NCBI GenBank assembly: GCA_016839445.1
Contig: JAEOUG010000154.1
Location: 1-58,146 of the forward strand
Length of the DNA stretch: 58,146 nt
Direction: 5' to 3'
Source: Candidatus Thorarchaeota archaeon
GTDB taxonomy: Archaea; Asgardarchaeota; Thorarchaeia; Thorarchaeales; Thorarchaeaceae
Shown here: positions 1 to 58,146 of the stretch, in pieces
Layout: each line of letters begins with the position of its first letter
How positions within the stretch are numbered: position 1 is the stretch's first letter
Made by a program: the position numbers and the translations under genes
Notes under the pieces: model-generated
What the model was told of the DNA's origin: nothing
Seen by the model: only the letters and a program-made list of their open reading frames with translations
Database searches by the model: none

Positions 1-1334
1 AGGCACCAGAACGAGTTGCAGTCGCTAGTGAATCCAAGGAGTCTGCCGTTGGGCATCTCGAGGACGCCTGCGTTTCCTCCAATGTCCACTGCGGTATGTG
101 ACTGAACGTGTTGATCGAACTGGCTGTATATCCAAGATCTATCACAGATATTCAGTGAACCCATTAGAGCCAGAATAGCTTCTCTGAAGTCTGTGGGTTC
201 GACATACCACTCCATCGAGTCTGTCTGCGAAGGTAGTTTGCCTTCGATTCGCTCAGGTTCAGGAAAGCCATGGACCAAGAGATCAATTGGGAGCTGAGCT
301 ATTGTTGCGCCATCAAACTTAGCGGTGCAGTAACCATCATCTGTGACGTGCCCAATGTCAGCATAGGTACAGTCGTTCTTTTCACAGATAACCATGATGC
401 GCTCCATGCTCTCTGCAGGAGTGATTGCCAGCATACGTTCCTGTGATTCTGACAGGATGATCTCCCAAGGCTCCAAATCGCCCTCTCTGAGCGGCACTCT
501 CTCAAGATGTATCTCTACACCGGTTCCTCCTGCGGCTGCAAGCTCCGCTGCGGCTACCGCTATGCCACCTCCGCCCAAGTCTTGGAGACCCGACAGAAGA
601 CCTTCTTCCACCATCTCAGCTAGTGTGTCGATCAGAATCTTCTTCGCTAGAGGATCTCCTATCTGGATGGCGCTCTGATTCGCTCTCTCCGACGTGGAGA
701 GTGACTTGGAGGCAAAGACCGCGCCAGCAATCCCATCGCGGCCTGTCGTCGAGCCAAACACCACCAGATGATGGCCTGGTGTGCTTGCTGCGCTCCTAAC
801 CACCTTTCCGGATGGCACAGATCCAATGCACACTACATTGACGAGACAGTTGCCATCATAGGAGCTATCGAATTCGACTTCTCCTCCAATCATAGGAATC
901 CCCACGCTGTTTCCGTAGTCGGAGATTCCTCGGGCCACGTTTCGAAGTAGATGTGCGTTTCGTTGCTTGCTGATATCACCGAACCTCAAGCAGTTCATTA
1001 GCCCAATAGTCCTGCATCCCTGTGAAACCACATCACGAATAATCCCACCCACACCTGTGGCTGCCCCATTGTACGGGTCGACGTTGCTGGGATGGTTGTG
1101 TGACTCCATGGCTACTCCGACCAAGTATCCGTCTCCGATGTCGAATAGCCCGGCCCCCTCCCCAATTCCGAGAACCACTCCCTCCCCATCGGTCTTGAGT
1201 AGATGGAACCACCGCTTACTGCTTTTGTAGCTGCAGTGCTCCGACCATAGCACTTCTAGCATCTTTGCTTCTGCCATGGTCATCTCCCTTCCGAGAGACC
1301 TCTTAGCAAGTTCACTTTCCTCTGATGTCAGCAT
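1..1334 (-). CDS. purL: Phosphoribosylformylglycinamidine synthase subunit PurL (5' part; runs off window start)
   Basis: Manual translation from ATG at 1334: MLTSEESELAKRSLGREMT...LWSEHCSYKSS...MESHNHPS...GAATGVGGIIRD; overlaps purQ stop. Confidence 0.93.
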   Translation of the reverse strand, partial: MLTSEESELAKRSLGREMTMAEAKMLEVLWSEHCSYKSSKRWFHLLKTDGEGVVLGIGEGAGLFDIGDGYLVGVAMESHNHPSNVDPYNGAATGVGGIIRDVVSQGCRTIGLMNCLRFGDISKQRNAHLLRNVARGISDYGNSVGIPMIGGEVEFDSSYDGNCLVNVVCIGSVPSGKVVRSAASTPGHHLVVFGSTTGRDGIAGAVFASKSLSTSERANQSAIQIGDPLAKKILIDTLAEMVEEGLLSGLQDLGGGGIAVAAAELAAAGGTGVEIHLERVPLREGDLEPWEIILSESQERMLAITPAESMERIMVICEKNDCTYADIGHVTDDGYCTAKFDGATIAQLPIDLLVHGFPEPERIEGKLPSQTDSMEWYVEPTDFREAILALMGSLNICDRSWIYSQFDQHVQSHTAVDIGGNAGVLEMPNGRLLGFTSDCNSFWC

Positions 1335-2026
1335 TTGGCGGCCCTCACGAAGTTCTCTAGAATCATCCGCCCGTCCGTTGACCCTAGTACCTGCCTGCTT
1401 GCGCGCTCTGGATGGGGCATCATTCCCATCACGTTTCCTTTCTGATTGATGACACTGGCGATGTTCTCAATAGATCCATTGGGGTTTGCTTCAGATGACA
1501 TGTTCCCCGCCAGGTCACAGTATCTCAAAGGAACTCTATTCTCGTCATTGAGCGCTATCAAGTCATCTTCTGAGCAGTAGTAGTTGCCTTCCGAATGGGC
1601 GATGGGTAGTCTGATGACCGCGTTCTCCATTCCCTCTGTGAATGCGGTCGGCATGTCAGACACCTTCAGATACACCCATCGGCACACAAACCTCGAAGAT
1701 AGATTCGGAAGAAGGACTCCTGGGAGAAGGCCCATCTCCGCCAGAATCTGGAATCCGTTTGATACACCAAGAATAGGCATCCCGTCCTCCGCCAAATCGC
1801 GAATGCCTTGAGTGATTGGCTCAACTGAAGCAATCGCTCCCGCCCGCAAATAGTCCCCGTAGGAGAATCCGCTAGGAATCACAATTGCACACGCATCCTT
1901 GAGGCCGGCTACTCCCTTTCTGCTTGGGAGAAGGAATGGCTTTGCACCCTTAACCTGGCTTAGCGCCGCGAGAACATCCTGATCATTTGTAGTGCCTGGG
2001 AATCTCACGACCGCGACTGACATCAC
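1328..2026 (-). CDS. purQ: FGAM synthase glutaminase subunit PurQ, with the catalytic Cys replaced by Ser
   Basis: VVRFPG, GFSYGDYLRAGA, GVSNGFQIL, PIAHSEG, NPNGS, GMMPHPER motifs. Confidence 0.92.
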   Translation of the reverse strand: MMSVAVVRFPGTTNDQDVLAALSQVKGAKPFLLPSRKGVAGLKDACAIVIPSGFSYGDYLRAGAIASVEPITQGIRDLAEDGMPILGVSNGFQILAEMGLLPGVLLPNLSSRFVCRWVYLKVSDMPTAFTEGMENAVIRLPIAHSEGNYYCSEDDLIALNDENRVPLRYCDLAGNMSSEANPNGSIENIASVINQKGNVMGMMPHPERASRQVLGSTDGRMILENFVRAAKC

Positions 2027-2988
2027 TAGGGCCTCACTTGGTGGCTCTCGGACACTGGATTCGACAGCAATTTGATGCTCATGAGGTTCAATTGCTTCAG
2101 CGTTTCTGAAGTCAACGGTCCATTCAGTGTTATCTTGAAGAGCTTGCCAACTCTCACTTCTGTGACATCCGCGAATCCCAGTCTGACTAGTGCCTTCCTA
2201 GTGATTTCTCCTGGAGGATTCCTGATGCCTGGCTTCGGCTCAACGATGACTTCAATTATTTCTCTTCTATCTGGGATCTCCTCTCCACGTGTCTTCATGA
2301 TTCTCTCGTTTAGTCTCCTGTATGAGTCAATCGGACTTCTAGGGGTTCTCGTGGACGTCTTCTTGCTCTTGCTGCCCATCTCGCTGTCCCAGACCGTCAT
2401 TGTGTCGTGGGAGATCTCGTCCGCGACGACGACTCTTTCACCATCAGCTATGCCAAACTCGAGCTTGAGGTCAGCAAGTTGAAGACTGGCCTGCGCAAGC
2501 AAAGCCGATAGATAGTAGTTGACCGAGGATGTTATGGAGAGCATCAAAGCTAGAGTCTGAGAATCCATGTGACCCAATAATACTGCAGACTCTCGTGTTA
2601 TCAGCAGATTTGGCTTCTCTCTGTCTTTCACGAAGAGCTCGATGACAGGCGACTCAAAGACCCGTCCTTTCTCAACTCCGTATCTCTCACAGAAAGAGCC
2701 TGCAGCCGCATTCCTGCAGACCACCATGATTGGAATGACATCCACTTTGCGGCAGAGAAGCTTCGGCCCTGACAGGGATTTGATGAGATGCGTGTCAATT
2801 CCCTTCCCCTCCAGGAACCCAAGCAAATGATACGAAAGGTCACAGGTCAGCTCTCCCTTCCCTGAAATCTCATCATTCTCATCCACGTTGTCACCCATAG
2901 CCGCATCAGTGAACTCGATGACAACTCTTTCCTCGCTCTCAGGATCCTGATATACCCGCTTTGACCTGCCTTCGCGAATGAGTCTCAT
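2026..2988 (-). CDS. purC-purS: SAICAR synthetase-like (PurC) domain fused to C-terminal PurS
   Basis: EGRSKRVY, CRNAAAGS, DLKLEFG, ADEIS (PurC); C-terminal VEPKPGIRNPPGEITRKAL...VRVGK...LLSNPV (PurS); ATG 2988 preceded by AAGGAGG. Confidence 0.85.
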   Translation of the reverse strand: MRLIREGRSKRVYQDPESEERVVIEFTDAAMGDNVDENDEISGKGELTCDLSYHLLGFLEGKGIDTHLIKSLSGPKLLCRKVDVIPIMVVCRNAAAGSFCERYGVEKGRVFESPVIELFVKDREKPNLLITRESAVLLGHMDSQTLALMLSITSSVNYYLSALLAQASLQLADLKLEFGIADGERVVVADEISHDTMTVWDSEMGSKSKKTSTRTPRSPIDSYRRLNERIMKTRGEEIPDRREIIEVIVEPKPGIRNPPGEITRKALVRLGFADVTEVRVGKLFKITLNGPLTSETLKQLNLMSIKLLSNPVSESHQVRP

Positions 2989-3248
2989 TCCCTGTCCTCC
3001 TTGAGCAAATGTAGAGGTCTCCTCCACGATGTCTTCCCTGGCGACCTTTCTCTTTCCACTGTATCAGGCAGTCCTTATGTCTCTGGAATCACTGTGTCCT
3101 CTCGGGGTGCGAGGAGCGTCTTCCTCCTAAGACAAGAGGGGCTACCCACTTGTATCAAAGGATAGCCAGAGAAGGCGCACTAATATGTTCTGGTGCTCCT
3201 TCAGAACGCCTCTGGCCTGTGATGATGGTCGTCTTTGAAGCTGCACTC

Positions 3249-3797
3249 TCACAGGAACTCTCTGAGAATCGTACCAATAACTGAGCCAAGCAAGGTGGCC
3301 AGCATCATCAGAATGAAGGGTACAATCGAGAGTGCTATGGCGCTCAGAATGAAGCCTCCTAGATCCAGTCCTGGGAACAGAATGGCTGGTGACCCCAGGA
3401 ACACGAAATAGAGCAGCAGGAAGAACAGCGACGCCAGAGCTCCACCGATTAGGGCCTTGCCAGTGTCTGCAGCAGTCAGGCCTATCGGGATAGCTGTTAG
3501 GGCAGGAATGAAGAACATGTACGTTGATGAGTTCTCAAGGACCCTCACAGTGACGAAGGAGTAGATCGACACGTTGATGAGTGCCGTGAGTAGCGGCAAG
3601 AGGATTAGCAGGACACGATCCCTTGTGTTCTCGTACATCTGAACGCCCAGGAGTTTCACAATGGGCTGAGGCCTATCTGGAGTCTTTCTAGGCTTCTTCT
3701 CCACTTCGGGGAGTGGCCTGAAGAGTCCCTTCTTCTCTTCCTTGTCCTCTTCGGGAGTTTCTACTCTTAGCTTCTCCTCATCTGACATAGTGCTCAC
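3249..3797 (-). CDS. Hypothetical membrane protein (about 4 TM, charged N-terminus)
   Basis: 182 aa ORF with four hydrophobic segments. Confidence 0.7.
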   Translation of the reverse strand: MSTMSDEEKLRVETPEEDKEEKKGLFRPLPEVEKKPRKTPDRPQPIVKLLGVQMYENTRDRVLLILLPLLTALINVSIYSFVTVRVLENSSTYMFFIPALTAIPIGLTAADTGKALIGGALASLFFLLLYFVFLGSPAILFPGLDLGGFILSAIALSIVPFILMMLATLLGSVIGTILREFL

Positions 3798-3910
3798 GGT
3801 GTTGTTGGCAGAGAGTCATTGAATAAATACTTCGCATCGCGCAAGGATGACTGCGTCGAACCGCAACGACTATCTGCGTTTCAGACATGCTACATTTCAG
3901 AGGATGGCCT

Positions 3911-5038
3911 ATGGTTGAGGAGACTCCTGTTGATTTCGACGAAGGCGAGGATGTGCTTGAGTCATCGCTGACAAGGCGAAGGAAGGTTGAGCACATCGAG
4001 ATATGCCTGGAAGAAGACGTTCAGTGCCGTCGGACAACGATGCTTGAGGACATCGAATTCGTGCACAACGCACTTCCCGAGATTGACAAAGACAAGATAG
4101 ATCTCACTTCGAACTTCTTCGGTTTCCGAGCATCAGCACCTCTGCTGATTGCGGGAATGACGGGAGGTCATCCCCGGACTAAGGGCATAAACGAGAAGCT
4201 GGCTGCGGCAGCTGAGGAGCTGGGTCTGCCTATCGGTGTTGGAAGCCAGAGAGCGGCAATTGAGGACCCGTCTCTTGAGGACACGTTCAGAGTCGTGAGA
4301 GAGACCGCCCCATCGGTTCCTATTCTGGCAAACATAGGAGCCACGCACGTCGACTATGCTGAGGATGCAGTTTCGATGATCGAAGCAGATCTCCTTGCTG
4401 TTCATCTTAATCCTCTTCAAGAGGCCATTCAGCCAGAGGGCGACTGCAATTCTATCGGCGTTGTTGACACCATAGCTGCAATCGTCGACTCCGTTGATGT
4501 TCCTGTCATAGTGAAAGAGACTGGAGCAGGGATTTCAGACGATGTTGCTCGCCGACTCGCAGAAGTGGGCGTGGACGGAGTGGACGTTGGAGGTGTCGGA
4601 GGCACTAGCTGGGCAGCTGTTGAATACTACCGGGCACTGAAGGAAGACAATGACCTGAAATCGCAGTTCGGTCTGGAATACTGGGACTGGGGCATCCCCA
4701 CGGCTCTCAGCGTCATTCTCGTCTTGAACTCCACGGAGCTTGATGTCATTGCCACAGGAGGAATCAGAACTGGTCTCGATGTGGCAAAAGCTCTGAGTCT
4801 TGGAGCTGTTGCGGCAGGAGTTGCTCTGCCGCTGCTTCGTCCATCGGTTCTTGGATCCTCATTGGACGTTGTCATGGAGCTGGAGCGCTTCATAGAGGGC
4901 TTGAAGGTGGCGATGTATCTCACTGGCAGTTCAACTGTCGATGACATCGCCTCAAAACCACTAATCCTGAAGGGAGAGCTTGTTGAGTCACTGAGGTCTC
5001 TGGGAATCGACTATAAGCGCGTAGCATCAGGCACCTAG
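3911..5038 (+). CDS. fni: Type 2 (FMN-dependent) isopentenyl-diphosphate delta-isomerase
   Basis: RKVEHI, HNALPE, GMTGG, VGSQR, HLNPLQE, VKETG, GGTSW, GGIRTG motifs. Confidence 0.95.
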   Translation: MVEETPVDFDEGEDVLESSLTRRRKVEHIEICLEEDVQCRRTTMLEDIEFVHNALPEIDKDKIDLTSNFFGFRASAPLLIAGMTGGHPRTKGINEKLAAAAEELGLPIGVGSQRAAIEDPSLEDTFRVVRETAPSVPILANIGATHVDYAEDAVSMIEADLLAVHLNPLQEAIQPEGDCNSIGVVDTIAAIVDSVDVPVIVKETGAGISDDVARRLAEVGVDGVDVGGVGGTSWAAVEYYRALKEDNDLKSQFGLEYWDWGIPTALSVILVLNSTELDVIATGGIRTGLDVAKALSLGAVAAGVALPLLRPSVLGSSLDVVMELERFIEGLKVAMYLTGSSTVDDIASKPLILKGELVESLRSLGIDYKRVASGT

Positions 5039-6441
5039 ACTACTCCGATTCTCTGGAGGTACTTCGAGCGACGTCGTATTCCGTTCAGCATCTGGACGGC
5101 TTCTTCAATCGTATCGCCGACAGGAATGCCGTTTATCTCGAACCCTCGTATGATGACTTCGTATTTCTCCAGATCTGGCACATATGAGACGACCGTCTTC
5201 TGGTGAGTCTTTGCCACGTTAGCCACGCGTGCTCCTATCTGAAGAGAGATGCCTGGAGCATATGGAAGCAGAAGCAGCAATGCTGCATCTATGTTCTCAA
5301 ACTCAAGCATCTTGTCAAGAACACGCTCATAGTCGACATCAGAGGCGCTGCCGGTCAGGTCGCACGGATTTCGGAACGAGGCAATCCCCTGATATGCAGG
5401 GGTCATCACCTCTCGCATGGTTTCCTGTTGCTCTCTGCTGAACCCGGGGAATACCAATCCGTAATGAGATGCCTCATCGCTCGCTATGACTCCATGGCCT
5501 CCACTTACAGTCAGTGTACCCACCCTAGGGCCCTTCATGGGTTTCGGCTTGAAGGAGAAGGCTTTCGCGTAGGCCATTACCTCATCCTCATCCACTGCTT
5601 GGATCACCCCGAACTGCCTGAATGCCGCCTCTGCCACAACTTGGTTACCTGCGAGAGAAGATGTGTGACTCTGTGTGGCTCGATGTCCGGCTTCGGACTC
5701 CCCACCCTTGAGGACAACGACTGGTTTCTTCGGCGCTATCTCCTTGCACGTTTCGACGAACCGTCGTCCCTCTCCTTCTCCAAACCCTTCGATGTATGCC
5801 AGAATCACGTCTACCTTCCTCTCGGAACCGAAGTGTCTGATGAAGTCATGAACCTTGGTCTGCGCGGCATTGCCTATCGATATGGCGGCTGCAATCCCTA
5901 CATCTCTCTGGGCGAACTCCTCGAGTCGCTCTATCAGCCAGCCGCCACTCTGCGAGATTATGGCCACATTACCTCTCCTAGGTCTGGCCACTCTCTCAGA
6001 GGGCAGGAAGAACGTGTCAAGGACATCTGGCACGAAGACACCAATGCAGTTGGGGCCCACCATTGTTATCCCGAATTCCTCGGCTATCTCCACGATTTCG
6101 CTCTGGAGGCTTGCGCCAGTGGCTCCCACCTCGCTGAACCCTCCTGAAACGACAACTACAGAGTGAATCCCCTTCTCTCCACATTCTCTTAGAACACCGG
6201 GGACGTACTTCGCAGGTACGGAGATGACAGCGAGCTCTATGCCATCCGGCGCCTCTGTGATGGACTTGCAGACGGGGACTCCTTCAACAACCCCTCCCTT
6301 GGGGTTTATCGGATAGGTTGGTAAAGCGTTCTCAAACCTGAGTTTCCTGAAGATCACGTTCCCCGGGCTAAACGGATTAGAAGTCGACACTCCCACAACC
6401 GCAGTGGCACTGGGATTAAGCATAGTCTTTAGGCCTGTCAT
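5035..6441 (-). CDS. ADP-forming acyl-CoA synthetase alpha-like subunit (CoA-binding + ligase domains)
   Basis: YPINPK, SGGFSE, GPNCIG, ISQSG, SHT phospho-His motif, NPCDLTG. Confidence 0.88.
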   Translation of the reverse strand: MTGLKTMLNPSATAVVGVSTSNPFSPGNVIFRKLRFENALPTYPINPKGGVVEGVPVCKSITEAPDGIELAVISVPAKYVPGVLRECGEKGIHSVVVVSGGFSEVGATGASLQSEIVEIAEEFGITMVGPNCIGVFVPDVLDTFFLPSERVARPRRGNVAIISQSGGWLIERLEEFAQRDVGIAAAISIGNAAQTKVHDFIRHFGSERKVDVILAYIEGFGEGEGRRFVETCKEIAPKKPVVVLKGGESEAGHRATQSHTSSLAGNQVVAEAAFRQFGVIQAVDEDEVMAYAKAFSFKPKPMKGPRVGTLTVSGGHGVIASDEASHYGLVFPGFSREQQETMREVMTPAYQGIASFRNPCDLTGSASDVDYERVLDKMLEFENIDAALLLLLPYAPGISLQIGARVANVAKTHQKTVVSYVPDLEKYEVIIRGFEINGIPVGDTIEEAVQMLNGIRRRSKYLQRIGVV

Positions 6442-6518
6442 GTCTCCGCCTCTGGCTTTGGCGTTCCTGCTCACAGCCCCTTATATGACCTGCGAAGGTG
6501 AATCTGCTTCGTCAGACA

Positions 6519-7574
6519 TCAGGGCTTCATCTGGGCTAGTATCTCTATCATTCGAGGTTCCGCCAGAATCGCGTGCTGGAGCTTGCAGAGCAACTTGGTG
6601 ATTTCTGCGTAGATGACCTGTCTTGGCTCGTCACTGGCCTTCTCTGCACTCTCGAGCGACTCGGCACACTGCTGGTTCAGCCTCTTGATAATTCTCTTCT
6701 CGAGTTCTGGTCCACCCCATCCAAAGCCATCAAAGGCAGTCTGCGCTTCGAGTATCTTCTCTTTGACACTCAGCTTCTCTTCCTTGAGCACTTTCTCGAG
6801 ACCCTGATAGTACTTTGCCACGGCACGCTCAATGCGTTCCATCTCCGACCCAGTAAGGTACGTTTCTTGCTGGCGTGTCTTCATCAGGTCCTGCAATAGA
6901 CGAGCCCCTGGGGCCTCCGTGAGAAGCCCCTTTGCTGTGGCCATAATCGTACGTGCAGGCAGCTCCATCACATCACCGATATAGGGTGAATCTGAGCGGT
7001 ACTTGTGAATCTCTCTGATAGTCTCGAGCCAGAAGGTCGGCATGAGCACGTGGCAGCGCTTTGAATACTGCTGGATGAGCCGCTGTGTCTGGCCAATAAG
7101 GCCGAACTGGTCATCTTCGACATCTACCTTCCTGAAGGCTTCAAGAGGTCTCGTAGGTTCGCCACCTACTAGAGGAATGATTTTCTCTCCTTCTGCGGAC
7201 TCTGAATCTCCGGGTGTCTGAGAAGGAATGTGCCCACCATCCAGGATCGAAAGTATCTCCTGCGCCGGATGGGTCTCAGCTCTCTTGGCCTTTTCAGAGA
7301 GTTTTGGCAGCAGAGACTCAATCTGTGAGAGCCTCTTCACAATCAGAGTCATGATGTTCTGAGTGGACGGAGGAATACCCTTCATGGCAGTAGCTTCTTC
7401 CATCCACTTACGAGTTCGAAGAAGCCCCTGGGTAAGAGAGTCTACACGGTCTGGGTCTACGCTCTCTTCGACCTGTGAACTCAGCAAGAAGTGAAGTAGA
7501 GTTGAGTTCAGCGTGACCATCAACAGAAGCCTGTCGATTAGGTCCTCGAATTGGAAGGAGGGAGCGTCAGACAT
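6519..7574 (-). CDS. Hypothetical alpha-helical protein, third gene of the tubulin-like operon
   Basis: 351 aa ORF starting 18 bp after the tubulin-like stop, GAGGTG SD-like motif. Confidence 0.8.
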   Translation of the reverse strand: MSDAPSFQFEDLIDRLLLMVTLNSTLLHFLLSSQVEESVDPDRVDSLTQGLLRTRKWMEEATAMKGIPPSTQNIMTLIVKRLSQIESLLPKLSEKAKRAETHPAQEILSILDGGHIPSQTPGDSESAEGEKIIPLVGGEPTRPLEAFRKVDVEDDQFGLIGQTQRLIQQYSKRCHVLMPTFWLETIREIHKYRSDSPYIGDVMELPARTIMATAKGLLTEAPGARLLQDLMKTRQQETYLTGSEMERIERAVAKYYQGLEKVLKEEKLSVKEKILEAQTAFDGFGWGGPELEKRIIKRLNQQCAESLESAEKASDEPRQVIYAEITKLLCKLQHAILAEPRMIEILAQMKP

Positions 7575-7592
7575 TGCGTCATCACACCTCGT

Positions 7593-8975
7593 TTACTCCA
7601 TGGTCTCCCCAGGTGTCATGTAGTAGCTGAACAGCTCTCTGAAGTCGTTGATGGCGTCCACGAGCTCCTTTCGGGAGGTTCCCTTAGAGCGCATGAACCA
7701 CCCCTGTTTCAGGGGCGATGCCCCACTGTGCAGATTCACGAGCTGTGTTGCTTCATTGATGATCTGTACAAGCTCGGGTATCTTCGGCAGTCCAAGAAGG
7801 AGTAGCAGGTCCGTAGACTCCTCTCCAGCGTGATACTGCACGTAGCATGGTGTTATCGCCGCACCAGGGGCAATGAACTTGTCAAGTGCTTCTTTCAGAT
7901 GCATGCCATACTCCGCTTTGGCTACGCTTCTCGGCCCGGACATCACGTAGTAGACGCTCTCCGCGTTGGGTTCCTCTCCGACATCGGCGTAGGAACACTC
8001 CCTGACTGCGTAGTCAATCATCTGCCTGAGCTGCTTGGGCATGCTTGCCTGATCCTGAATGAGACCGACATCTGCGTATAGCGCGGGAACGACCACTGGG
8101 TCAAGCTTGCGAGCATAGTCTGCTAGGTCGGTTGTTGGGAAGACATCCTTGTGGCTCTCCCACACACCCGGTGAGAGCATTGCCTCAACTACATCGAGGG
8201 CTAGAGGGTTCACCAGTTCTACAAACGCCTGCTCAGTCCTCGACTCACCGTCTGCGGTTTCATCTATTGTGGACGGGACATTCTTCTGGATTGAGTCGAT
8301 GTCTGCGATATCCACATTCAGTTCCTGCTGGAGATAGTCGACGCTATCTGATCTTCTCCACTGAAGAATACGCTTCAGCATCGTCCTATTGCTTAGTAGT
8401 ATTGTAAGGTCTGCACCCCTCTCCTGAAGCTGTGCTCTCAGTAACTTTGAGACAGCCCAGATTGAGTTCAAAGCCTCACTGGACTGCCCCTCAAAGGGCA
8501 GTACGCCTATTACGTAGACAAAGATCCGTCGGCCCTCTTCTTCCTGGAATCTCTGCTTGAGTAGGTCAATCAATGCAGGCGTTCCGCCGCAACCTGTGCC
8601 GCCCCCAAGGCTAGTGAATATGCAGAAGCCTGACACTCCTTCAAAGCCCAGGTTGCTCAATTGGTCGAAGATGATGTCCTTTGACTCCATGATGGCGTTA
8701 TAGCCGTCCATGAAGCGCCCGCCGACACCAATCTCGCTTGCACCATAGAGGAGGGTGTGTTCCTTCGGTATCTCATACTTCTGGCGTACCTTGGTGAGGT
8801 CTGCTCTGTCTGTATTAATGAGCAGGTAACCTCTGACTCTTGACGGAAGTCTCTTGTCGTGGCTTCTCTTCAGGTAGGATCCTACGATGTTTGAACCACA
8901 CTCGCCAATACCTATGGCGAAGACCTCAGCCGCCTTGGTTGTATCGTCGACTTCTACTGGATTTCCTCTTAGCAT
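7593..8975 (-). CDS. Tubulin/FtsZ/CetZ-superfamily GTPase (divergent)
   Basis: T1 GIGECGSNI, T2 LINTD, T3 GVGG, T4 signature SLGGGTGCG, T5 VLPF, T7-like TTDLADY. Confidence 0.92.
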   Translation of the reverse strand: MLRGNPVEVDDTTKAAEVFAIGIGECGSNIVGSYLKRSHDKRLPSRVRGYLLINTDRADLTKVRQKYEIPKEHTLLYGASEIGVGGRFMDGYNAIMESKDIIFDQLSNLGFEGVSGFCIFTSLGGGTGCGGTPALIDLLKQRFQEEEGRRIFVYVIGVLPFEGQSSEALNSIWAVSKLLRAQLQERGADLTILLSNRTMLKRILQWRRSDSVDYLQQELNVDIADIDSIQKNVPSTIDETADGESRTEQAFVELVNPLALDVVEAMLSPGVWESHKDVFPTTDLADYARKLDPVVVPALYADVGLIQDQASMPKQLRQMIDYAVRECSYADVGEEPNAESVYYVMSGPRSVAKAEYGMHLKEALDKFIAPGAAITPCYVQYHAGEESTDLLLLLGLPKIPELVQIINEATQLVNLHSGASPLKQGWFMRSKGTSRKELVDAINDFRELFSYYMTPGETME

Positions 8976-8987
8976 TGGTAGTATCTC

Positions 8988-11681
8988 CTAAGCTTTCCCT
9001 CTGGTATCAACCATTGTCTGGGCCAGTTCTCTGATAGCCCAGACCAAGTAGGAACTGATGTCCTCTCTGCTGTACGTTTCCTTGATTTGTCTGATCTTGT
9101 CATCGATGAACTTGTCGCGTTCTTCGACCCGGGATGAAGGACTGAACCCGGTCATGTACATCCTGAGCGACTTGTGCCAGTCGTCCATTGCTACAGCCTT
9201 GTCAAGCCACTTGCCCCTCATATCTTCCAGCTCGTGGAAGCAGGATATGGCCTTGGGCAGCGACTCTGCCTTCTTCAGGTCGGCTGCAAGTGTGTTCATC
9301 CGCTTGACATCAAAGACGATCTTGCTGAAGTCATCAGAGTGTCTCTCGATGACGCGTTCTATGGTAGAGAAGTACTGACTCTTCTTCTTCAGCTGCGCGC
9401 TGTAATCCTGTGCGCTCTTGTCCGCAATACCCTTGATGACATCTAGCATTTCTTCCTGGATACTTGCCAACGTGAGGCATACATCCAGCGCTTCGTTCAC
9501 ATGCGGGGTGTCCGTCTGCAGCTTCATGGGTACTTGGTCAAGCAGCACCTTGAGCCTCTCTACGAACTCCGACATCCCTTGATCCTCAAAGAGCTGCACA
9601 GCGTCCTTGATCTGCTCATAGGCTTCGTCAACACGGTCTCTGATCTTCTTGTGGACCTTCTTGGAGGTCGTGAGGCTCTCGAGCTTGTCGAATGCATCCG
9701 CAGCCTCCTCCAGTTCGCTGGGAGGATTCTTCTGCAAGTCATGGAGCATGTCGAGTTCTTTCTCCACCTTCACGCCAATGCTCTTGGCCTTCTCAAGAGA
9801 TGTGACCAGTGAGTCCACCTCGACCTTGAGCTGTTCGATGACCTTGGAAGAGATCTTCTTCTCGTAAATCTCTATCATCTTCCTGGCAATTGCGGGTAGA
9901 CTGAACACATTCTCCGCTGCAACTCCCACACTGTTCAGCTCGCTTATGGCCTCCTGTACGTCTGGAGGTATCTCGACGCCTGCGCCCATAAGCTTGGCAG
10001 CCGCGAGCCGAATCTTCACACCCAGGCGATAACGCAGGTTCTCAAGGGAGTCCTTGGCCTTCGCCAGAATGGACTCCTTTATCGATCGCATCTCTGACTT
10101 AATCTCAGAGAAGTCGTCCATCTTCTGAATGCGCTCTGAACCCTCGTCTAGGCTCACTACAATAGGCATGAAGATCTCGGCATACGCCGGTTTGATTGTC
10201 TGCAGGTCCATTACAATGGCGTCTATTTCCTGCTGACATGCATCTCTGAATGTGGCTACACCGCTCTCAACGGCTTCACGAAGTGTCTTCAGAGACTCGA
10301 GAAGGAAGACCACTCCTCCCTCCATCTCTTCCACCTTCGGCGCTTTCTTGCTCAGTTGTGCGTGATCCAATACCCTGTCTGCTGAGGTGGCCAGCTCATT
10401 GAACCTTGTGATGTAATTGCGGATGGAATCTTTGATTACGCGACGGTGATTGTCATCCATTGCCTTGGCCTTGAGGTAGATGCGGACCATCTCGTCCACG
10501 TCAGCTTCCTTTAGGCTCTTCTTCGACTCTGTAATGAACTTCCGGACCGCAGAAACGTCCTTTATGCCAGCGTCATCTGCGAAATCGAGTGCCTTCTCAA
10601 CATCATCTAGCAGCTCAAAGACTTGCTCTCTGAGGGCGATCTTGACCTGTCCTTCCCATTCGACCATTAGCTGGTAGCTGGACAGGAGTCCTGCAATGCC
10701 CTCTCCCTCTACAGAAACCGTTGGGGGGGTTGGAATCACGTCGGAGGTAGTCGGAATCCCTCCGTCAACGATCTTCTGTGTCACCTCGTGCTTGATGTTG
10801 ATAATCTTGTCACGAAGCATGTTGGCCATTTTGACCTTGGCGGAGTGGAGTTGATTCTCTAGGCTGACCAGCTCGGTCAGCGTCTGAGCCTTCGAGCCAT
10901 CTCTCGCCAGTATACGAAGCTGCTGTGTGAACTCCATCGGGAGTTCAAGACCAAGCCTTGAGGAGGTCTCCACCGAAGCCTGCAATGATTCGGTGTCGCT
11001 CACGAGCGAGTTGCTGAGCATCCGACTGACTTCGTCCTTCCTGCCATCGAGATACTCCCTATCCGTCATCAGCTTGTCATTCAAGATTGTGAGGTCTTTC
11101 AGGGACATGCCCGCCACTTCTTCTGTGGCCACAGTTGTAGCCACCTCACTCTTGTCGATTGTAATGTGCCTCTCGTACGTATCTACTGTGGCTTTGTTCT
11201 CATCAAGGACTCCCTTTACCTCTCTGGCGAAGTCCTCGTAGACTACCAGATATTGCTTCGAAAACGCTTTCGCGAAGTCATATAGCTTTGAGAAGTCTTG
11301 AAGGTCTCCTGCACCAATCCCTGGGAAGTTGATAGCGGCAATGGCCTTCGTTTCTGCAGGCTTCAGTTCCTGTATCTTAGGAACAATGGCCAGAGCATCC
11401 TTGTGCTCTTTTCTGAAGTGCTCGGCGAAGTCGCGAGTGGCCCTCATGAAGTCATCTTCGAGTTCACTTGAGGTCTTATCGACCTCCGTCTGAACCTTCC
11501 TCTTTTTCATGAAACCTGCTGATGTCAGGTCGTTCTCAAGCTTGCTTAGATTAGCAAAGATATCGTAAAGGTGACGTACTTGACGATTGGCTTGCTCCTC
11601 CATCGTAGGATTGACTGATGTGAGAATACCCTTGAGTTCAGCAAACCTATCCAGTTCGCGTCGCCATCCATGGCTGTCCAT
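8988..11681 (-). CDS. Large alpha-helical/coiled-coil protein (about 897 aa), first gene of the tubulin-like operon
   Basis: Long ORF rich in E/K/L/A with heptad-like periodicity; ATG 11681 preceded by GGAGGT; 12 bp gap to tubulin-like gene. Confidence 0.85.
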   Translation of the reverse strand: MDSHGWRRELDRFAELKGILTSVNPTMEEQANRQVRHLYDIFANLSKLENDLTSAGFMKKRKVQTEVDKTSSELEDDFMRATRDFAEHFRKEHKDALAIVPKIQELKPAETKAIAAINFPGIGAGDLQDFSKLYDFAKAFSKQYLVVYEDFAREVKGVLDENKATVDTYERHITIDKSEVATTVATEEVAGMSLKDLTILNDKLMTDREYLDGRKDEVSRMLSNSLVSDTESLQASVETSSRLGLELPMEFTQQLRILARDGSKAQTLTELVSLENQLHSAKVKMANMLRDKIINIKHEVTQKIVDGGIPTTSDVIPTPPTVSVEGEGIAGLLSSYQLMVEWEGQVKIALREQVFELLDDVEKALDFADDAGIKDVSAVRKFITESKKSLKEADVDEMVRIYLKAKAMDDNHRRVIKDSIRNYITRFNELATSADRVLDHAQLSKKAPKVEEMEGGVVFLLESLKTLREAVESGVATFRDACQQEIDAIVMDLQTIKPAYAEIFMPIVVSLDEGSERIQKMDDFSEIKSEMRSIKESILAKAKDSLENLRYRLGVKIRLAAAKLMGAGVEIPPDVQEAISELNSVGVAAENVFSLPAIARKMIEIYEKKISSKVIEQLKVEVDSLVTSLEKAKSIGVKVEKELDMLHDLQKNPPSELEEAADAFDKLESLTTSKKVHKKIRDRVDEAYEQIKDAVQLFEDQGMSEFVERLKVLLDQVPMKLQTDTPHVNEALDVCLTLASIQEEMLDVIKGIADKSAQDYSAQLKKKSQYFSTIERVIERHSDDFSKIVFDVKRMNTLAADLKKAESLPKAISCFHELEDMRGKWLDKAVAMDDWHKSLRMYMTGFSPSSRVEERDKFIDDKIRQIKETYSREDISSYLVWAIRELAQTMVDTRGKA

Positions 11682-11893
11682 AAGACCTACCTCCGTCTGG
11701 TGTGGCTGTGAATTCCTAGTATGTCTTAAGTTCTTTTTCTGTCGGTCCTCCCTTTTCAAAGAATGTGCTACGTATTGAACCATCTCGACGGGCTCTGACA
11801 TTCTGGAGGCGAAATCTTGTGCAGAGGGAAACTGCCTTAAGGACTCCTCCTGCCACTAACCCAACTAATGCCTCCCCCTGAGGCGATAGACCG

Positions 11894-13786
11894 ATGGAAG
11901 GTAGTAATGATTCTGCTCACGTCAGCTACGAGACCGTCACCAAGCTCGATGTCGATGCCATTGACCTAGCCTACGATGATCGGTTCCTCTATGCGGCCTG
12001 TAGAGACCAGAGGGTCCGGGTCTGGTCAAAGGAGAGCTGGCAGCTCGTGGCTGAGCTCGGAGAGACTGCAACCGAGCCGCTCGCAGTCGATGTAGACGAA
12101 ACGCAGGTCTACGCAACTTGTGAGAAGAGAGTCTACGTGTGGAACAAGGAATCATGGGGCATGATGGGATGGTTTGAGCTGTCCTATCAAGCCGTGGCGG
12201 CTACTCTTTACGGTGACTACTTCTTCGTCGGAGCAAGAGATGGCCGGCTTGTGTCGATTCAAAAAGACCCACCCCACGACACTAACAGCTGGCAATTGCA
12301 TAAGTCTGACATCACGAGTCTCTGGTCTGATGACAGGATAATCTGTACGAGTACGCGTAAGGAGGAGCCAAGGGTGTGGCTCAAGGCAAAGGATGCTGCC
12401 CCCTCCGAGCTGGCCCGTTTGGACATGAAGGGCAAGAGCGGGGTTGTGTCGGGGAACAGCGAGTTCGTTCTGGTCGGTACGGGATCGGGAGAGATTGAGG
12501 TATATGATAGAGTTGAATACAAACTTGTGAAGACATTGGAGCCAGAGAAATCACAGCCGGTTCACTCACTCTGGGTTAGCAATTACTACCTCGTCTCAGC
12601 GTCAGCTAATGGCACCCTTGTGCTCTGGGATCTTAAGCTGGGAGAGGAGGTGGGGGCCGTTGCTCTTGAAGGGCAGAGAGTCCAGTGGGTCAACGCTGAC
12701 CACGACCTTCTCTACGTGGCAACCAGCGGAGGTATCTTTGTCATTCGGCTGGTTGCAGGAGGGAGGCCGCTGGATGTCTGCTCAGAGGGGCCTGTTCTGT
12801 GGAAAGACAGCCTGCTGAAGACCTCTCCCTATGATGTTCTGGAAAGCGCAATCCAACTCGAGAAGCGGGGCGATGAATGCTATCAAGATGGCGTCTTTCA
12901 TGAAGCCGTCAAGGAGTATGAGAACGCTTTGCAGCTGCTCATCGACAACACACATGCTCTTCTTGAAGTTCCAGAGGAACGGCAGATGCTGACCGATGAA
13001 CTCAATGATAAGCTCGGAAAGGCGCTTCTGCGGTCAAAGATGGAAGAGATCAGCGTTCTGAGTCACGACATCCGGCAGTTGTCAGAGGAGCTCGAAGTCA
13101 AGAAGCGGACCGACATGGAGCCTGAAGAGGTCGAGAATCTCTGGGCATCGGCAGGCAGAGCTATCAAGGAGAGCAGGGTTCTTTCAGAAGCCCAGGCCAG
13201 TGACATGCTCAGCTACCAGCTAACCAACCTTGTTGACTCTCTAGACCAGGAACTTCAACGAGCCATGGACAGATACACAGACTTCCGCGAGACCATCAAT
13301 CAGGCCTTGGCCCTCACGCGACGTATCTCCAATGAATGGAGATGGATGGAAAGGAAGCGGACAACGCTCAATGAGCGGCGGGACTATCTTCGGGGCGCAA
13401 TGGACAAACTGGCCGAGGCCCTGAAAGACTCGGAAGAAGACAGCGAAGTCCACAAGGTTCTCTCAGGAGCTCTCGAGGAGTACAGGCGGCTCCACTCGCA
13501 AATCGAGAGAATAGTGAAATCTCGTGATGATGATTCTGCTGGCACAACACTGGAGAAGGAAGAAGCCAGAGAAGTCATTGAAGGGCTGCTCAATGTCCTG
13601 CCGAAGAGGATAGCCGCATGCAGGGCTATCAAAGATGAAAGACAGAGAGAACTCGAACTCGGCCGGATTCTCTCGGCGCTGGATGAAGCAATGGAGACTG
13701 CATCATCGTTCAAGATGTCGAAAGAGAAGGACGCCATTGAGAAGTTCATGAATGATTTGAAGCCCGAGCCCGGCCAGGGCGCCTAG
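11894..13786 (+). CDS. WD40-like beta-propeller + MIT/TPR-like helices + coiled coil
   Basis: Repeats such as LYAACRDQRVRVWS, HKSDITSLWSD, LVSASANGTLVLWDL; then AIQLEKRGDECYQDGVFHEAVKEYENALQL and a long helical tail. Confidence 0.8.
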   Translation: MEGSNDSAHVSYETVTKLDVDAIDLAYDDRFLYAACRDQRVRVWSKESWQLVAELGETATEPLAVDVDETQVYATCEKRVYVWNKESWGMMGWFELSYQAVAATLYGDYFFVGARDGRLVSIQKDPPHDTNSWQLHKSDITSLWSDDRIICTSTRKEEPRVWLKAKDAAPSELARLDMKGKSGVVSGNSEFVLVGTGSGEIEVYDRVEYKLVKTLEPEKSQPVHSLWVSNYYLVSASANGTLVLWDLKLGEEVGAVALEGQRVQWVNADHDLLYVATSGGIFVIRLVAGGRPLDVCSEGPVLWKDSLLKTSPYDVLESAIQLEKRGDECYQDGVFHEAVKEYENALQLLIDNTHALLEVPEERQMLTDELNDKLGKALLRSKMEEISVLSHDIRQLSEELEVKKRTDMEPEEVENLWASAGRAIKESRVLSEAQASDMLSYQLTNLVDSLDQELQRAMDRYTDFRETINQALALTRRISNEWRWMERKRTTLNERRDYLRGAMDKLAEALKDSEEDSEVHKVLSGALEEYRRLHSQIERIVKSRDDDSAGTTLEKEEAREVIEGLLNVLPKRIAACRAIKDERQRELELGRILSALDEAMETASSFKMSKEKDAIEKFMNDLKPEPGQGA

Positions 13787-14412
13787 CTGGCCACAATTCC
13801 GTCTAGAAAGGGGTAGTCTTCCTCGAGTTCTTCGTCTCTCACGAGGTCCAGCCACTCGTCTGCCAGGATTGAGAGTGAAGGATCTAGAGACACCGCGTAT
13901 TCAGCTGCCTCGATGGCTGAACCATAGTCATCAAAGACTAGGTGGCACACTGCAAGATTGTACCACGAGATTGCAGAATTGGGATTCAGATCAAGCGACT
14001 TCTGAATCGCGTCAATAGCTTCCTCCCACTCCTCCTCGGCAATCAGAGCCGTAGCTAGCAGTTCCCACTCTCTAATCTTCTTCGGATGGATTCTCAGGCC
14101 TTCACGAAGTGCGCCAATACCCTCCGCATTCTCGTTGAGCAGGAGATGAAGGTAACCCTTGTCCGTCCATAGTGTGGAGGAGCTTGGATCGATTCTGACC
14201 AGATTGTCTAGGGCCTCGATTGCCATTCTTCCATTTCCGAGTTCAAGATTGCAGGACACGATTCCTTCCCAAGCTCTCACGCTCTTTGGGTCGAAGCCAA
14301 GACCTCTTCTGTACTCGCGGATGGCCTCCAGATAGCGCTTCTTCTTCTGGAGGTCTCTAGCCTGCTCTAGGCAAGTATCCGCTCCATCACAAGCGCTCCG
14401 AGGTGCTCTCAT
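13783..14412 (-). CDS. Tetratricopeptide repeat protein
   Basis: About 4-5 TPR units (AIREYRRGLGFDP, AIDAIQKSLDLNPNSAISWYNLA). Confidence 0.88.
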   Translation of the reverse strand: MRAPRSACDGADTCLEQARDLQKKKRYLEAIREYRRGLGFDPKSVRAWEGIVSCNLELGNGRMAIEALDNLVRIDPSSSTLWTDKGYLHLLLNENAEGIGALREGLRIHPKKIREWELLATALIAEEEWEEAIDAIQKSLDLNPNSAISWYNLAVCHLVFDDYGSAIEAAEYAVSLDPSLSILADEWLDLVRDEELEEDYPFLDGIVAS

Positions 14413-15152
14413 TCAATCCTGCTCCGTATACTCATATGGTTCTCGTATGGAGCTGTCCGGCAGGCGAACCAAGAAAAAGCTTGTTCTGAAAGCATTGATT
14501 GCGAGTTGTCTCTTTCGTGGGATTGCATGGAGGAAATCGCCCTTCCCACCTCGACTCGAATCACATTGGTGACACACTGAGGGCCCGCACCTGGCGGGTC
14601 GGGGTCCGTGGTAGCATTGGCGTCTGCATTTGAGTACAGACCATCTTCAGGGAGAAACATCAGCCTGAACCCTTCTGAGTAACTAGGCACAAGGTCACCC
14701 TCGAAACCGAAAGCTATCACCATGTCACCTTGGAGGTCATAGTAGCTCTGGTTCGGATAGACCTTCGAGTACGGGAATGTCTGATTGTAGCCGTCCAGCG
14801 CAATGACTGTTACGTTGTCAGACTCAGCCATCCCTCCGACCAGGTCCACTAGGTCCGAGACCCTGACTCCCTGGTATGTTCCGTTTCCTCCAATGTTCCC
14901 TAGGCGATTCTGGTATGCACCCAAACGGGTGATGACGTCCCCCTGTAGCATTTCTTGGAGAGTCACGTTCACCTCTGACTCTCCTACTAGCATGACTGCT
15001 GGCGGGTCTGGGGGGTCTACTTGGAGGTCTTGGAGTATGGAAATAGCTACAAGAACTCCTCCCGAAACGAGCAAGACCCCGAGGAGGAACCCGTAGAGCA
15101 TCTTCTGTCCTGAGTCCAAGTGAATCAGTCCTCGATATGAAAGGCGAAACAC
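14409..15152 (-). CDS. Membrane-anchored exported protein, possible molybdopterin-oxidoreductase-like fold
   Basis: N-terminal TM; YQGVRVSDLVDLVG...VIALDGY pattern; N-x-S/T sequons. Confidence 0.55.
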   Translation of the reverse strand: MFRLSYRGLIHLDSGQKMLYGFLLGVLLVSGGVLVAISILQDLQVDPPDPPAVMLVGESEVNVTLQEMLQGDVITRLGAYQNRLGNIGGNGTYQGVRVSDLVDLVGGMAESDNVTVIALDGYNQTFPYSKVYPNQSYYDLQGDMVIAFGFEGDLVPSYSEGFRLMFLPEDGLYSNADANATTDPDPPGAGPQCVTNVIRVEVGRAISSMQSHERDNSQSMLSEQAFSWFACRTAPYENHMSIRSRIE

Positions 15153-15252
15153 ATCGTGAGGATAAAAGAGTTGGGAAAGGGTTGAACTGAGGGTGGTGCG
15201 CGGCTGCCCTTATTCCCCCTAGAATGTCATACCCCTCAGTGCTTATAGCCAC

Positions 15253-15633
15253 CTAGAGAACTGCGATGGCTTCAATCTCGATGCCTACATCTTTCGGTAG
15301 TCTTGCTACCTGCACCGCAGCCCTTGCCGGAGGTGGGTCGGAGAACCATTTCTTGTACTCCTCATTCATCTCTCCGAAGTCATTCATATCTCTGAGAAAG
15401 ACCGTCACCTTCGCAACTCGCTCGATAGATGAGCCTGCCGCCTCAATGACAGCCTTCAGGTTTGTGAGGCACTGTTTGGTCTGCTCAGTGATTGTTCCGG
15501 TAACCAGCTCTCCTGAGGCAGGGTCAGCTGGGATCTGGCCTGAACAGAAGACAAGTCCATTCGCCTTGATTCCCTGCGAGTATGGTCCGATTGCCTTAGG
15601 AGCACGATCCGTGGTAACTCTATCAATGGTCAT
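15253..15633 (-). CDS. ridA: RidA/YjgF/UK114 reactive imine deaminase
   Basis: [37 protein letters not shown]. Confidence 0.95.
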
Positions 15634-15685
15634 ATTGATCAAGTTGCTACAGCCGCTGCTTGAGCATATATGTAGCGGTTTCAGT

Positions 15686-16660
15686 CTATCTCCTTTCGGG
15701 CGGAGGTGGAACTGCGAAGCCGGCCACAATCCTGGTACCAGTTTCGCCGTTAAGCGCTCTTGTGATATTGGGTGGGTCTGTGATTATTGCCATCTCACCG
15801 CCGTTCTTGATGAACTCCACACAGGCCTCAATCTTCGGCAGCATGCTGCCGGGTGAGAAGTGTCCTTCTTCGATGTATCGTTGTGCCTGAATGTGGTCCA
15901 TCTTGTCAATAGCTTGTTCGTTGTCCTTGCCGTAGTTCAAGTACGCCTTCTCCACTGCCGTGGAGATCAAAAGGACATCAGCGTCAAGGCCTGTCGCCAA
16001 TAGGCTTGATGCCCTGTCTTTATCAATTACCGCGGCTACACCTTCGAGATTTCCCTCGCTATCAGCCACAACAGGAATGCCTCCTCCTCCGACTGCGTAG
16101 ACCACAATACCATCTTCAATCAGAGCCTTGATTGCTGGAAGCTCGATGATCTCCTTTGGAATGGGAGACGCTACAACGCGACGCCAGCCTCGGCCGGCGT
16201 CTTCCCTTATCTGCCATCCTTCCTTTTCCGCCTTCTCTTTAGCATCCTTCTCATCCATGAACGATCCAATTGGCTTTGCAGGATCCTCAAACGCTGGGTC
16301 GTCCTTGCTAACTCTCACCTGGGTCACTACAGAGACTGCGTGCTTGAGCATGTTTCTCTTGTGGAACTCGTTGTAGAGGGATCGCTGAATCATATAGCCT
16401 ATGGCTCCCTGTGTGTCGGCGCCACAGTAGTCCAGGGGCACTGGATGCAGTTCGTGCTCTGCGAGTTCAGAACGCCTCAGAATGAAGCCAACTTGCGGCC
16501 CGTTTCCCGAGGTAATAACGACCTCCCAGCCCTGCTGAATCATGTCTGCTATGTGTTTACACGTTTCCGCCGTAGCTGCATACTGATCAGGGACTGTCTT
16601 GTGTTGCTTGTCTTTTATGAGGCTATTCCCGCCAATCGCCACAACTGCCTTCTTGGACAT
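15686..16660 (-). CDS. arcC: Carbamate kinase
   Basis: [51 protein letters not shown]. Confidence 0.95.
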
Positions 16661-16736
16661 AGTATATCATCTCTCTGAAACTGGGGACCGAGTGAAGAGT
16701 CTGTTCCTACTTAAAAGAATGGGTTTGAGCTGGACC

Positions 16737-17459
16737 CTAGACCTCTCTGAGCCACTCGTCAAGGTACACGCTCTCGAGTTCGTCCGCCTCGCCTATGTCC
16801 TTCCCTGTCATTCCATCTACCAATGTCTTAGTTCTGATGAGAATCATGGGGTCCTTTTCTAGGAGACCCTTGACGAACTCCATTGTTCTCTTCATGAGGT
16901 CATTCGAAGGCACGAGCATATCTGCAAGTCCAATCTGAAGTGCTTCCCTCGCAGAGACTTGTCTTCCTGTCATAAGAATGTCCTTTGCTCTGGAAGGTCC
17001 GACCAGATGAAGAAGATTGGATGCCGCTCCAGCACCTGGAAATATAGACAAGTCAATCTCCGGTAGCCGAAAGACTGCAGTGTCTGAGAACAACCTGAAG
17101 TCACAGGCTGAGGCAACCATGGCTCCGAAGCCGATGGCGTACCCATTGACGGCAGCGACTGTGACACACGTTCTGTTCTCGCGGATCAGCCGGATTGTCT
17201 TCTCAAGACCCTTGAAGAACTCGGCTGCCTCCGGTCCCTCCAAGCTCGTAATCATCTCCTTGTCGAATCCCGCGGAGAATGCTTGGCCGCCGTCTCCAGT
17301 GAAGACGATTGCTCTGATCTTGGGCTCATTGGCTATGTGTAGGACTGCCTCGCGAAATTCATCAAGCATACTTCTGGTCACAGAATTGAGCTTGTCTGGC
17401 CTGGATATGGTTATGAGTGCATGGGAGTCTTCGGTACTGACGACTATCTTGCCGTTCAA
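16737..17459 (-). CDS. Enoyl-CoA hydratase/isomerase family protein
   Basis: RPDKLNS, AFSAGFD, AAVNGYAIG, LPEI, PGAG. Confidence 0.88.
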   Translation of the reverse strand: MNGKIVVSTEDSHALITISRPDKLNSVTRSMLDEFREAVLHIANEPKIRAIVFTGDGGQAFSAGFDKEMITSLEGPEAAEFFKGLEKTIRLIRENRTCVTVAAVNGYAIGFGAMVASACDFRLFSDTAVFRLPEIDLSIFPGAGAASNLLHLVGPSRAKDILMTGRQVSAREALQIGLADMLVPSNDLMKRTMEFVKGLLEKDPMILIRTKTLVDGMTGKDIGEADELESVYLDEWLREV

Positions 17460-17525
17460 TTGTCCTCACCTTGATGGTCACGTCTGGTGAAGGTTCTGAA
17501 TAAAGTCTTGTGGGACAAACTCACT

Positions 17526-18011
17526 TCAGTAGTTCTTGCACGCATCACAAGTGTCGCCTACGTGGACGCTGAACTGCTTATGGATGTCGCACATAATTCC
17601 CTCGTCTCTGAGATGCCTTATGATTCGGTTGATCTCTCGTGTCATGGACTCGTAGACTTGCTCTTCCGAAGCACTACTCTCGAACACAGAGATAATCTCG
17701 TCGGCTGAGGCCTCAATTCGGGGCAGCACTCTATCAGGTAGCTGAACTTGGTCTCCGCGTGAACGCTTCCCCTTCTTCAGTAGATACTGTGTGATTGCAG
17801 GCTCGGTTACTCCTAGCATCTTCGCGATTTCCTTCTGAGTAATCTTGTGCTTCCTCAACCTACCATCTTCGCCAATTCGATCCACAACCTTGGTCTTCAT
17901 CGCCTTGGCGAGTTCACGTCTTACTGCAGGGAGCACATACCAGACCTCGACTTCCTGCGGCATCATCCATGTCCGGCGTTTCCGTTGCTTCACTTTGGCC
18001 CTATCTGACAA
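17526..18011 (-). CDS. Archaeal HTH transcriptional regulator with C-terminal Cys/His motif
   Basis: VLPAVRRELAK, TQKEIAKMLGVTEPAITQY HTH, CxxH...CxxC tail. Confidence 0.8.
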   Translation of the reverse strand: MSDRAKVKQRKRRTWMMPQEVEVWYVLPAVRRELAKAMKTKVVDRIGEDGRLRKHKITQKEIAKMLGVTEPAITQYLLKKGKRSRGDQVQLPDRVLPRIEASADEIISVFESSASEEQVYESMTREINRIIRHLRDEGIMCDIHKQFSVHVGDTCDACKNY

Positions 18012-18135
18012 GTCTATTCCCCACTTGTGTGTTCACAATGGTTAACCATGTTTCGCACCTAATAAGATTGCTGGCGATGGCAGGATGCTATGTGGACAAG
18101 GGAGCTTAAGTGGGATGCTCCCTCAGGGGAAGCAA

Positions 18136-18873
18136 ATGAACGAGGCCATCAAGCGTGCAGTCGAGGCCATCAGAGGAGCTGACTATCTCATAGCACTCAC
18201 TGGGGCCGGAATATCCAAGGAGAGCAATGTTCCTACCTTCAGGGGTGAGGATGGTCTATGGAAGCAATACAACGCCATGGACCTGGCAACTCCTCAGGCC
18301 TTCCAGCGCGACCCCGATCTTGTTTGGCAGTGGTACGCTTGGAGGCAGAATCTCATATCCTCGTGTCAGCCGAACCCAGCCCACCAGACGCTTGCGAAGT
18401 GGCAACACATTGGACTGCTGAAGGCCCTCATCACGCAGAATGTTGATGGACTTCATAGGAGAGCAGGTTCTTCCGATCTGCTCGAGGTTCACGGAAACTT
18501 GTGGGCTACCAGGTGCACAGCGTGTTCTCATACAGGCTACCTGACAGAGCCTGCGGGAGACACTCCTATCTGCCCAGAGTGTGGCAATCTTCTCCGCCCC
18601 TCGGTGGTATGGTTTGGTGAATCGCTAGACCCTGAGGTTATGGCCCTCGCACACAGTCACATCGAGAGGTCAGACGCTTGCATTGTGGTGGGCACGTCCG
18701 CCCTGGTACAGCCTGCAGCTTCGTTCCCTCTCCTGGTAAGGAGAAATGGCGGTGTCATCATCGAGATCAACATAGAAACTACTCCTCTCACACGGGTCGT
18801 GGATGTTCACTTGTCAGGGAAGGCAGGAGAGGTTCTCCCTCTCCTCGACAACGCGTATGAATCGTCTACGTAG
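18136..18873 (+). CDS. cobB: NAD-dependent protein deacylase (Sir2/CobB, class III-like)
   Basis: TGAGISKES, PTFRG, YxxR, TQNVDGLH, HG, two CxxC, GTSALVQPAA. Confidence 0.93.
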   Translation: MNEAIKRAVEAIRGADYLIALTGAGISKESNVPTFRGEDGLWKQYNAMDLATPQAFQRDPDLVWQWYAWRQNLISSCQPNPAHQTLAKWQHIGLLKALITQNVDGLHRRAGSSDLLEVHGNLWATRCTACSHTGYLTEPAGDTPICPECGNLLRPSVVWFGESLDPEVMALAHSHIERSDACIVVGTSALVQPAASFPLLVRRNGGVIIEINIETTPLTRVVDVHLSGKAGEVLPLLDNAYESST

Positions 18874-18975
18874 TGCTCGGCTCTCAGGCTGTCAAACATT
18901 CCGGAGTGGTTCTAGGCGGCAAATTGGGAACAGATAAATGCACCACAGTCAGGTTCCCTCCTGAGGCTGAATCGC

Positions 18976-19974
18976 ATGAAGGTCCTGGTAACGGGGGCGA
19001 CCGGTTTCATTGGGAGACGTCTATGTCCCCGCATAATAGCGGAAGGTCATTCTCTTCTGGCCATTGTCCGCGGCACAAGCAATCGCGAAGGCTTGCCTGA
19101 GGCTACCGAGTTCAGAGAGGCCGATCTCTTTGACATCGAGGCACTTGAAGAGGCAGTGAAGGATGTTGAAGTAGTCATTCATCTCGCCGCGTATTTCGAT
19201 TTCTACCCCAATGACGTCGATCTCCTCTATCGCGTGAACGTCGAGGGCACTAGGAACCTCATGAACGCGTGTGTAGGTACTTCGGTAAGTCGATTCGTCT
19301 ATTGCTCGACAACAGAGACTATCGGGCCTGTTAGATATCCCCCTGGTAATGAGGACACTGAGCTCAATCCTCAGTTCGATTACTCGAAGAGCAAGGTTCT
19401 GGCGGAGCAGGCTGTTCGTGAGATAAGTCGCGAGACCGGGCTCGACCATATCATCTTGCGTCCCACTGGGATTATGGGCGAAGGGGACCTCTACACCGCC
19501 TTCGAGGCAATTGAAGCCGTAAACGAAGGAGCGCTCCCCGTTCTACCTGGTGATGGAAAGAAGCATCTGATGTACACGCACGTAGATGATGTCGTGGAAG
19601 GATTCGTGAAGGCCATCACTTCTAAGGCGGCTCTCAACAACACAGTGATACTATGCCCGGATGAACCTCTGACCTACAACGAGCTCTTCGAGTTCGTCGG
19701 TGAGTGTCTTGGCGTTGGCATACCCAAGCGCCGAGTTCCTACATCGTTAGCTAAGATTGGAATAGGGCTATTGAGTCCCCTCAAGAACCGAAAGCGGACT
19801 ACGTTCCTCTGGCATATGCAGACAGTCCAGAGCATGGATGAGGATAGGTGGTACCAGAATGACAAGGCGAAGAGACTTCTCTCATGGTCTCCCCAAGTCA
19901 CAATGCGAGATGGTATCAAGAGAGCCATTGAGTGGTACTACGCGAACGGCTTTCTAGAGAAGAAGGGGGCTTAG
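18976..19974 (+). CDS. NAD-dependent epimerase/dehydratase (extended SDR)
   Basis: TGATGFIG, HLAA, YSKSK motifs. Confidence 0.9.
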   Translation: MKVLVTGATGFIGRRLCPRIIAEGHSLLAIVRGTSNREGLPEATEFREADLFDIEALEEAVKDVEVVIHLAAYFDFYPNDVDLLYRVNVEGTRNLMNACVGTSVSRFVYCSTTETIGPVRYPPGNEDTELNPQFDYSKSKVLAEQAVREISRETGLDHIILRPTGIMGEGDLYTAFEAIEAVNEGALPVLPGDGKKHLMYTHVDDVVEGFVKAITSKAALNNTVILCPDEPLTYNELFEFVGECLGVGIPKRRVPTSLAKIGIGLLSPLKNRKRTTFLWHMQTVQSMDEDRWYQNDKAKRLLSWSPQVTMRDGIKRAIEWYYANGFLEKKGA

Positions 19975-19976
19975 AG

Positions 19977-21599
19977 GTGGAGCCCACCCTGGGATTCCTT
20001 CTTATAATTCTGCCAATACTTCTGGCCTTCGTGCTTCTTGTCTTCCTGCACCGAGCTGCCGACACTACAGGCGTTGTCGTGTGGCTCCTGACAGTGTTCA
20101 TAGCCATCGTGGCCTTCAACACGGACGCTGGACTGGCAATCGTTGTCAGCTTGGCTGGCATCGTGAAGTCATTTCCGATCTCGTTGATGGTGGCGACATC
20201 CATCCTGATGATGACCTACATGCAGGAAGTGGGAGCACTTCAGCGGCTAATAGTGTTCTTCAAGACTCTAGGTGGAGGGAGTAGACCGATGCAGATAATG
20301 CTGATCAGTCTCGGCCTTGGTCTTTTCCTGGTGGGGATTGGCGCGACGCCTGTGTCCATGCTCCCCCCTGTAATGTTGGCCTTGGGCTTCTCCCCCCTAG
20401 TGGCTGTGGCCTTACCGTCAATAGGATACGATCCTTTGACAACCTTTGCTCTTCTTGCCGTCCCTGTTGATGTCTTCCAGGTCTACTATGGTCAAGCATC
20501 GGGTAGTGAGATTCTCGCCTGGCAAGCTGGGTCTGTGTTCGCGGCCTACATGCCTATCATCACTGTAGGAATCTCTGTTTCTATGCTCTGGATTGCAGGT
20601 GGAAGAAAGCTTCTCTTCAACCGAGAGGGACTTCTTCTGGCTGCACTCTGCGGTGCCACAGCTGGGCTCTCTGCGATTGTCTGCAATCTTCCGTTCGTCA
20701 ACTTGACACGGATCACGAATGTTGTGGCCGGTGCCGTAGTGATTCTGGTCATCTTCCTGTATACCCGTGTAAGGCGCAGGAAGCTCATAGACCGGTCTGA
20801 ACTCACTGAAGAGGACCTTACGATTGAAGGCTCAATGTCTCTTAGAAGAGCGTCTATTCCCTGGCTTGCACTGGTCATCCTGTCTCTGGCCACAACTCTG
20901 ATTGACCCGATCAAGCAATTCCTTTCGCGTGATCTTGATGTGGTCTTCACCTTCGGGCAGGTCCTGATTGGCGGTGATGTGAGACCCTATTCAGTCAGTA
21001 CCAAGTTCATGTGGCAAGCGTACACTCTGATGCTCATCGCCACCCTGGTCTCTGTGCCGTTTCTCTCGAGAGACAGACAAGTACTTGGCAATACAATGAG
21101 GCGCTTCCTCAAGCGGGCTCCTCGGCCCGTCCTTGCGGCAGCAATCTTCTTCGCAATGGCTGAGGTGATGAACTTCAGCGGCTTCACTTTTGTGTCAGGC
21201 GTTATGACTCCACCCTCGGACCCCAGCTCCAATATGATCTACCTTCTAGCCACTGTCACCGCAGGTCTTGGGATTCTGTATCCACTGCTGGCCCCCTTCC
21301 TTGGGCTTCTGGCCGGGTTCATCTCTGGTTCTGAGACCTCTGCCATAGCCATGTTCACGAACTATCACTACCAGGCAAGTACGAGTGTGCTTATTGGCGC
21401 AAATCCCTTGGTTGTTGCAGCCTCCAACGGGATTGGTGGCGGCTTAGCAAGTGTGTTGAGCCCTGCTAAGATTCAGAATGCTGCAGCAGTCATTGATCAG
21501 ATAGGGATTGAAGGTCAAGTCATCCGATATGGCACAGTTGTTGCTCTACTGATGACCTTGGCGACTGCAGTGCTTACCTTCATCTGGGCCTTCTCGTGA
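19977..21599 (+). CDS. lctP: L-lactate permease family transporter
   Basis: Many TMs; GFISGSETSAIAMF, SPAKI motifs; start uncertain. Confidence 0.8.
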   Translation: MEPTLGFLLIILPILLAFVLLVFLHRAADTTGVVVWLLTVFIAIVAFNTDAGLAIVVSLAGIVKSFPISLMVATSILMMTYMQEVGALQRLIVFFKTLGGGSRPMQIMLISLGLGLFLVGIGATPVSMLPPVMLALGFSPLVAVALPSIGYDPLTTFALLAVPVDVFQVYYGQASGSEILAWQAGSVFAAYMPIITVGISVSMLWIAGGRKLLFNREGLLLAALCGATAGLSAIVCNLPFVNLTRITNVVAGAVVILVIFLYTRVRRRKLIDRSELTEEDLTIEGSMSLRRASIPWLALVILSLATTLIDPIKQFLSRDLDVVFTFGQVLIGGDVRPYSVSTKFMWQAYTLMLIATLVSVPFLSRDRQVLGNTMRRFLKRAPRPVLAAAIFFAMAEVMNFSGFTFVSGVMTPPSDPSSNMIYLLATVTAGLGILYPLLAPFLGLLAGFISGSETSAIAMFTNYHYQASTSVLIGANPLVVAASNGIGGGLASVLSPAKIQNAAAVIDQIGIEGQVIRYGTVVALLMTLATAVLTFIWAFS

Positions 21600-21656
21600 C
21601 GACACGCTCTCTTCCGTTTGCCTGTCGAATAGGTTTTATACTTAGATGAAGAAAAG

Positions 21657-22106
21657 ATGAACGGAGGAGATTCGTTGAGTCAAGAAGATGTAGCTAAGCC
21701 TGCAGAAGCAGGCAAGATGATTGGCAGTCTCTATGGTGTCCTTGTATTCTTCCTTTCTGTCATGCTGTTCCTTTCGACCTTCTTCTCTACCCTTCCAGGC
21801 GATGTGATAAACCGCACCTACAGCCTTGTGTTTGTCATCGGATGCTTGATTGTGCTCATGGGGACAGAGCTGGCAAGGATGATGTACAAGAATGGCATGA
21901 CGATTGTCGGCTTCCTGGGGTTCTTGGTGTTCAACCTGATGATGGTTCTCCTGGCAGTTGCCATCTTCGCTGATATAGTTGGCCCAACCCCATATGGCGA
22001 TGCCATCGGGATCCTACTTGCTCTGATTGTAGGTTCGGTCGCGTGGTATGCAATCCTTCTGCTTTGGATGGTATATCACTGGTGGAAGTCTAGGCAGGTT
22101 CCGTGA
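21657..22106 (+). CDS. Hypothetical 4-TM membrane protein
   Basis: Four hydrophobic segments. Confidence 0.7.
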   Translation: MNGGDSLSQEDVAKPAEAGKMIGSLYGVLVFFLSVMLFLSTFFSTLPGDVINRTYSLVFVIGCLIVLMGTELARMMYKNGMTIVGFLGFLVFNLMMVLLAVAIFADIVGPTPYGDAIGILLALIVGSVAWYAILLLWMVYHWWKSRQVP

Positions 22107-22259
22107 AGCAGCTACCCAATTGAAGGCGAGAGTTACATATTGCCAGCAGCGGTTCAACTGAACACTCGGCTGTCGCTTTCGGGAAGGTTAAAACGGACGA
22201 GGGCAGCAGGGAATCGCAGTCTAGGACCCATACCTAGGCTAGCTATGAGTGCTTGACCG

Positions 22260-22907
22260 ATGTCGGATAATCATCTCACATACTGGCGTGGCAATAGCTT
22301 CTACATCAACCCCACTTCAGAGTGCACCAATGACTGCCTGTTCTGTGTTAGGCAGTTCAGTGATGGGGTCTTCAATTTCAACCTTCGACTTGCTCGAGAC
22401 CCCACACCCGAGGAAATGGCCACTGCAATTGAGGAGACGCTGAGTGATCAGTACGAAGAGGCCGCGATTGTCGGATTTGGGGAACCACTGCTCAACCTTG
22501 AAACCACCCTCGCCGCAATCAATGTGGTGAAGCGAATCACAGATATTCCTGTCCGAATGGACACGAATGGTCAAGGGCTACTGATTCATCCTGAGAGGGA
22601 CGTCATTGATGAGCTGGCCGACGCAGGCCTGGATAGAGTCCAAGTGTCTCTGAATGCTCAGGATCCTGACACCTACCTGAGGCTATGCAGACCGAAGTTC
22701 GGGAGGGCTACCTACGAATCAATCATCGATTTCGCTGAGCGATGCAAGGAGCGGATGACTGTTGAGTTGTCAGCAGTAGACATTCCCGGCGTTGATATCG
22801 ACGCATGTAGAGGAATAGCCGAGAGGATTGGAGTTCGCTTCAGGGTCAGGGTGTTCAAGGGTCCAGAAGGTGCATTGGAGGGCATTCTGAGGACTCTCTC
22901 AGAGTGA
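22260..22907 (+). CDS. Radical SAM protein (TatD-associated type)
   Basis: YINPTSECTNDCLFCVR (CxxxCxxC), GFGEP, TNG, SLNA. Confidence 0.85.
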   Translation: MSDNHLTYWRGNSFYINPTSECTNDCLFCVRQFSDGVFNFNLRLARDPTPEEMATAIEETLSDQYEEAAIVGFGEPLLNLETTLAAINVVKRITDIPVRMDTNGQGLLIHPERDVIDELADAGLDRVQVSLNAQDPDTYLRLCRPKFGRATYESIIDFAERCKERMTVELSAVDIPGVDIDACRGIAERIGVRFRVRVFKGPEGALEGILRTLSE

Positions 22908-22949
22908 CTCTGGCAAACAACTATAACTCGAAAGTCAGTTCCTCTCGAC

Positions 22950-23789
22950 ATGGCTCTTGAAGAACTGGCCACAGGCGTCTACGCAGATACTTCTGGAGAA
23001 AACGGTGGAAACACTGGGGCAATTGTCTTGCCCAAAGAGATAGTCGCAGTCGACGCAGGTACTGCCCACACACTAACAAGAAACAACGCTGAGTTCCTGG
23101 AGAGGAGTCATGGGCTGCGGATTGGTAAGCTCATCTACACCCACTCACACAGCGACCATGTATTCGGGGCACAGGCCTACCCTGATGCAACTGTGATCGG
23201 TTCCACAGAGATGTTTCGACGATGTGAGGAGAACATGAAGTCGAACTGGCGTCTTGATTCTCTTCTGGCAACGTACAAGAGTGTTAAGGATGAACGCCCT
23301 GTTCTCTGGCAGGCCCTTCAGGATCTTGATATCCGTCTGCCTGACATCACTTTTGATGACGAGATTAGGATTGGCGAAGAGAGCGAGATTGTCGTCCGGT
23401 GGACTGGAGGTCATACCTCTGGGTCCGCTATTGTCGTCGTTCCGTCTCACAAGATCGCATTCGTTGGAGACCTCATCTTTCAAGGGCAATTCCCGTATGC
23501 AGGTGACCCTACCTGCAGTCCCGACAAGTGGATTGAGGCTCTGGATTCCATTGCTGAGGAACCCTATGGGGTCGTTGTACCGGGGCATGGTAAGATCTGC
23601 TCCGTGAGAGATGTTGCCGAATATGCCTCCAATCTCAGGAAACTGCGTGAATCAGTGAAGCAGGGGATTTCAGACGGCATATCACCTGAAGAATTCATAG
23701 AGTTGGGAATGTACCCTGATGCCTGGAAAGAGGGTCTTGAAAGATGGGGACTTGTTTCGGTGAGGCACTGGTACGAGTTCTACCGATGA
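22950..23789 (+). CDS. Metallo-beta-lactamase fold hydrolase
   Basis: THSHSDH, GHT, GD, PGHG. Confidence 0.9.
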   Translation: MALEELATGVYADTSGENGGNTGAIVLPKEIVAVDAGTAHTLTRNNAEFLERSHGLRIGKLIYTHSHSDHVFGAQAYPDATVIGSTEMFRRCEENMKSNWRLDSLLATYKSVKDERPVLWQALQDLDIRLPDITFDDEIRIGEESEIVVRWTGGHTSGSAIVVVPSHKIAFVGDLIFQGQFPYAGDPTCSPDKWIEALDSIAEEPYGVVVPGHGKICSVRDVAEYASNLRKLRESVKQGISDGISPEEFIELGMYPDAWKEGLERWGLVSVRHWYEFYR

Positions 23790-23855
23790 GGCTGCCCATG
23801 CGGATAACGTTATAATCACTCAGGGAAACAGCGAGCTACACACGGAGGCTCGCAA

Positions 23856-25028
23856 GTGGCCATAGATGACGACCATTATAGTCAGGTGATTAGCTACCCC
23901 ACCTTCACCGAGCTCCATGCAGTGATATCTCTAAGATTCGAGGTCGAAATGAGTCTTCTTGAATACGGGATGCCAACCTTCGTGGTCAAATGGGCAGGCG
24001 GCGTCATTCCTGACAACAAGGAGCAGGAAGCTGTTTTCAGGGACATCGAAGAGCAGACCGAGCGTCTCAAGGTCTGGCCGGTCGTCAGATGGAGAAACAA
24101 AGCCGAAGGCGAGTATGTCATGCGCTTTGTGCCTATCCAGAAGCAGCCCGAGGGGGACCGAAGGATCAACTACGCGTTGTTTATTGCCACGCTTGCTAGC
24201 ATTGCTCTTGCTGGCTTCCTTCAGGCAACACAACCTGTGTTCCTCTCCATATTCTATCCTCTTGGCGTTTCTATCTGGGACATCCTGTTTGTCACGGGGA
24301 CGTTCATTCTGGCACTTATGGGGATCATATTCACTCACGAGATGGGCCACTACAAGATGAGTCAGCGAAGGAAGATAGAGGCATCTCTGCCATACTTCAT
24401 TCCGGGTCTGCCTTGGATAGGCGGAACCTTTGGTGCTTTCATCTCGCAGAAAAGCCCCCCAAAGAATCGAGAAGACCTCATAGACATGGGACTCGCTGGA
24501 CCGTTTGCCGGGTTCGCTATCACGCTGATAGTACTTGTCATAGGGTACCTGATGTCGGTACCTGTGACTGCTGACCAACTGATAGCAATCGGTGAGAGAT
24601 TCCCCAGCCAGTCTGCCTCTCTGCCTGTGCCTCTGCTGTTCTCTCTCATGGACTTCATATTTGTAGATTTCATACCCAGAGGTGGCACATTGTTCATCCA
24701 TCCGATTGCCTTCGCCGCATGGGTTGGTATGCTTGTGACGTCATTGAACCTCTTCCCCGTCGCGCAGCTCGATGGGGGACACGCACTGCGCGCCATTGTG
24801 CCTGCGAAGATTCACAAGCAGATTGGATGGGTGGCCCTCGTCATTCTGTTGCTGTTTGGCTACATCTTGATGGCAGTGCTGATAATAGCGCTCTCTGCCG
24901 GAGGTGGCCATCCCGGTCCACTAAATGACACAGTGCCGGTCTCAAAGGCTCGTGTTGTGCTCTTCGTGCTTGCCATGATTGTCCTGGTATTGTGCATACC
25001 TCCACTATGGCAGATGGGTCTGTTCTAA
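23856..25028 (+). CDS. Site-2 protease (M50) intramembrane metalloprotease
   Basis: HEMGH, AGP, NLFPVAQLDGG. Confidence 0.92.
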   Translation: MAIDDDHYSQVISYPTFTELHAVISLRFEVEMSLLEYGMPTFVVKWAGGVIPDNKEQEAVFRDIEEQTERLKVWPVVRWRNKAEGEYVMRFVPIQKQPEGDRRINYALFIATLASIALAGFLQATQPVFLSIFYPLGVSIWDILFVTGTFILALMGIIFTHEMGHYKMSQRRKIEASLPYFIPGLPWIGGTFGAFISQKSPPKNREDLIDMGLAGPFAGFAITLIVLVIGYLMSVPVTADQLIAIGERFPSQSASLPVPLLFSLMDFIFVDFIPRGGTLFIHPIAFAAWVGMLVTSLNLFPVAQLDGGHALRAIVPAKIHKQIGWVALVILLLFGYILMAVLIIALSAGGGHPGPLNDTVPVSKARVVLFVLAMIVLVLCIPPLWQMGLF

Positions 25029-25092
25029 GGCGGATGGATTTACCCGGAAGATATACATTGCACACCGTTTGACTGCCTGCTAGGTTAGACAG

Positions 25093-26247
25093 ATGGGAGC
25101 AAGACGATTCGCAGGACCGGTCTTCATGTTTGTGGGTGGGACAGCTGTAGCGATACAGCTGATACTCCTTGTAACGCGCTCTTTCCCGCCCTCTACGCCA
25201 CTCCCCGACTTCATGAGTTCCATTCTTGGATTGACTCCCAGTCTTGGTCTTGACTTGGTCACCGTTATCATCGTCGCGTTTCCAATCCTCTTCCTGGAGT
25301 ACATCTTGGCCGCGGTTCCCGTTGCGGTTTTGATACTCTTCATCACTAAGGTTGTGAAGAGCACTCGATACGAACTCAACATAATGAACATCGGAAAGGA
25401 CTTCAATGGCACTCAGATGGTTCGGAGAGCAGCTGCACCCGCGCTCTTCAGCGTAGCCTCCGCTCAGATGTTCAGGGACCCCCTCAAGATGTTCGTATTC
25501 GGAACGACTGATGTCGTTTCTCTTGTGCCACTTGAAGTACAGCCTCTGGTACCCATAGTGATCTCACTGATGACATCACTAGTCTTCATGCCGATCGCCC
25601 TGCTTCTATTCATGCCCACTTGGGTGCTGAACGACGCTGGTGTTGTCACTCATCTCAAGTCAGACAATCTCAATCTGCGCCAATGCCCGGATACGCAAGG
25701 CGTGGGCCGGTGGATTGCTAATATGCTTGGAGGGTACGCTCTGCTCGCATTTCCCATTACAATGTTCATATCTCAATTCTACGAACCTATCATCCTTCCA
25801 CTGATGCAGGGCGGGACTGCCGCTGAAACCCTTCTCCAAGAAGGGGTGCTGTTCTATTATGTGACTCTAGGTCTCCTTTGGACAATCGGCTTGCCTTTCT
25901 TTGTGATGGCTTTCATTCTACCTGTGATAATGCTGAACGAACGAATGCAGGAGAGGTCAACCATCAGAATTCTGCGTATCACTCAACGGCTTGGAGCTAA
26001 GATCATCAGAAAGGAAGAGATACGGGAGATAAAGCGTCCAACGATGCTTGGGAGTATTGAGGAGAGCGCGAATGTTGAGGCCTGGGCAATAGCCAGCGGT
26101 CAGGAAGTTGTGGTGTCCGCTAAGAGCGCCAAGAAGAGCAAGGACGAACCCAAGAAGGAGAAGAAGAGCGGCAAGAAGCCCGACAAGAGGAAGGCTGACA
26201 AGAAGAAGACTGACAAGAAGCAACCGGCAAAGAAGGGCAAGAAGTAG
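25093..26247 (+). CDS. Polytopic membrane protein with Lys-rich C-terminal tail
   Basis: About 6 TM; tail KKSKDEPKKEKKSGKKPDKRKADKKKTDKKQPAKKGKK. Confidence 0.75.
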   Translation: MGARRFAGPVFMFVGGTAVAIQLILLVTRSFPPSTPLPDFMSSILGLTPSLGLDLVTVIIVAFPILFLEYILAAVPVAVLILFITKVVKSTRYELNIMNIGKDFNGTQMVRRAAAPALFSVASAQMFRDPLKMFVFGTTDVVSLVPLEVQPLVPIVISLMTSLVFMPIALLLFMPTWVLNDAGVVTHLKSDNLNLRQCPDTQGVGRWIANMLGGYALLAFPITMFISQFYEPIILPLMQGGTAAETLLQEGVLFYYVTLGLLWTIGLPFFVMAFILPVIMLNERMQERSTIRILRITQRLGAKIIRKEEIREIKRPTMLGSIEESANVEAWAIASGQEVVVSAKSAKKSKDEPKKEKKSGKKPDKRKADKKKTDKKQPAKKGKK

Positions 26248-26250
26248 ATT

Positions 26251-26409
26251 CTAGCTGTTCTCGTGCCTGTCCAGGGCCTCTTGCTTGTCCAGCGCCAAAC
26301 GGATGGACTCTCTCACGAATGCAGGAAAGGACTTCCATGAATCCTTTCTGTCCAGCTTCTCGAATCTTTCCTGTAGAGCCTTTGGGACTCGAACCATGGT
26401 GTCGGGCAA
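26251..26409 (-). CDS. Ribbon-helix-helix (CopG/Arc-like) DNA-binding protein
   Basis: TMVRVPKALQERFEKL...SFPAFVRESIRLAL strand-helix-helix pattern; TTG start after GAGGT. Confidence 0.7.
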   Translation of the reverse strand: MPDTMVRVPKALQERFEKLDRKDSWKSFPAFVRESIRLALDKQEALDRHENS

Positions 26410-26461
26410 GAGAACAACCTCGAAGAACGTTCTAGTTGCAGGTTTTGCTGTCATAGATGGG

Positions 26462-26511
26462 GTAGACACATTTATAACATTTCGTATACAAGAGGTATAC
26501 AGGTGTTAACA
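26462..26511. promoter_or_regulatory. Phased heptamer array, probable RHH operator in a divergent promoter
   Basis: GTAGACA 26462, TATAACA 26473, GTATACA 26484, GTATACA 26495, GTTAACA 26505. Confidence 0.55.
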
Positions 26512-26825
26512 TGAGTGCAGTGGAGAGTCCGAAACCCAGTGGTGACGCCTCTTCGTCGCTTTATCCTCAGGTGACTCCAGCAAAGAAGAAGCTGTTCAGT
26601 CGACTGCGGAATGAGAAGGAGAAGAAGGTCACTCACCAGCCGGTCTCAATGGGCTGCTACAACTGCAGTCACTATCTGAGCGCCTTCACGTACTGGAAGC
26701 CCTCCCCGTGCGCTAACTGCGTGAGGTCCCCTGAGTTCTCGTTCAGGCTCAACCGCTCGCACCTTGTTGACAACTGGGAGCAAATCTCGAGTAGACTGGC
26801 TTCACGGATGAACGTCCTGTACTAG
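26511..26825 (+). CDS. Small hypothetical protein with CxxC...CxxC
   Basis: 104 aa ORF, CYNC and CANC; AGGTG SD-like motif. Confidence 0.65.
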   Translation: MSAVESPKPSGDASSSLYPQVTPAKKKLFSRLRNEKEKKVTHQPVSMGCYNCSHYLSAFTYWKPSPCANCVRSPEFSFRLNRSHLVDNWEQISSRLASRMNVLY

Positions 26826-26987
26826 CTCTTCCCTCCGATTCTAGTCGTCGTGTTTTCTCCAGGCTCGGTTGGCAGGCTCGTGTCCTTCTCCCGGCTTTCA
26901 GATTCCGCTTCTGATTCATGGAGTCTGCCGCCGAGCGACATCACAACTGGTTCTTGGTCAGTTCCTGATTCTGTGCGTGGTATATTC

Positions 26988-27896
26988 TCAGCCAGTGATG
27001 AGCTTGACGATCAACACAGCAAGGATAGGAAACACGACTCCTGCGCAACATAAGGTAATGCAGAAATTGCCATAGTGTCTCTTGAACCAAGCCACTCCGG
27101 CTCCGCTGGCCACTGCTTCGCTCCCGTTCAGCACAGCGAACCGTTCCCTGTATTCAGGATTCTTGATGACAACCTTCCATGAGGGCACTTCAACGTCAGA
27201 TAGTACAGCAAGATAGACCTGTACATGTTCACGGATGGGGCACTTCTTCCTCTCTGAAAAGGCGTAGTACAGAAATCCTGGAACCCCCGCCATGGCCACG
27301 TAGATGATTATCGCTGTTATGGACGGGAAGTAGAGGTTGTATGCTGGAACCCACGAAATGAACGGAACGAGACTTGGAAAGAATGGGAACACGAAGGCCA
27401 TGATCAAACCTACGATCAGCAGAGCGAGAGTGATTCTCTCGGGGTTTCTGAGTTTCTCTTCAGTTTTTCGAAGACATTCAGGACAGAGATATCCCTCAGC
27501 TACCAAGCGGTGTGTTGCTGTTTGCCTGGTGTAGCCCAAGTAAACAGATTGGCTCTGGGTATGAAGGTAGCTGTACTTGGTTAGCTCGCCTCCACCTCCA
27601 CATGCAACGCATGCGACGGGCCACTCGATCTTCGCAAACCCGCCACCTCCCGGAGGCTCGGTTATCATGGCTCTTCCTTCGCCTATTGTCAATACATCGA
27701 TTCGCTCGGCGATGAGCAGGGCGTCGCCTTTGTATGTGATCCGAACGATGGACCCGTCTGGTGGGACTCGTCCTTCAGTGTCTCTTGTGACCCTGATTCT
27801 AGTCACACCTTCAGATGTTTCAACGGCAATTGTGCCGTATTCGAAGCCGTCTGTCTCCCCGAGCTCAGCATTGACAATTCTCCCCTCAAGCTCCAC
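26988..27896 (-). CDS. Hypothetical membrane protein: beta-rich N-domain, Zn-ribbon (CVAC/CPEC), 3 TM
   Basis: 302 aa ORF, GGGAGG SD-like motif. Confidence 0.65.
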   Translation of the reverse strand: MELEGRIVNAELGETDGFEYGTIAVETSEGVTRIRVTRDTEGRVPPDGSIVRITYKGDALLIAERIDVLTIGEGRAMITEPPGGGGFAKIEWPVACVACGGGGELTKYSYLHTQSQSVYLGYTRQTATHRLVAEGYLCPECLRKTEEKLRNPERITLALLIVGLIMAFVFPFFPSLVPFISWVPAYNLYFPSITAIIIYVAMAGVPGFLYYAFSERKKCPIREHVQVYLAVLSDVEVPSWKVVIKNPEYRERFAVLNGSEAVASGAGVAWFKRHYGNFCITLCCAGVVFPILAVLIVKLITG

Positions 27897-27962
27897 TGCA
27901 GCTCCTCCCTATGGATTCTGGCTTAACAGACTGCCCATCCGCGTAATAAACCACTTGGCGGC

Positions 27963-28002
27963 AAAAAGGAATAGAGGGAGTCCCCTCTCTGAGGGGAACT
28001 CC
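27963..28002 (-). terminator. Stem-loop plus U-rich tract downstream of tbp
   Basis: GGAGTCCCCTC-tct-GAGGGGAACTCC, followed on the minus strand by TCTATTCCTTTTT. Confidence 0.6.
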
Positions 28003-28011
28003 TTAATCAGA

Positions 28012-28629
28012 CTACCAGTCGTCTTCTTCTTCGTAGGTGACGCCCCAGTCTTCTCCTTCTGGGATTCTCATGACGCCTAGTTCGAGAAGCCGGTCCATGA
28101 CCTTCTCGGCAGCCTCGTCAATCTGCGGTTCGAACTTCGCGCCCGTAATGACGAGCTTTCCTGAACCAAACAGCAGAATGACCACCTTGGGGTCTCGCAT
28201 CCTGTATATGAGGCCTGGAAACTGCTCAGGTTCGTAAAGGGTGTTCTCGAGCTTCATGGCGGCCAGTTCGAGGTTAAGCTCCGCGCCCAAGCTGGCGCTA
28301 GCTACGATGTTCTGAACAACGATGATTGGCTTGCCGGTAATCTCTATTCCAGCTTCCTTGATGTTCTTCACGATCTTGTGTACAGCCCGCTTGGCTTCCT
28401 TCTCACTCTTGGCCCCCGTACACACCATTTTCCCGCTGTTGAAAATCAGCGTGGCTGTCTTGGGCTTCTTGAGTCTGTAGACAAGTCCGGGAAACTGCTC
28501 TGGATCGAATTCCACATTGGGCATGGTAGCCGCAATCTCGTCGAGATCCAGCCTCTGGTTGAGAATCACAGAGGCAACGACGTTCTCTATCTTGGTAACT
28601 GGGCTTGGCCTCGGCACTTCTTGGTCCAA
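28012..28629 (-). CDS. tbp: TATA-box binding protein
   Basis: Two repeats NVVAS...FDPEQFPGLVYR...LIFNSGKMVCTGAK / NIVAS...YEPEQFPGLIYR...LFGSGKLVITGAK; acidic tail; TTG start. Confidence 0.97.
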   Translation of the reverse strand: MDQEVPRPSPVTKIENVVASVILNQRLDLDEIAATMPNVEFDPEQFPGLVYRLKKPKTATLIFNSGKMVCTGAKSEKEAKRAVHKIVKNIKEAGIEITGKPIIVVQNIVASASLGAELNLELAAMKLENTLYEPEQFPGLIYRMRDPKVVILLFGSGKLVITGAKFEPQIDEAAEKVMDRLLELGVMRIPEGEDWGVTYEEEDDW

Positions 28630-28710
28630 CTCCGGCCCTTATAAAGTATATAAGGAACGAGGAGGGCTGTTAAAAATCCCTTTTAAGTCTGATGTAAGGA
28701 CGGCTACAGG

Positions 28711-29139
28711 CTACGCCGAGTCTTGGTCGCGTTCATCCACTACGACCACTCGTACTTCTGGCTCGTCAGTACATTCAGTACACTGCCCCTCAACTGCGAT
28801 GACCTTGACCTTGATCTCATCCACTATGTCCCCAAAGGCCTGAACGAAATAGACTGCAGCTTCCTTCACTCCCCTCTCCCCTGCAGCGGTCAGACTGTAG
28901 ATTACCTGCCTTCCCTTTTTCCTGCCCTTGATGAGACGTCTGGACTTCAGCTCCTTCAAGGCAGGGTAGATGGTCCCTGGAGTTGGCTTCGAGCCGCGGC
29001 GCTCGGCTATCCTCTCAGCAATCTGCTGGCCATTCAGCTCCTGACCTCGAAGCTCCCATAGAATCTGAAACGTGAGCATCCCTCTCATGTCGCAGCAATC
29101 TGGCGGGCAGCAGGTGTCTACTTCAGAGGGGTCACTCAT
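28711..29139 (-). CDS. PadR-family winged-helix regulator with Cys-rich termini
   Basis: RGMLTFQILWEL, PGTIYPALKEL, YSLTAAG; N-terminal CCPPDCC and C-terminal CTEC. Confidence 0.88.
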   Translation of the reverse strand: MSDPSEVDTCCPPDCCDMRGMLTFQILWELRGQELNGQQIAERIAERRGSKPTPGTIYPALKELKSRRLIKGRKKGRQVIYSLTAAGERGVKEAAVYFVQAFGDIVDEIKVKVIAVEGQCTECTDEPEVRVVVVDERDQDSA

Positions 29140-29145
29140 GATTCG

Positions 29146-29205
29146 TATTGGATATCCGATACATTTAAGTATATATATCGGACACCCAATATTGGACATC
29201 CTATA
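29146..29205. promoter_or_regulatory. Three imperfect 16-bp palindromes flanking a TATA-like element; probable operator
   Basis: TATTGGATATCCGATA 29146, TATCGGACACCCAATA 29176, TATTGGACATCCTATA 29190; TTTAAGTATATATA between copies 1 and 2. Confidence 0.7.
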
Positions 29206-29410
29206 ACGTGGCGAGCGAAATGACGAGAATGCGAGAAGAGCTGGAGTGTGCCGATGCACATGAGAGATGCCCCTCTGAGAAGCGACTGGAGGGTGACAGC
29301 AGCTGTTCAGGCTCACGGTGCACAAATGGAGCTCTGTGCAGTGGAGTGAGCTACTCTCTCGCTTCTAGGTTCGTTGTGTGACGCCCACTGGATTGTACGG
29401 TAGTGATATC

Positions 29411-30193
29411 ATGACAAAGAAAGTCAGCGAAATGACCCCCGATGAGATCAAATCAGAGGTGAGAGCGGCGTACTCCCGTGTTGCCTCAAGAACAGAGTGC
29501 TGTGCTCCTGAGACCAAGGCTGGTTCCCAATGCTGTGGGAGCACACCTGAGGTGACTCAGAAGTCCCTGGCAGAGGCTCTCGGATATGAGGTGGACGGAT
29601 TGCCATCCTCATTGACTGAGTCGTTTGCGGGTTGCGGTAATCCTGTTGCCCTGGCCAGCTTGGAGGAAGGTGAGACCGTCCTGGATCTTGGCAGTGGAGC
29701 TGGATTGGATATGTTCGCGGCATCGAGAAGGGTGGGGCCTAGTGGTAGAGTCATTGGGGTTGATATGACCCCGGATATGATTGAGAAGGCTCGAGAGAAT
29801 GCCAAGAAGCTAGACATCACGAATGTGGACTTCCGACTAGGAGACATAGAGGACCTGCCAGTGGAGGATGAATCAGTTGATGTGGTGATCAGCAACTGCG
29901 TCATCAATCTCGCACCTGACAAGATGAGAGTATTCAGAGAGGCCTACAGGGTACTGAAGAACGGCGGCAGGATGTTCGTGTCTGACATTGTCCTCTCTAA
30001 GCCTCTGCCGAAGGACCTTCGTGATGAGGTCCTGACATACACAGGCTGCGTTGGTGGGGCCATTCTCGACGAGGAGTACTTGCAGATGATGAGAGACGCG
30101 GGTTTCCAAGACGTGGCAATCACTGGCAAGAGCCAGATTGGACCTTGGGGCACCTACAGCGCATACATCTCAGGCTCAAAGCGCACGAATTGA
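29411..30193 (+). CDS. arsM: Arsenite S-adenosylmethionine methyltransferase
   Basis: SFAGCGNPVALA, VLDLGSGAGLD, GVDMTPDM, ISNCVINL, GCVGGA; N-terminal CC pairs. Confidence 0.92.
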   Translation: MTKKVSEMTPDEIKSEVRAAYSRVASRTECCAPETKAGSQCCGSTPEVTQKSLAEALGYEVDGLPSSLTESFAGCGNPVALASLEEGETVLDLGSGAGLDMFAASRRVGPSGRVIGVDMTPDMIEKARENAKKLDITNVDFRLGDIEDLPVEDESVDVVISNCVINLAPDKMRVFREAYRVLKNGGRMFVSDIVLSKPLPKDLRDEVLTYTGCVGGAILDEEYLQMMRDAGFQDVAITGKSQIGPWGTYSAYISGSKRTN

Positions 30194-30204
30194 GGTTGGA
30201 ATGA

Positions 30205-31038
30205 ATGGCAGTAGACATCGAGATAGAGATGGGCACAAACCTCGTGAGCGTCCCAGTCTACGTGAATGGCTCAGGTCCGTTCATGTTTCACCTTGACACA
30301 GGGGCATCCAGAACCACTCTGACAACCAGACTGGCTGACGAACTTGGGCTTTCAACGTATGAAGGCTCTCGGACTGAAGCAAGGGGAGTTGGAGGCGGCA
30401 TCCCGGTTGAGTATGCTAGCGTGAGCAGTGTGAAGATTGGCGATTTGGATACTGGCAGCCAGGAGGTGTACGTTCTCGATCTTGATAGCATGATGGGCAG
30501 GCGTGAGGGTCGCGATGGCGTGCTTGGCCATAGCACACTCAAGGACTACACTCTGTCGCTCAGCTATGGTGAGAAGCGCCTTGAACTTGAGCGCACATTG
30601 AAATCGGACCGGAGCAAAGAGGTCATTTCAGACGATTGGGCGAGCTTTCATTATGTCCAAGACACGCACCTGGTTTCTTTGCCTGCAATCATAGATGGCT
30701 CTGACCCCATCGATCTTGTTGTCGACACTGGGGCCGGAAGCACTGTGTTCACGCCGGAACTTGTCGAACGACTCAAGATTGACGCCTTTCCTGTTCCCGG
30801 CATAGCACGTGGCGTTGGTGGTGATGTTGAGCTCAAGATGGCACGCGTCAAGAGCATAGAGGTAGGCTCGGCTAGGGTTGACGAAGCTCAGGTGGCAGTC
30901 GTAGATTTGAGTCGGGTCTCTCCAAAGGGCGCACTCATCGAGAATGGCATTCTGGGCTTCAATTTCCTGAGCCGCTTTGTGACGAGTCTTGACTATCCGA
31001 ATATGCTCTTTCGATTCAGACCATTGAGTCTTGAATGA
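30205..31038 (+). CDS. Tandem retropepsin-like (clan AA) aspartyl protease
   Basis: Two domains: LDTGA...DGVLG and VDTGA...NGILG. Confidence 0.88.
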   Translation: MAVDIEIEMGTNLVSVPVYVNGSGPFMFHLDTGASRTTLTTRLADELGLSTYEGSRTEARGVGGGIPVEYASVSSVKIGDLDTGSQEVYVLDLDSMMGRREGRDGVLGHSTLKDYTLSLSYGEKRLELERTLKSDRSKEVISDDWASFHYVQDTHLVSLPAIIDGSDPIDLVVDTGAGSTVFTPELVERLKIDAFPVPGIARGVGGDVELKMARVKSIEVGSARVDEAQVAVVDLSRVSPKGALIENGILGFNFLSRFVTSLDYPNMLFRFRPLSLE

Positions 31039-31097
31039 ATAGCCCTTCTATCAGCAGTGTGATAAGCAAGGAAGCTTCCTGTAGGAGGGTGAGTCCT

Positions 31098-31931
31098 ATG
31101 AAGGAAGAGCAGTCATCTTACATCGGATACGATGGCACGAAGATGTTCATGCGCGCCTGGCTCCCGGATGATGCACCAAGAGCAGTCATACTGGGAATCC
31201 ACGGACTCGGGTCGCACAGCGGGCTCCTCTCACACATGGCTGAGCAGTTTGTGCAGAGAGGGTATGCCTTCCATGCGCCTGATCTTCGTGGTTTTGGCCA
31301 GTTTGAGGGACGAAAAGGACATGTCGAGAGCTTCGCAGAGTATGATGAGGACCTGCACTGCATCGTTCAGGACCTCAAAGAAGTGTACCCTGATGAGAAG
31401 CTCTTCATGTATGGCCACTCCTTGGGAGCAGTGCATGCCCTTCTCTACTCCATCAAGTATCCTGGTGTGTTGGACGGGGCCATTGTGCCTGGCACTGCGG
31501 TTACAGAGCGTCTCAAAGTGAGTTCGGTAACCAGGGCTCTTGGAAAGCTGCTTTCGGCGCTTAATGTCAAGACCTACATCGACAATGGTTTGGATCTCTC
31601 TCTGCTTGCTAGGAATCAAGAAGTCGTTGAGAGGAACCAGAATGACCCGTTACGATGGGACAAGGTCACACCAAGATTCGCCATTGAAGGCCTGAATACA
31701 GCTAAGAGGCTTTTCAACTCAGGAGCCGAGGTGCGCGTTCCTCTCATCATGCAACAGGGTGGGGAGGACATGATTCTGATTCCTGATAAGAACAAGGAAT
31801 TCTTCGACACCATTGCTTCGAAAGACAAGACGTGGAAGCTTTACCCAACGTTATACCACGAACCCTTCTTCGACCCTGGCGGGGAGGAGCTCCTCAAAGA
31901 CATGTTCTCGTGGATTGATGAACGAGTCTAG
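31098..31931 (+). CDS. Alpha/beta hydrolase (lysophospholipase/monoglyceride lipase-like)
   Basis: HGLG, DLRGFG, GHSLG, D...HE. Confidence 0.9.
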   Translation: MKEEQSSYIGYDGTKMFMRAWLPDDAPRAVILGIHGLGSHSGLLSHMAEQFVQRGYAFHAPDLRGFGQFEGRKGHVESFAEYDEDLHCIVQDLKEVYPDEKLFMYGHSLGAVHALLYSIKYPGVLDGAIVPGTAVTERLKVSSVTRALGKLLSALNVKTYIDNGLDLSLLARNQEVVERNQNDPLRWDKVTPRFAIEGLNTAKRLFNSGAEVRVPLIMQQGGEDMILIPDKNKEFFDTIASKDKTWKLYPTLYHEPFFDPGGEELLKDMFSWIDERV

Positions 31932-32058
31932 GGGGTCCGAGTTCCCTCATGGTGCACGAGTGAAACTAGAGCAATGCTTTTATGCGCCATGAAGACTCGG
32001 GGCCTCCAGCGGTGGAGAATGGACAGAAGGTCCTATATCCAATCGAGAGTGACATTGC

Positions 32059-33972
32059 ATGAACCGATTCCACAAACTATCTTCAATACTCATCCTTCTA
32101 TTCATCTTGGCCGGCACTGCAGCACCTGCGGTGTTCAACGGCGGCTTGGATCCTGCAATACAGCCCATAAACACTCACCAAACCTCTGCCACCAACTATC
32201 AGGTGTCCATCTACAACCTGAATGAACTGATGGCTTTCAATGATGATGACTTCCGGTTTGTAGTCAAGAACGGCACCGTGGCGCTGAACAACGCATGGGT
32301 GCGACTCTACGACAATGCTACTCTCACCCTTGAGTATCAGGGATTCACTGATGGGAACGGAAACGTGACTTTCAGCAACGTCGATCCCGGCACCTACAAG
32401 TGGAACATATCACATCCCCTGGCAACAGGGACTCCTGACGCCACCGGATTCATCGTGTCTGATGGCCCGGAAGCGTTCGTCAACTACATCTTCGGGAACG
32501 TGGACTGGCAGAACGATGATGATGACTTCGATATCACAGTTCGCGATATCCGGGGTCGTTTGGCGTACAATCTCAACCTCTCAATTACCAATCAGACAGA
32601 CGGTAGTCTCTATGATCAAGTCGTGCTGACTGATGGCACAGAGAGCTTCATGGACATGCCCGAGGGAATGTATGACTGGGAGCTCTCGGTCTTGTACGAT
32701 CCTGAGTACGCGGGCTATGTACTAGATTCTGGCTCTCTTGAGTCAAATGGTACACAGAGGCTTGCGTTGAGCCGAATCGGCCCTATCACTGGAAATCCGG
32801 ACTACTACGATCTTGAGGTGTTCACATACTTCGAAACCAGCCTGGTTCCGATTGTGGGCGCCACGGTGGAAGTCACACACAAGAACGGGACGGTCATTGG
32901 GACAAAGATCACGCCGGTCAATGGTAGTGTTCTCTTCGTGGACCTTCCTGTGGCCTTCATCAACTGGACTATAACATACTTGGGGCTGCCTGTTGGCGAG
33001 GGTAGTTACTATCGCGACTTGACTGATGTTTCAGCCGACGTGCGAGACCCAATCATTACAGGCCCGGGAGATCAGGAGTATCTGCTCTGGGAAGAGAACG
33101 TTACGATCACTTGGCATGTTGAGGACGAGTACCCAGACTCTCTCAGTGTCTTCGTTGACAATGAACTGAGCCTGAGCACTGGGTGGGTGAACGCAACATA
33201 CGACTTCGTCTACAACGTGAGTCACTACTTCGATGAGTTTGCGATTGGCGTATACGAAGTGAAACTGGTAGCGATTGATGAGAACTTCAACTCCGCAGAA
33301 GATATTATTCAAGTGAGAATCTACGAGAACATCACACCTGTCATTGAAGGGCCTGAACCCTTCGAGTTCTATTTCACTGAAACTGGCCACAGCCTTCAGT
33401 GGAACATAACTGATGACTACCCCGATGCATATGTAGTACTTCAAAATGGAACTGACTTCGAGAGCGGCGACATTGACCCGGATGAGCCCGTCGTCACAAT
33501 CAGCCTGAATCGGCTGGCTGTGGGAGTTCACAACTTCTCACTGACTGTGAATGACACTTCGGGCAACTCGGCCAGTCATTGGGTTAACGTCACAGTGATT
33601 GGCGATACCACTCTCCCAGTCATCGTCTTCGAGCCTGGTGATGTGTACTACGCCAGAGGTGACACGAACATCATAAGGAATTGGACAATCACAGACGACT
33701 CCAAGGATTACTACACAATCACTGTGGACAACGTGCTCATTGTCAATGCCACGTGGGTTACGAGCAGGATAGAGTTTGACTTCTCTGGCCTCTCAACGGG
33801 CGTCCACACGGTGAACCTCACCGTTTACGATCTTGGAGGCAACTCAGTCTCATCTATTGTCACCGTTCGAGTGTCTATTCCCACTGTACAGAGGTACTTG
33901 ACTGCAATCGGCGTCGGTGCGGCTATCCTTATTGGCGTCGCTGTGCTGTTTTGGTTCGTCAAGTATAGGTAG
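32059..33972 (+). CDS. Secreted, C-terminally anchored surface glycoprotein with repeated beta-sandwich (Ig-like) domains
   Basis: Signal peptide; three C-terminal repeats (P.I.GP...W...D...Y...G.H/Y...V.D..GN); many NxS/T sequons; C-terminal TM + KYR. Confidence 0.8.
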   Translation: MNRFHKLSSILILLFILAGTAAPAVFNGGLDPAIQPINTHQTSATNYQVSIYNLNELMAFNDDDFRFVVKNGTVALNNAWVRLYDNATLTLEYQGFTDGNGNVTFSNVDPGTYKWNISHPLATGTPDATGFIVSDGPEAFVNYIFGNVDWQNDDDDFDITVRDIRGRLAYNLNLSITNQTDGSLYDQVVLTDGTESFMDMPEGMYDWELSVLYDPEYAGYVLDSGSLESNGTQRLALSRIGPITGNPDYYDLEVFTYFETSLVPIVGATVEVTHKNGTVIGTKITPVNGSVLFVDLPVAFINWTITYLGLPVGEGSYYRDLTDVSADVRDPIITGPGDQEYLLWEENVTITWHVEDEYPDSLSVFVDNELSLSTGWVNATYDFVYNVSHYFDEFAIGVYEVKLVAIDENFNSAEDIIQVRIYENITPVIEGPEPFEFYFTETGHSLQWNITDDYPDAYVVLQNGTDFESGDIDPDEPVVTISLNRLAVGVHNFSLTVNDTSGNSASHWVNVTVIGDTTLPVIVFEPGDVYYARGDTNIIRNWTITDDSKDYYTITVDNVLIVNATWVTSRIEFDFSGLSTGVHTVNLTVYDLGGNSVSSIVTVRVSIPTVQRYLTAIGVGAAILIGVAVLFWFVKYR

Positions 33973-33973
33973 G

Positions 33974-34005
33974 AAGGCTGGCGTGCCAAGGGCCGTCAGC
34001 CTTTT
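33974..34005 (+). terminator. Hairpin followed by TTTT
   Basis: AAGGCTGGCG...CGTCAGCCTT then T-run just after stop codon. Confidence 0.5.
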
Positions 34006-34056
34006 ATCTCCTGTCGAGGAGCCGACCAAGTCTGGTCAACGAACTGGTGATGATTC

Positions 34057-35364
34057 ATGGAGAAACATGTGACCTATGTCAAAATGAGAGAGATACTCGA
34101 AGGGAGATTCACGGGCCAGAGAGTCAACCTTCGTGGCTGGGTTCACAGAATCCGGAAGCAGAAGAAGATGGTATTCGTGCTTCTGAGGGACTCCACAGGT
34201 GTTGTTCAGACAGTGATAAAGAAGTCCGCGGTCAGCGAAGAAAGCCACTCAGACGCCGAGAAGATGTTAATCGAGTCTCTAGTGACTATGGCCGGGACTG
34301 TGAAGGAAGATGAGAGAGCTGAAGGCGGATATGAGGTCCAAGTGGACGAATTCAAGGTCCTTCACTTCGCAGAGGAGTTTCCCATAACCGAACACCAGAG
34401 CACTGAGTTCCTCAACGACATGCGGCACCTCTGGATGAGGTCAAGGAAGCTGACCAACGTCTTGAAGGTCAGAGATGAGGTGTTTCGTTCTGCGAGGGAG
34501 TATCTGAGAAACCAAGGCTTCTATGAAACCACATCTCCAATGTTTGTGTCAACCATGGGAGAGGAGGGCTCTGACCTCTTCGAGGTTGAGTACTTCGGGA
34601 AGAAGGTCTACTTGACACAGACCAGTCAGATGCACTTGGAGCCACAGCTCTTCGCAATGGAGAACGTGTTCATCTTGGCTCCTTCGTTCAGGGCTGAGAA
34701 GTCCAGAACACGCAAACATGTGACTGAGTACTGGCATCTGGAGGTGGAGGAGTCTTGGTGCGACCACGAGTGCAACCTCAAGAGGCAGGAAGGCCTCATA
34801 GCTCATATGTGTCACTCTGTTGCCAAGAACCGTCTGGCCGAACTAACGGAGCTGGAAGCTGATATTGACAGGCTTCTGGAGGTCAAGCCGCCATTCGACA
34901 GGATGACGTACACTGAGGCCATCGAGATATGTCAAGAGAAGGGCCTGGAGATTGAGTGGGGCCAGGATTTGCGGACTGAGGCTGAGCACCTGCTAACTGA
35001 CGATCGTGACAGATTTCTCTTCGTCGAATACTACCCCAAGGGCATCAAATCGTTCTACATGAAGCACAACGATGAAGACCCCCGTACCTACAAGAACAAC
35101 GATCTTCTCGCGCCCCGTGGCTACGGAGAGATGATTGGAGCGAGCGAGAGAGAAACCGACGTCAATCGGATAATCGAGAATCTGAAACGAATCGGTGACG
35201 ATCCTGCGAAGTATCAGTGGTATCTCGACATCCGAAGGTATGGGAGCGTTCCGCACTCTGGGTTCGGAGTCGGCATAGACCGGCTGATCATGTGGATGCT
35301 GGAGCTCGAGCACATCCGTGATAGCATACCCTTCCCGCGAACAGTAACTCGGACATTCCCCTAG
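34057..35364 (+). CDS. asnS: Asparagine--tRNA ligase
   Basis: OB-fold GWVHRIR...LRDSTG; motif 2 FRAEKSRTRKH; motif 3 PHSGFGVGIDR; archaeal AsnRS-like. Confidence 0.9.
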   Translation: MEKHVTYVKMREILEGRFTGQRVNLRGWVHRIRKQKKMVFVLLRDSTGVVQTVIKKSAVSEESHSDAEKMLIESLVTMAGTVKEDERAEGGYEVQVDEFKVLHFAEEFPITEHQSTEFLNDMRHLWMRSRKLTNVLKVRDEVFRSAREYLRNQGFYETTSPMFVSTMGEEGSDLFEVEYFGKKVYLTQTSQMHLEPQLFAMENVFILAPSFRAEKSRTRKHVTEYWHLEVEESWCDHECNLKRQEGLIAHMCHSVAKNRLAELTELEADIDRLLEVKPPFDRMTYTEAIEICQEKGLEIEWGQDLRTEAEHLLTDDRDRFLFVEYYPKGIKSFYMKHNDEDPRTYKNNDLLAPRGYGEMIGASERETDVNRIIENLKRIGDDPAKYQWYLDIRRYGSVPHSGFGVGIDRLIMWMLELEHIRDSIPFPRTVTRTFP

Positions 35365-35441
35365 TGCTCTCGAAATCTCTATATCAATTGCTTGCGATAT
35401 TCTTCCGGGAACCTCGGTTCTCGCTTGGTGAGGTGTATCGC

Positions 35442-38015
35442 GTGAGAGGAATTGGGGTAGCGCGGCTGAGTGCAGCTGTCCTAGCTTTCATGGTTGTGTG
35501 GTTCCAGTTCGGAGCCGCTGTTGATGCACAGGTCTACCTTGACCCAGTGGACCTGCTTATTATCGCACATGAGGACTTCCTGCCGGAGTTGGAGCGGCTT
35601 GCTGAATGGAAGAACAGCACAGGCGTCCCTACCGCACTGGTTTCGTGGCAGTCTCTGGTGTCGGACTACTCAGAAGGGGACTGGCCTGAACGCATCAAAC
35701 GTGGAATCAAGTTCTGGCATGAGAGCCGTAGAGTGAAGTACGTCATGCTTGTCGGGGATGCAGACATGCTCCCTGTTCGTTACATCACCCTGGACTGGGG
35801 TGCACACACACCGGACCCTGACCATCTTCCTGCCTCGGACTTTGTGTTCAGCGCCTCGGATCTCTACTACGCTGACCTATACAATGCAAGCGAAGACTTC
35901 GATGATTGGGACTATGACAAGAACGGGTTCTATGGCGAGTTGTGGGGCGCAAACAACCTGGCAGCCCTCGGCCCCATCAACCACGACCGGATCGACATGT
36001 ATCCTGATGTTGCCCTGGGCCGAGTGCCAGCATCCAGTACATTCCAAGTGGCGAACTTCGTTGAGAAGGTGATCTCCTACGAAACGAATGTGAATGACGC
36101 CGTTCAGCACTGGCTGAAGAACTGCCTGCTTATTGCAGAGGGAGTCGATGACTTGGGCCACTACGATCACACTGACGACATTGAGAGCAAGCTCGTCGCC
36201 GCTGGATTTAGTGTGATGAAGTACTGCGACGTTGACAACAGCAATCGGCCTCGACCTTCTCACATTCGGCCTGACTGGGTCATCATCAACAACGAACTGG
36301 GATATGGGAAGGGTCTTCTGAGCTTCGCAGGTCACGGAAACAGGCTATATGCACCATCGTACGGCGAATACGGGTCTGACTATAACATATATGTCTCACA
36401 AGCTGACGGGTCCTCATTCAATGAATCCAAGCGAATCGACTACCACTTCTGCCAAGGCCTTCTCGGTACCCCGGCTGTCGGCGACTATGACGGAGATAGC
36501 GACACTGATGTCCTCTTCATTCAGCTGAACGGTACTGTCTGGACTGCAAAGACCCAGCCATCTGGTCTTCTCTGGGGCGACTTTCATGTTGACTTGAGTC
36601 CTCACTTCGCAGCCACGACCGGGTATCCTCTTGTGGCCGATGTCACAGGTGATCTGAAAGCTGATCTTATTCAGTTCAATCGAACATCTGGTGAGGTCTA
36701 TGTGTCCATCTCGTGGGGGTACACCTTTGACCCAGTCCAGGTGTGGTCTCTCGACTTCTGCGTTGGGTCACACTCGTGTTTTGTAGGCGACTTCAATGGT
36801 GATGCGATTTCAGACATCGGGTATCGCCATGGGCCAGACATCTACGTTTCCTTGTCACACGGAACCGGCTTCATGGGGAAGAATCCTTGGCTTACTGGAC
36901 CGATTACCGATGCAGCGATTGTTGTAGGCGACTACAATGGGGACGCAAACGATGACCTTGCTTTCGTCAACGTGACGAGTGGGAACGTGTTTGTGGCCAC
37001 GTCAAATGGTCAGCAATTCGCTTTCAACTCAAGCTATAGCTTCTCCGCTCTCTGTCCCGGCGACATCTCCTATGGTGCCGTCGTCGATTCGGGTGATTTC
37101 TGGGGTGACGGCACTGACGACCTAGTCGTTTTCCTCCGAGACTCACGGATTGGCGGCACTCGCACCGTTGGTGAGGATACACTCTTCGAACGCGGTGATG
37201 TCTATGTGCTTTCGACCGACTCGTATGGTTTCTGTGCTGGAGGGATCTGGAATGACAACTTCTGTGTCGAGTCAGTCATTCCGGCTGTGGGCGATTTCAA
37301 TCACGATGCAGCTGAAGACATCATCGCATTCCACAGAGTTCCAGGGGCTGCGCCGTTTGCTTCTCTCAATAACAAGGAAAAGTATCCCATCGTCTTCGCA
37401 GCCTCTTGTAGTACAGGTGAGTATGCCATTATCCCACCTTGGCATGAGTATAGGACCGTCACAGGGGGGACTCAATCAGGCACCAATGACGGCACGATAT
37501 TTCCGACGAGCCTGTTCCAAGGAATGGATCTCATGGTCCCTCCTGCTCCGGACCCGCTCCAACCGTATGATGTCCTCTGCATAGCTGAGCAGTTCCTTGT
37601 CCATGACAATGAGAGTGGCGCTGTGGCATACATAGGAGGAGTCGAGGTGCTTCAGGGGGCATGTATGGATCTGAACCGGCTCTTTGTGGAATCCTACACC
37701 AGCGGGGAGAACATACTCGGAAACATGTGGAACGATGCACTTGAGGGCTTTCTCACCGCCAATAGCTACGGACACGGCGAGCAGCTCCTCTATTCAACTG
37801 GCTGGAGTGACGTTGCCAGCTACCATCACCCGTCGAAGATGATGCTCTTTGGAGACCCGTCTCTTCGTGTCTTTAGTGCTCCGGAGCCCACAACTCCGCC
37901 AATCGGCACAATCCCTCCTGTTCACATCGTCATCATAGGTGGAGGCATTGCCGCTGGTCTGGGCGTAATTGTGTATGTAAGACGTATCCGGAACCTCCCG
38001 CTTATCAGAAGGTAG
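35442..38015 (+). CDS. C25 (gingipain-like) cysteine peptidase with internal FG-GAP repeats and C-terminal TM anchor
   Basis: YVMLVGD, SDLYYADL, DVALGRVP, FAGHG, ASC, LFGDP; six GD(F/Y)xGDxxxD-type repeats; start uncertain. Confidence 0.85.
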   Translation: MRGIGVARLSAAVLAFMVVWFQFGAAVDAQVYLDPVDLLIIAHEDFLPELERLAEWKNSTGVPTALVSWQSLVSDYSEGDWPERIKRGIKFWHESRRVKYVMLVGDADMLPVRYITLDWGAHTPDPDHLPASDFVFSASDLYYADLYNASEDFDDWDYDKNGFYGELWGANNLAALGPINHDRIDMYPDVALGRVPASSTFQVANFVEKVISYETNVNDAVQHWLKNCLLIAEGVDDLGHYDHTDDIESKLVAAGFSVMKYCDVDNSNRPRPSHIRPDWVIINNELGYGKGLLSFAGHGNRLYAPSYGEYGSDYNIYVSQADGSSFNESKRIDYHFCQGLLGTPAVGDYDGDSDTDVLFIQLNGTVWTAKTQPSGLLWGDFHVDLSPHFAATTGYPLVADVTGDLKADLIQFNRTSGEVYVSISWGYTFDPVQVWSLDFCVGSHSCFVGDFNGDAISDIGYRHGPDIYVSLSHGTGFMGKNPWLTGPITDAAIVVGDYNGDANDDLAFVNVTSGNVFVATSNGQQFAFNSSYSFSALCPGDISYGAVVDSGDFWGDGTDDLVVFLRDSRIGGTRTVGEDTLFERGDVYVLSTDSYGFCAGGIWNDNFCVESVIPAVGDFNHDAAEDIIAFHRVPGAAPFASLNNKEKYPIVFAASCSTGEYAIIPPWHEYRTVTGGTQSGTNDGTIFPTSLFQGMDLMVPPAPDPLQPYDVLCIAEQFLVHDNESGAVAYIGGVEVLQGACMDLNRLFVESYTSGENILGNMWNDALEGFLTANSYGHGEQLLYSTGWSDVASYHHPSKMMLFGDPSLRVFSAPEPTTPPIGTIPPVHIVIIGGGIAAGLGVIVYVRRIRNLPLIRR

Positions 38016-38071
38016 AAAAGGAGCATGTCTGTACAGGCCCAAAGTGACATCCCGATGGGAGGCCTATTAGT

Positions 38072-38728
38072 ATGAGTCCTGGGTTTCTGAGTGACAAGAG
38101 GGCCGTTCTCGCCCTAATCATAGGCATTCCACTTGCCTTGGTATCAGTCTTTATTGTCCGCGTTCTCGACTACAATCTGTCCTTGGTTCTGTTCGGAGCC
38201 TCACTGGTTCTGTTCCTATTCGCGTGTCTTCTAGACACTGCTGATGAGTTCCCACGTGAACCGACCCCGAAGCCCGTGAGTATGGATGAGCACGCTGAGG
38301 AATACACTCCTGAGGTTGAGAAGCCCGCGGCGCGACTGAGCAAGATGCCAGTCGAGACCATTGAGGGCATTGGCCCTGTCTATGGCAAGCTGCTAAGAGA
38401 CGCGGGTTACCCCACAGTGGCTGACATGCTTGGAGTGGAGGCAGACAGAGTGGCCGAGATCTGCGATGTTAGTGTTGGACAGGCCGAGAAGTGGATCGCA
38501 ATGAGTCGGTTCGCGTGGCTTGATTCCATATCAGAGGAAGATGCAGAGGCCATAGTCTTTGCTACAGGAATCACAACTCTAGAAGGCCTCGCCCATGCTG
38601 ATCCTGAAAGCATATTGATGAGAATACGAAAAGCTCTCGACGCGGGCGACGTGAGGGTCCCGGCAGGGTACAGCTTCGATATTTCTCGAGTTCGACTCTG
38701 GGTTGAGGAAGCAAAGGGTCTGATCTAG
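38072..38728 (+). CDS. Membrane-anchored helix-hairpin-helix protein (DUF4332-like)
   Basis: Two N-terminal TMs; IEGIGPVYGKLLRDAG HhH and a second degenerate HhH. Confidence 0.7.
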   Translation: MSPGFLSDKRAVLALIIGIPLALVSVFIVRVLDYNLSLVLFGASLVLFLFACLLDTADEFPREPTPKPVSMDEHAEEYTPEVEKPAARLSKMPVETIEGIGPVYGKLLRDAGYPTVADMLGVEADRVAEICDVSVGQAEKWIAMSRFAWLDSISEEDAEAIVFATGITTLEGLAHADPESILMRIRKALDAGDVRVPAGYSFDISRVRLWVEEAKGLI

Positions 38729-38802
38729 TAAGAGAAGAGAAGAGTCCCCTGAGTTTCTTCACAATCCAGCGTTTGGGAAGAACATCGCTCGGAGTGTCTA
38801 CT

Positions 38803-39063
38803 TCAGTCTGGCTCAGCTGCCTTCCTGGCTATGAGCTCCGCCTGGTGTATACGTACCATTCGAACCGAGTAGAGGAGTGCGATGAAGCCGATTCCTACTC
38901 CAACGAGCCACAGAGGGCTCGCAAAGGGATGATTGAGAATCGCAGTGAGGATGTAGATGTTGAGACATGCGAAGAAGAGCGCGAAGCTCAACAGCGTTGC
39001 ATAGAAGGACCAGGGCATTGACTTTGAGCTCACGGCTTCTCCTCCAAGTTTCTTGAGGAACAC
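38803..39063 (-). CDS. Small 2-TM membrane protein, last gene of ABC operon
   Basis: Start overlaps ATPase stop; two hydrophobic helices. Confidence 0.65.
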   Translation of the reverse strand: MFLKKLGGEAVSSKSMPWSFYATLLSFALFFACLNIYILTAILNHPFASPLWLVGVGIGFIALLYSVRMVRIHQAELIARKAAEPD

Positions 39064-39947
39064 TATGCATCCGCAGTGTTCCCTTGGTCAGTTTCAAGTG
39101 GAGTGATGAGAACCCCTTCGCTCGTCGCCTTAAGTACGACTCGCTTTCTGATTCCCGCAATCCGTCTTATGGTATCAGGAAGGACAAGACGTCCCTTTGC
39201 ATCAACTTCAGTGATATCGCCGTAGACCGTGTGCTTCTGACCTTCTATGAGACCATCGCGAATCCTCAAGACACGGTCCGCATACGCTGCAACGCGAGGA
39301 TTGTGTGTGACATTGATGATGGTGGTTCCGAAGTCCTTGTTGACCTGCTTGAGTGCCTCCATCACGACCTCTGTTGTTTCAGAGTCAAGTTCACCTGTGA
39401 TTTCGTCCCCTAACACCAACTCTGGTTCGTTGGCCAATGCCACGCATATGGCGACTCTCTGATTCTCACCGCCTGAGAGCTGGCTTGGACGATGGGCTGC
39501 CCTTCGCGCCAGTCCCATTGTTTCAAGGAGCATCATTGCCCTTCTCTCAGAAACCGAAGATGGTGCACCTGCGAGTTTCATTGGCAGCATCACATTCTTA
39601 ACTGCCGTGAGTCCCGGAACGAGATTACCGATCTGCCAAACGAAGCCCACTTTCTGCCTTCGATAGAGCATGGCTCTCCTGTCATCTAACAGTGTGACAC
39701 TGTGCCCGTCATAGAGGATAGTCCCTGCGGTAGGACGGTCAAGTGCTCCCAGCATCTTCAGAAGCGTGGACTTGCCTGATCCCGAGGGCCCAACTATCGA
39801 AACGAATTCGGAGTATCCAACTTCGAAGTCTATTCCTCTGAGAGCGATGACTTCCTTCAGCCCTCTCTGGTAGACTTTCACCAGGTCTCTGATTATGAGC
39901 TTATAATGCTCCGCGAGTTCGTCTAGATTCTCAGTCATTCTTCTCAC
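39063..39947 (-). CDS. LolD/MacB-type ABC ATPase with C-terminal AbrB/MraZ-like domain
   Basis: GPSGSGKS, LSGGENQR, LGDE, VTH; tail EVDAKGRLVLPDTIRR. Confidence 0.9.
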   Translation of the reverse strand: MRRMTENLDELAEHYKLIIRDLVKVYQRGLKEVIALRGIDFEVGYSEFVSIVGPSGSGKSTLLKMLGALDRPTAGTILYDGHSVTLLDDRRAMLYRRQKVGFVWQIGNLVPGLTAVKNVMLPMKLAGAPSSVSERRAMMLLETMGLARRAAHRPSQLSGGENQRVAICVALANEPELVLGDEITGELDSETTEVVMEALKQVNKDFGTTIINVTHNPRVAAYADRVLRIRDGLIEGQKHTVYGDITEVDAKGRLVLPDTIRRIAGIRKRVVLKATSEGVLITPLETDQGNTADA

Positions 39948-42793
39948 TCCGTGTATTGTATCTCCTCTGCTATGTTGAGATTCAGCGTCCTCTTCATGAC
40001 AACGTATGTGGCTGCCTGCGAAACTACTAGTGTGAGTGCTACTACGCCTGCGACGAGTACTACGGGGACCTGTAGGAACACAGGAAGCCTATACCACATG
40101 TCGAATGTCTGCATCCCCGTGTACAACAATGGCAGCCCCAAGACCAGGAACGAAAGAGCGCCTCCGATTACTCCCCCGATCCCCGCAGCAAGGAGTACCC
40201 CAACTGCGGACTCGACCAGAAATCCCTTGAGTATCGCGCCATGCTCTGTGCCAAGGGCCCTTAGGATGGAAAGCTGGCGTCTTAGATTGCGCACTCTGAG
40301 GGTTGCCACGAGTGTCATTCCAAATGACAGGTAGACCAGAGAGAACAAGAGATTCAGCGTGTATGCTCCATAGATCGTCTGAGTTGTCCTTGATTGAAGA
40401 GTCCTGTCAATGGATTCCTGCGATGACTTGATACTAGTTATCGAGTAGGGCGCGATGTCATAGATCTCCTCCATCACACGAGTGTAGTTGGCGTCGTGTG
40501 AGGTCTTGATTATGACCTTCGTGATTCTTGACGTGTTGAGGCATTGATGCAGGTAAGAGATGTCAGTGACAATGAAGTCCCGCGCATCTGGCTCACCGGT
40601 CAAGTATCTGAGAGCAGAGGAAGAATCATCCTTCCTTTCTGCAAGCACATCAACAATCTCGCAGTCGGTGAGGTTGCTCCAGCCACCCGGGGAGAATATC
40701 TGCAAATCAATCGAGCTGCCGTACTCAGGATAGATGGAGAGGCCAGACGAGTCGACCACATAGCGGTCTATCGGCCTGAATGACGCTAGTACGTTGATTG
40801 CTGTATCCTCGGCCTCCGCCAGCAGTGGTACCGAATGACCAGGACTATCCTCCAGGGTGAAGTAGTCAAGCCAGAATGCAGTGCTCAACCACGTATCGGG
40901 TTCAACGCCGTACACCGACATTGACCTGTTCATTTCATAGGAGCCTCCCCAGGGAAGGGCTTGGCGATAGATTGCATATCCTGAATATCTCAGAATTGGC
41001 GTGCCCCTCTCAACTCCGTCTATCATTGTCATGTTGGCGATGATACTGGAAGTCACGTTCTCGAAACCTGGGTTGAACTCAACGGCAATGTCGCCGCCGA
41101 CCTCGAACCTGTAGACCTGCCTCATGTGTATTGATCCTGTAGTGGAGGAGATTGATGCGAAGAGGCCAGCAGTGAACACCATGGCGATGAACATTGTGCC
41201 AATTGCCTCAGACTTCTTGAACATCATCACAGTCCTCGAGGCAAGCCGCGCCCCAACGACCATAGAGGGTCTCCGAACTCGTCGTAACACCCCGGACTTC
41301 AATCGTGAGGTGTACCGCGCGAACAGCCTTGTGAAGAAGAAGAGGAATATCGTCATAATGGGTAACAGGACAAGCATCAGAGCTGCCGCCGCAGAAGCAA
41401 ACAAGGGGCTTATCATCACAGTGAGGATCGGCAGGAGGATGTAACCAGACACTATGACTACGACCGCATCCACGGAAGCGGTCCCCATCTTCTCACTGTC
41501 ACTCAGGGTTTCTCTAGATAGAATGTCATGCGCTTCGGTGGCAGACATCACCAGGGCCTTTACGGCACCAGGGATGGCGACTACTGCACCAACGACGAAC
41601 GAGTAGACGAACACCGTGATGACTGAGAGCGGCTGCAAGATGATCGAGAAGCCGAGAAGTTGCTGTGGGTCAAAGACCAGGAGTTCTCTTACTGAGCCCG
41701 ATAACAGGGCTCCCGCAACTCCGGTCAAGATTGCCCCTAGGCTGCCAACGGCACCTACCACAAGCGCACTTGTCAGAATCCAGAAGAACGCCTGCCATCC
41801 CGACGCGCCTCTCGTCTTCAGAGTACCAACATCTCTCCTCCTTTCGTCATCGAGGAGTCTGCTATTGTACTGGATGAGCATGAATCCCATGATGATAGAG
41901 GGGATTGAGAAAGCCAGGGTGATGGTTCGCATGCTGCTGAACCATGATGAGTACTCGTATACTGCCTGCAATAAGCCAAACTCACTATTGCTCACATAGA
42001 CGAGAGGGAGGTGAGTCTGCTCAATGGCAGACTTGATGCTTCTGAGATCCTCAGAGATTGTCAAAGCGTCAGCAGAGGCAATAGCCGACTTGTCGAAGTC
42101 CACCCAGATCTTGTCGAAGAAGCCGTTGTAGTAATCCGGAGCCAGCATGCCAAACGCGGCGCGAACCGTATCCTTGGTGGTGATGAGATGGAGGTAGGTG
42201 GACTCGGCTTGGCTGTAGTATGGTTGATAGAAATACACGTTCGACTCAAAGGTTCCTGTGACTGTGAAGGTCAAGTTCACTGACACGGGATTCCAAGTAC
42301 TATCATAGAATTGGAGGTTGACTTCGTAAGTTTCTCCGATTTGGAGGTTCTCCTGGTTGAAGACGCTCTCCTCAACAAGACACGAGTTGTCGTCAAAGAG
42401 GAATCCCGCCGACGTTATTTCAATGGCGCTGTCGAACTCGCTGAGGGCAATCGGGTCGATCCCAAGGAATGCCTTCCTCTGGTCCTCCCATGCCTCTTCG
42501 GCATAGTCATAGATGTGTGCAACAGCCACATCCTCTGCGGCCAGTACGTAGTCGCGTGCTGCAATGTCGGCCCTCACGTCTTCGATGGATGTATTGCTCT
42601 GTCCGTAGAATGCTATGCCAAAGGAAACCTCCATGTCTAGTGGTACGTTCGCAGTCAGGTCATCTAGGACATTCGGCGCGGCGGAATCCGTATAGACCAG
42701 CAGTCCACCCACGACGCCGCTCGATATAGCGAAGATGAGAATCGTCAGGAGTATCTCGGCCCTTCTAGCTGAAAGCCTAGTAATGAGGAACAA
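39944..42793 (-). CDS. FtsX/MacB-family ABC permease (duplicated architecture)
   Basis: ERRRDVGTLKTRGAS and LRRQLSILRALG motifs; two large extracytoplasmic domains. Confidence 0.88.
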   Translation of the reverse strand: MFLITRLSARRAEILLTILIFAISSGVVGGLLVYTDSAAPNVLDDLTANVPLDMEVSFGIAFYGQSNTSIEDVRADIAARDYVLAAEDVAVAHIYDYAEEAWEDQRKAFLGIDPIALSEFDSAIEITSAGFLFDDNSCLVEESVFNQENLQIGETYEVNLQFYDSTWNPVSVNLTFTVTGTFESNVYFYQPYYSQAESTYLHLITTKDTVRAAFGMLAPDYYNGFFDKIWVDFDKSAIASADALTISEDLRSIKSAIEQTHLPLVYVSNSEFGLLQAVYEYSSWFSSMRTITLAFSIPSIIMGFMLIQYNSRLLDDERRRDVGTLKTRGASGWQAFFWILTSALVVGAVGSLGAILTGVAGALLSGSVRELLVFDPQQLLGFSIILQPLSVITVFVYSFVVGAVVAIPGAVKALVMSATEAHDILSRETLSDSEKMGTASVDAVVVIVSGYILLPILTVMISPLFASAAAALMLVLLPIMTIFLFFFTRLFARYTSRLKSGVLRRVRRPSMVVGARLASRTVMMFKKSEAIGTMFIAMVFTAGLFASISSTTGSIHMRQVYRFEVGGDIAVEFNPGFENVTSSIIANMTMIDGVERGTPILRYSGYAIYRQALPWGGSYEMNRSMSVYGVEPDTWLSTAFWLDYFTLEDSPGHSVPLLAEAEDTAINVLASFRPIDRYVVDSSGLSIYPEYGSSIDLQIFSPGGWSNLTDCEIVDVLAERKDDSSSALRYLTGEPDARDFIVTDISYLHQCLNTSRITKVIIKTSHDANYTRVMEEIYDIAPYSITSIKSSQESIDRTLQSRTTQTIYGAYTLNLLFSLVYLSFGMTLVATLRVRNLRRQLSILRALGTEHGAILKGFLVESAVGVLLAAGIGGVIGGALSFLVLGLPLLYTGMQTFDMWYRLPVFLQVPVVLVAGVVALTLVVSQAATYVVMKRTLNLNIAEEIQYTE

Positions 42794-45574
42794 CTAGACA
42801 TCACCTCCATACGGACCTGCTTCTGCCCATGCGGCATTTAGAGCGCTGGCCAGATGTATCCGTGAGCTTACCAACGAGATGATGATGATGAACGTAGATG
42901 CGAGAACGAAGAAGAACAGCAGGACCACTCCCACAGTCATCCATGGAACAACCACGAAGGAGGAAACGGGGAACAGCCATGCGTCAGTAATCGTGGCTCC
43001 AATGGCTGCGGCAACTGTAGTGCCAACGAAGAGCGGCCCGTAACCAGCCAGAAGCCCCGTTCCGAACATCAAGAGCACAAACATCTCCGCTGCTTGCGCT
43101 GCTGCAATCACACCCCTCCCCGCACCTATTGACCTAAGAAGAGCAATCTCTCTCTTCCTAGCTCGAACGCCCTCTGCGGCATAGAGTGCGAAAGCCCCGA
43201 TGATTGTGCCCACGGTCAGGAAGGTGAGCATGGTGTCTATGGCGCGTTCTATCTCATAGCCTGTCTGCCCTACCATCTCATCTACCTGGGCCTGTACTGA
43301 GTCCCAAGTGCCTGCAAGGAGCACATCTTGGCCTCCTCTGTCCAAGACATCCAATCCTATCTTGGTGCTATTCGAGCCCTCCCTGGTTCTAACACACAGG
43401 TAGTTCCGCGTGTCAGCTGTCAAGTTCAGTACTGTCGACAGGTACTCACGATTCACCATTGCTCGTCTTCTACCGGCAAGCGGGTACTCGTAATAATCTC
43501 CGTATGGACCGAAGTAGAAAGTGTCATCGGCTGGCATCTCTGGAAGAGCCTCTGTGATGCCGACAATCCTGAAGCCATAGGTGTGGGGGTCGAACTCGTT
43601 CAGGTCAGATGCACGGAGTGTATCTCCGACCCTGATATCATATGTCTTTGCGAGATCAGAGGTGATAATGACGCCATCGGGCGTGGCTTCCAGCTGCATC
43701 AGCAAATCGAGCTGATTAGATTCATTCAGGCGCTGTCCCAAGTAGCTGAATCCTATCCTGCTGTAGTTATCTGGATTGACCGCAAGGAAGGAGGCGAAAC
43801 CGCTATCATCTGCTGACAGGGACAAGGCTAGCTCAGAAGCCATATCGGTGCCCAGAACATCAGGATCTAGACTTACATTCGCTGAGAACTCCGTCCACAG
43901 CTCAAAGCTCGCAGGGTCCAGAGCGAAAGTCAGGTCTGCCCCAACTTCCAGCCTCGCATGGTTCATTTGGGTCGAAGGAAGCGAGAGGTCAACGATGGCG
44001 CTGTTCCACGATAGGCACACTGCAAGGACTAGAACCATGATGGCAGACCCCGCGGAGGAAGCGGACTTCCCTATGCGTCGAACTCCGATTGATGCAGGGA
44101 TCTCTCCAAGCATCGGTTTGAAGATCTTTGACAGAAGATTCGCTCCAGCTCTGAGTGCTTTGATCGCGAGACTTGAAACCCCAAGGAAGAGTGCAAGAGG
44201 TACAAGCTGAAGGATGAGAGCAACAGATGATGGCACCGAACTCCCCGAAGGAAGGGCAACCAGTAGGAGGATTGCTAGCAGGACGACCAGCATATCCCAA
44301 CGGATGAACTGGACAACTCGTACTGCCTTTGCCAGCTTCCCCCGTCGCTCTTCCATGCTCTTCTTGGTCGAGTAGACTCCTCTGTATACAGCCAGTGTGA
44401 CCATTGGGAGGGCAACGCCGACGACACATGCAATCACTACGGAATCCAATGAAACAAGGAAGGGTTCGCTGAACACCTTCCCGACATCGAAGGTGAAGTA
44501 GCCGTTTGCAGCCATTGCGATTCGACTGAAGAGCGTACCAAGTGGAATTCCCATTATGCAAGAGCCAACTGAGATGATGAACACCTCACGATTGATGGCG
44601 CTGTCGAGATCGCTGGGAGATGCCCCTCTTGAGATCAGCATGTTCCTCTCGAATCTTCTCTCGTTTGTGTTATAGCGGATTGCCAGAAATGTCACAAGGC
44701 CGGCAAGAAGGAAGACGCTCATCGAACGCGCAACCTGACCCACTCTGAGAGCCTGCACCCAGACAATATATCTGCCAATGCCACTGGCGATGAAGTTCTC
44801 AACATACAGCGATGAGCCTCTTCTTGGAGGATCATAAAGGGGATCCAGCCTTCTTATCCTCTCGTCAATCCCGCTGACGTACGACAATGAGTACTGTGGA
44901 CTGAAAGGCGTGATTGGGCTTATGTCAATGGAAGCAAAGATCGCATCTTCATAGTATCCTTCAGTCGTGAGAATCTCATATACGATGACAAAGCTCTCGT
45001 AGCCGAAGCTATAGCCGTAGGGCGAAACTGCACCTATGTTCTGCTGGGTGTACACGCCCACGACCTCGAGTTCTCTCTGAGTCAGGTAGTCGAAAGAGAT
45101 GTTCAGCTTCTCACCTATGTCAATGCTGAGATAGGCGTGCATCTCGTAGGTGACTGCGACTTCCTGGTCAGTCTGTGGAAGTCTTCCTTCCTGAACCTGA
45201 AAGACGTTCGGGAACTCGTCCACGAAGTCTTCGTCCGGAGCTACTGCCCTTCCCCATTCCTGGAGCTCAATGTCTTCTCTTGATGCGTTCTCGTTGCGGA
45301 GGACCTGAACCCAGGAGGACTTCATGAAAGCTGCGTGTCTTACTCCTGGGAGGCTTCTTACATCCTCTTCGTAGATTCCGACATCGAAGCCCCCGTAGAC
45401 TGCAAGGTGGATATCTCCAACATCGAGGTACTCATCCCACTGATGCATCGAGTAGGAGTCCACGTAGACGGCGATACTCATAGCAATAGATGAGGCCAGC
45501 AAGAAGCATACCAGTGTCACACCCATCCTCCGGCGACTCTGGAATGCCTCATAGCCGACTGGTATCGCTGACAA
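42794..45574 (-). CDS. FtsX/MacB-family ABC permease (duplicated architecture)
   Basis: ERRFERNMLISRGAS and RKREIALLRSIG motifs. Confidence 0.88.
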   Translation of the reverse strand: MSAIPVGYEAFQSRRRMGVTLVCFLLASSIAMSIAVYVDSYSMHQWDEYLDVGDIHLAVYGGFDVGIYEEDVRSLPGVRHAAFMKSSWVQVLRNENASREDIELQEWGRAVAPDEDFVDEFPNVFQVQEGRLPQTDQEVAVTYEMHAYLSIDIGEKLNISFDYLTQRELEVVGVYTQQNIGAVSPYGYSFGYESFVIVYEILTTEGYYEDAIFASIDISPITPFSPQYSLSYVSGIDERIRRLDPLYDPPRRGSSLYVENFIASGIGRYIVWVQALRVGQVARSMSVFLLAGLVTFLAIRYNTNERRFERNMLISRGASPSDLDSAINREVFIISVGSCIMGIPLGTLFSRIAMAANGYFTFDVGKVFSEPFLVSLDSVVIACVVGVALPMVTLAVYRGVYSTKKSMEERRGKLAKAVRVVQFIRWDMLVVLLAILLLVALPSGSSVPSSVALILQLVPLALFLGVSSLAIKALRAGANLLSKIFKPMLGEIPASIGVRRIGKSASSAGSAIMVLVLAVCLSWNSAIVDLSLPSTQMNHARLEVGADLTFALDPASFELWTEFSANVSLDPDVLGTDMASELALSLSADDSGFASFLAVNPDNYSRIGFSYLGQRLNESNQLDLLMQLEATPDGVIITSDLAKTYDIRVGDTLRASDLNEFDPHTYGFRIVGITEALPEMPADDTFYFGPYGDYYEYPLAGRRRAMVNREYLSTVLNLTADTRNYLCVRTREGSNSTKIGLDVLDRGGQDVLLAGTWDSVQAQVDEMVGQTGYEIERAIDTMLTFLTVGTIIGAFALYAAEGVRARKREIALLRSIGAGRGVIAAAQAAEMFVLLMFGTGLLAGYGPLFVGTTVAAAIGATITDAWLFPVSSFVVVPWMTVGVVLLFFFVLASTFIIIISLVSSRIHLASALNAAWAEAGPYGGDV

Positions 45575-45586
45575 CAGAATCGACTC

Positions 45587-46300
45587 CTATTCATCCACGA
45601 TCTTCCCGTCTCGCATGCGGTATACCCTGTCCATCTTCTCTCCGACCTCAGGGTCATGAGTCACGGTGATGAGAGTCCCTCCCTCTCCCTTGGTCAGTGA
45701 GACCAGTACTTCCAGTATCTCTTGGCCAGTCGTATAGTCGAGGTCACCAGTAGGCTCGTCTGCGAGGACGACAACTGAGCTTGAGGCGCCGTCTGGTTTC
45801 GCGAGGGCACGGGCGATGGCCACACGTTGCTGTTCTCCGCCAGACAACTCATCAGGCCTATGTTCGGCTCTATCCGACAGCCCCACCATCTCCAGAAGCC
45901 TGTCTGTCTTCTCACGCCTTGAGTATTCATCTACTCCCGCTATTAGTAGAGGAAGCTCGACGTTCTCATAGGCGCTCAAGACTGGGATGATGTTGAAGAA
46001 CTGGAAGATGAAACTGATCTTGTCCCTTCTGTATCGAGTGAGGGCCCGCTCGGACAATCTAGTGATGTCCTCTCCATCAACCTTCACAGTACCTTGTGTT
46101 GGACTATCAAGAGCCCCTATCAGATTCAGCAGCGTCGTTTTGCCTGAGCCCGATGGCCCCATGATTCCTATAGCTTCCCCCCGTTTGACTCGGAGGTCCA
46201 CACCCTTCAGAGCATGCACCTCGACCTCACCCATCTTGTAGACCCTTGCAACAGACTCTACTTCTACTATGTACTCAGAGTTCAGCTCGACCCGCTCCAC
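45587..46300 (-). CDS. LolD/MacB-type ABC ATPase
   Basis: GPSGSGKTT, LSGGEQQR, LADEPTG, VTH. Confidence 0.93.
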   Translation of the reverse strand: MERVELNSEYIVEVESVARVYKMGEVEVHALKGVDLRVKRGEAIGIMGPSGSGKTTLLNLIGALDSPTQGTVKVDGEDITRLSERALTRYRRDKISFIFQFFNIIPVLSAYENVELPLLIAGVDEYSRREKTDRLLEMVGLSDRAEHRPDELSGGEQQRVAIARALAKPDGASSSVVVLADEPTGDLDYTTGQEILEVLVSLTKGEGGTLITVTHDPEVGEKMDRVYRMRDGKIVDE

Positions 46301-46499
46301 GACGCGATTGGCATATGACAGAGCAAATCAGAGTCTAATAAATAACGTCTTTGTAGAAGATTGTACTACACATTGGAGGTCGGGAGTTGCGCACGTCGTG
46401 CAAGTATTATTCGTTGGCGTGCACTGCTTTCATCATGAGAAGATTTATCTCTCTTGATGGCTTCTCTGCTCATAGAATATTCATAGAGGCACTTGTGTA

Positions 46500-47144
46500 A
46501 TGTCAGATGAGATCATGGCGAGGAAGTACGAGTTCTTCAGCAAACAGGGATTCTTCGTCGGAGCCGCCGTGATAGCACTGTCGCTAGTCCTACAGTCACT
46601 CATTGGCTTTCAGTCAATCTGGCAGGAACGCGCCCTAGAGTATGTCTTTCTTGTTGTGTTCTCCGCTGTAGTTGTCGGGACTGCATCCGGAGGTGTCCTG
46701 GTATTCCTCTTCCCCCCTGACCAAGACGTGATAGGACTTGCCGGGCTGGGAAGTGATGATGCAACCCAGCACTTGTCGCTGGTGCTAATCATCCTCGCTC
46801 TAGTTCAGCCCTTCTTCACTGGATTCATCATGTTCTACGAGTACTTCTCTAGCGACCCGCTCATCCCGATCTGGATTCTGGTCGGTTTTGCCGCACCTAG
46901 CTTGGGACTTACTGCGGCCATGTTTGAGAGGACTCGCGAGATTGCAGAGGATCTCCAGCTCTACTTCGCTGCCAACAAGAAGCTTGACATGGCAAGTCTA
47001 GACTGGTTGCATGGTCTGGGACCACGAACAGCAACCTATAGAATGGGCATGCTTGAGAGAGCTGCAGAAAGAGTGAAGGGAATCAGGGTCACAGGTCACG
47101 AGATTGTACGTGTAGAAGACCAGTTCGCCGTGAAGAATCAGTGA
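46500..47144 (+). CDS. Hypothetical 4-TM membrane protein
   Basis: Four hydrophobic segments plus a soluble C-terminus. Confidence 0.7.
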   Translation: MSDEIMARKYEFFSKQGFFVGAAVIALSLVLQSLIGFQSIWQERALEYVFLVVFSAVVVGTASGGVLVFLFPPDQDVIGLAGLGSDDATQHLSLVLIILALVQPFFTGFIMFYEYFSSDPLIPIWILVGFAAPSLGLTAAMFERTREIAEDLQLYFAANKKLDMASLDWLHGLGPRTATYRMGMLERAAERVKGIRVTGHEIVRVEDQFAVKNQ

Positions 47145-47145
47145 C

Positions 47146-47457
47146 TTAGTGTCTCTTTCTCATGTGCACCGCTAGGCCCTGTTCAGTCCATGCAACCCAA
47201 GTGCACTTCAGACAAGAGAAGCTCTGACTTCCCAGCCCGAATCTGGGTGGGTCTTTTGCATCAAGCTCGTAGATTGTCCCGCCGTAGCCGCTCCGCTTCT
47301 TCGTGCTGATCTTGAATCTCTTCTTGAAACAATCAGTGCAAATGTTCAAGCTCTGGCGAGTGTCGTTGATGAAGTTCTCTTCCAGACTCCGAGCTGGACC
47401 AATGGGATCCATTTCTTTGCCACAGCTTTCACAGAATTCGGCCGATGTAATCACCAC
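47146..47457 (-). CDS. Small zinc-finger protein (CxxC...CxxC plus C2H2 finger)
   Basis: CESC, CTDC, FSCLKC-x12-HMRKRH; GGAGG SD-like motif. Confidence 0.75.
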   Translation of the reverse strand: MVITSAEFCESCGKEMDPIGPARSLEENFINDTRQSLNICTDCFKKRFKISTKKRSGYGGTIYELDAKDPPRFGLGSQSFSCLKCTWVAWTEQGLAVHMRKRH

Positions 47458-47556
47458 TCAGGAGGTCAGAGATGTGCTGCAGGCTGTAATGAGCTTGTCT
47501 AATGTTCTGAATGACCAGCATATTAATGCTGTGAGTCTGAATCCCAGCGGCAGGCA

Positions 47557-48789
47557 TCAGAGCGTGTTCTCAAACAGCTGAGCCGCTGTCTTGAAGGCCT
47601 CTTCCGCATTCTCGCCCGTCTCGCATGAAGTTTCGATGAACGCAACAGGGTGAAGCTTGTCGTCTGTTCCTAGCTTCTTCGCTAGTTCTTCTGCCATCTT
47701 GAAGCCTTCTTCCTGCGAGACCGGTTCTTCACCTGACTCGTCGCCGAGTAGCGGTTCGCGGCGCAGGTCGAGCTTGTTCCCCACTATGACGATAGGGGGC
47801 ATGACTTCACTCATTGCACTGAACTCTCTCAGCCAGAAGTCGATGCTCTCGAAGCTCCATCTGTCAGACACTGCATACACGATTAGGAGAACGTGGGCGT
47901 TCTCGTAGAAGTCCTTCCTTGACACCTTCGTCTTGACTGCAAGGTCAAACGACCAGACATTGATGTTGATTCTGTGATTCTTGAGGTCGAACACTTTAGC
48001 AAAGATGTGCTTGGAAACCTCCCCGGACTCCTGATTGACAACTATCGGAGCAATCTCCGCCTTCGCCTGAAGTGATTTCTTGCCCACACCTTGCTCTCCC
48101 AAGAGAAGCGCTTTGCATGAGGCAAGCGGCTTGATCTGATGTGCTGGAGTGACTTGCTCTTCTGATGCCACTTCTGAGTCTGGTACCGGAGGCTCTTCTT
48201 CAATGGTTTCGGCGACAATGATTACTTCTTCGACTGCTTCTTCAGGTTCGGGTTCTGGCTCCGGGGCCTTCGGCTCGGCTTCAGCTGTCCGGGCATAGGT
48301 GTTCCCAGAGGCGCTGATAACCTCTCTTCCTGCGAGCTGGATGGAAATCTTCGCTTTCTCTGGTGCTTGGTGCTCTTCCTTTCCAGTGGCTGCCATGAAG
48401 GAGTCACTCATGGATTCCACAGCCTTGAGAGCGTCTGCAATATCATCGAAGTCATCGGAGGAGATTGTCCCTTTCTCGTCAGCGCTTACTCCAGGGCTCT
48501 TGACGAATTGCGCCGCCTTCTCAACCTTCGGGGCGGGCTCTGGCTCAGCGGGTGGCATTGGAGCTGCTCTCTCTGCTTTTGGAGTTGGCTCAGGTTCGAC
48601 TAGCACCTTCCTTGCCTTGGGTAAGCCTATCCGATTGAGGACATCTTCCAGAACTCCAGGTGCGAGCCTCTTCCCTAGGTACCTGAGGTACTTCTGAAGT
48701 TCAATTGAGACGTCATCAAAGGACTTGTCTCTGAGTGAGATCTTCTTCTTGACAACTCCTTTGTCACGTACCTCTACATAGGTTGGCAT
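47557..48789 (-). CDS. Ras/Rab-like small GTPase domain with degenerate G1/G3 and long acidic N-terminal linker
   Basis: GEQGVGKKS, VWSF, LIVYAV, SFE, VGNKLDL, FIETSC. Confidence 0.82.
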   Translation of the reverse strand: MPTYVEVRDKGVVKKKISLRDKSFDDVSIELQKYLRYLGKRLAPGVLEDVLNRIGLPKARKVLVEPEPTPKAERAAPMPPAEPEPAPKVEKAAQFVKSPGVSADEKGTISSDDFDDIADALKAVESMSDSFMAATGKEEHQAPEKAKISIQLAGREVISASGNTYARTAEAEPKAPEPEPEPEEAVEEVIIVAETIEEEPPVPDSEVASEEQVTPAHQIKPLASCKALLLGEQGVGKKSLQAKAEIAPIVVNQESGEVSKHIFAKVFDLKNHRININVWSFDLAVKTKVSRKDFYENAHVLLIVYAVSDRWSFESIDFWLREFSAMSEVMPPIVIVGNKLDLRREPLLGDESGEEPVSQEEGFKMAEELAKKLGTDDKLHPVAFIETSCETGENAEEAFKTAAQLFENTL

Positions 48790-48962
48790 CAGGGTCAGAG
48801 AGATTGTGGTTCCCGGGATTATCAGATTGGCCCATCTCCTACAGCCAGACGGGGTCTGGATTTCACCAGCTGTCTTAACTGTTTTTGCTAGATAAGGATT
48901 GATGGGAGGATTAGTAGAAAAGATTATGTCTGACTACTAGGTGTTCAAGTCAGGTTCTGACA

Positions 48963-49523
48963 ATGGCAGATGTGGATTTCACGAAGTATATCGAAGTGAT
49001 ACGGGATTGGCCAGAGCCCGGAAAGGCCGTGTGTGACATTAGTGTGTTGCTTGAACATCCGCAGGTCTTCCATGAAGCTGTCGTGAAGCTAGCGAAGCCT
49101 CTTGTGGAACTCCGGCCAAACAAGGTTATTGGGATTGAGCAGAGAGGCCTGGCTCTGGGAAGCGCCATCGCATACTACCTCGGGTGTGGTATTGTGCCCG
49201 CCCGGTCAATCTTCCATATCCCGGAGGACTATCATCGTGAATACGAGCTATTGCCTACCAGCAGATTCGTGGACCGACGGCTGGCCATAGTATCAGAGTC
49301 AATTGATGAAGGTGATAGAGTGGCCATAGTTGACGACTGGCTCACGCAGGGAACTTCCGTGCTGGCTATCATGAAGCTGGTTGAACGTTTGAACGCACAT
49401 GTTGTTGGTGTCGCATGTGTGATCAACAATCTGAGTGAAACAAGACGGAAGCTCCTCGGACGCCCCGAGATACACTCCCTTGTAGAGAACTGGGAAGTAG
49501 ACATACTACAGCCCGGTGACTGA
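48963..49523 (+). CDS. apt: Adenine/purine phosphoribosyltransferase
   Basis: DWPEPG...DIS, GIEQRG, PRPP loop IVDDWLTQGTS. Confidence 0.8.
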   Translation: MADVDFTKYIEVIRDWPEPGKAVCDISVLLEHPQVFHEAVVKLAKPLVELRPNKVIGIEQRGLALGSAIAYYLGCGIVPARSIFHIPEDYHREYELLPTSRFVDRRLAIVSESIDEGDRVAIVDDWLTQGTSVLAIMKLVERLNAHVVGVACVINNLSETRRKLLGRPEIHSLVENWEVDILQPGD

Positions 49524-49538
49524 TTGAAGAAAGAGTAG

Positions 49539-49559
49539 GACCGGGCTGATGGCCCGGTC
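49539..49559. terminator. GC-rich hairpin between convergent genes
   Basis: GACCGGGC-tgatg-GCCCGGTC, perfect 8-bp stem. Confidence 0.55.
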
Positions 49560-49569
49560 ATCGGAACTC

Positions 49570-51249
49570 CTAGTCTGTTTGGTCTCGTAGCTCTCTTCTG
49601 AGAACCTTGCCTACCTGTGATTTGGGTAGAGTTTCCACAAACTCGACGTGTGTCGGGACTTTGTACACTGACATCTTCTCCTTGCAGAAGGATCTGATGT
49701 CCTCTACCGATGTGGTCTTGCCTGGTTCGAGGACAATGAATGCCTTCACCGTTTCGCCTCTAGTTTCGTCAGGAATGCCAATCACCGCAGCTTCGCGGAC
49801 ATCAGGATGCTCGAAGAGAACTTCCTCCACCTCATTTGGCCAGACCTTGTATCCACTGGCGTTGATGAGGTCCTTCTTACGATCAACGATGTAGGTCCAG
49901 CCCTCTTCGTCCATCTTGGCGATGTCGCCAGTGAAGAGCCATCTGTCCTTTGTAAGGACATCTGATGTCTCGTCTGGACGATTGTGGTAACCCATCATGA
50001 CCTGCGGTCCCTTGACTGCTAGCTCTCCAACCTCTCCGTAGGGAAGGTCCTTCTTCCTAGTTTCGAGGTCGACTATCTTGCAGTCAGTGCTTGGAAACGG
50101 AAGCCCGATAGATCCTATCTTTCGCTTGTCTTTGTCTAGCGGATTGGCGTGAGTGACTGGCGATGCCTCGCTCAGACCATATCCCTCGATGATGATGGAG
50201 TCTGTTGCTTCCTCAAACTTCCTGGTGACTTCAGCTGGGAGCGCCATAGCCCCTGCAATTGACAACTTAAGCGAGGTGATGTCGTACTTGGCGATATCTG
50301 GATGACTGTACATCGAGATTGCCAGTGTAGCGACAATGGGGAAGAAGGTTGGCCTCAGTTTGTCAACCAGCTCTAGGACGTGCTTGATGTCTCTGGCATT
50401 GGGGACAAGGATAATCTTGGAGCCCCATGATATGGCCAGGTTCATTGACACTGTCTGTCCAAATATGTGCTGCATGGGTAGTGCCGCCACGAATGACTCC
50501 TTTCCTCTCTCGGCCATCCATTCCATCCAGGCTCCACACTGAGCACAGTTTGCCTTGAGATTGTCATGTGTCAGCATGGCTGCCTTAGGGATGCCAGTCG
50601 TTCCACCAGTGAACTGGTAGACTGCTATGTCTTTGGAAGGATTGACTGAAACAGAGGGAGGCACTGGGGCTCCCATTGCCATGAAGTCCTTCCATTGCAG
50701 GTCTCCTTCTCTGAGTGCCGGAACCTCCTTCATCTCCTTTCTGTAGACTAAGAGTGGCGCGAGAACCTGCTTCATCTTGGACATTGGATCCCAAGCAGCA
50801 GTGATTATGACATTCTTCAAGCTGCTTTCCTGTCGCACTGCTTCGACTACTGCATAGAAGAAATTCAGGGCGACAATGGTTTCAGCCCCTGTGTCCTGCA
50901 GATAGACGCGAAGCTCCTTCGGCTTTGCCAGCGGATTTACAGGAGTGACTGATGCGCCGCACTTCAGAGCGCCGAAATAGCTGATGATGAACTGCGGGCA
51001 GTTGGGGAGCATTATGGCAACAGTGTCCCCTTTCTTCACACCCAGTTTGGTGAAGGCATCAGCTGCTTTGTTCACCATCTCTCCAAGTTCACTGTACGTC
51101 ATCTCTACGCCCTCGTAGTAGAGGGCTACGTTCTCTGGGTACTCCTCACACGCCTTGTCGAGTTGCTCCCAGAGAGGTCCTTCAGGAATAGAGATTTCTT
51201 TCGGCGTACCGCCGACGTAGTTCTTATACCATGGTCGATCCACTTTCAC
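49570..51249 (-). CDS. fadD: Long-chain fatty acid--CoA ligase
   Basis: FTGGTTGIPKA, EGYGLSE, TGD, DRKKDLINASG, GKVLRR; GTG start after GAGGAG. Confidence 0.92.
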   Translation of the reverse strand: MKVDRPWYKNYVGGTPKEISIPEGPLWEQLDKACEEYPENVALYYEGVEMTYSELGEMVNKAADAFTKLGVKKGDTVAIMLPNCPQFIISYFGALKCGASVTPVNPLAKPKELRVYLQDTGAETIVALNFFYAVVEAVRQESSLKNVIITAAWDPMSKMKQVLAPLLVYRKEMKEVPALREGDLQWKDFMAMGAPVPPSVSVNPSKDIAVYQFTGGTTGIPKAAMLTHDNLKANCAQCGAWMEWMAERGKESFVAALPMQHIFGQTVSMNLAISWGSKIILVPNARDIKHVLELVDKLRPTFFPIVATLAISMYSHPDIAKYDITSLKLSIAGAMALPAEVTRKFEEATDSIIIEGYGLSEASPVTHANPLDKDKRKIGSIGLPFPSTDCKIVDLETRKKDLPYGEVGELAVKGPQVMMGYHNRPDETSDVLTKDRWLFTGDIAKMDEEGWTYIVDRKKDLINASGYKVWPNEVEEVLFEHPDVREAAVIGIPDETRGETVKAFIVLEPGKTTSVEDIRSFCKEKMSVYKVPTHVEFVETLPKSQVGKVLRRELRDQTD

Positions 51250-51342
51250 ATCTCCTCTCTCTCTCACGTAATGAGTAGCGGAATAAGCTAGGTTTCGATA
51301 AGCCTCATTTATCATTTGCGATGCAATTCGCCTGGCAGGCGC

Positions 51343-52533
51343 TCACAGGTGCAACGCACTTCGGAGGCAGACGAGAAGTGTGCGCGCGACCAGCCTCTTC
51401 ACATCCAGTTCTTGGTCTGAGGTTTCCGACATGGCTTCGGACACCATCTCCTGAATTCTTCCATCACGGCTGCCGATCTCAAAGAGAAGGTCTGTGTAGC
51501 TGCTGGTGAATATTCTCTGTGCTAGGAGCTGCTGTTCGAATTCGTGACCGAAGTCGGAATACCACAGCCGGTCATAGATTCCTGCAGTTGTAGGGTCATC
51601 ATGCTCTATGGCCTTCGTGATGACTCCTGCCGCATACCGAGCCGCCTTCATGGCATATCCTATTCCTCCTCCTGTGAGAGGACTGACCATGCCCGCCGAA
51701 TCCCCCACGAGGAGGCACCTCCCCTTGGTCGTATGCGAGATTGGTCCTCCTGTAGGTACCAGTGCTCCCCTCGCACGAGACAAGTCTGGTGAGTCGGGAA
51801 GCAACCGGCTTCTCTTGAGATATCTGACGAAGCTATCAAACATCCTAGGGAGCCCTTCAGCATGAGTCCCCACAATCCCTAGACCCACGTTGATGGTCTC
51901 TCTCTTCGGGAAAATCCAGCCGTACCCAGGGAGCCCACCCAGGTTTGCGAAGAAGTGATAGTGAAGGTCTTCTGTGTACCTACCAAGAATGTCTTCGGTA
52001 GGGGCGGGAATCTCCGCGACACGACATGCAGTGATGGCGCTGGGGTCCCATCTTCTGTGCAGGTCTGCCTTCCTGGCCACTATGCTATTGGCTCCGTCGG
52101 CACCCACGATGAACCTGGAGTCCAATGTGCTTCCGTCTGAGAGCGATACCGTGACGTGGTCGTCTTTGAAGAGCACATCTTTGACTCTCTTGCCCAGAAG
52201 GGGATTTGCCCCTGCCTCAATCGCGAACTCGTGGAGAACGTGATCGAAATCGGTTCTCAGTGCAAGGGCCATGTCCACTCTACCTTTCAGCACAATCATC
52301 CTGTTTGGAGAATGGAGTACTCCCACTCTGGCCACCCCCTGTAGGAATTCCTTCTGCCGAGCTGCCAGATACGGGAATTCTCTCATGATACTCTCTGAGA
52401 AGCCGCCTCCGCAGGGCTTGTCCCTGGGGAATGTGTCCCTATCAATCAGAACAACACTGAGTCCTCTCCTTGCCAAGTACCTAGCTGTTGTGGAACCCCC
52501 CGGGCCTGATCCGACAACAGCCACATCATACAA
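51343..52533 (-). CDS. Geranylgeranyl reductase family flavoprotein
   Basis: GSGPGG, PRDKPCGGG, GADG, YGWIFP, VGDSAG, GGGI. Confidence 0.9.
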   Translation of the reverse strand: MYDVAVVGSGPGGSTTARYLARRGLSVVLIDRDTFPRDKPCGGGFSESIMREFPYLAARQKEFLQGVARVGVLHSPNRMIVLKGRVDMALALRTDFDHVLHEFAIEAGANPLLGKRVKDVLFKDDHVTVSLSDGSTLDSRFIVGADGANSIVARKADLHRRWDPSAITACRVAEIPAPTEDILGRYTEDLHYHFFANLGGLPGYGWIFPKRETINVGLGIVGTHAEGLPRMFDSFVRYLKRSRLLPDSPDLSRARGALVPTGGPISHTTKGRCLLVGDSAGMVSPLTGGGIGYAMKAARYAAGVITKAIEHDDPTTAGIYDRLWYSDFGHEFEQQLLAQRIFTSSYTDLLFEIGSRDGRIQEMVSEAMSETSDQELDVKRLVARTLLVCLRSALHL

Positions 52534-52635
52534 GATGTCCTCAACCTCGCTGCGAGGGAATCGGCTATCCCTATTAACGCTAGCCCTCTGTCTGCGAACA
52601 GCTTATGTAGAGCGCAGTGAACCCCACAGTGACGC

Positions 52636-54225
52636 ATGATGAGCTCACTGATTCAAGCACGCAGGCGACTGAGAATGCGAATCCGCGAGAATGCGGAGTT
52701 CGACAAGTACGCCCACCTCTTTGTGACCCTACTCCTGGCTGCTAACATGCTGCTCATCATGTATGCATTGGTTTCAGTTACAGGCCGAATGAGTCTGAGC
52801 GGAGTGGGCCTCATTGACTCGATTCCGATAGCTCTGTACATCCTACCGCTAATGATCTTCTTGCCGATCATGATCAGAGCTTTCTATCGAGAGCGCACGG
52901 CTGCCTGGAACTTTGTGTTCCTGTTGATATGCACGGTCTTCTTCAGCCTCTTGTCGCAGTTGGTCCGCGGCTTTGTAGTATTCCTTGTGCTGAATGCTTT
53001 TGCCGCTGTTCTGCTCTTTGTCATGGGGCGGTTCAGACCTAAGGGTAGTCTCAGGAAGGCCGGCAAGAAGGGTCTACTCTACGTTGTGCTCCTAAACATG
53101 CTCGGGCTGACTTTCCCAATATCAACTGTCATCATGGGTCAGACGCCGATAGTTGGAGTGGTCGTTACACAGCCAGGTGAGGTTACTCTTGAGATACCCT
53201 TGGCCTCTTTCGACTTCCCGTACGCCAACGTGACTCCGGATTCCGGGCTCCTTGACGACCTTGTGAGTTTTGATTTCTCCCTCGACCTACACGCTCAGGA
53301 AGGGAATCTGTCATCGTGGCAGCGTCTGGAAGACTGGTTGATTGCGCTCAATTCAACTTCTATACAATACACAGTCACGCTCACAGCACCTGGTTACGCA
53401 CTGACTGGGGAAGTCCAGTCTCTTGCCTCCACCGAGAGCCTTCTACAGGTCTACAGTAATCATAGCCAATCGCTTGCTGAGCTCGATGCTCTACTCACCT
53501 CTCAAGGAATCACGAACCTCCCTTCTGTTGTCCTGTTCGACATGACGCTGCCGAGAGGTCATTGGCAGAAGCTGATGCTGCATACTCGTTCTCTGGATCT
53601 CTCAGGTTTCTCAGGGCTAATGAGGAAGTCCCTATTCGCGGTGACTCCTCTGGCAATTCAAGATGCAGCCCTCGATCTCTCCGAGCAAGCTGACGCTCTA
53701 GGCCTGTCCTCCGGTGTCCTGGTTGAGCCTTTTGTAGTGGATGACTTGCTGGACGGTGACACGGTATCAATGCGGCTCTGTGGTCAGACGGTGAATACGC
53801 TCCAGCTCTGGGACAGGATTGAGGTTCTCTGCAGTAGAACGAGGTTCTCGTATGAGATGCTGGGGGACGTCGGGGAGTACATGGCCGCGTCCTTTGCCAG
53901 CTCAGTTGCGAGGCTAGGAAACAGCTGGTCAATGAGGATGAGTGAGGTCGGCAACAGAAGCGACATCTCAGGAAGGATGGATCCCATCTACAACTCCATG
54001 GACTCTCTTACGAGGGACATCGCCCTCTCCTTCGGCTCTGGAGTTGGTGGAATCACGTTGGGCTCTCTTCAGTCTCTCTTGATGTCATTTGGCTCGGGTT
54101 CAATCGAGACTCTGAGAACCAGCATAGATGCTGTCACAAGCGCGACGGCGACCTACACCTTCAGAATCTACGCTTTTCGCGCGGTCTTCGCAGCCATCGA
54201 CTCCTTTGACTTCTTGATGGTGTGA
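52636..54225 (+). CDS. Hypothetical membrane protein (about 5 TM plus large soluble domain)
   Basis: 529 aa ORF with hydrophobic N-terminal third. Confidence 0.7.
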   Translation: MMSSLIQARRRLRMRIRENAEFDKYAHLFVTLLLAANMLLIMYALVSVTGRMSLSGVGLIDSIPIALYILPLMIFLPIMIRAFYRERTAAWNFVFLLICTVFFSLLSQLVRGFVVFLVLNAFAAVLLFVMGRFRPKGSLRKAGKKGLLYVVLLNMLGLTFPISTVIMGQTPIVGVVVTQPGEVTLEIPLASFDFPYANVTPDSGLLDDLVSFDFSLDLHAQEGNLSSWQRLEDWLIALNSTSIQYTVTLTAPGYALTGEVQSLASTESLLQVYSNHSQSLAELDALLTSQGITNLPSVVLFDMTLPRGHWQKLMLHTRSLDLSGFSGLMRKSLFAVTPLAIQDAALDLSEQADALGLSSGVLVEPFVVDDLLDGDTVSMRLCGQTVNTLQLWDRIEVLCSRTRFSYEMLGDVGEYMAASFASSVARLGNSWSMRMSEVGNRSDISGRMDPIYNSMDSLTRDIALSFGSGVGGITLGSLQSLLMSFGSGSIETLRTSIDAVTSATATYTFRIYAFRAVFAAIDSFDFLMV

Positions 54226-54271
54226 GACGGAGCCAGGTTCTAGAACAGTTAAATAGGGGCACTTCAGTACC

Positions 54272-54640
54272 GTGAGTCTGGGAGTGATGAATGTGGGTAA
54301 GACAGAGATACTTTGTCCTCACTGTAATCAAGAGAGATTCAAGATTGAAACCGACAAGAAGACTGAGCAGTTCAAGAAGATGAACGGTGGTATCTATCAC
54401 CGACCGCTTCTGACCCGGGCTACCGAAACACAGTGGCATGAGGATCCCAACAGAGGTTTGGGCGTACAGTGCAAATGTGGAAGGCATTTCTTTCTGACTG
54501 ATTTCGGAAACCCTGGGGTGCAGTACAACATACATACCAGCTTGCCAGATGGTCAGACAATTGCCGTCTATTGTGGCAAGTGCGGCAGGTCTTTTGTGAG
54601 TCCCGACCTCCAGTGTCCAACATGTGGAAACCAGCTCTGA
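54272..54640 (+). CDS. Small multi-Cys zinc-ribbon protein
   Basis: CPHC, CKC, CGKC, CPTC. Confidence 0.7.
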   Translation: MSLGVMNVGKTEILCPHCNQERFKIETDKKTEQFKKMNGGIYHRPLLTRATETQWHEDPNRGLGVQCKCGRHFFLTDFGNPGVQYNIHTSLPDGQTIAVYCGKCGRSFVSPDLQCPTCGNQL

Positions 54641-54649
54641 GGTGATATC

Positions 54650-55708
54650 ATGACTGAAGAAACACTATACGAAGGAAGCGAACAGGACGCGATTCTTGAC
54701 GTTCTCCGCCATGTTGTCAACAAGGCCTTTGAAGGCTACTTGATGGAAGAACCGACCTTTGAGCTCGTTCCAGTTGAGCTGAAACTCGAGGAGTTCTGTG
54801 ACATTGGGGACGGCTACAACTACGGGGGGAGGAGCCTTGCGGGAGCCATGATTAGTGCTGCATCAACTGCCTACGCTCGCTCAAAGAAGGGTAAGGAGAA
54901 GTGGGCTTCATGGATTCTGACGAATCTGAGGTTTGCAGACGCACCCTCTGATCTGAATATGGTCTTTCAGGGCGGCTTCGTCACCGACACCGTCTTTGCG
55001 TTCAACGCTATCAGCATGGGTAGTATCCTTGACTTCATGATTCCACGCGGATTCGGCACCACAATAGTGAACGGCAAGCCCGCTTTTGTACGGGGCTCAG
55101 TGGCGGGAGACGCTGAAGGCTCTCCATCTGGATCTCCTTTCATAGCCGTATATGAGACCCAGTCTGCCTACACCGGATCAAAGATGAACCAACTAATCTC
55201 GCAGATTCCCCCCTACACGACGTTCTCGACTCGTGGACGCTTCGGAGGAACGACATACGCTTCCTCAATCCCACCGATGCTCATGATGTCTCCAAGACAG
55301 GGGAGAACGATCATTTCTCTGCAGATTAGCCCGTACGGTGACAAGTCTGAGACCGCCGCCTTCAGGATGCCTGGTGAGAAGAGCGCTTGGACACTTGAAG
55401 TGGCAGTGCCCAATCCGCACAACCTACGACAGGCACGTCTAGTCATGGAGGAAGCCGCCAGAGTCCCTGAAGAGACCTTGGTTACAGAAGAGGTGACAGG
55501 TGAGATTCTTGGAGGCGTCGACGCTCTTCTGGCTCTTGAAGTGGCGCGACAGAGGTACAGACCTGATAGCGACCCGTTTGGAATGACGGACGTTGTGCGG
55601 TCAGGTCCTGTTGTTCATGAGGTTCTCGGCCAGCTTCGGTCAGAGTTTCCGTCGTATGAGATGAACGTATACGAGCTCCTGAAGGGCAACTGCTTGAAGA
55701 AGCTCTAG
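54650..55708 (+). CDS. Hypothetical protein
   Basis: 352 aa ORF, GAGGTGA SD, 9 bp after the Zn-ribbon gene. Confidence 0.7.
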   Translation: MTEETLYEGSEQDAILDVLRHVVNKAFEGYLMEEPTFELVPVELKLEEFCDIGDGYNYGGRSLAGAMISAASTAYARSKKGKEKWASWILTNLRFADAPSDLNMVFQGGFVTDTVFAFNAISMGSILDFMIPRGFGTTIVNGKPAFVRGSVAGDAEGSPSGSPFIAVYETQSAYTGSKMNQLISQIPPYTTFSTRGRFGGTTYASSIPPMLMMSPRQGRTIISLQISPYGDKSETAAFRMPGEKSAWTLEVAVPNPHNLRQARLVMEEAARVPEETLVTEEVTGEILGGVDALLALEVARQRYRPDSDPFGMTDVVRSGPVVHEVLGQLRSEFPSYEMNVYELLKGNCLKKL

Positions 55709-55713
55709 GGTAT

Positions 55714-55738
55714 TTGGGGAGCACTATGTGCTCTCCAA
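55714..55738. terminator. Hairpin between convergent genes
   Basis: TTGGGGAGCAC-tat-GTGCTCTCCAA (11-bp stem with one G-U pair). Confidence 0.55.
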
Positions 55739-55780
55739 CCCATCTATTTCCCGTTCTACTGAGTTGAAGCAAGCAGGGCT

Positions 55781-56695
55781 CTACTTCACCGGTCTAAGGT
55801 AGACTTCGAAGACTCCGGTCCAGATATCGCTGCTGGCCTCCGATTTGACAAGGACGTTCCCTCCGAAGTTGATGCCAACAGGTCTGGCCTTCACCTTCTT
55901 CCAGACATCCGCAAAGAATAGAGAATGCAAGTTGGTCTGGAAATCCTCGGTCACTCCAGTTATCATGGTGTCAATGTACGCAGCATCTATTCCCTGAGGC
56001 GAGAGGTCAACGGTTGTGCGAAAGAGCCTCTCTTCGCTTAGAGCGCCCTCTTTCTTGTCGAATTGATAACCTATACCCCCAACTAGATAGAACTCGCCCT
56101 GGGGAACCTTGGGTTCACTGCCCACTACAATGATCTTGTTGCCTGAGAGGAGGATGTACTCAGGTGCAGCTACGTTGAACGGGATTGCAGCCGCCTCCAC
56201 GGACACCTCATCCATCTTGAGGTCTTTGGCGAGGAATTCGTTGAGAGTCCTCACATCTCTGTCGAATCTGAAGTGGTCGAATTCACCGATGTACAGAACA
56301 TTCTTTGCCTTTCTCAGTATGACGTCAATGATTCGTTGAGCCTTCTTCAGAAACTCGATTCTGTCCTTCTTGAGGCTCAGAACCTTTCCAGCCGAGATGA
56401 TGACACGGCAGTAGTCCAGTGTCTTGATATTGGAGATGAGCGTCCTGCTCAAGTACGTCTTGTCGTCATCCTCCAGGAATCCTTCTTCGGATGAGATGTC
56501 CTGAGGTATCGGATTCCCTATGTACACCTGTACACTCCTCTTGCTCTTCTTAGGTTTGAAGAAGATGCCAATATCGAGTCCGCCATGAGGAATGTCTGTG
56601 AGTTGTCTTACGAAAGCTCCTTCGGGGACAATCTCTCTGGCTTGGGCTTTGGCGTAAACCTGAGTATATCTGGCAAAAAGGTCTGTCCTGGACAT
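55781..56695 (-). CDS. Hypothetical protein
   Basis: 304 aa ORF, GGGAG SD-like motif. Confidence 0.7.
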   Translation of the reverse strand: MSRTDLFARYTQVYAKAQAREIVPEGAFVRQLTDIPHGGLDIGIFFKPKKSKRSVQVYIGNPIPQDISSEEGFLEDDDKTYLSRTLISNIKTLDYCRVIISAGKVLSLKKDRIEFLKKAQRIIDVILRKAKNVLYIGEFDHFRFDRDVRTLNEFLAKDLKMDEVSVEAAAIPFNVAAPEYILLSGNKIIVVGSEPKVPQGEFYLVGGIGYQFDKKEGALSEERLFRTTVDLSPQGIDAAYIDTMITGVTEDFQTNLHSLFFADVWKKVKARPVGINFGGNVLVKSEASSDIWTGVFEVYLRPVK

Positions 56696-56813
56696 TCTAT
56701 CTCCCGCAAGCGTGTATTAGCCCCACCATCGTCTATTATCTCTTGGGGTGGTTTCCTCCTCATGCCACAACCTATATAGGAACCATGACTCAGCACGACC
56801 CTCGGTGCCAGAC

Positions 56814-57092
56814 ATGGAGCGGAACAAATCAGGACCCGTGTTGGTCATCATAGGAGCTTTTGCATTCATCATATCGCTTTTCGTTCTGCTTCCCTTGAAC
56901 TACATTCTTTCTCTTCTCTCGATGTTCGGTTCCGTCGTGCTCATCGGAATCGGAGTTGCCTTCGCGAAGGGAGTTGACAAGACGCTTGACCCGCCCCGTG
57001 AGGAATGCTACTACTGCAATGGATCAGGGAAGGTGGAAGGCGAGACTTGCCCCAGGTGTGGAGGTACCGGGCTTGCTAGGCCAGATGACTAG
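56814..57092 (+). CDS. Small 2-TM protein with DnaJ-type zinc finger
   Basis: CYYCNGSG and CPRCGGTG after two TMs. Confidence 0.75.
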   Translation: MERNKSGPVLVIIGAFAFIISLFVLLPLNYILSLLSMFGSVVLIGIGVAFAKGVDKTLDPPREECYYCNGSGKVEGETCPRCGGTGLARPDD

Positions 57093-57119
57093 GCTTACTC
57101 CAATCCGGAGCGAGGTGTC

Positions 57120-57812
57120 TTGGTAGGGACCATAGTTGTCGCACATCGTGGGGCATCTGACAGGGCCCCCGAGAATACACTGCTGGCGTTCGAAGAGGCA
57201 ATACAGCTCGGAGCCCAGATGTTCGAGTTGGATGTTCATGAAACGCTTGACAATCAGCTTGTCTGCATTCATGACTATGATGTGAGCAGAACCACTGATG
57301 GGGCCGGCCTTGTTTCAGAGATGACTCTTGCTGAGCTTCTTGAGCTCGACGCCGGCGAGGGGCAAAGAATACCCCTGTTGAGAGAGGCTCTGGAGCTGGC
57401 AAAAGGCAGGGCGCAGGTCAATATCGAGCTGAAAGGGCTGGATATTGAGTCTGCTGTGTGTCGGCTGCTGTCAGAGCTGGAGATGACCTCTGAAGTGATT
57501 GTATCTTCATTCCTTCATGAGGCACTTCTCTCCGTCCGTTCGGAGAGCGAGTCCATAAAGACAGCAGTACTCTTCAGTCATAGGCTCGAGAATCCGGTCT
57601 CTTATGCCTTGGGCCTCTCAGCCAATGCTATCAATCCTCATCACGAGTTGGTGGACTCCAATCTCGTGCTCGCTGCACAGGAGAACGCCCTTGAGATCTA
57701 TCCTTGGACTGTGAATGATAGGTCTCTGATGGAGCTGTTGGCGAGAATGGGTGTGACCGGGATCATAACAGACGATTCGGCTCTCTGTATAGAGGTCGTT
57801 AGAGGAATCTAG
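57120..57812 (+). CDS. Glycerophosphodiester phosphodiesterase
   Basis: AHRG, PENT, ELDV, IHD, NIELK, WTVN, ITD. Confidence 0.93.
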   Translation: MVGTIVVAHRGASDRAPENTLLAFEEAIQLGAQMFELDVHETLDNQLVCIHDYDVSRTTDGAGLVSEMTLAELLELDAGEGQRIPLLREALELAKGRAQVNIELKGLDIESAVCRLLSELEMTSEVIVSSFLHEALLSVRSESESIKTAVLFSHRLENPVSYALGLSANAINPHHELVDSNLVLAAQENALEIYPWTVNDRSLMELLARMGVTGIITDDSALCIEVVRGI

Positions 57813-58146
57813 CTAGATACCTATGACTTCGGTGAGGAATTCATTCAGGATTCGGTATGCTTCATGGCGAGTATAATGGCAGGTGATTACATGCTCTGCA
57901 TTCTCGATCATGTGCAGCTGTTTCTCTTCTGAGGAGATGCCTTCGAAGGCCAACTGCCCGTTCTCCGGTGATATCGTCTTATCCTCGGTACCTTGCAGGA
58001 TTAGAGTCGGGATTGTCACGCGTGGGAGAGCTCTCCTTGCCTCCTTCTGTAGTCTGAACAGCTCGTGGTACGCAGACAGGGGCTCCCTATCGTACTTCGT
58101 CCTCTTGACATCATACACCCTTTGTGCGCTCTCGACATCAATCGTC
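57813..58146 (-). CDS. Carboxylesterase-like alpha/beta hydrolase (3' part; runs off window end)
   Basis: PTLILQGTEDKTI and AEHVI catalytic Asp/His region. Confidence 0.8.
   Translation of the reverse strand, partial: TIDVESAQRVYDVKRTKYDREPLSAYHELFRLQKEARRALPRVTIPTLILQGTEDKTISPENGQLAFEGISSEEKQLHMIENAEHVITCHYTRHEAYRILNEFLTEVIGI

Follow-up and report, generated by a model that had tools for sequence, protein, structure and literature searches.

The closest described relatives of the tubulin-like protein analyzed here appear in two accounts of Asgard archaea, as the Asg.Tub clade (Santana-Molina et al. 2023; PMC9871819) and as the "CetZ-related Asgard archaeal clade" (bioRxiv 10.64898/2026.02.15.705738). 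In PMC9871819, an intermediate position of Asg.Tub between CetZ and tubulin is judged cautiously (section 8) and reported as stable across methods, the clade is concluded to be closer to CetZ, and its gene context is described as unrelated to that of CetZ. The branch is thus already noted in the literature and is uncharacterized; in the literature searched, no biochemical study of the family was found.

The window, by which we mean the whole 58,146-nt stretch of contig JAEOUG010000154.1 that was analyzed (Candidatus Thorarchaeota archaeon, assembly GCA_016839445.1), carries a member of a family that is probably the same as these two clades, with which it is equated by description only. We consider it most probable (roughly 0.6) that the family is a deep Asgard-specific branch on the CetZ/tubulin side of the superfamily, distinct from bona fide tubulins, from canonical CetZ, and from FtsZ, and that it forms a filament and docking module with the products of two neighboring genes.

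Gene and domain organization

The features discussed below are as follows.

6519..7574, minus strand: N1, the downstream operon gene, encoding a 351-aa helical protein; 18-nt gap to the tubulin-like gene
7593..8975, minus strand: tubulin-superfamily gene, an ORF encoding 460 aa; the coordinates include the stop codon
7617..7784, minus strand: C-terminal three-helix segment, residues 398-453 (H11-, H11'- and H12-type), from the model and hhalign
8106..8138, minus strand: residues 280-290 (PTTDLADYARK), covering the T7 loop and the beginning of H8, with D283 and D286 invariant in alignment A1
8355..8933, minus strand: N-terminal GTPase domain, residues 15-207, from the Pfam match and hhalign
8583..8612, minus strand: T4 signature GGGTGCGG within the GTPase domain, from motif blocks
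8889..8912, minus strand: T1 loop within the GTPase domain, from motif blocks
8988..11801, minus strand: N2, the upstream operon gene, 12 nt from the tubulin-like gene; its 937-aa product is all-alpha and internally repeated

The 460-aa protein is a member of the tubulin/FtsZ superfamily, with Pfam PF00091 matching residues 17-201 (1.2e-19; score 71.8 bits, where the cut-off is 33). The C-terminal strings quoted in a sequence-only reading of the window were recovered in the translation, IPELVQIINEATQLVNLH as residues 398-415 and KQGWFMRSKGTSRKELVDAINDFRELFSYY as residues 423-452, both within the span 7593..7810, which encodes residues 389-460 and the stop. The T1 motif GECGSNI at residues 24-30 and the T4 motif SLGGGTGCG at residues 122-130 were present as well. 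An AlphaFold2 model of the protein reached a pLDDT of 80.6 and a pTM of 0.83. We identified 159 homologues in Asgard MAGs, and phmmer matches outside the family were confined to residues ~17-200. The sequencing runs listed comprised 19 DNA runs from six studies and none of RNA, and have no bearing on expression.

The same reading had taken the protein as tubulin-like, and the profile searches support a place in the tubulin superfamily but not in FtsZ. An FtsZ paralogue was rejected, as the protein scored only 35.7 bits with the FtsZ equivalog model TIGR00065, whose cut-off is 295.2. NCBIfam is without a CetZ model and returned only weak FtsZ matches for this protein. Two separate FtsZ-type genes are located elsewhere in the same genome.

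GTPase and middle domains

The GTPase domain is closest to that of CetZ. In hhalign comparisons, it matched canonical CetZ with an E of 1.7e-26, tubulins with 8.4e-14, and FtsZ with 3.4e-9. A sequence search of the PDB returned H. volcanii CetZ1 (4b46_A, 6e-10) and M. thermophila CetZ (3zid_A, 1.9e-7) as the best matches, both over the N-terminal domain only; among the other matches were CetZ2 (4b45, 3.4e-4) and alpha-tubulin at only 3e-3, compared with 7e-70 for the real prokaryotic tubulin P0181. The best 50 Foldseek matches listed consisted of CetZ and tubulins alone, with no FtsZ among them, and included 3zid_A (2.2e-18) and OdinTubulin (7evh, 2.6e-18). TM scores normalized by target were 0.72-0.80 for CetZ versus 0.60-0.67 for tubulins.

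The T1, T3, T4, T5, T6, and T7 residues are invariant in the family alignment A1 (35 sequences), as is GGGTGCGG with the G-G-G-T-G-x-G signature of the superfamily. In T1 the family has E at a position that is Q or E in CetZ and tubulin but G in FtsZ, in keeping with the earlier view that this loop is nearer to CetZ and tubulin than to FtsZ. T7 aligned with N-L-D-F-A-D of FtsZ and N-x-D-L-x-E of tubulin; it reads T-T-D-L-A-D-Y, with D-L-A-D as in FtsZ and 3zid-like CetZ and not the N-x-D-L-x-E/K of tubulin type. By analogy with the superfamily, D283 and D286 are the putative catalytic aspartates.

The PDB matches and the target-normalized TM scores, highest for CetZ, could indicate an ordinary divergent CetZ, that is, an Asgard cell-shape orthologue whose C-terminal likeness to tubulin reflects convergence of amphipathic helices and whose tree position is an artefact. 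One family member bears the name "Tubulin-like protein CetZ" in its source, and H11 opens with P-K/R-I-x-E-L as in canonical CetZ-like rows. The remainder of the protein argues against this. The middle domain (residues 208-395) had no hhalign match to CetZ (E 0.1), tubulin, or FtsZ profiles; the only groups that it matched were an unnamed sister group (3.3e-7) and the Halo.Tub-like group (4e-7). The gene context reported for Asg.Tub, the C-terminus, and the phylogeny described below also differ from those of CetZ, and we regard a divergent CetZ as quite unlikely.

Several features of true tubulins are missing, which weakens the closeness to them that had been proposed from the sequence, as does the CetZ-ward GTPase domain. 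A search of the source genome with Pfam Tubulin_C (PF03953) gave 0 matches, the stretch N-L-V-P-x-P-R-x-H-F that follows H8 in bona fide tubulins is a gap in the family in the 46-sequence alignment, and a long acidic tail is absent from the C-terminus. In the AlphaFold2 model the M-loop equivalent is short, with ~8 residues between 303 and 312, and microtubule-type lateral contacts are therefore doubtful. In addition, an insert of 40 residues that is particular to the family lies between H6 and H7 and is modeled with low pLDDT.

C-terminal helices

In the AlphaFold2 model, the last strand is followed by helices at residues 400-416, 421-431, and 435-452, a block with a pLDDT of 86-92. Conservation of this segment is on a par with that of the core domains, at a mean majority fraction of 0.63-0.77 as opposed to 0.18 in the tail. 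When family residues 396-456 alone were aligned by hhalign with 11 bona fide tubulins, they matched at the corresponding position in tubulin (E 2e-4; columns 391-420 of 443), and residues 418-456 alone gave 8e-5; both matches are short, covering 29-30 columns at a probability of 46-61%. A chance likeness was rejected with a column-shuffle control: 0/100 shuffles came up to the observed 30.8, the highest of them scoring 22.5, and the profile in reverse gave 13.6. The reciprocal search from the tubulin C-terminus recovered family residues 424-453 with an E of 2e-4, and the same pairing was obtained in the full-length hhalign and when 46 sequences were aligned with MAFFT L-INS-i. The resemblance to tubulin H11'-H12 suggested by the sequence-only reading is thus borne out at the profile level.

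Among eight groups tried with the C-terminus-only profile, tubulins matched best; canonical CetZ (E 0.18) and the Halo.Tub-like group gave no match. The value for canonical CetZ, set against that for tubulins, counts against a divergent CetZ. When profiles were aligned over their full length, 3zid-like CetZ and a Korarchaeota group also stayed collinear with the family through the C-terminal helices, so such helices are not exclusive to tubulin. Of the earlier claim, the alignment of the C-terminal helices to tubulin H11'-H12 stands; similar helices are also found in some CetZ-like proteins. The three predicted helices are candidate equivalents of H11-H11'-H12, and the last ones resemble the outer-surface helices of tubulin.

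Phylogeny and distribution

A tree of 46 rows was inferred with IQ-TREE (LG+C20 PMSF); the other 51 of 97 rows, which were extra members of groups still represented and long-branch singletons (among them P0143, P0176, P0219, and P0220), were left out. The canonical CetZ label was based on N-terminal likeness to the alignment with PDB CetZ1, and the Halo.Tub label on resemblance to the description in PMC9871819. Ten family rows formed a clade with seven tubulins and seven Halo.Tub-like rows (96/92), and FastTree also joined the family with tubulins. Two clades excluded the family: one of 13 canonical CetZ-like rows (95/97) and one of seven tubulin rows (100/100), the latter on the same larger branch as the family. 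It was thus nested in neither canonical CetZ nor FtsZ, as the first reading of the sequence had anticipated.

This grouping raises the question of a true stem-tubulin, in which no surviving group would be a closer sister to the tubulin lineage than this family, with the H11'-H12 ridge as a derived trait of both. The joint clade, the preference of the C-terminal profile for tubulins, the G-T-S-K/R turn before H12 common to the family and Odin-type tubulins, and the stability across methods reported in PMC9871819 are all consistent with this. Within the joint clade, however, the family paired with the Halo.Tub-like group and not with tubulins (85/50), and an AU test did not reject the alternative placing tubulins outside all CetZ-like groups, the family included (p 0.0896). 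At 2.33 changes per column, the stem leading to tubulins is very long, which makes long-branch attraction plausible. The CetZ-ward GTPase domain, the lack of a Tubulin_C match and of tubulin indels, and the greater closeness to CetZ concluded for the clade in PMC9871819 point the same way. A stem-tubulin is therefore unlikely in our view. Of the proposed lineage intermediate between CetZ/FtsZ and tubulin, the tree grouping is retained; the AU test and the GTPase domain weaken the case.

The family was found in 126/400 Asgard genomes and is unevenly distributed by Asgard family code, being present in 75/85, 21/22, 15/19, 5/5, and 4/4 genomes of some and in 0/135 and 0/31 of others. True tubulins (PF03953) were found in 8/400 genomes, and 0/8 of these carry the family, a further point against a stem-tubulin. 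The named members are almost all from Asgard MAGs; three of a Baldrarchaeia-type cluster are labeled non-Asgard or Odinarchaeota by their source.

Gene neighborhood

The tubulin-like gene lies in an operon between N2 and N1. An N2 homologue was located directly upstream in 16/16 loci and an N1 homologue directly downstream in 14/16, giving the order N2, tubulin-like, N1 on one strand in 14/16 loci from nine Asgard family codes; the two remaining loci, both second paralogues, have N2 alone. The rest of the neighborhood varies between lineages. This fixed three-gene module may be new.

N2 ranges from 870 to 1190 aa across loci and N1 from 300 to 380 aa. The N2 model comprises 29 helices (pLDDT 83.6, pTM 0.39), and self-hhalign shows repeats. 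Foldseek gave 0 matches to N2 at E<=1e-3 (TM at most 0.16), Pfam none above cut-off and, over 16 members, no family in more than two, and an Atlas search only its own cluster; a profile search against the PDB returned only helical-bundle and apolipoprotein-type matches (E ~3e-3). In N1, the C-terminal half is conserved (alignment A3). No Pfam relative or usable Atlas match was found for N1, and the best PDB profile match (E 0.028) was to unrelated proteins. A complex prediction for the tubulin-like protein with N1 (alignments A1 and A3; score 0.00, mark 0.32) speaks neither for nor against pairing.

The strict linkage to N1 and N2 would also suit a GTPase that forms no polymer and acts only in complex with these partners as a regulatory or assembly subunit, and the poorly modeled H6-H7 insert could be read in the same way. 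Every motif linked to polymerization, T7 among them, is invariant in the family, and to our knowledge every characterized superfamily member with an intact T7 polymerizes. We hold a non-filament role to be very improbable.

Proposed function and implications

In the preferred reading, that of a deep branch on the CetZ/tubulin side, the most likely function is that of a GTP-driven filament. By analogy with the superfamily, GTP would be bound through the intact T1-T6 loops, and subunits would polymerize head-to-tail, with D283 and D286 of T7 completing the active site of the next subunit, to form dynamic protofilaments. The C-terminal segment may be homologous to tubulin H11-H11'-H12, as well as to the helices at the C-terminus of CetZ-like proteins. 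Placed on the outer face of the filament, these helices would provide a docking ridge, the likeliest clients of which are N2 and N1, and we infer a three-part cytoskeletal module as the cellular role.

Several Asgard classes commonly carry the family, which lies near the CetZ-tubulin divide, and its tubulin-like C-terminal helices and two fixed partner genes are concrete, testable handles. Should filaments, outward helices, and partner docking all hold, the module would date the appearance of the outer "ridge plus associated proteins" layout that microtubules have. A more far-reaching reading, which we regard as a long shot, is a pre-tubulin-stem relative whose H11'-H12 ridge is homologous to the motor/MAP ridge of microtubules and already docks N2 and N1; an archaeal "filament plus MAPs" module would then predate microtubules and persist in Thor-, Hod/Heimdall-, Baldr-, and related Asgard archaea.

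Comparison with known systems

As described in PMC9871819, Asg.Tub is Asgard-only, lies between CetZ and tubulins in trees with an unstable placement, has neighbors of uncharacterized coiled-coil type, and has a C-terminal HMM that matches no other family. The present family is likewise nearly Asgard-only, with a similar tree position, the helical neighbors N1 and N2, and a C-terminus that is an orphan in phmmer searches. The H11'-H12 profile match and the fixed three-gene order are not described in the available parts of these accounts.

With CetZ, which reportedly carries a tubulin-like H11 helix, the family shares a Q/E-x-G-type T1, the P-F-type T5 of 3zid-like rows, and the opening of H11. 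It differs by the 40-residue insert, a C in the T4 loop, S-N and not D-N in T6, D in place of the E of canonical CetZ rows at the T7 catalytic position, a middle domain unrelated at the profile level, Asgard hosts, and a different gene context.

The Halo.Tub-like group (remote matches P0138, P0141, P0165, and others), haloarchaeal-looking and sister to the family in the tree, is the only group of a named type to match its middle domain. The two share S/A-N in T6, and in each the C-terminal helix is H12-like with Y at its end; T1 of the Halo.Tub-like group is S-G-E-G-G-G, and its C-terminus differs.

The bona fide tubulins compared were eukaryotic alpha/beta/gamma, OdinTubulin, AtubA/B, and BtubA/B. 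The family differs from them in its short M-loop and in lacking a Tubulin_C match, the post-H8 stretch, the acidic tail, and a heterodimer gene pair. It resembles them in fold (Foldseek E ~1e-17, TM normalized by query 0.60-0.62), in the three predicted helices that follow the last strand, and in a pattern that aligns with H11'-H12, W-aromatic ... G-x-S-K/R-x-x-L-x-x-A-x-D/N-x-F/L-x-x-L-x-x-x-Y.

A tubulin-like gene between two partner genes

The tubulin-like gene of the window has a gene for a helical protein on each side, both on its own strand, the large N2 upstream and the smaller N1 downstream:

6519..7574, minus strand: N1, ORF of 351 aa, 18-nt gap to the tubulin-like gene
7593..8975, minus strand: tubulin-like gene, ORF of 460 aa
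8255..8350, minus strand: H6-H7 insert of the tubulin-like protein, residues 209-240 (pLDDT 42-65, conservation 0.45)
8988..11801, minus strand: N2, ORF of 937 aa, 12-nt gap to the tubulin-like gene
11894..13786, plus strand: WD40 propeller protein, 630 aa, divergent from the operon
13783..14412, minus strand: TPR protein, 209 aa, after the WD40 gene

Both nucleotide-loop motifs named in the sequence-only reading, T1 GECGSNI and T4 SLGGGTGCG, are present in the 460-aa protein, and the C-terminal strings quoted there were found at residues 398-415 and 423-452. The sole Pfam match is PF00091 (Tubulin/FtsZ GTPase domain; 1.2e-19, residues 17-201). The best matches to the PDB by phmmer were likewise confined to the N-terminal domain, led by CetZ1 from H. 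volcanii (4b46; 6e-10), followed by M. thermophila CetZ (3zid; 1.9e-7), BtubB (3e-4), FtsZ (2e-3), and alpha-tubulin (3e-3). The protein was rejected as an FtsZ, scoring 35.7 bits with the FtsZ equivalog model against a cut-off of 295.2. In the genome of the window, which spans 2.9 Mb in 190 contigs, three superfamily genes were identified, namely two FtsZ-type genes and the tubulin-like gene, and no match to Tubulin_C was found in this genome.

Gene context was compared at 16 loci from nine Asgard family codes. A homologue of N2 (873-1185 aa) lies immediately upstream of the tubulin-like gene at all 16, and a homologue of N1 (293-380 aa) immediately downstream at 14, in many cases with an overlap or a gap of a few bases; the remaining neighbours are common to close relatives only. 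The two loci lacking N1 carry second paralogues and belong to a single family code. These paralogues (L021, 7992..9317, minus strand; L028, 7998..9332, plus strand) are ~50% identical to the window protein and have the large protein upstream and an opposite-strand gene of ~740 aa in place of the N1-like gene. The WD40 and TPR genes adjoin the operon in close relatives only (loci L026 and L027, with TPR also in L030). Ordinary metabolic genes are located at 1328..3027 (minus), 3887..5038 (plus), and 5035..6474 (minus), and the types represented are an FMN-dependent dehydrogenase-fold protein, a CoA-binding/succinyl-CoA-ligase-like protein, and purine-synthesis genes (SAICAR synthetase fused to PurS and glutamine amidotransferase).

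No Pfam family, PDB relative or Atlas relative was found for N1 or N2. The predicted structure of N2 comprises 29 helices (pLDDT 83.6, pTM 0.39), with internal repeats recognized by self-hhalign (off-diagonal probabilities 92-96), and its fold search gave no significant match. A helical ORF of 443-470 aa adjoining Odin-type tubulin genes (loci L006-L011) shows a weak profile match to N2 (probability 73, E 3e-5, 86 columns), which helical composition may inflate.

Distribution of the family

A word-indexed search returned 159 relatives of the 460-aa protein, the full-length ones being 48-97% identical and hosted by MAGs labelled Thor-, Loki-, Heimdall-, Hod-, Hermod-, and Asgardarchaeia; one member carries the source name 'Tubulin-like protein CetZ'. 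Scanning 1.84 billion cluster representatives with HMMER gave 103 matches at E<=1e-3. Only P0078, P0121 (44% identity; cluster names mostly Baldrarchaeia), P0126 (32%), and P0134 (28%) were full-length matches extending past the N-terminal domain; the other full-length matches span ~residues 17-200, and all others past this domain are short family fragments. Within the phylum, 126 of 400 genomes hold a family match at E<=1e-30. Its presence is near-universal in some family codes (75/85, 21/22, 15/19, 5/5, and 4/4 genomes) and missing, at the same threshold, from others (0/135, 0/31, 0/14, and 0/4). True tubulins, recognized by Pfam Tubulin_C, occur in eight of the 400 genomes, none of which contains the family.

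Predicted structure and GTPase core

AlphaFold2 modeling with the 35-sequence family alignment gave a pLDDT of 80.6 and a pTM of 0.83. The order of elements in the model fits the superfamily fold from S1 to S10, with two additions. The first is a poorly predicted, family-specific insert between H6 and H7 (~residues 208-245), which is not present in the CetZ, tubulin or FtsZ rows of the alignment, while the second consists of helices 400-416, 421-431, and 435-452 beyond the last strand (388-395), a block with pLDDT 86-92. Foldseek against the PDB matched 3zid_A (CetZ; E 2.2e-18, TM by query 0.58, by target 0.72) and OdinTubulin 7evh (E 2.6e-18, TM 0.62 and 0.67), with TM by target of 0.80 and 0.77 for CetZ1 and CetZ2 and 0.60-0.66 for gamma-tubulin, beta-tubulin, and BtubA. 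All 50 matches listed are CetZ or tubulin and none is FtsZ, and the predicted fold is therefore placed on the CetZ/tubulin side. In the model, the core is no farther from CetZ than from tubulin.

In profile comparisons, the GTPase domain is nearest to the Halo.Tub-like group (8.2e-27; labelled by resemblance to a published description), canonical CetZ (1.7e-26), and the P0126 group (5e-26), followed by the Korarchaeota group (5.5e-22), 3zid-like CetZ (6.7e-16), tubulins (8.4e-14), and FtsZ (3.4e-9). The middle domain (208-395) matched the Halo.Tub-like (4e-7) and P0126 (3.3e-7) groups and no others.

The C-terminal helices

The sequence-only reading had likened the C-terminus to that of tubulin, and this likeness is upheld. 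Aligned by hhalign with 12 bona fide Asgard tubulins chosen from Tubulin_C matches, the full-length family profile gave a probability of 96.9 (E 2e-10) over 379 columns reaching the end, and paired W426-F, G432, L438, A441, D444, L448-F, and Y452 with tubulin W-Y, G, L/F, A, N, L, and Y, respectively. With the C-terminus alone, tubulins were matched in the homologous place at E 2e-4 (residues 396-456) and 8e-5 (residues 418-456), a short match of modest probability (46-61%). The Korarchaeota group followed at 1e-3, at its own C-terminus, and then 3zid-like CetZ (0.11, H11 part only), canonical CetZ (0.18), FtsZ (0.22), the Halo.Tub-like group (0.43), and the P0126 group (0.53). Across 100 column shuffles the score peaked at 22.5 (observed 30.8), the reversed profile scored 13.6, a reciprocal search from the tubulin C-terminus matched family residues 424-453 (E 2e-4), and an independent MAFFT L-INS-i alignment of 46 sequences brought the same residues together; the likeness is therefore more than chance. 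In the MAFFT alignment, a G-T-S-K/R turn ahead of the last helix is common to the family, Odin-type tubulins, and the Korarchaeota group. Conservation of the three helices within the family (0.63-0.77) is on a par with that of the core domains (0.67-0.78), unlike that of the last seven residues (0.18).

When full-length profiles are compared, the alignment also extends through the C-terminal helices of 3zid-like CetZ (query 17-445 on 4-366 of 369) and of the Korarchaeota group (17-446 on 3-385 of 403). Helices of the H11/H12 type thus belong to the wider CetZ/tubulin branch rather than being confined to tubulin. An H11 helix is reportedly present in the solved CetZ structures, as described by Duggin and colleagues in 2015.

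Phylogenetic placement

FastTree (97 rows) and IQ-TREE (LG+C20+F+G4 by PMSF; 46 rows, 395 columns) gave agreeing topologies. Group labels were based on PDB matches (P0138, best match CetZ1, 8e-10; P0126, best match CetZ2, 5e-7; P0181, labelled a real tubulin by its alpha-tubulin match, 7e-70), source names of clusters, and N-terminal resemblance to PDB CetZ alignments. In IQ-TREE, the family (8 rows, 99/98) groups with P0126 and P0145 (100/99), and these are weakly joined to the Halo.Tub-like group (85/50). These lineages and the tubulins (7 rows, 100/100, stem 2.33) make up one clade (96/92), separate from canonical CetZ-like rows (13 rows, 95/97), 3zid-like CetZ, and the Korarchaeota group, and the family is therefore not nested within ordinary CetZ or FtsZ. 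Branches in the superfamily tree are long, and the AU test retains the best tree with tubulins outside all CetZ-like groups including the family (log-likelihood difference 15.4, p 0.0896).

P0181 (438 aa), from outside the window, is by sequence a bona fide tubulin whose cluster is named from the gammaproteobacterium Microbulbifer, which makes it a candidate bacterial tubulin from beyond Prosthecobacter.

Possible function and comparison with known systems

The analysis shows a tubulin-superfamily GTPase that is conserved and keeps its motifs intact, ends in three conserved helices, and has two fixed partner genes. By analogy with the superfamily, the protein would polymerize head to tail in a GTP-dependent manner, with hydrolysis in each subunit activated by T7 of the adjoining one, and its C-terminal helices would face outward on the protofilament. 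The operon suggests that N1 and N2 could bind the filament, plausibly at the C-terminal ridge, as cross-linker, scaffold or anchor; candidate cellular roles are shape, protrusions or membrane remodelling. The C-terminal match and three-gene module offer clear experiments on a question of importance for the origin of the eukaryotic cytoskeleton.

Santana-Molina et al. (2023; PMC9871819) describe Asg.Tub as an Asgardarchaeota paralogue that branches between CetZ and tubulins, with unstable tree placement and a C-terminal HMM matching no other families. Most of its neighbours are genes for coiled-coil proteins without a known function, and it is considered nearer CetZ than tubulin in that study. 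The tree, orphan C-terminus, and context found here reproduce this picture, and the family is therefore very probably Asg.Tub, matched by its published description. The clade is thus already known but uncharacterised, the window protein being a further member, and no functional or structural study of the Asgard family was found in the literature on Asgard CetZ/tubulin/FtsZ and CetZ-like proteins. PMC10936438 links a Haloquadratum CetZ-like protein, placed off the main CetZ branch, to a 'Halo_adaptin' Vps4-type system, which would hint at a membrane-sorting role for the Halo.Tub-like group if the protein belongs there.

The proposal of a lineage intermediate between CetZ/FtsZ and true tubulins holds in part: the C-terminal match and the 96/92 clade with tubulins speak for it, whereas the CetZ-like GTPase core and the missing N-L-V-P-x-P-R-x-H-F stretch, found past H8 in tubulins, speak against it, as does the absence of an acidic tail. 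Further points that weaken the tubulin reading are an M-loop equivalent of ~eight residues in the model, a T5 of the P-F rather than the P-S type, and a T6 S-N that also occurs in the Halo.Tub-like and P0126 groups. Weakening it as well, T7 T-T-D-L-A-D resembles N-L-D-F-A-D / T-D-L-G-D of FtsZ and 3zid-like CetZ, unlike D-L-x-E/K of tubulins and D-A-S-E of canonical CetZ. The 460-aa protein is neither a tubulin nor a canonical CetZ; as judged from the profile comparisons, it combines a CetZ-like GTPase core with a middle domain of its own and an extreme C-terminus that is its most tubulin-like part.

What the first reader, a model, noticed from the sequence alone, without database searches (positions are those of the whole stretch)
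11894..14412. WD40 propeller + MIT/TPR-like + coiled-coil protein divergent from the tubulin operon, abutting a TPR gene
Seen: ~290 aa of WD40-like blades, then VLESAIQLEKRGDECYQDGVFHEAVKEYENALQLL (MIT/TPR-type helical hairpin), then ~270 aa of coiled coil. It shares a ~210 bp divergent intergenic region with the tubulin operon, and its stop overlaps a convergent TPR gene. Known: beta-propeller + alpha-helical architecture typifies proto-coatomer proteins, while WD40 and MIT modules occur in microtubule and ESCRT regulators (katanin, spastin, Vps4). Inference: possibly an adaptor of the same system, linking filament to membrane trafficking.
Basis: partly seen in the sequence, partly recalled or inferred. 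Interest (0 to 1): 0.7.

Follow-up and report, generated by a model that had tools for sequence, protein, structure and literature searches.

The report
Thorarchaeal WD40 propeller with helical rod
This gene encodes an uncharacterised scaffold protein (a seven-bladed WD40 propeller joined to a rod of helical bundles) that occurs in only one family of Asgard archaea and always sits next to a tubulin-like operon, but nothing yet shows that the two work together.

Summary
ORF 11894-13786 (+, 630 aa) encodes a seven-bladed WD40 propeller, a linker with an invariant SLLKTSPYDVLE motif, one TPR-like helical hairpin and about 270 aa of long helices. It faces a coiled-coil / tubulin-like / helical operon across 212 bp, and its stop overlaps a convergent TPR gene.

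- The hairpin scores below the Pfam cut-offs for both TPR and MIT.
- The "coiled coil" models as about four successive three-helix bundles. They look spectrin-like, but the Z scores lie within helical noise.
- The ESCRT genes lie on other contigs.

The rod domain is an orphan. It gave 21 clusters among 1.84 billion representative proteins, and it occurs in 65 of 400 Asgard genomes, all from one family.

In 46 of 46 genomes where both genes share a contig, they are neighbours. This is weak evidence, because the whole about 12-kb block, including metabolic-looking genes, keeps its order across the family. The gene was gained once beside an older operon and lost at least twice. In addition, 49 genomes of other families have the tubulin-like gene without it.

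Best guess (about 0.4): a dispensable, lineage-specific adaptor of the tubulin-like module. Nearly as likely: an unrelated scaffold that is a neighbour by descent. Earlier notes of this scan reached the same reading of this family on other genomes.

The parts
11894..13786 (+). WD40-rod gene, 630 aa, net charge -36, no signal peptide or membrane helix seen by eye
   Evidence: ORF. Full-length homologues of 613-681 aa at 57-88% identity. Net charge.
11921..12763 (+). Seven-bladed WD40 beta-propeller (aa 10-290). Blades 2-5 are the best conserved part of the protein.
   Evidence: Pfam hits. 28 strands in the model. Foldseek hits to WD40 propellers. Majority fraction per alignment column is 0.80-0.87 for blades 2-5 against 0.67 for blades 6-7.
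12809..12844 (+). Invariant SLLKTSPYDVLE motif (aa 306-317) at the junction of the flexible linker and the first helix
   Evidence: L307-E317 are invariant in 29 of 29 aligned homologues and S306 is nearly so. T, S, P, Y, D, V, L and E stay at least 90% conserved when members of 36-49% identity are added. Model pLDDT is below 50 for aa 302-309.
12827..12946 (+). Single TPR-like helical hairpin (aa 312-351), the first two helices of the first bundle
   Evidence: H312-331 and H335-351. TPR_11 E 0.0028, 17.7 bits, below the cut-off of 26.8; MIT E 0.089, 13.3 bits, below 30. Designed consensus TPR proteins at E 0.012-0.37.
12947..13759 (+). Helical rod (aa 352-622): long helices of 21-50 aa that the model packs into about three further three-helix bundles. 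This is an orphan domain.
   Evidence: Model of aa 296-630 with pLDDT 88.2. VIA-align hits to spectrin repeats and the GAT domain at Z 10.2-11.8. Only 21 representative clusters in 1.84 billion proteins.
11682..11893 (.). Divergent intergenic region with two back-to-back promoter-like boxes. CTTAAG at 11725-11730 serves the operon (- strand). CTTAAG at 11836-11841 lies 58 nt before the WD40 start (+ strand).
   Evidence: Sequence. Alignment of 13 genomes. Operon-side box aligned with TTTAAT/TTAAAT-type boxes of other genera. 13 genera compared. CTTAAG occurs only 6 times in the window against about 13 expected.
13783..14412 (-). Convergent TPR gene (209 aa). Its start overlaps by 4 nt the end of the upstream molybdopterin-oxidoreductase-like gene (14409..15152).
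   Evidence: The gene keeps this place in genomes with and without the WD40 gene.
8988..11681 (-). First gene of the neighbouring operon: all-helical protein of about 897 aa counted from the conserved start (937 aa in the longest ORF)
   Evidence: No Pfam family reaches its cut-off.
7593..8975 (-). Tubulin/FtsZ-superfamily GTPase, CetZ-like ('Asg.Tub'-type)
   Evidence: PF00091 at E 1.2e-19. Best solved relatives are 4b46 (E 6e-10) and 3zid (E 1.9e-07). 84-91% identical across the family.
6519..7574 (-). Third gene of the operon: 351-aa protein without a Pfam family
   Evidence: It follows the tubulin-like gene in every locus whose stretch reaches past that gene (12 of the 13 loci; the twelve loci).

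Best explanation
The gene encodes a soluble, acidic scaffold protein invented in one family of Thorarchaeia.

Shown, or modelled with good confidence:
- A canonical seven-bladed WD40 propeller (aa 10-290).
- A short flexible linker carrying the invariant motif SLLKTSPYDVLE.
- A rod of about four consecutive three-helix bundles (aa 312-622). The first bundle starts with a single TPR-like hairpin.

Shown by comparison of genomes:
- The gene was inserted once, in the opposite orientation, between a TPR gene and the promoter of an older three-gene operon (helical protein, tubulin/CetZ-like GTPase, small helical protein).
- It has been inherited vertically at that spot.
- It was lost at least twice while the operon stayed.

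Inferred mechanism:
- It acts as a dispensable, lineage-specific adaptor or cross-linker of the tubulin-like module.
- The conserved blades 2-5 of the propeller, perhaps with the linker motif, dock one partner.
- The rod acts as a rigid spacer or as a second binding or self-association surface.
- Expression comes from a promoter set back to back with the operon's promoter.

The partner has not been identified. The link to the filament is inference from position only.
For: Architecture.

Conservation pattern. Blades 2-5 score 0.80-0.87 and helices 352-487 score 0.77-0.81, against 0.63 for the last bundle. The linker motif is invariant. This points to conserved contacts.

Position. In 46 of the 65 genomes of the class with the rod domain, the tubulin-like gene is on the same contig. 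In all 46 it is the neighbour. Spacings worked out by hand from the tables are 3.80-3.95 kb in 43 genomes, 4.37 kb in one, and 6.1-6.2 kb in two. Three more genomes have the gene next to the first operon gene, with a contig break before the tubulin-like gene. No genome shows the gene elsewhere on a contig that holds the operon.

Promoters. Both genes have a purine-rich stretch followed by a YTTAAR box at matching distances in 13 genera. The exact word CTTAAG occurs 6 times in 58 kb, and two of these are in this 212-bp spacer.

Inheritance. The WD40 tree shares its supported groups with the operon tree: (g16,g20), (g17,g22,g27), and g1 near g25. This fits vertical co-inheritance.

Kind of protein. 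A propeller plus a rod is a structural or scaffolding type, and it sits beside a cytoskeleton-type operon.
Against: Conserved adjacency is what this family shows in any case. The whole block keeps its order across genera. The block is a carbamate-kinase-like gene, a RidA-like gene, a molybdopterin-oxidoreductase-like gene, the TPR gene, (WD40), the helical-protein gene, the tubulin-like gene, the small helical-protein gene and a CoA-ligase-like gene. The first, second and last names are by eye and were not tested. So the adjacency says little.

The operon works without the gene:
- It is missing from G001 (97% complete, same genus), from genus g23 (0 of 4 genomes), from g28 (0 of 3 genomes, 96-99% complete) and from the sister family. 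In G001, G061, G092 and G094 the TPR gene lies directly before the operon.
- Outside the family, 49 genomes have the tubulin-like gene and 0 of 314 genomes have the rod domain.

Other points:
- It evolves about twice as fast as the operon's helical proteins and far faster than the GTPase. Identity to the window across genera is 43-52%, against 55-67% and 84-87%.
- In G075 and G077 a 2.3-2.5-kb insert with a TBP gene separates the two promoters without loss of either gene.
- The rod shows no homology to the operon's helical proteins (hhalign probability 0.1-0.2%).
- The protein is strongly acidic (net charge -36). That is unlike classic basic microtubule binders (recalled knowledge, not tested).
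Confidence: 0.4

Rival explanations
1. Neighbour by descent only. The protein is a general WD40 scaffold for a process unrelated to the tubulin-like operon, for example assembly of another complex or substrate recruitment for a modification or degradation system. It landed once in an intergenic gap of a block whose order is frozen in this family.
For: - The whole block is syntenic, including metabolic-looking genes.
- The gene was gained once and lost twice with the operon kept.
- It is absent from all 49 genomes of other families that carry the tubulin-like gene.
- It diverges at the rate of the unrelated TPR neighbour, with mean pairwise distance 0.53 against 0.55.
- A TBP-gene insert between the promoters is tolerated.
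- The best structural matches of the propeller are generic WD40 domains of many functions.
Against: - It has never been seen away from the operon on a contig that holds both genes (0 of 46).
- The divergent promoters have similar boxes.
- A structural rod protein next to a filament operon is a suggestive pairing.
Confidence: 0.4
2. An MIT/TPR module reads ESCRT-III-type tails or the tubulin C-terminus, and the propeller plus helical region act like a proto-coatomer, so the protein links the filament to membrane trafficking.
For: - The first three helices form a bundle of MIT size.
- One second-look match is chain C of the calpain-7:IST1 complex: 8uc6_C, Z 8.8, rmsd 9.5 A, 125 aligned, model residues 15-184. 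That this chain is the tandem MIT region of calpain-7 is my recollection, not a tool result.
Against: - The MIT profile scores 13.3 bits against a cut-off of 30, below the weak TPR_11 score.
- The genome-wide MIT search finds only a locus on C104, beside a Snf7 gene, and Snf7 genes lie only on C68 and C104.
- Z 8.8 is inside the noise that the tool states for helical bundles.
- The tail is not a solenoid.
- No membrane-binding element was seen, and the protein has net charge -36.
Confidence: 0.05
3. The rod drives self-assembly. The protein forms its own oligomeric lattice or membrane-skeleton-like network, with spectrin-like bundles joined end to end and propellers as nodes, independent of the tubulin-like filament.
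For: - Spectrin repeats are the commonest family among the fold matches. Examples are 1s35_A (Z 11.2, rmsd 5.5 A, 161 aligned) and 1u4q_B (three repeats, Z 10.2, 233 aligned).
- The long connecting helices (44 and 50 aa) span two bundles each, as in spectrin.
- Some orthologues carry a polybasic C-terminal tail that could bind acidic lipids (G077; P0128).
Against: - All Z scores are under the level of about 13 that the tool gives as noise for helical bundles.
- No Pfam spectrin family was listed at E up to 10.
- The polybasic tail is missing from the window's protein and from most of the genus.
- Self-association was not tested.
Confidence: 0.1

Closest known systems
Canonical WD40-repeat scaffold proteins (solved examples: beta-TrCP, Fbw7/Cdc4, LIS1, KIF21A WD domain, PRL1, a Thermomonospora WD40 domain)
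   Same: Seven four-stranded blades. Foldseek E 2.6e-19 to 8e-15, TMt up to 0.82. PF00400 scores above its cut-off.
   Different: Identity is only 11-18%, with no orthology to any of them. The C-terminal partner domain is unique to this family.
Spectrin-repeat rods (alpha/beta-spectrin, plectin plakin domain, nesprin) and other three-helix bundles (GGA1 and Tom1 GAT domains)
   Same: The model shows successive three-helix bundles joined by continuous long helices. VIA-align Z is 10.2-11.8, with up to 233-252 residues aligned to three-repeat fragments.
   Different: The Z scores are below the tool's noise level for helical bundles. Identity is 6-12%. No spectrin Pfam match was found. This shows a shared arrangement, not shown kinship.
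MIT domains (Pfam PF04212; Vps4/CdvC, calpain-7, spastin, katanin p60; the last three names are recalled)
   Same: A short N-terminal three-helix unit that starts with a TPR-like hairpin. One weak second-look match to the calpain-7:IST1 entry.
   Different: The profile score is 13.3 bits against a cut-off of 30. There is no ESCRT neighbourhood. The third helix runs on for 44 residues into the next bundle.
Coronin, and WD40 proteins that work with microtubules such as EML and katanin p80 (architectures recalled, not tested here beyond Pfam)
   Same: The domain order is a propeller followed by a helical or coiled-coil region, in proteins that attach to cytoskeletal filaments. This is the functional analogy behind the best explanation.
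   Different: The Pfam hits to EML propeller models score far below their cut-offs (31.7 bits against 90, and 20.7 against 88.2) and are generic WD40 cross-hits. No coronin or katanin-p80 family appears among the families listed (the best 25 of 27) or. This suggests an independent invention in one archaeal family.
The same protein family as described earlier in this scan on other genomes (note e1-5639600), and the 'Asg.Tub' CetZ-like group of Santana-Molina et al. 2023 (PMC9871819; passages read) for the neighbouring GTPase
   Same: The paper describes Asgard CetZ-like paralogues whose neighbours are unknown coiled-coil genes.
   Different: This report adds the gain and loss history, the phylum-wide counts, the frozen-block caveat and the promoter comparison. 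Whether the window's GTPase is one of the paper's Asg.Tub sequences could not be checked, because its supplementary data were not seen. The paper does not contain the term WD40 (0 occurrences).

Membership tests
WD40-repeat beta-propeller | Repeats recognised by the WD40 profile above its curated cut-off | tested here: met
   PF00400 scores 35.5 bits against a cut-off of 27. Many WD40-propeller models match at E down to 2.4e-12.
WD40-repeat beta-propeller | Closed propeller of four-stranded blades (usually seven) | tested here: met
   28 strands at aa 10-288 with pLDDT about 83-94. Foldseek TMt is 0.78-0.82 to 7-bladed WD40 domains.
TPR repeat proteins | A TPR profile above its curated cut-off | tested here: not met
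   TPR_11 scores 17.7 bits against 26.8 and TPR_2 scores 13 bits against 27. Designed consensus TPRs match only at E 0.012-0.37.
TPR repeat proteins | Tandem array of helical hairpins forming a superhelix | tested here: not met
   There is one hairpin only (H312-331, H335-351), followed by helices of 44, 24 and 50 aa. Foldseek to TPR proteins gives E of 0.012 or worse and TM of 0.22 or less.
MIT domain (PF04212) | The MIT profile above its curated cut-off | tested here: not met
   13.3 bits against a cut-off of 30, E 0.089. The six-frame genome search with PF04212 lists only C104:1541-1717.
MIT domain (PF04212) | Asymmetric three-helix bundle of about 70-80 aa | tested here: inconclusive
   The first three helices can form such a bundle in the model. 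The only MIT-related match is 8uc6_C at Z 8.8 and rmsd 9.5 A, which is within helical noise.
MIT domain (PF04212) | Binds MIM motifs of ESCRT-III tails | not testable with these tools
   This needs peptide-binding assays.
Spectrin repeat | A spectrin profile match | tested here: not met
   No spectrin family was listed for aa 296-630 at E up to 10. HMMER's filters may hide very weak matches.
Spectrin repeat | Three-helix bundles of about 106 aa in series, joined by continuous helices | tested here: inconclusive
   Z 10.2-11.4 to two- and three-repeat spectrin fragments. This is under the tool's noise level of about 13 for helical bundles.
Proto-coatomer architecture (beta-propeller + alpha-solenoid) | N-terminal beta-propeller | tested here: met
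Proto-coatomer architecture (beta-propeller + alpha-solenoid) | C-terminal alpha-solenoid of stacked short helical hairpins | tested here: not met
   The helices are 21-50 aa long and fold into bundles. The best Foldseek TMq to solenoid or TPR proteins is 0.24 or less.
Component of the tubulin-like (Asg.Tub-type) three-gene module | Adjacent to the module wherever both occur | tested here: met
   46 of 46 genomes with both genes on one contig. The whole block is also syntenic.
Component of the tubulin-like (Asg.Tub-type) three-gene module | Co-occurs with the module across lineages | tested here: not met
   The rod domain is in 0 of 314 genomes outside family f1, while 49 of them have the tubulin-like gene. 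Inside f1 it is missing from G001, g23 and g28, which keep the operon.
Component of the tubulin-like (Asg.Tub-type) three-gene module | Physically binds a module protein | not testable with these tools
   Complex prediction never accepted the job and was then declared unavailable.

The most novel reading that the evidence does not exclude
One family of Asgard archaea independently invented a filament-associated protein. A WD40 propeller on a spectrin-like rod would dock onto, space or cross-link filaments of the CetZ-like 'Asg.Tub' GTPase. That would be an archaeal counterpart of eukaryotic filament-binding propeller proteins, made from an orphan rod domain and recruited to an older three-gene cytoskeletal module.
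Probability: 0.3. Interest if true: 0.7.

Novelty: new variant of a known kind. Interest (0 to 1): 0.35.

Why it matters
Asgard archaea are the closest known relatives of eukaryotes, and their cytoskeletal modules bear on how the eukaryotic cytoskeleton and its many accessory proteins arose. The neighbouring tubulin-like operon is named in print, but I found no bench study of it. If the WD40-rod protein binds that filament, it would be a first example of a lineage-specific accessory protein for an archaeal tubulin-like system. It would also give a handle (a soluble, well-folding bait) for pulling the system out of enrichment cultures. If it does not bind, it is one more of the many lineage-specific WD40 scaffolds of Asgard archaea, and only of local interest.

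Tried and rejected
Co-folding. I tried to co-fold the WD40-rod protein (aa 8-548, alignment A1) with the tubulin-like protein (aa 16-460, alignment A3). The job was never accepted. One search gave no usable answer, and declared the tool unavailable. Nothing was folded.

Expression. No RNA holder was listed for window 6500-14500.

Protein atlas. For aa 296-630 the best score was 0.84, below the lead level.

Homology of the rod to the operon's own helical proteins. hhalign gave probability 0.1% against the 937-aa protein and 0.2% against the 351-aa protein.

Context of the most divergent family member (P0128). Scans of genome contigs and metagenome contigs found no relative.

Intergenic region. 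Rfam found no match at 11500-12000. Two of my promoter patterns matched nothing in the window, because their spacing did not fit the window's own boxes.

Mirror-tree style check. Distance correlations of the WD40 protein with each neighbour were 0.08 to 0.52, and 0.45 with the unrelated TPR gene. With 11 taxa in a near-star tree this is uninformative.

Tails of the tubulin-like protein. Tails read SYYM.PG..E in the lineages with the gene (and in G001, which lost it recently) and differ in g28, g23 and f2. This is confounded with phylogeny and was not used.

Fold lists. No MIT entry other than 8uc6, and no coatomer, clathrin or nucleoporin solenoid, stood out. This does not exclude those families.

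Rejected readings. ESCRT link, proto-coatomer, and a classic two-stranded coiled coil.

Literature. Searches for Asgard + WD40 + Thorarchaeota (4 papers by listing, one passage read), Thorarchaeota + tubulin + Asgard (12 listed), and Asgard/FtsZ/CetZ/tubulin superfamily (53 held the terms, 15 listed) turned up no description of this WD40 family. Supplementary files of papers were not seen.
Full report
WHAT IS THERE

The window is contig C131 of a 2.9-Mb, 190-contig genome (89.8% complete). The closest homologues of the gene carry source names of Thorarchaeota-type Asgard archaea.

The gene and its neighbours:
- ORF 11894..13786 (+) encodes 630 aa.
- Its stop interlocks with that of a convergent 209-aa TPR gene at 13783..14412 (-). 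The ORFs overlap by 4 nt, and TPR_2 matches at E 2.3e-20.
- Upstream and divergent lies a three-gene operon on the minus strand. It holds a 937-aa all-helical ORF (8988..11801), a 460-aa tubulin/FtsZ-family GTPase (7593..8975) and a 351-aa protein without a Pfam family (6519..7574).
- The GTPase matches PF00091 at E 1.2e-19. Its best solved relatives are 4b46 (E 6e-10) and 3zid (E 1.9e-07). I recall both as CetZ structures.
- The helical gene's conserved start is the residue-41 methionine of the longest ORF. Relatives align from there, most use TTG, and GGAGGT lies 7 nt upstream. Upstream similarity in relatives is broken by stop codons.

ARCHITECTURE

An AlphaFold2 model built on 29 homologues has mean pLDDT 85.1 and pTM 0.50.
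- It shows 28 strands between aa 10 and 288, that is seven four-stranded blades.
- A low-confidence linker follows (aa 302-309).
- Helices then run from aa 312 to 622.

Foldseek with the whole model returns only canonical WD40 propellers: beta-TrCP at E 2.6e-19, and LIS1, KIF21A, PRL1 and a bacterial WD40 domain at TMt 0.78-0.82.

A second model of aa 296-630 alone used 25 sequences reaching down to 36% identity. It has pLDDT 88.2 and pTM 0.62, with helices of 20, 17, 44, 24, 50, 21, 31, 23, 24 and 14 residues.
- Foldseek finds nothing below E 0.012.
- The exhaustive VIA-align search puts three-helix bundles on top. These include the GGA1 GAT domain (Z 11.8), two-repeat spectrin fragments (1u5p Z 11.4; 1s35 Z 11.2, rmsd 5.5 A, 161 aligned, model residues 11-176) and three-repeat fragments (1u4q Z 10.2, 233 aligned, model residues 12-257).
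- By the tool's own note, Z under about 13 for helical bundles may mean only a common arrangement.

I therefore describe the tail as a rod of about four consecutive three-helix bundles that looks spectrin-like. I do not claim kinship with spectrin.

- It scores TPR_11 at 17.7 bits (cut-off 26.8) and MIT at 13.3 bits (cut-off 30).
- It matches designed consensus TPR proteins at E 0.012-0.37.
- It is a single TPR-like hairpin and not a demonstrable member of either family.

Conservation and charge:
- Between propeller and rod lies the motif SLLKTSPYDVLE. L307-E317 are invariant in 29 of 29 sequences, and most positions stay at least 90% conserved when distant members are added.
- Conservation is highest in blades 2-5 (0.80-0.87) and in helices 352-487 (0.77-0.81). 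It is lowest in the last bundle (0.63).
- The protein has net charge -36.

DISTRIBUTION

- The full protein has 223 relatives at E up to 0.001 among 8000 scored candidates. The 120 best listed are 613-681 aa long, 57-88% identical apart from the window's own protein, and unnamed or generically named.
- The rod alone (aa 296-630), scored against 1.84 billion representative proteins, finds only 21 clusters. Four of them are full-length members of 634-656 aa. The rest (71-480 aa) look like fragments, apart from a 285-aa protein with a different N-terminal half.
- Among 400 genomes of the phylum (85 genera), the rod occurs in 65 genomes. All are in family f1, and none of the 314 genomes of other families has it.
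- The tubulin-like gene occurs in 124 of the same 400 genomes, in 26 genera and nine families. So 49 genomes outside f1 have it without the WD40-rod gene.

LINKAGE, AND WHY IT IS WEAK EVIDENCE

In the class (87 genomes), 65 have the rod domain and 77 have the tubulin-like gene.
- In 46 of the 65 genomes both genes lie on one contig. In all 46 they are neighbours in the same divergent arrangement.
- I worked out the spacings by hand from the tables: 3.80-3.95 kb in 43 genomes, 4.37 kb in G052, and 6.1-6.2 kb in G075 and G077.
- In G075 and G077 a 2.3-2.5-kb insert with a TBP gene (PF00352, E 1.1e-51) sits between the two genes.
- Three more genomes (G008, G009, G019) have the WD40 gene next to the first operon gene, with a contig break before the GTPase.
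- In the other 16 the genes are on different contigs, or the GTPase was not found. I checked only one of these (G078), where the WD40 gene runs into the contig end.

Against this, tblastn of nine window proteins on 13 loci shows that the whole block keeps its order across the family.
- The block is a carbamate-kinase-like gene, a RidA-like gene, a molybdopterin-oxidoreductase-like gene, the TPR gene, (WD40), the helical-protein gene, the GTPase gene, the small helical-protein gene and a CoA-ligase-like gene. The first, second and last names are by eye and untested.
- All of these genes lie on one strand except the WD40 gene.

Conserved adjacency is therefore the expectation here for any gene in the block.

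GAIN AND LOSSES

- In G001 (same genus, 97% complete), G061 (genus g23), and G092 and G094 (genus g28, 98-99% complete), the TPR gene lies directly upstream of the operon on the same strand, with no WD40 gene.
- G053 (genus g21) has the gene, cut by its contig end. So 14 of the 17 genera in the class have it.
- I built a maximum-likelihood tree of the three operon proteins concatenated (21 rows, IQ-TREE quick search, LG+G4, SH-aLRT support, rooted on another family).
- In that tree g28 is the first branch within f1 (support 100). All 15 rows with the gene fall in one clade (support 98), together with two nested rows without it (G061 and G001).
- The fewest changes are three, which I read as one gain and two losses.
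- The WD40 tree shares the supported groups of the operon tree, so inheritance was vertical.
- Outside f1 the operon's upstream neighbours are unrelated: nucleotidyltransferase-like genes, peptidases, a transposase with a Ras-like GTPase, and an unknown gene.
- Identity to the window across genera is 84-87% for the GTPase, 55-63% and 55-67% for its two partners, 43-52% for the WD40-rod protein and 41-52% for the TPR protein.

PROMOTERS

- In the spacer the operon side carries a YTTAAR box preceded by a purine-rich stretch. The box reads CTTAAG in this genus and TTTAAT or TTAAAT in others.
- The WD40 side carries GAAAnnnnCTTAAG-like sequence 55-65 nt before the start codon. The pattern holds in 13 genera.
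- CTTAAG occurs 6 times in the window against about 13 expected. Two of the six are these boxes, 111 bp apart.
- A block of about 45 nt next to the operon's box is almost invariant in the genus. It is also present in G001, which lacks the WD40 gene, so it belongs to the operon.
- This is compatible with co-regulation but does not show it.

READINGS REJECTED

- ESCRT or MIT link. The profile scores are below cut-off. The genome's only MIT-profile match (28.5 bits, just under the cut-off) and the Snf7 genes lie on contigs C104 and C68. The only MIT-related fold match (8uc6_C, Z 8.8, rmsd 9.5 A) is within noise.
- Proto-coatomer. The tail is not a solenoid.
- Homology of the rod to the operon's helical proteins. 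None was found.

MECHANISM AND ODDS

Shown:
- The fold classes.
- The orphan status of the rod.
- The single insertion beside an older operon, vertical inheritance and dispensability.

Inferred:
- The conserved propeller face and the linker motif dock a partner.
- The rod spaces or cross-links.
- The partner is the neighbouring filament module.

I put the adaptor reading at about 0.4, 'neighbour by descent only' at about 0.4, a self-assembling lattice at 0.1, and the ESCRT or coat reading at 0.05.

The decisive computation, co-folding with controls, could not be run. The tool's queue was full from then on and the tool was declared unavailable. No RNA run holding the locus was listed.

PRINT AND EARLIER NOTES

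Santana-Molina et al. 2023 (PMC9871819; passages read) name an Asgard CetZ-like group 'Asg.Tub' whose neighbours are unknown coiled-coil genes. The paper does not contain the term WD40 (0 occurrences). I could not confirm from sequence that the window's GTPase is in their set, because the supplements were not seen.

My three literature searches found no description of this WD40 family.

Earlier notes of this scan on other genomes had already read the family as a propeller with a single TPR-like unit and a rod of three-helix bundles. They also called the WD40 gene a local neighbour within Thorarchaeaceae. My tests agree with both readings. They add the phylum-wide counts, the gain and loss history and the frozen-block caveat.

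Noticed in passing
window 11731-11775 (between the two promoter boxes, next to the operon's box): A block of about 45 nt is almost invariant in the 12 aligned genomes of the genus. It is more conserved than the flanking coding DNA and is also present in G001, which lacks the WD40 gene. It lies inside the longest ORF of the helical gene, but relatives have stop codons there, so it is non-coding. It may be a regulator site of the tubulin-like operon. Rfam finds nothing.
   Followed up: partly
window 11681-11801: The longest ORF of the 937-aa helical gene starts 40 codons too early. The conserved start is at 11681 (ATG here, TTG in most relatives), with GGAGGT 7 nt upstream.
   Followed up: yes
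L019 (G077) 2837-5393 and L020 (G075), between the WD40 gene and the operon: One subgroup of genus g25 carries a 2.3-2.5-kb insert with a TATA-binding-protein gene (161 aa; PF00352, E 1.1e-51) and a 138-aa ORF without a Pfam family, exactly in the divergent spacer.
   Followed up: partly
window 13783-15152: The start of the TPR gene overlaps by 4 nt the end of the upstream 247-aa gene. That gene has a weak molybdopterin-oxidoreductase match and an N-terminal hydrophobic stretch. The TPR gene is therefore probably co-transcribed with that gene rather than tied to the WD40 gene.
   Followed up: no
L019:878-2836 (G077) and protein P0128: Some orthologues of the WD40-rod protein end in a polybasic tail (runs of K and R). 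This tail is absent from the window's protein and from most of its genus.
   Followed up: no
L021 (G073:C1:512000-528000): In this single-contig genome only the last 234 or so residues of the large helical gene are found upstream of the GTPase, and no WD40 or TPR gene lies in the 12 kb before it. This may be a rearrangement or an assembly join.
   Followed up: no
G047:C11:37656-39133: The tubulin-like gene of this genome matches in two pieces (residues 2-359 and 356-457). This may be a frameshift or a sequencing error.
   Followed up: no
window 47557-48789 (-): A 410-aa protein has a Ras/Roc-type small GTPase domain at aa 226-404 and an N-terminal extension of about 225 aa without a Pfam match.
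   Followed up: no
window 35364-38015 (+): An 883-aa protein combines a C25 (gingipain-type) peptidase domain with FG-GAP repeats.
   Followed up: no
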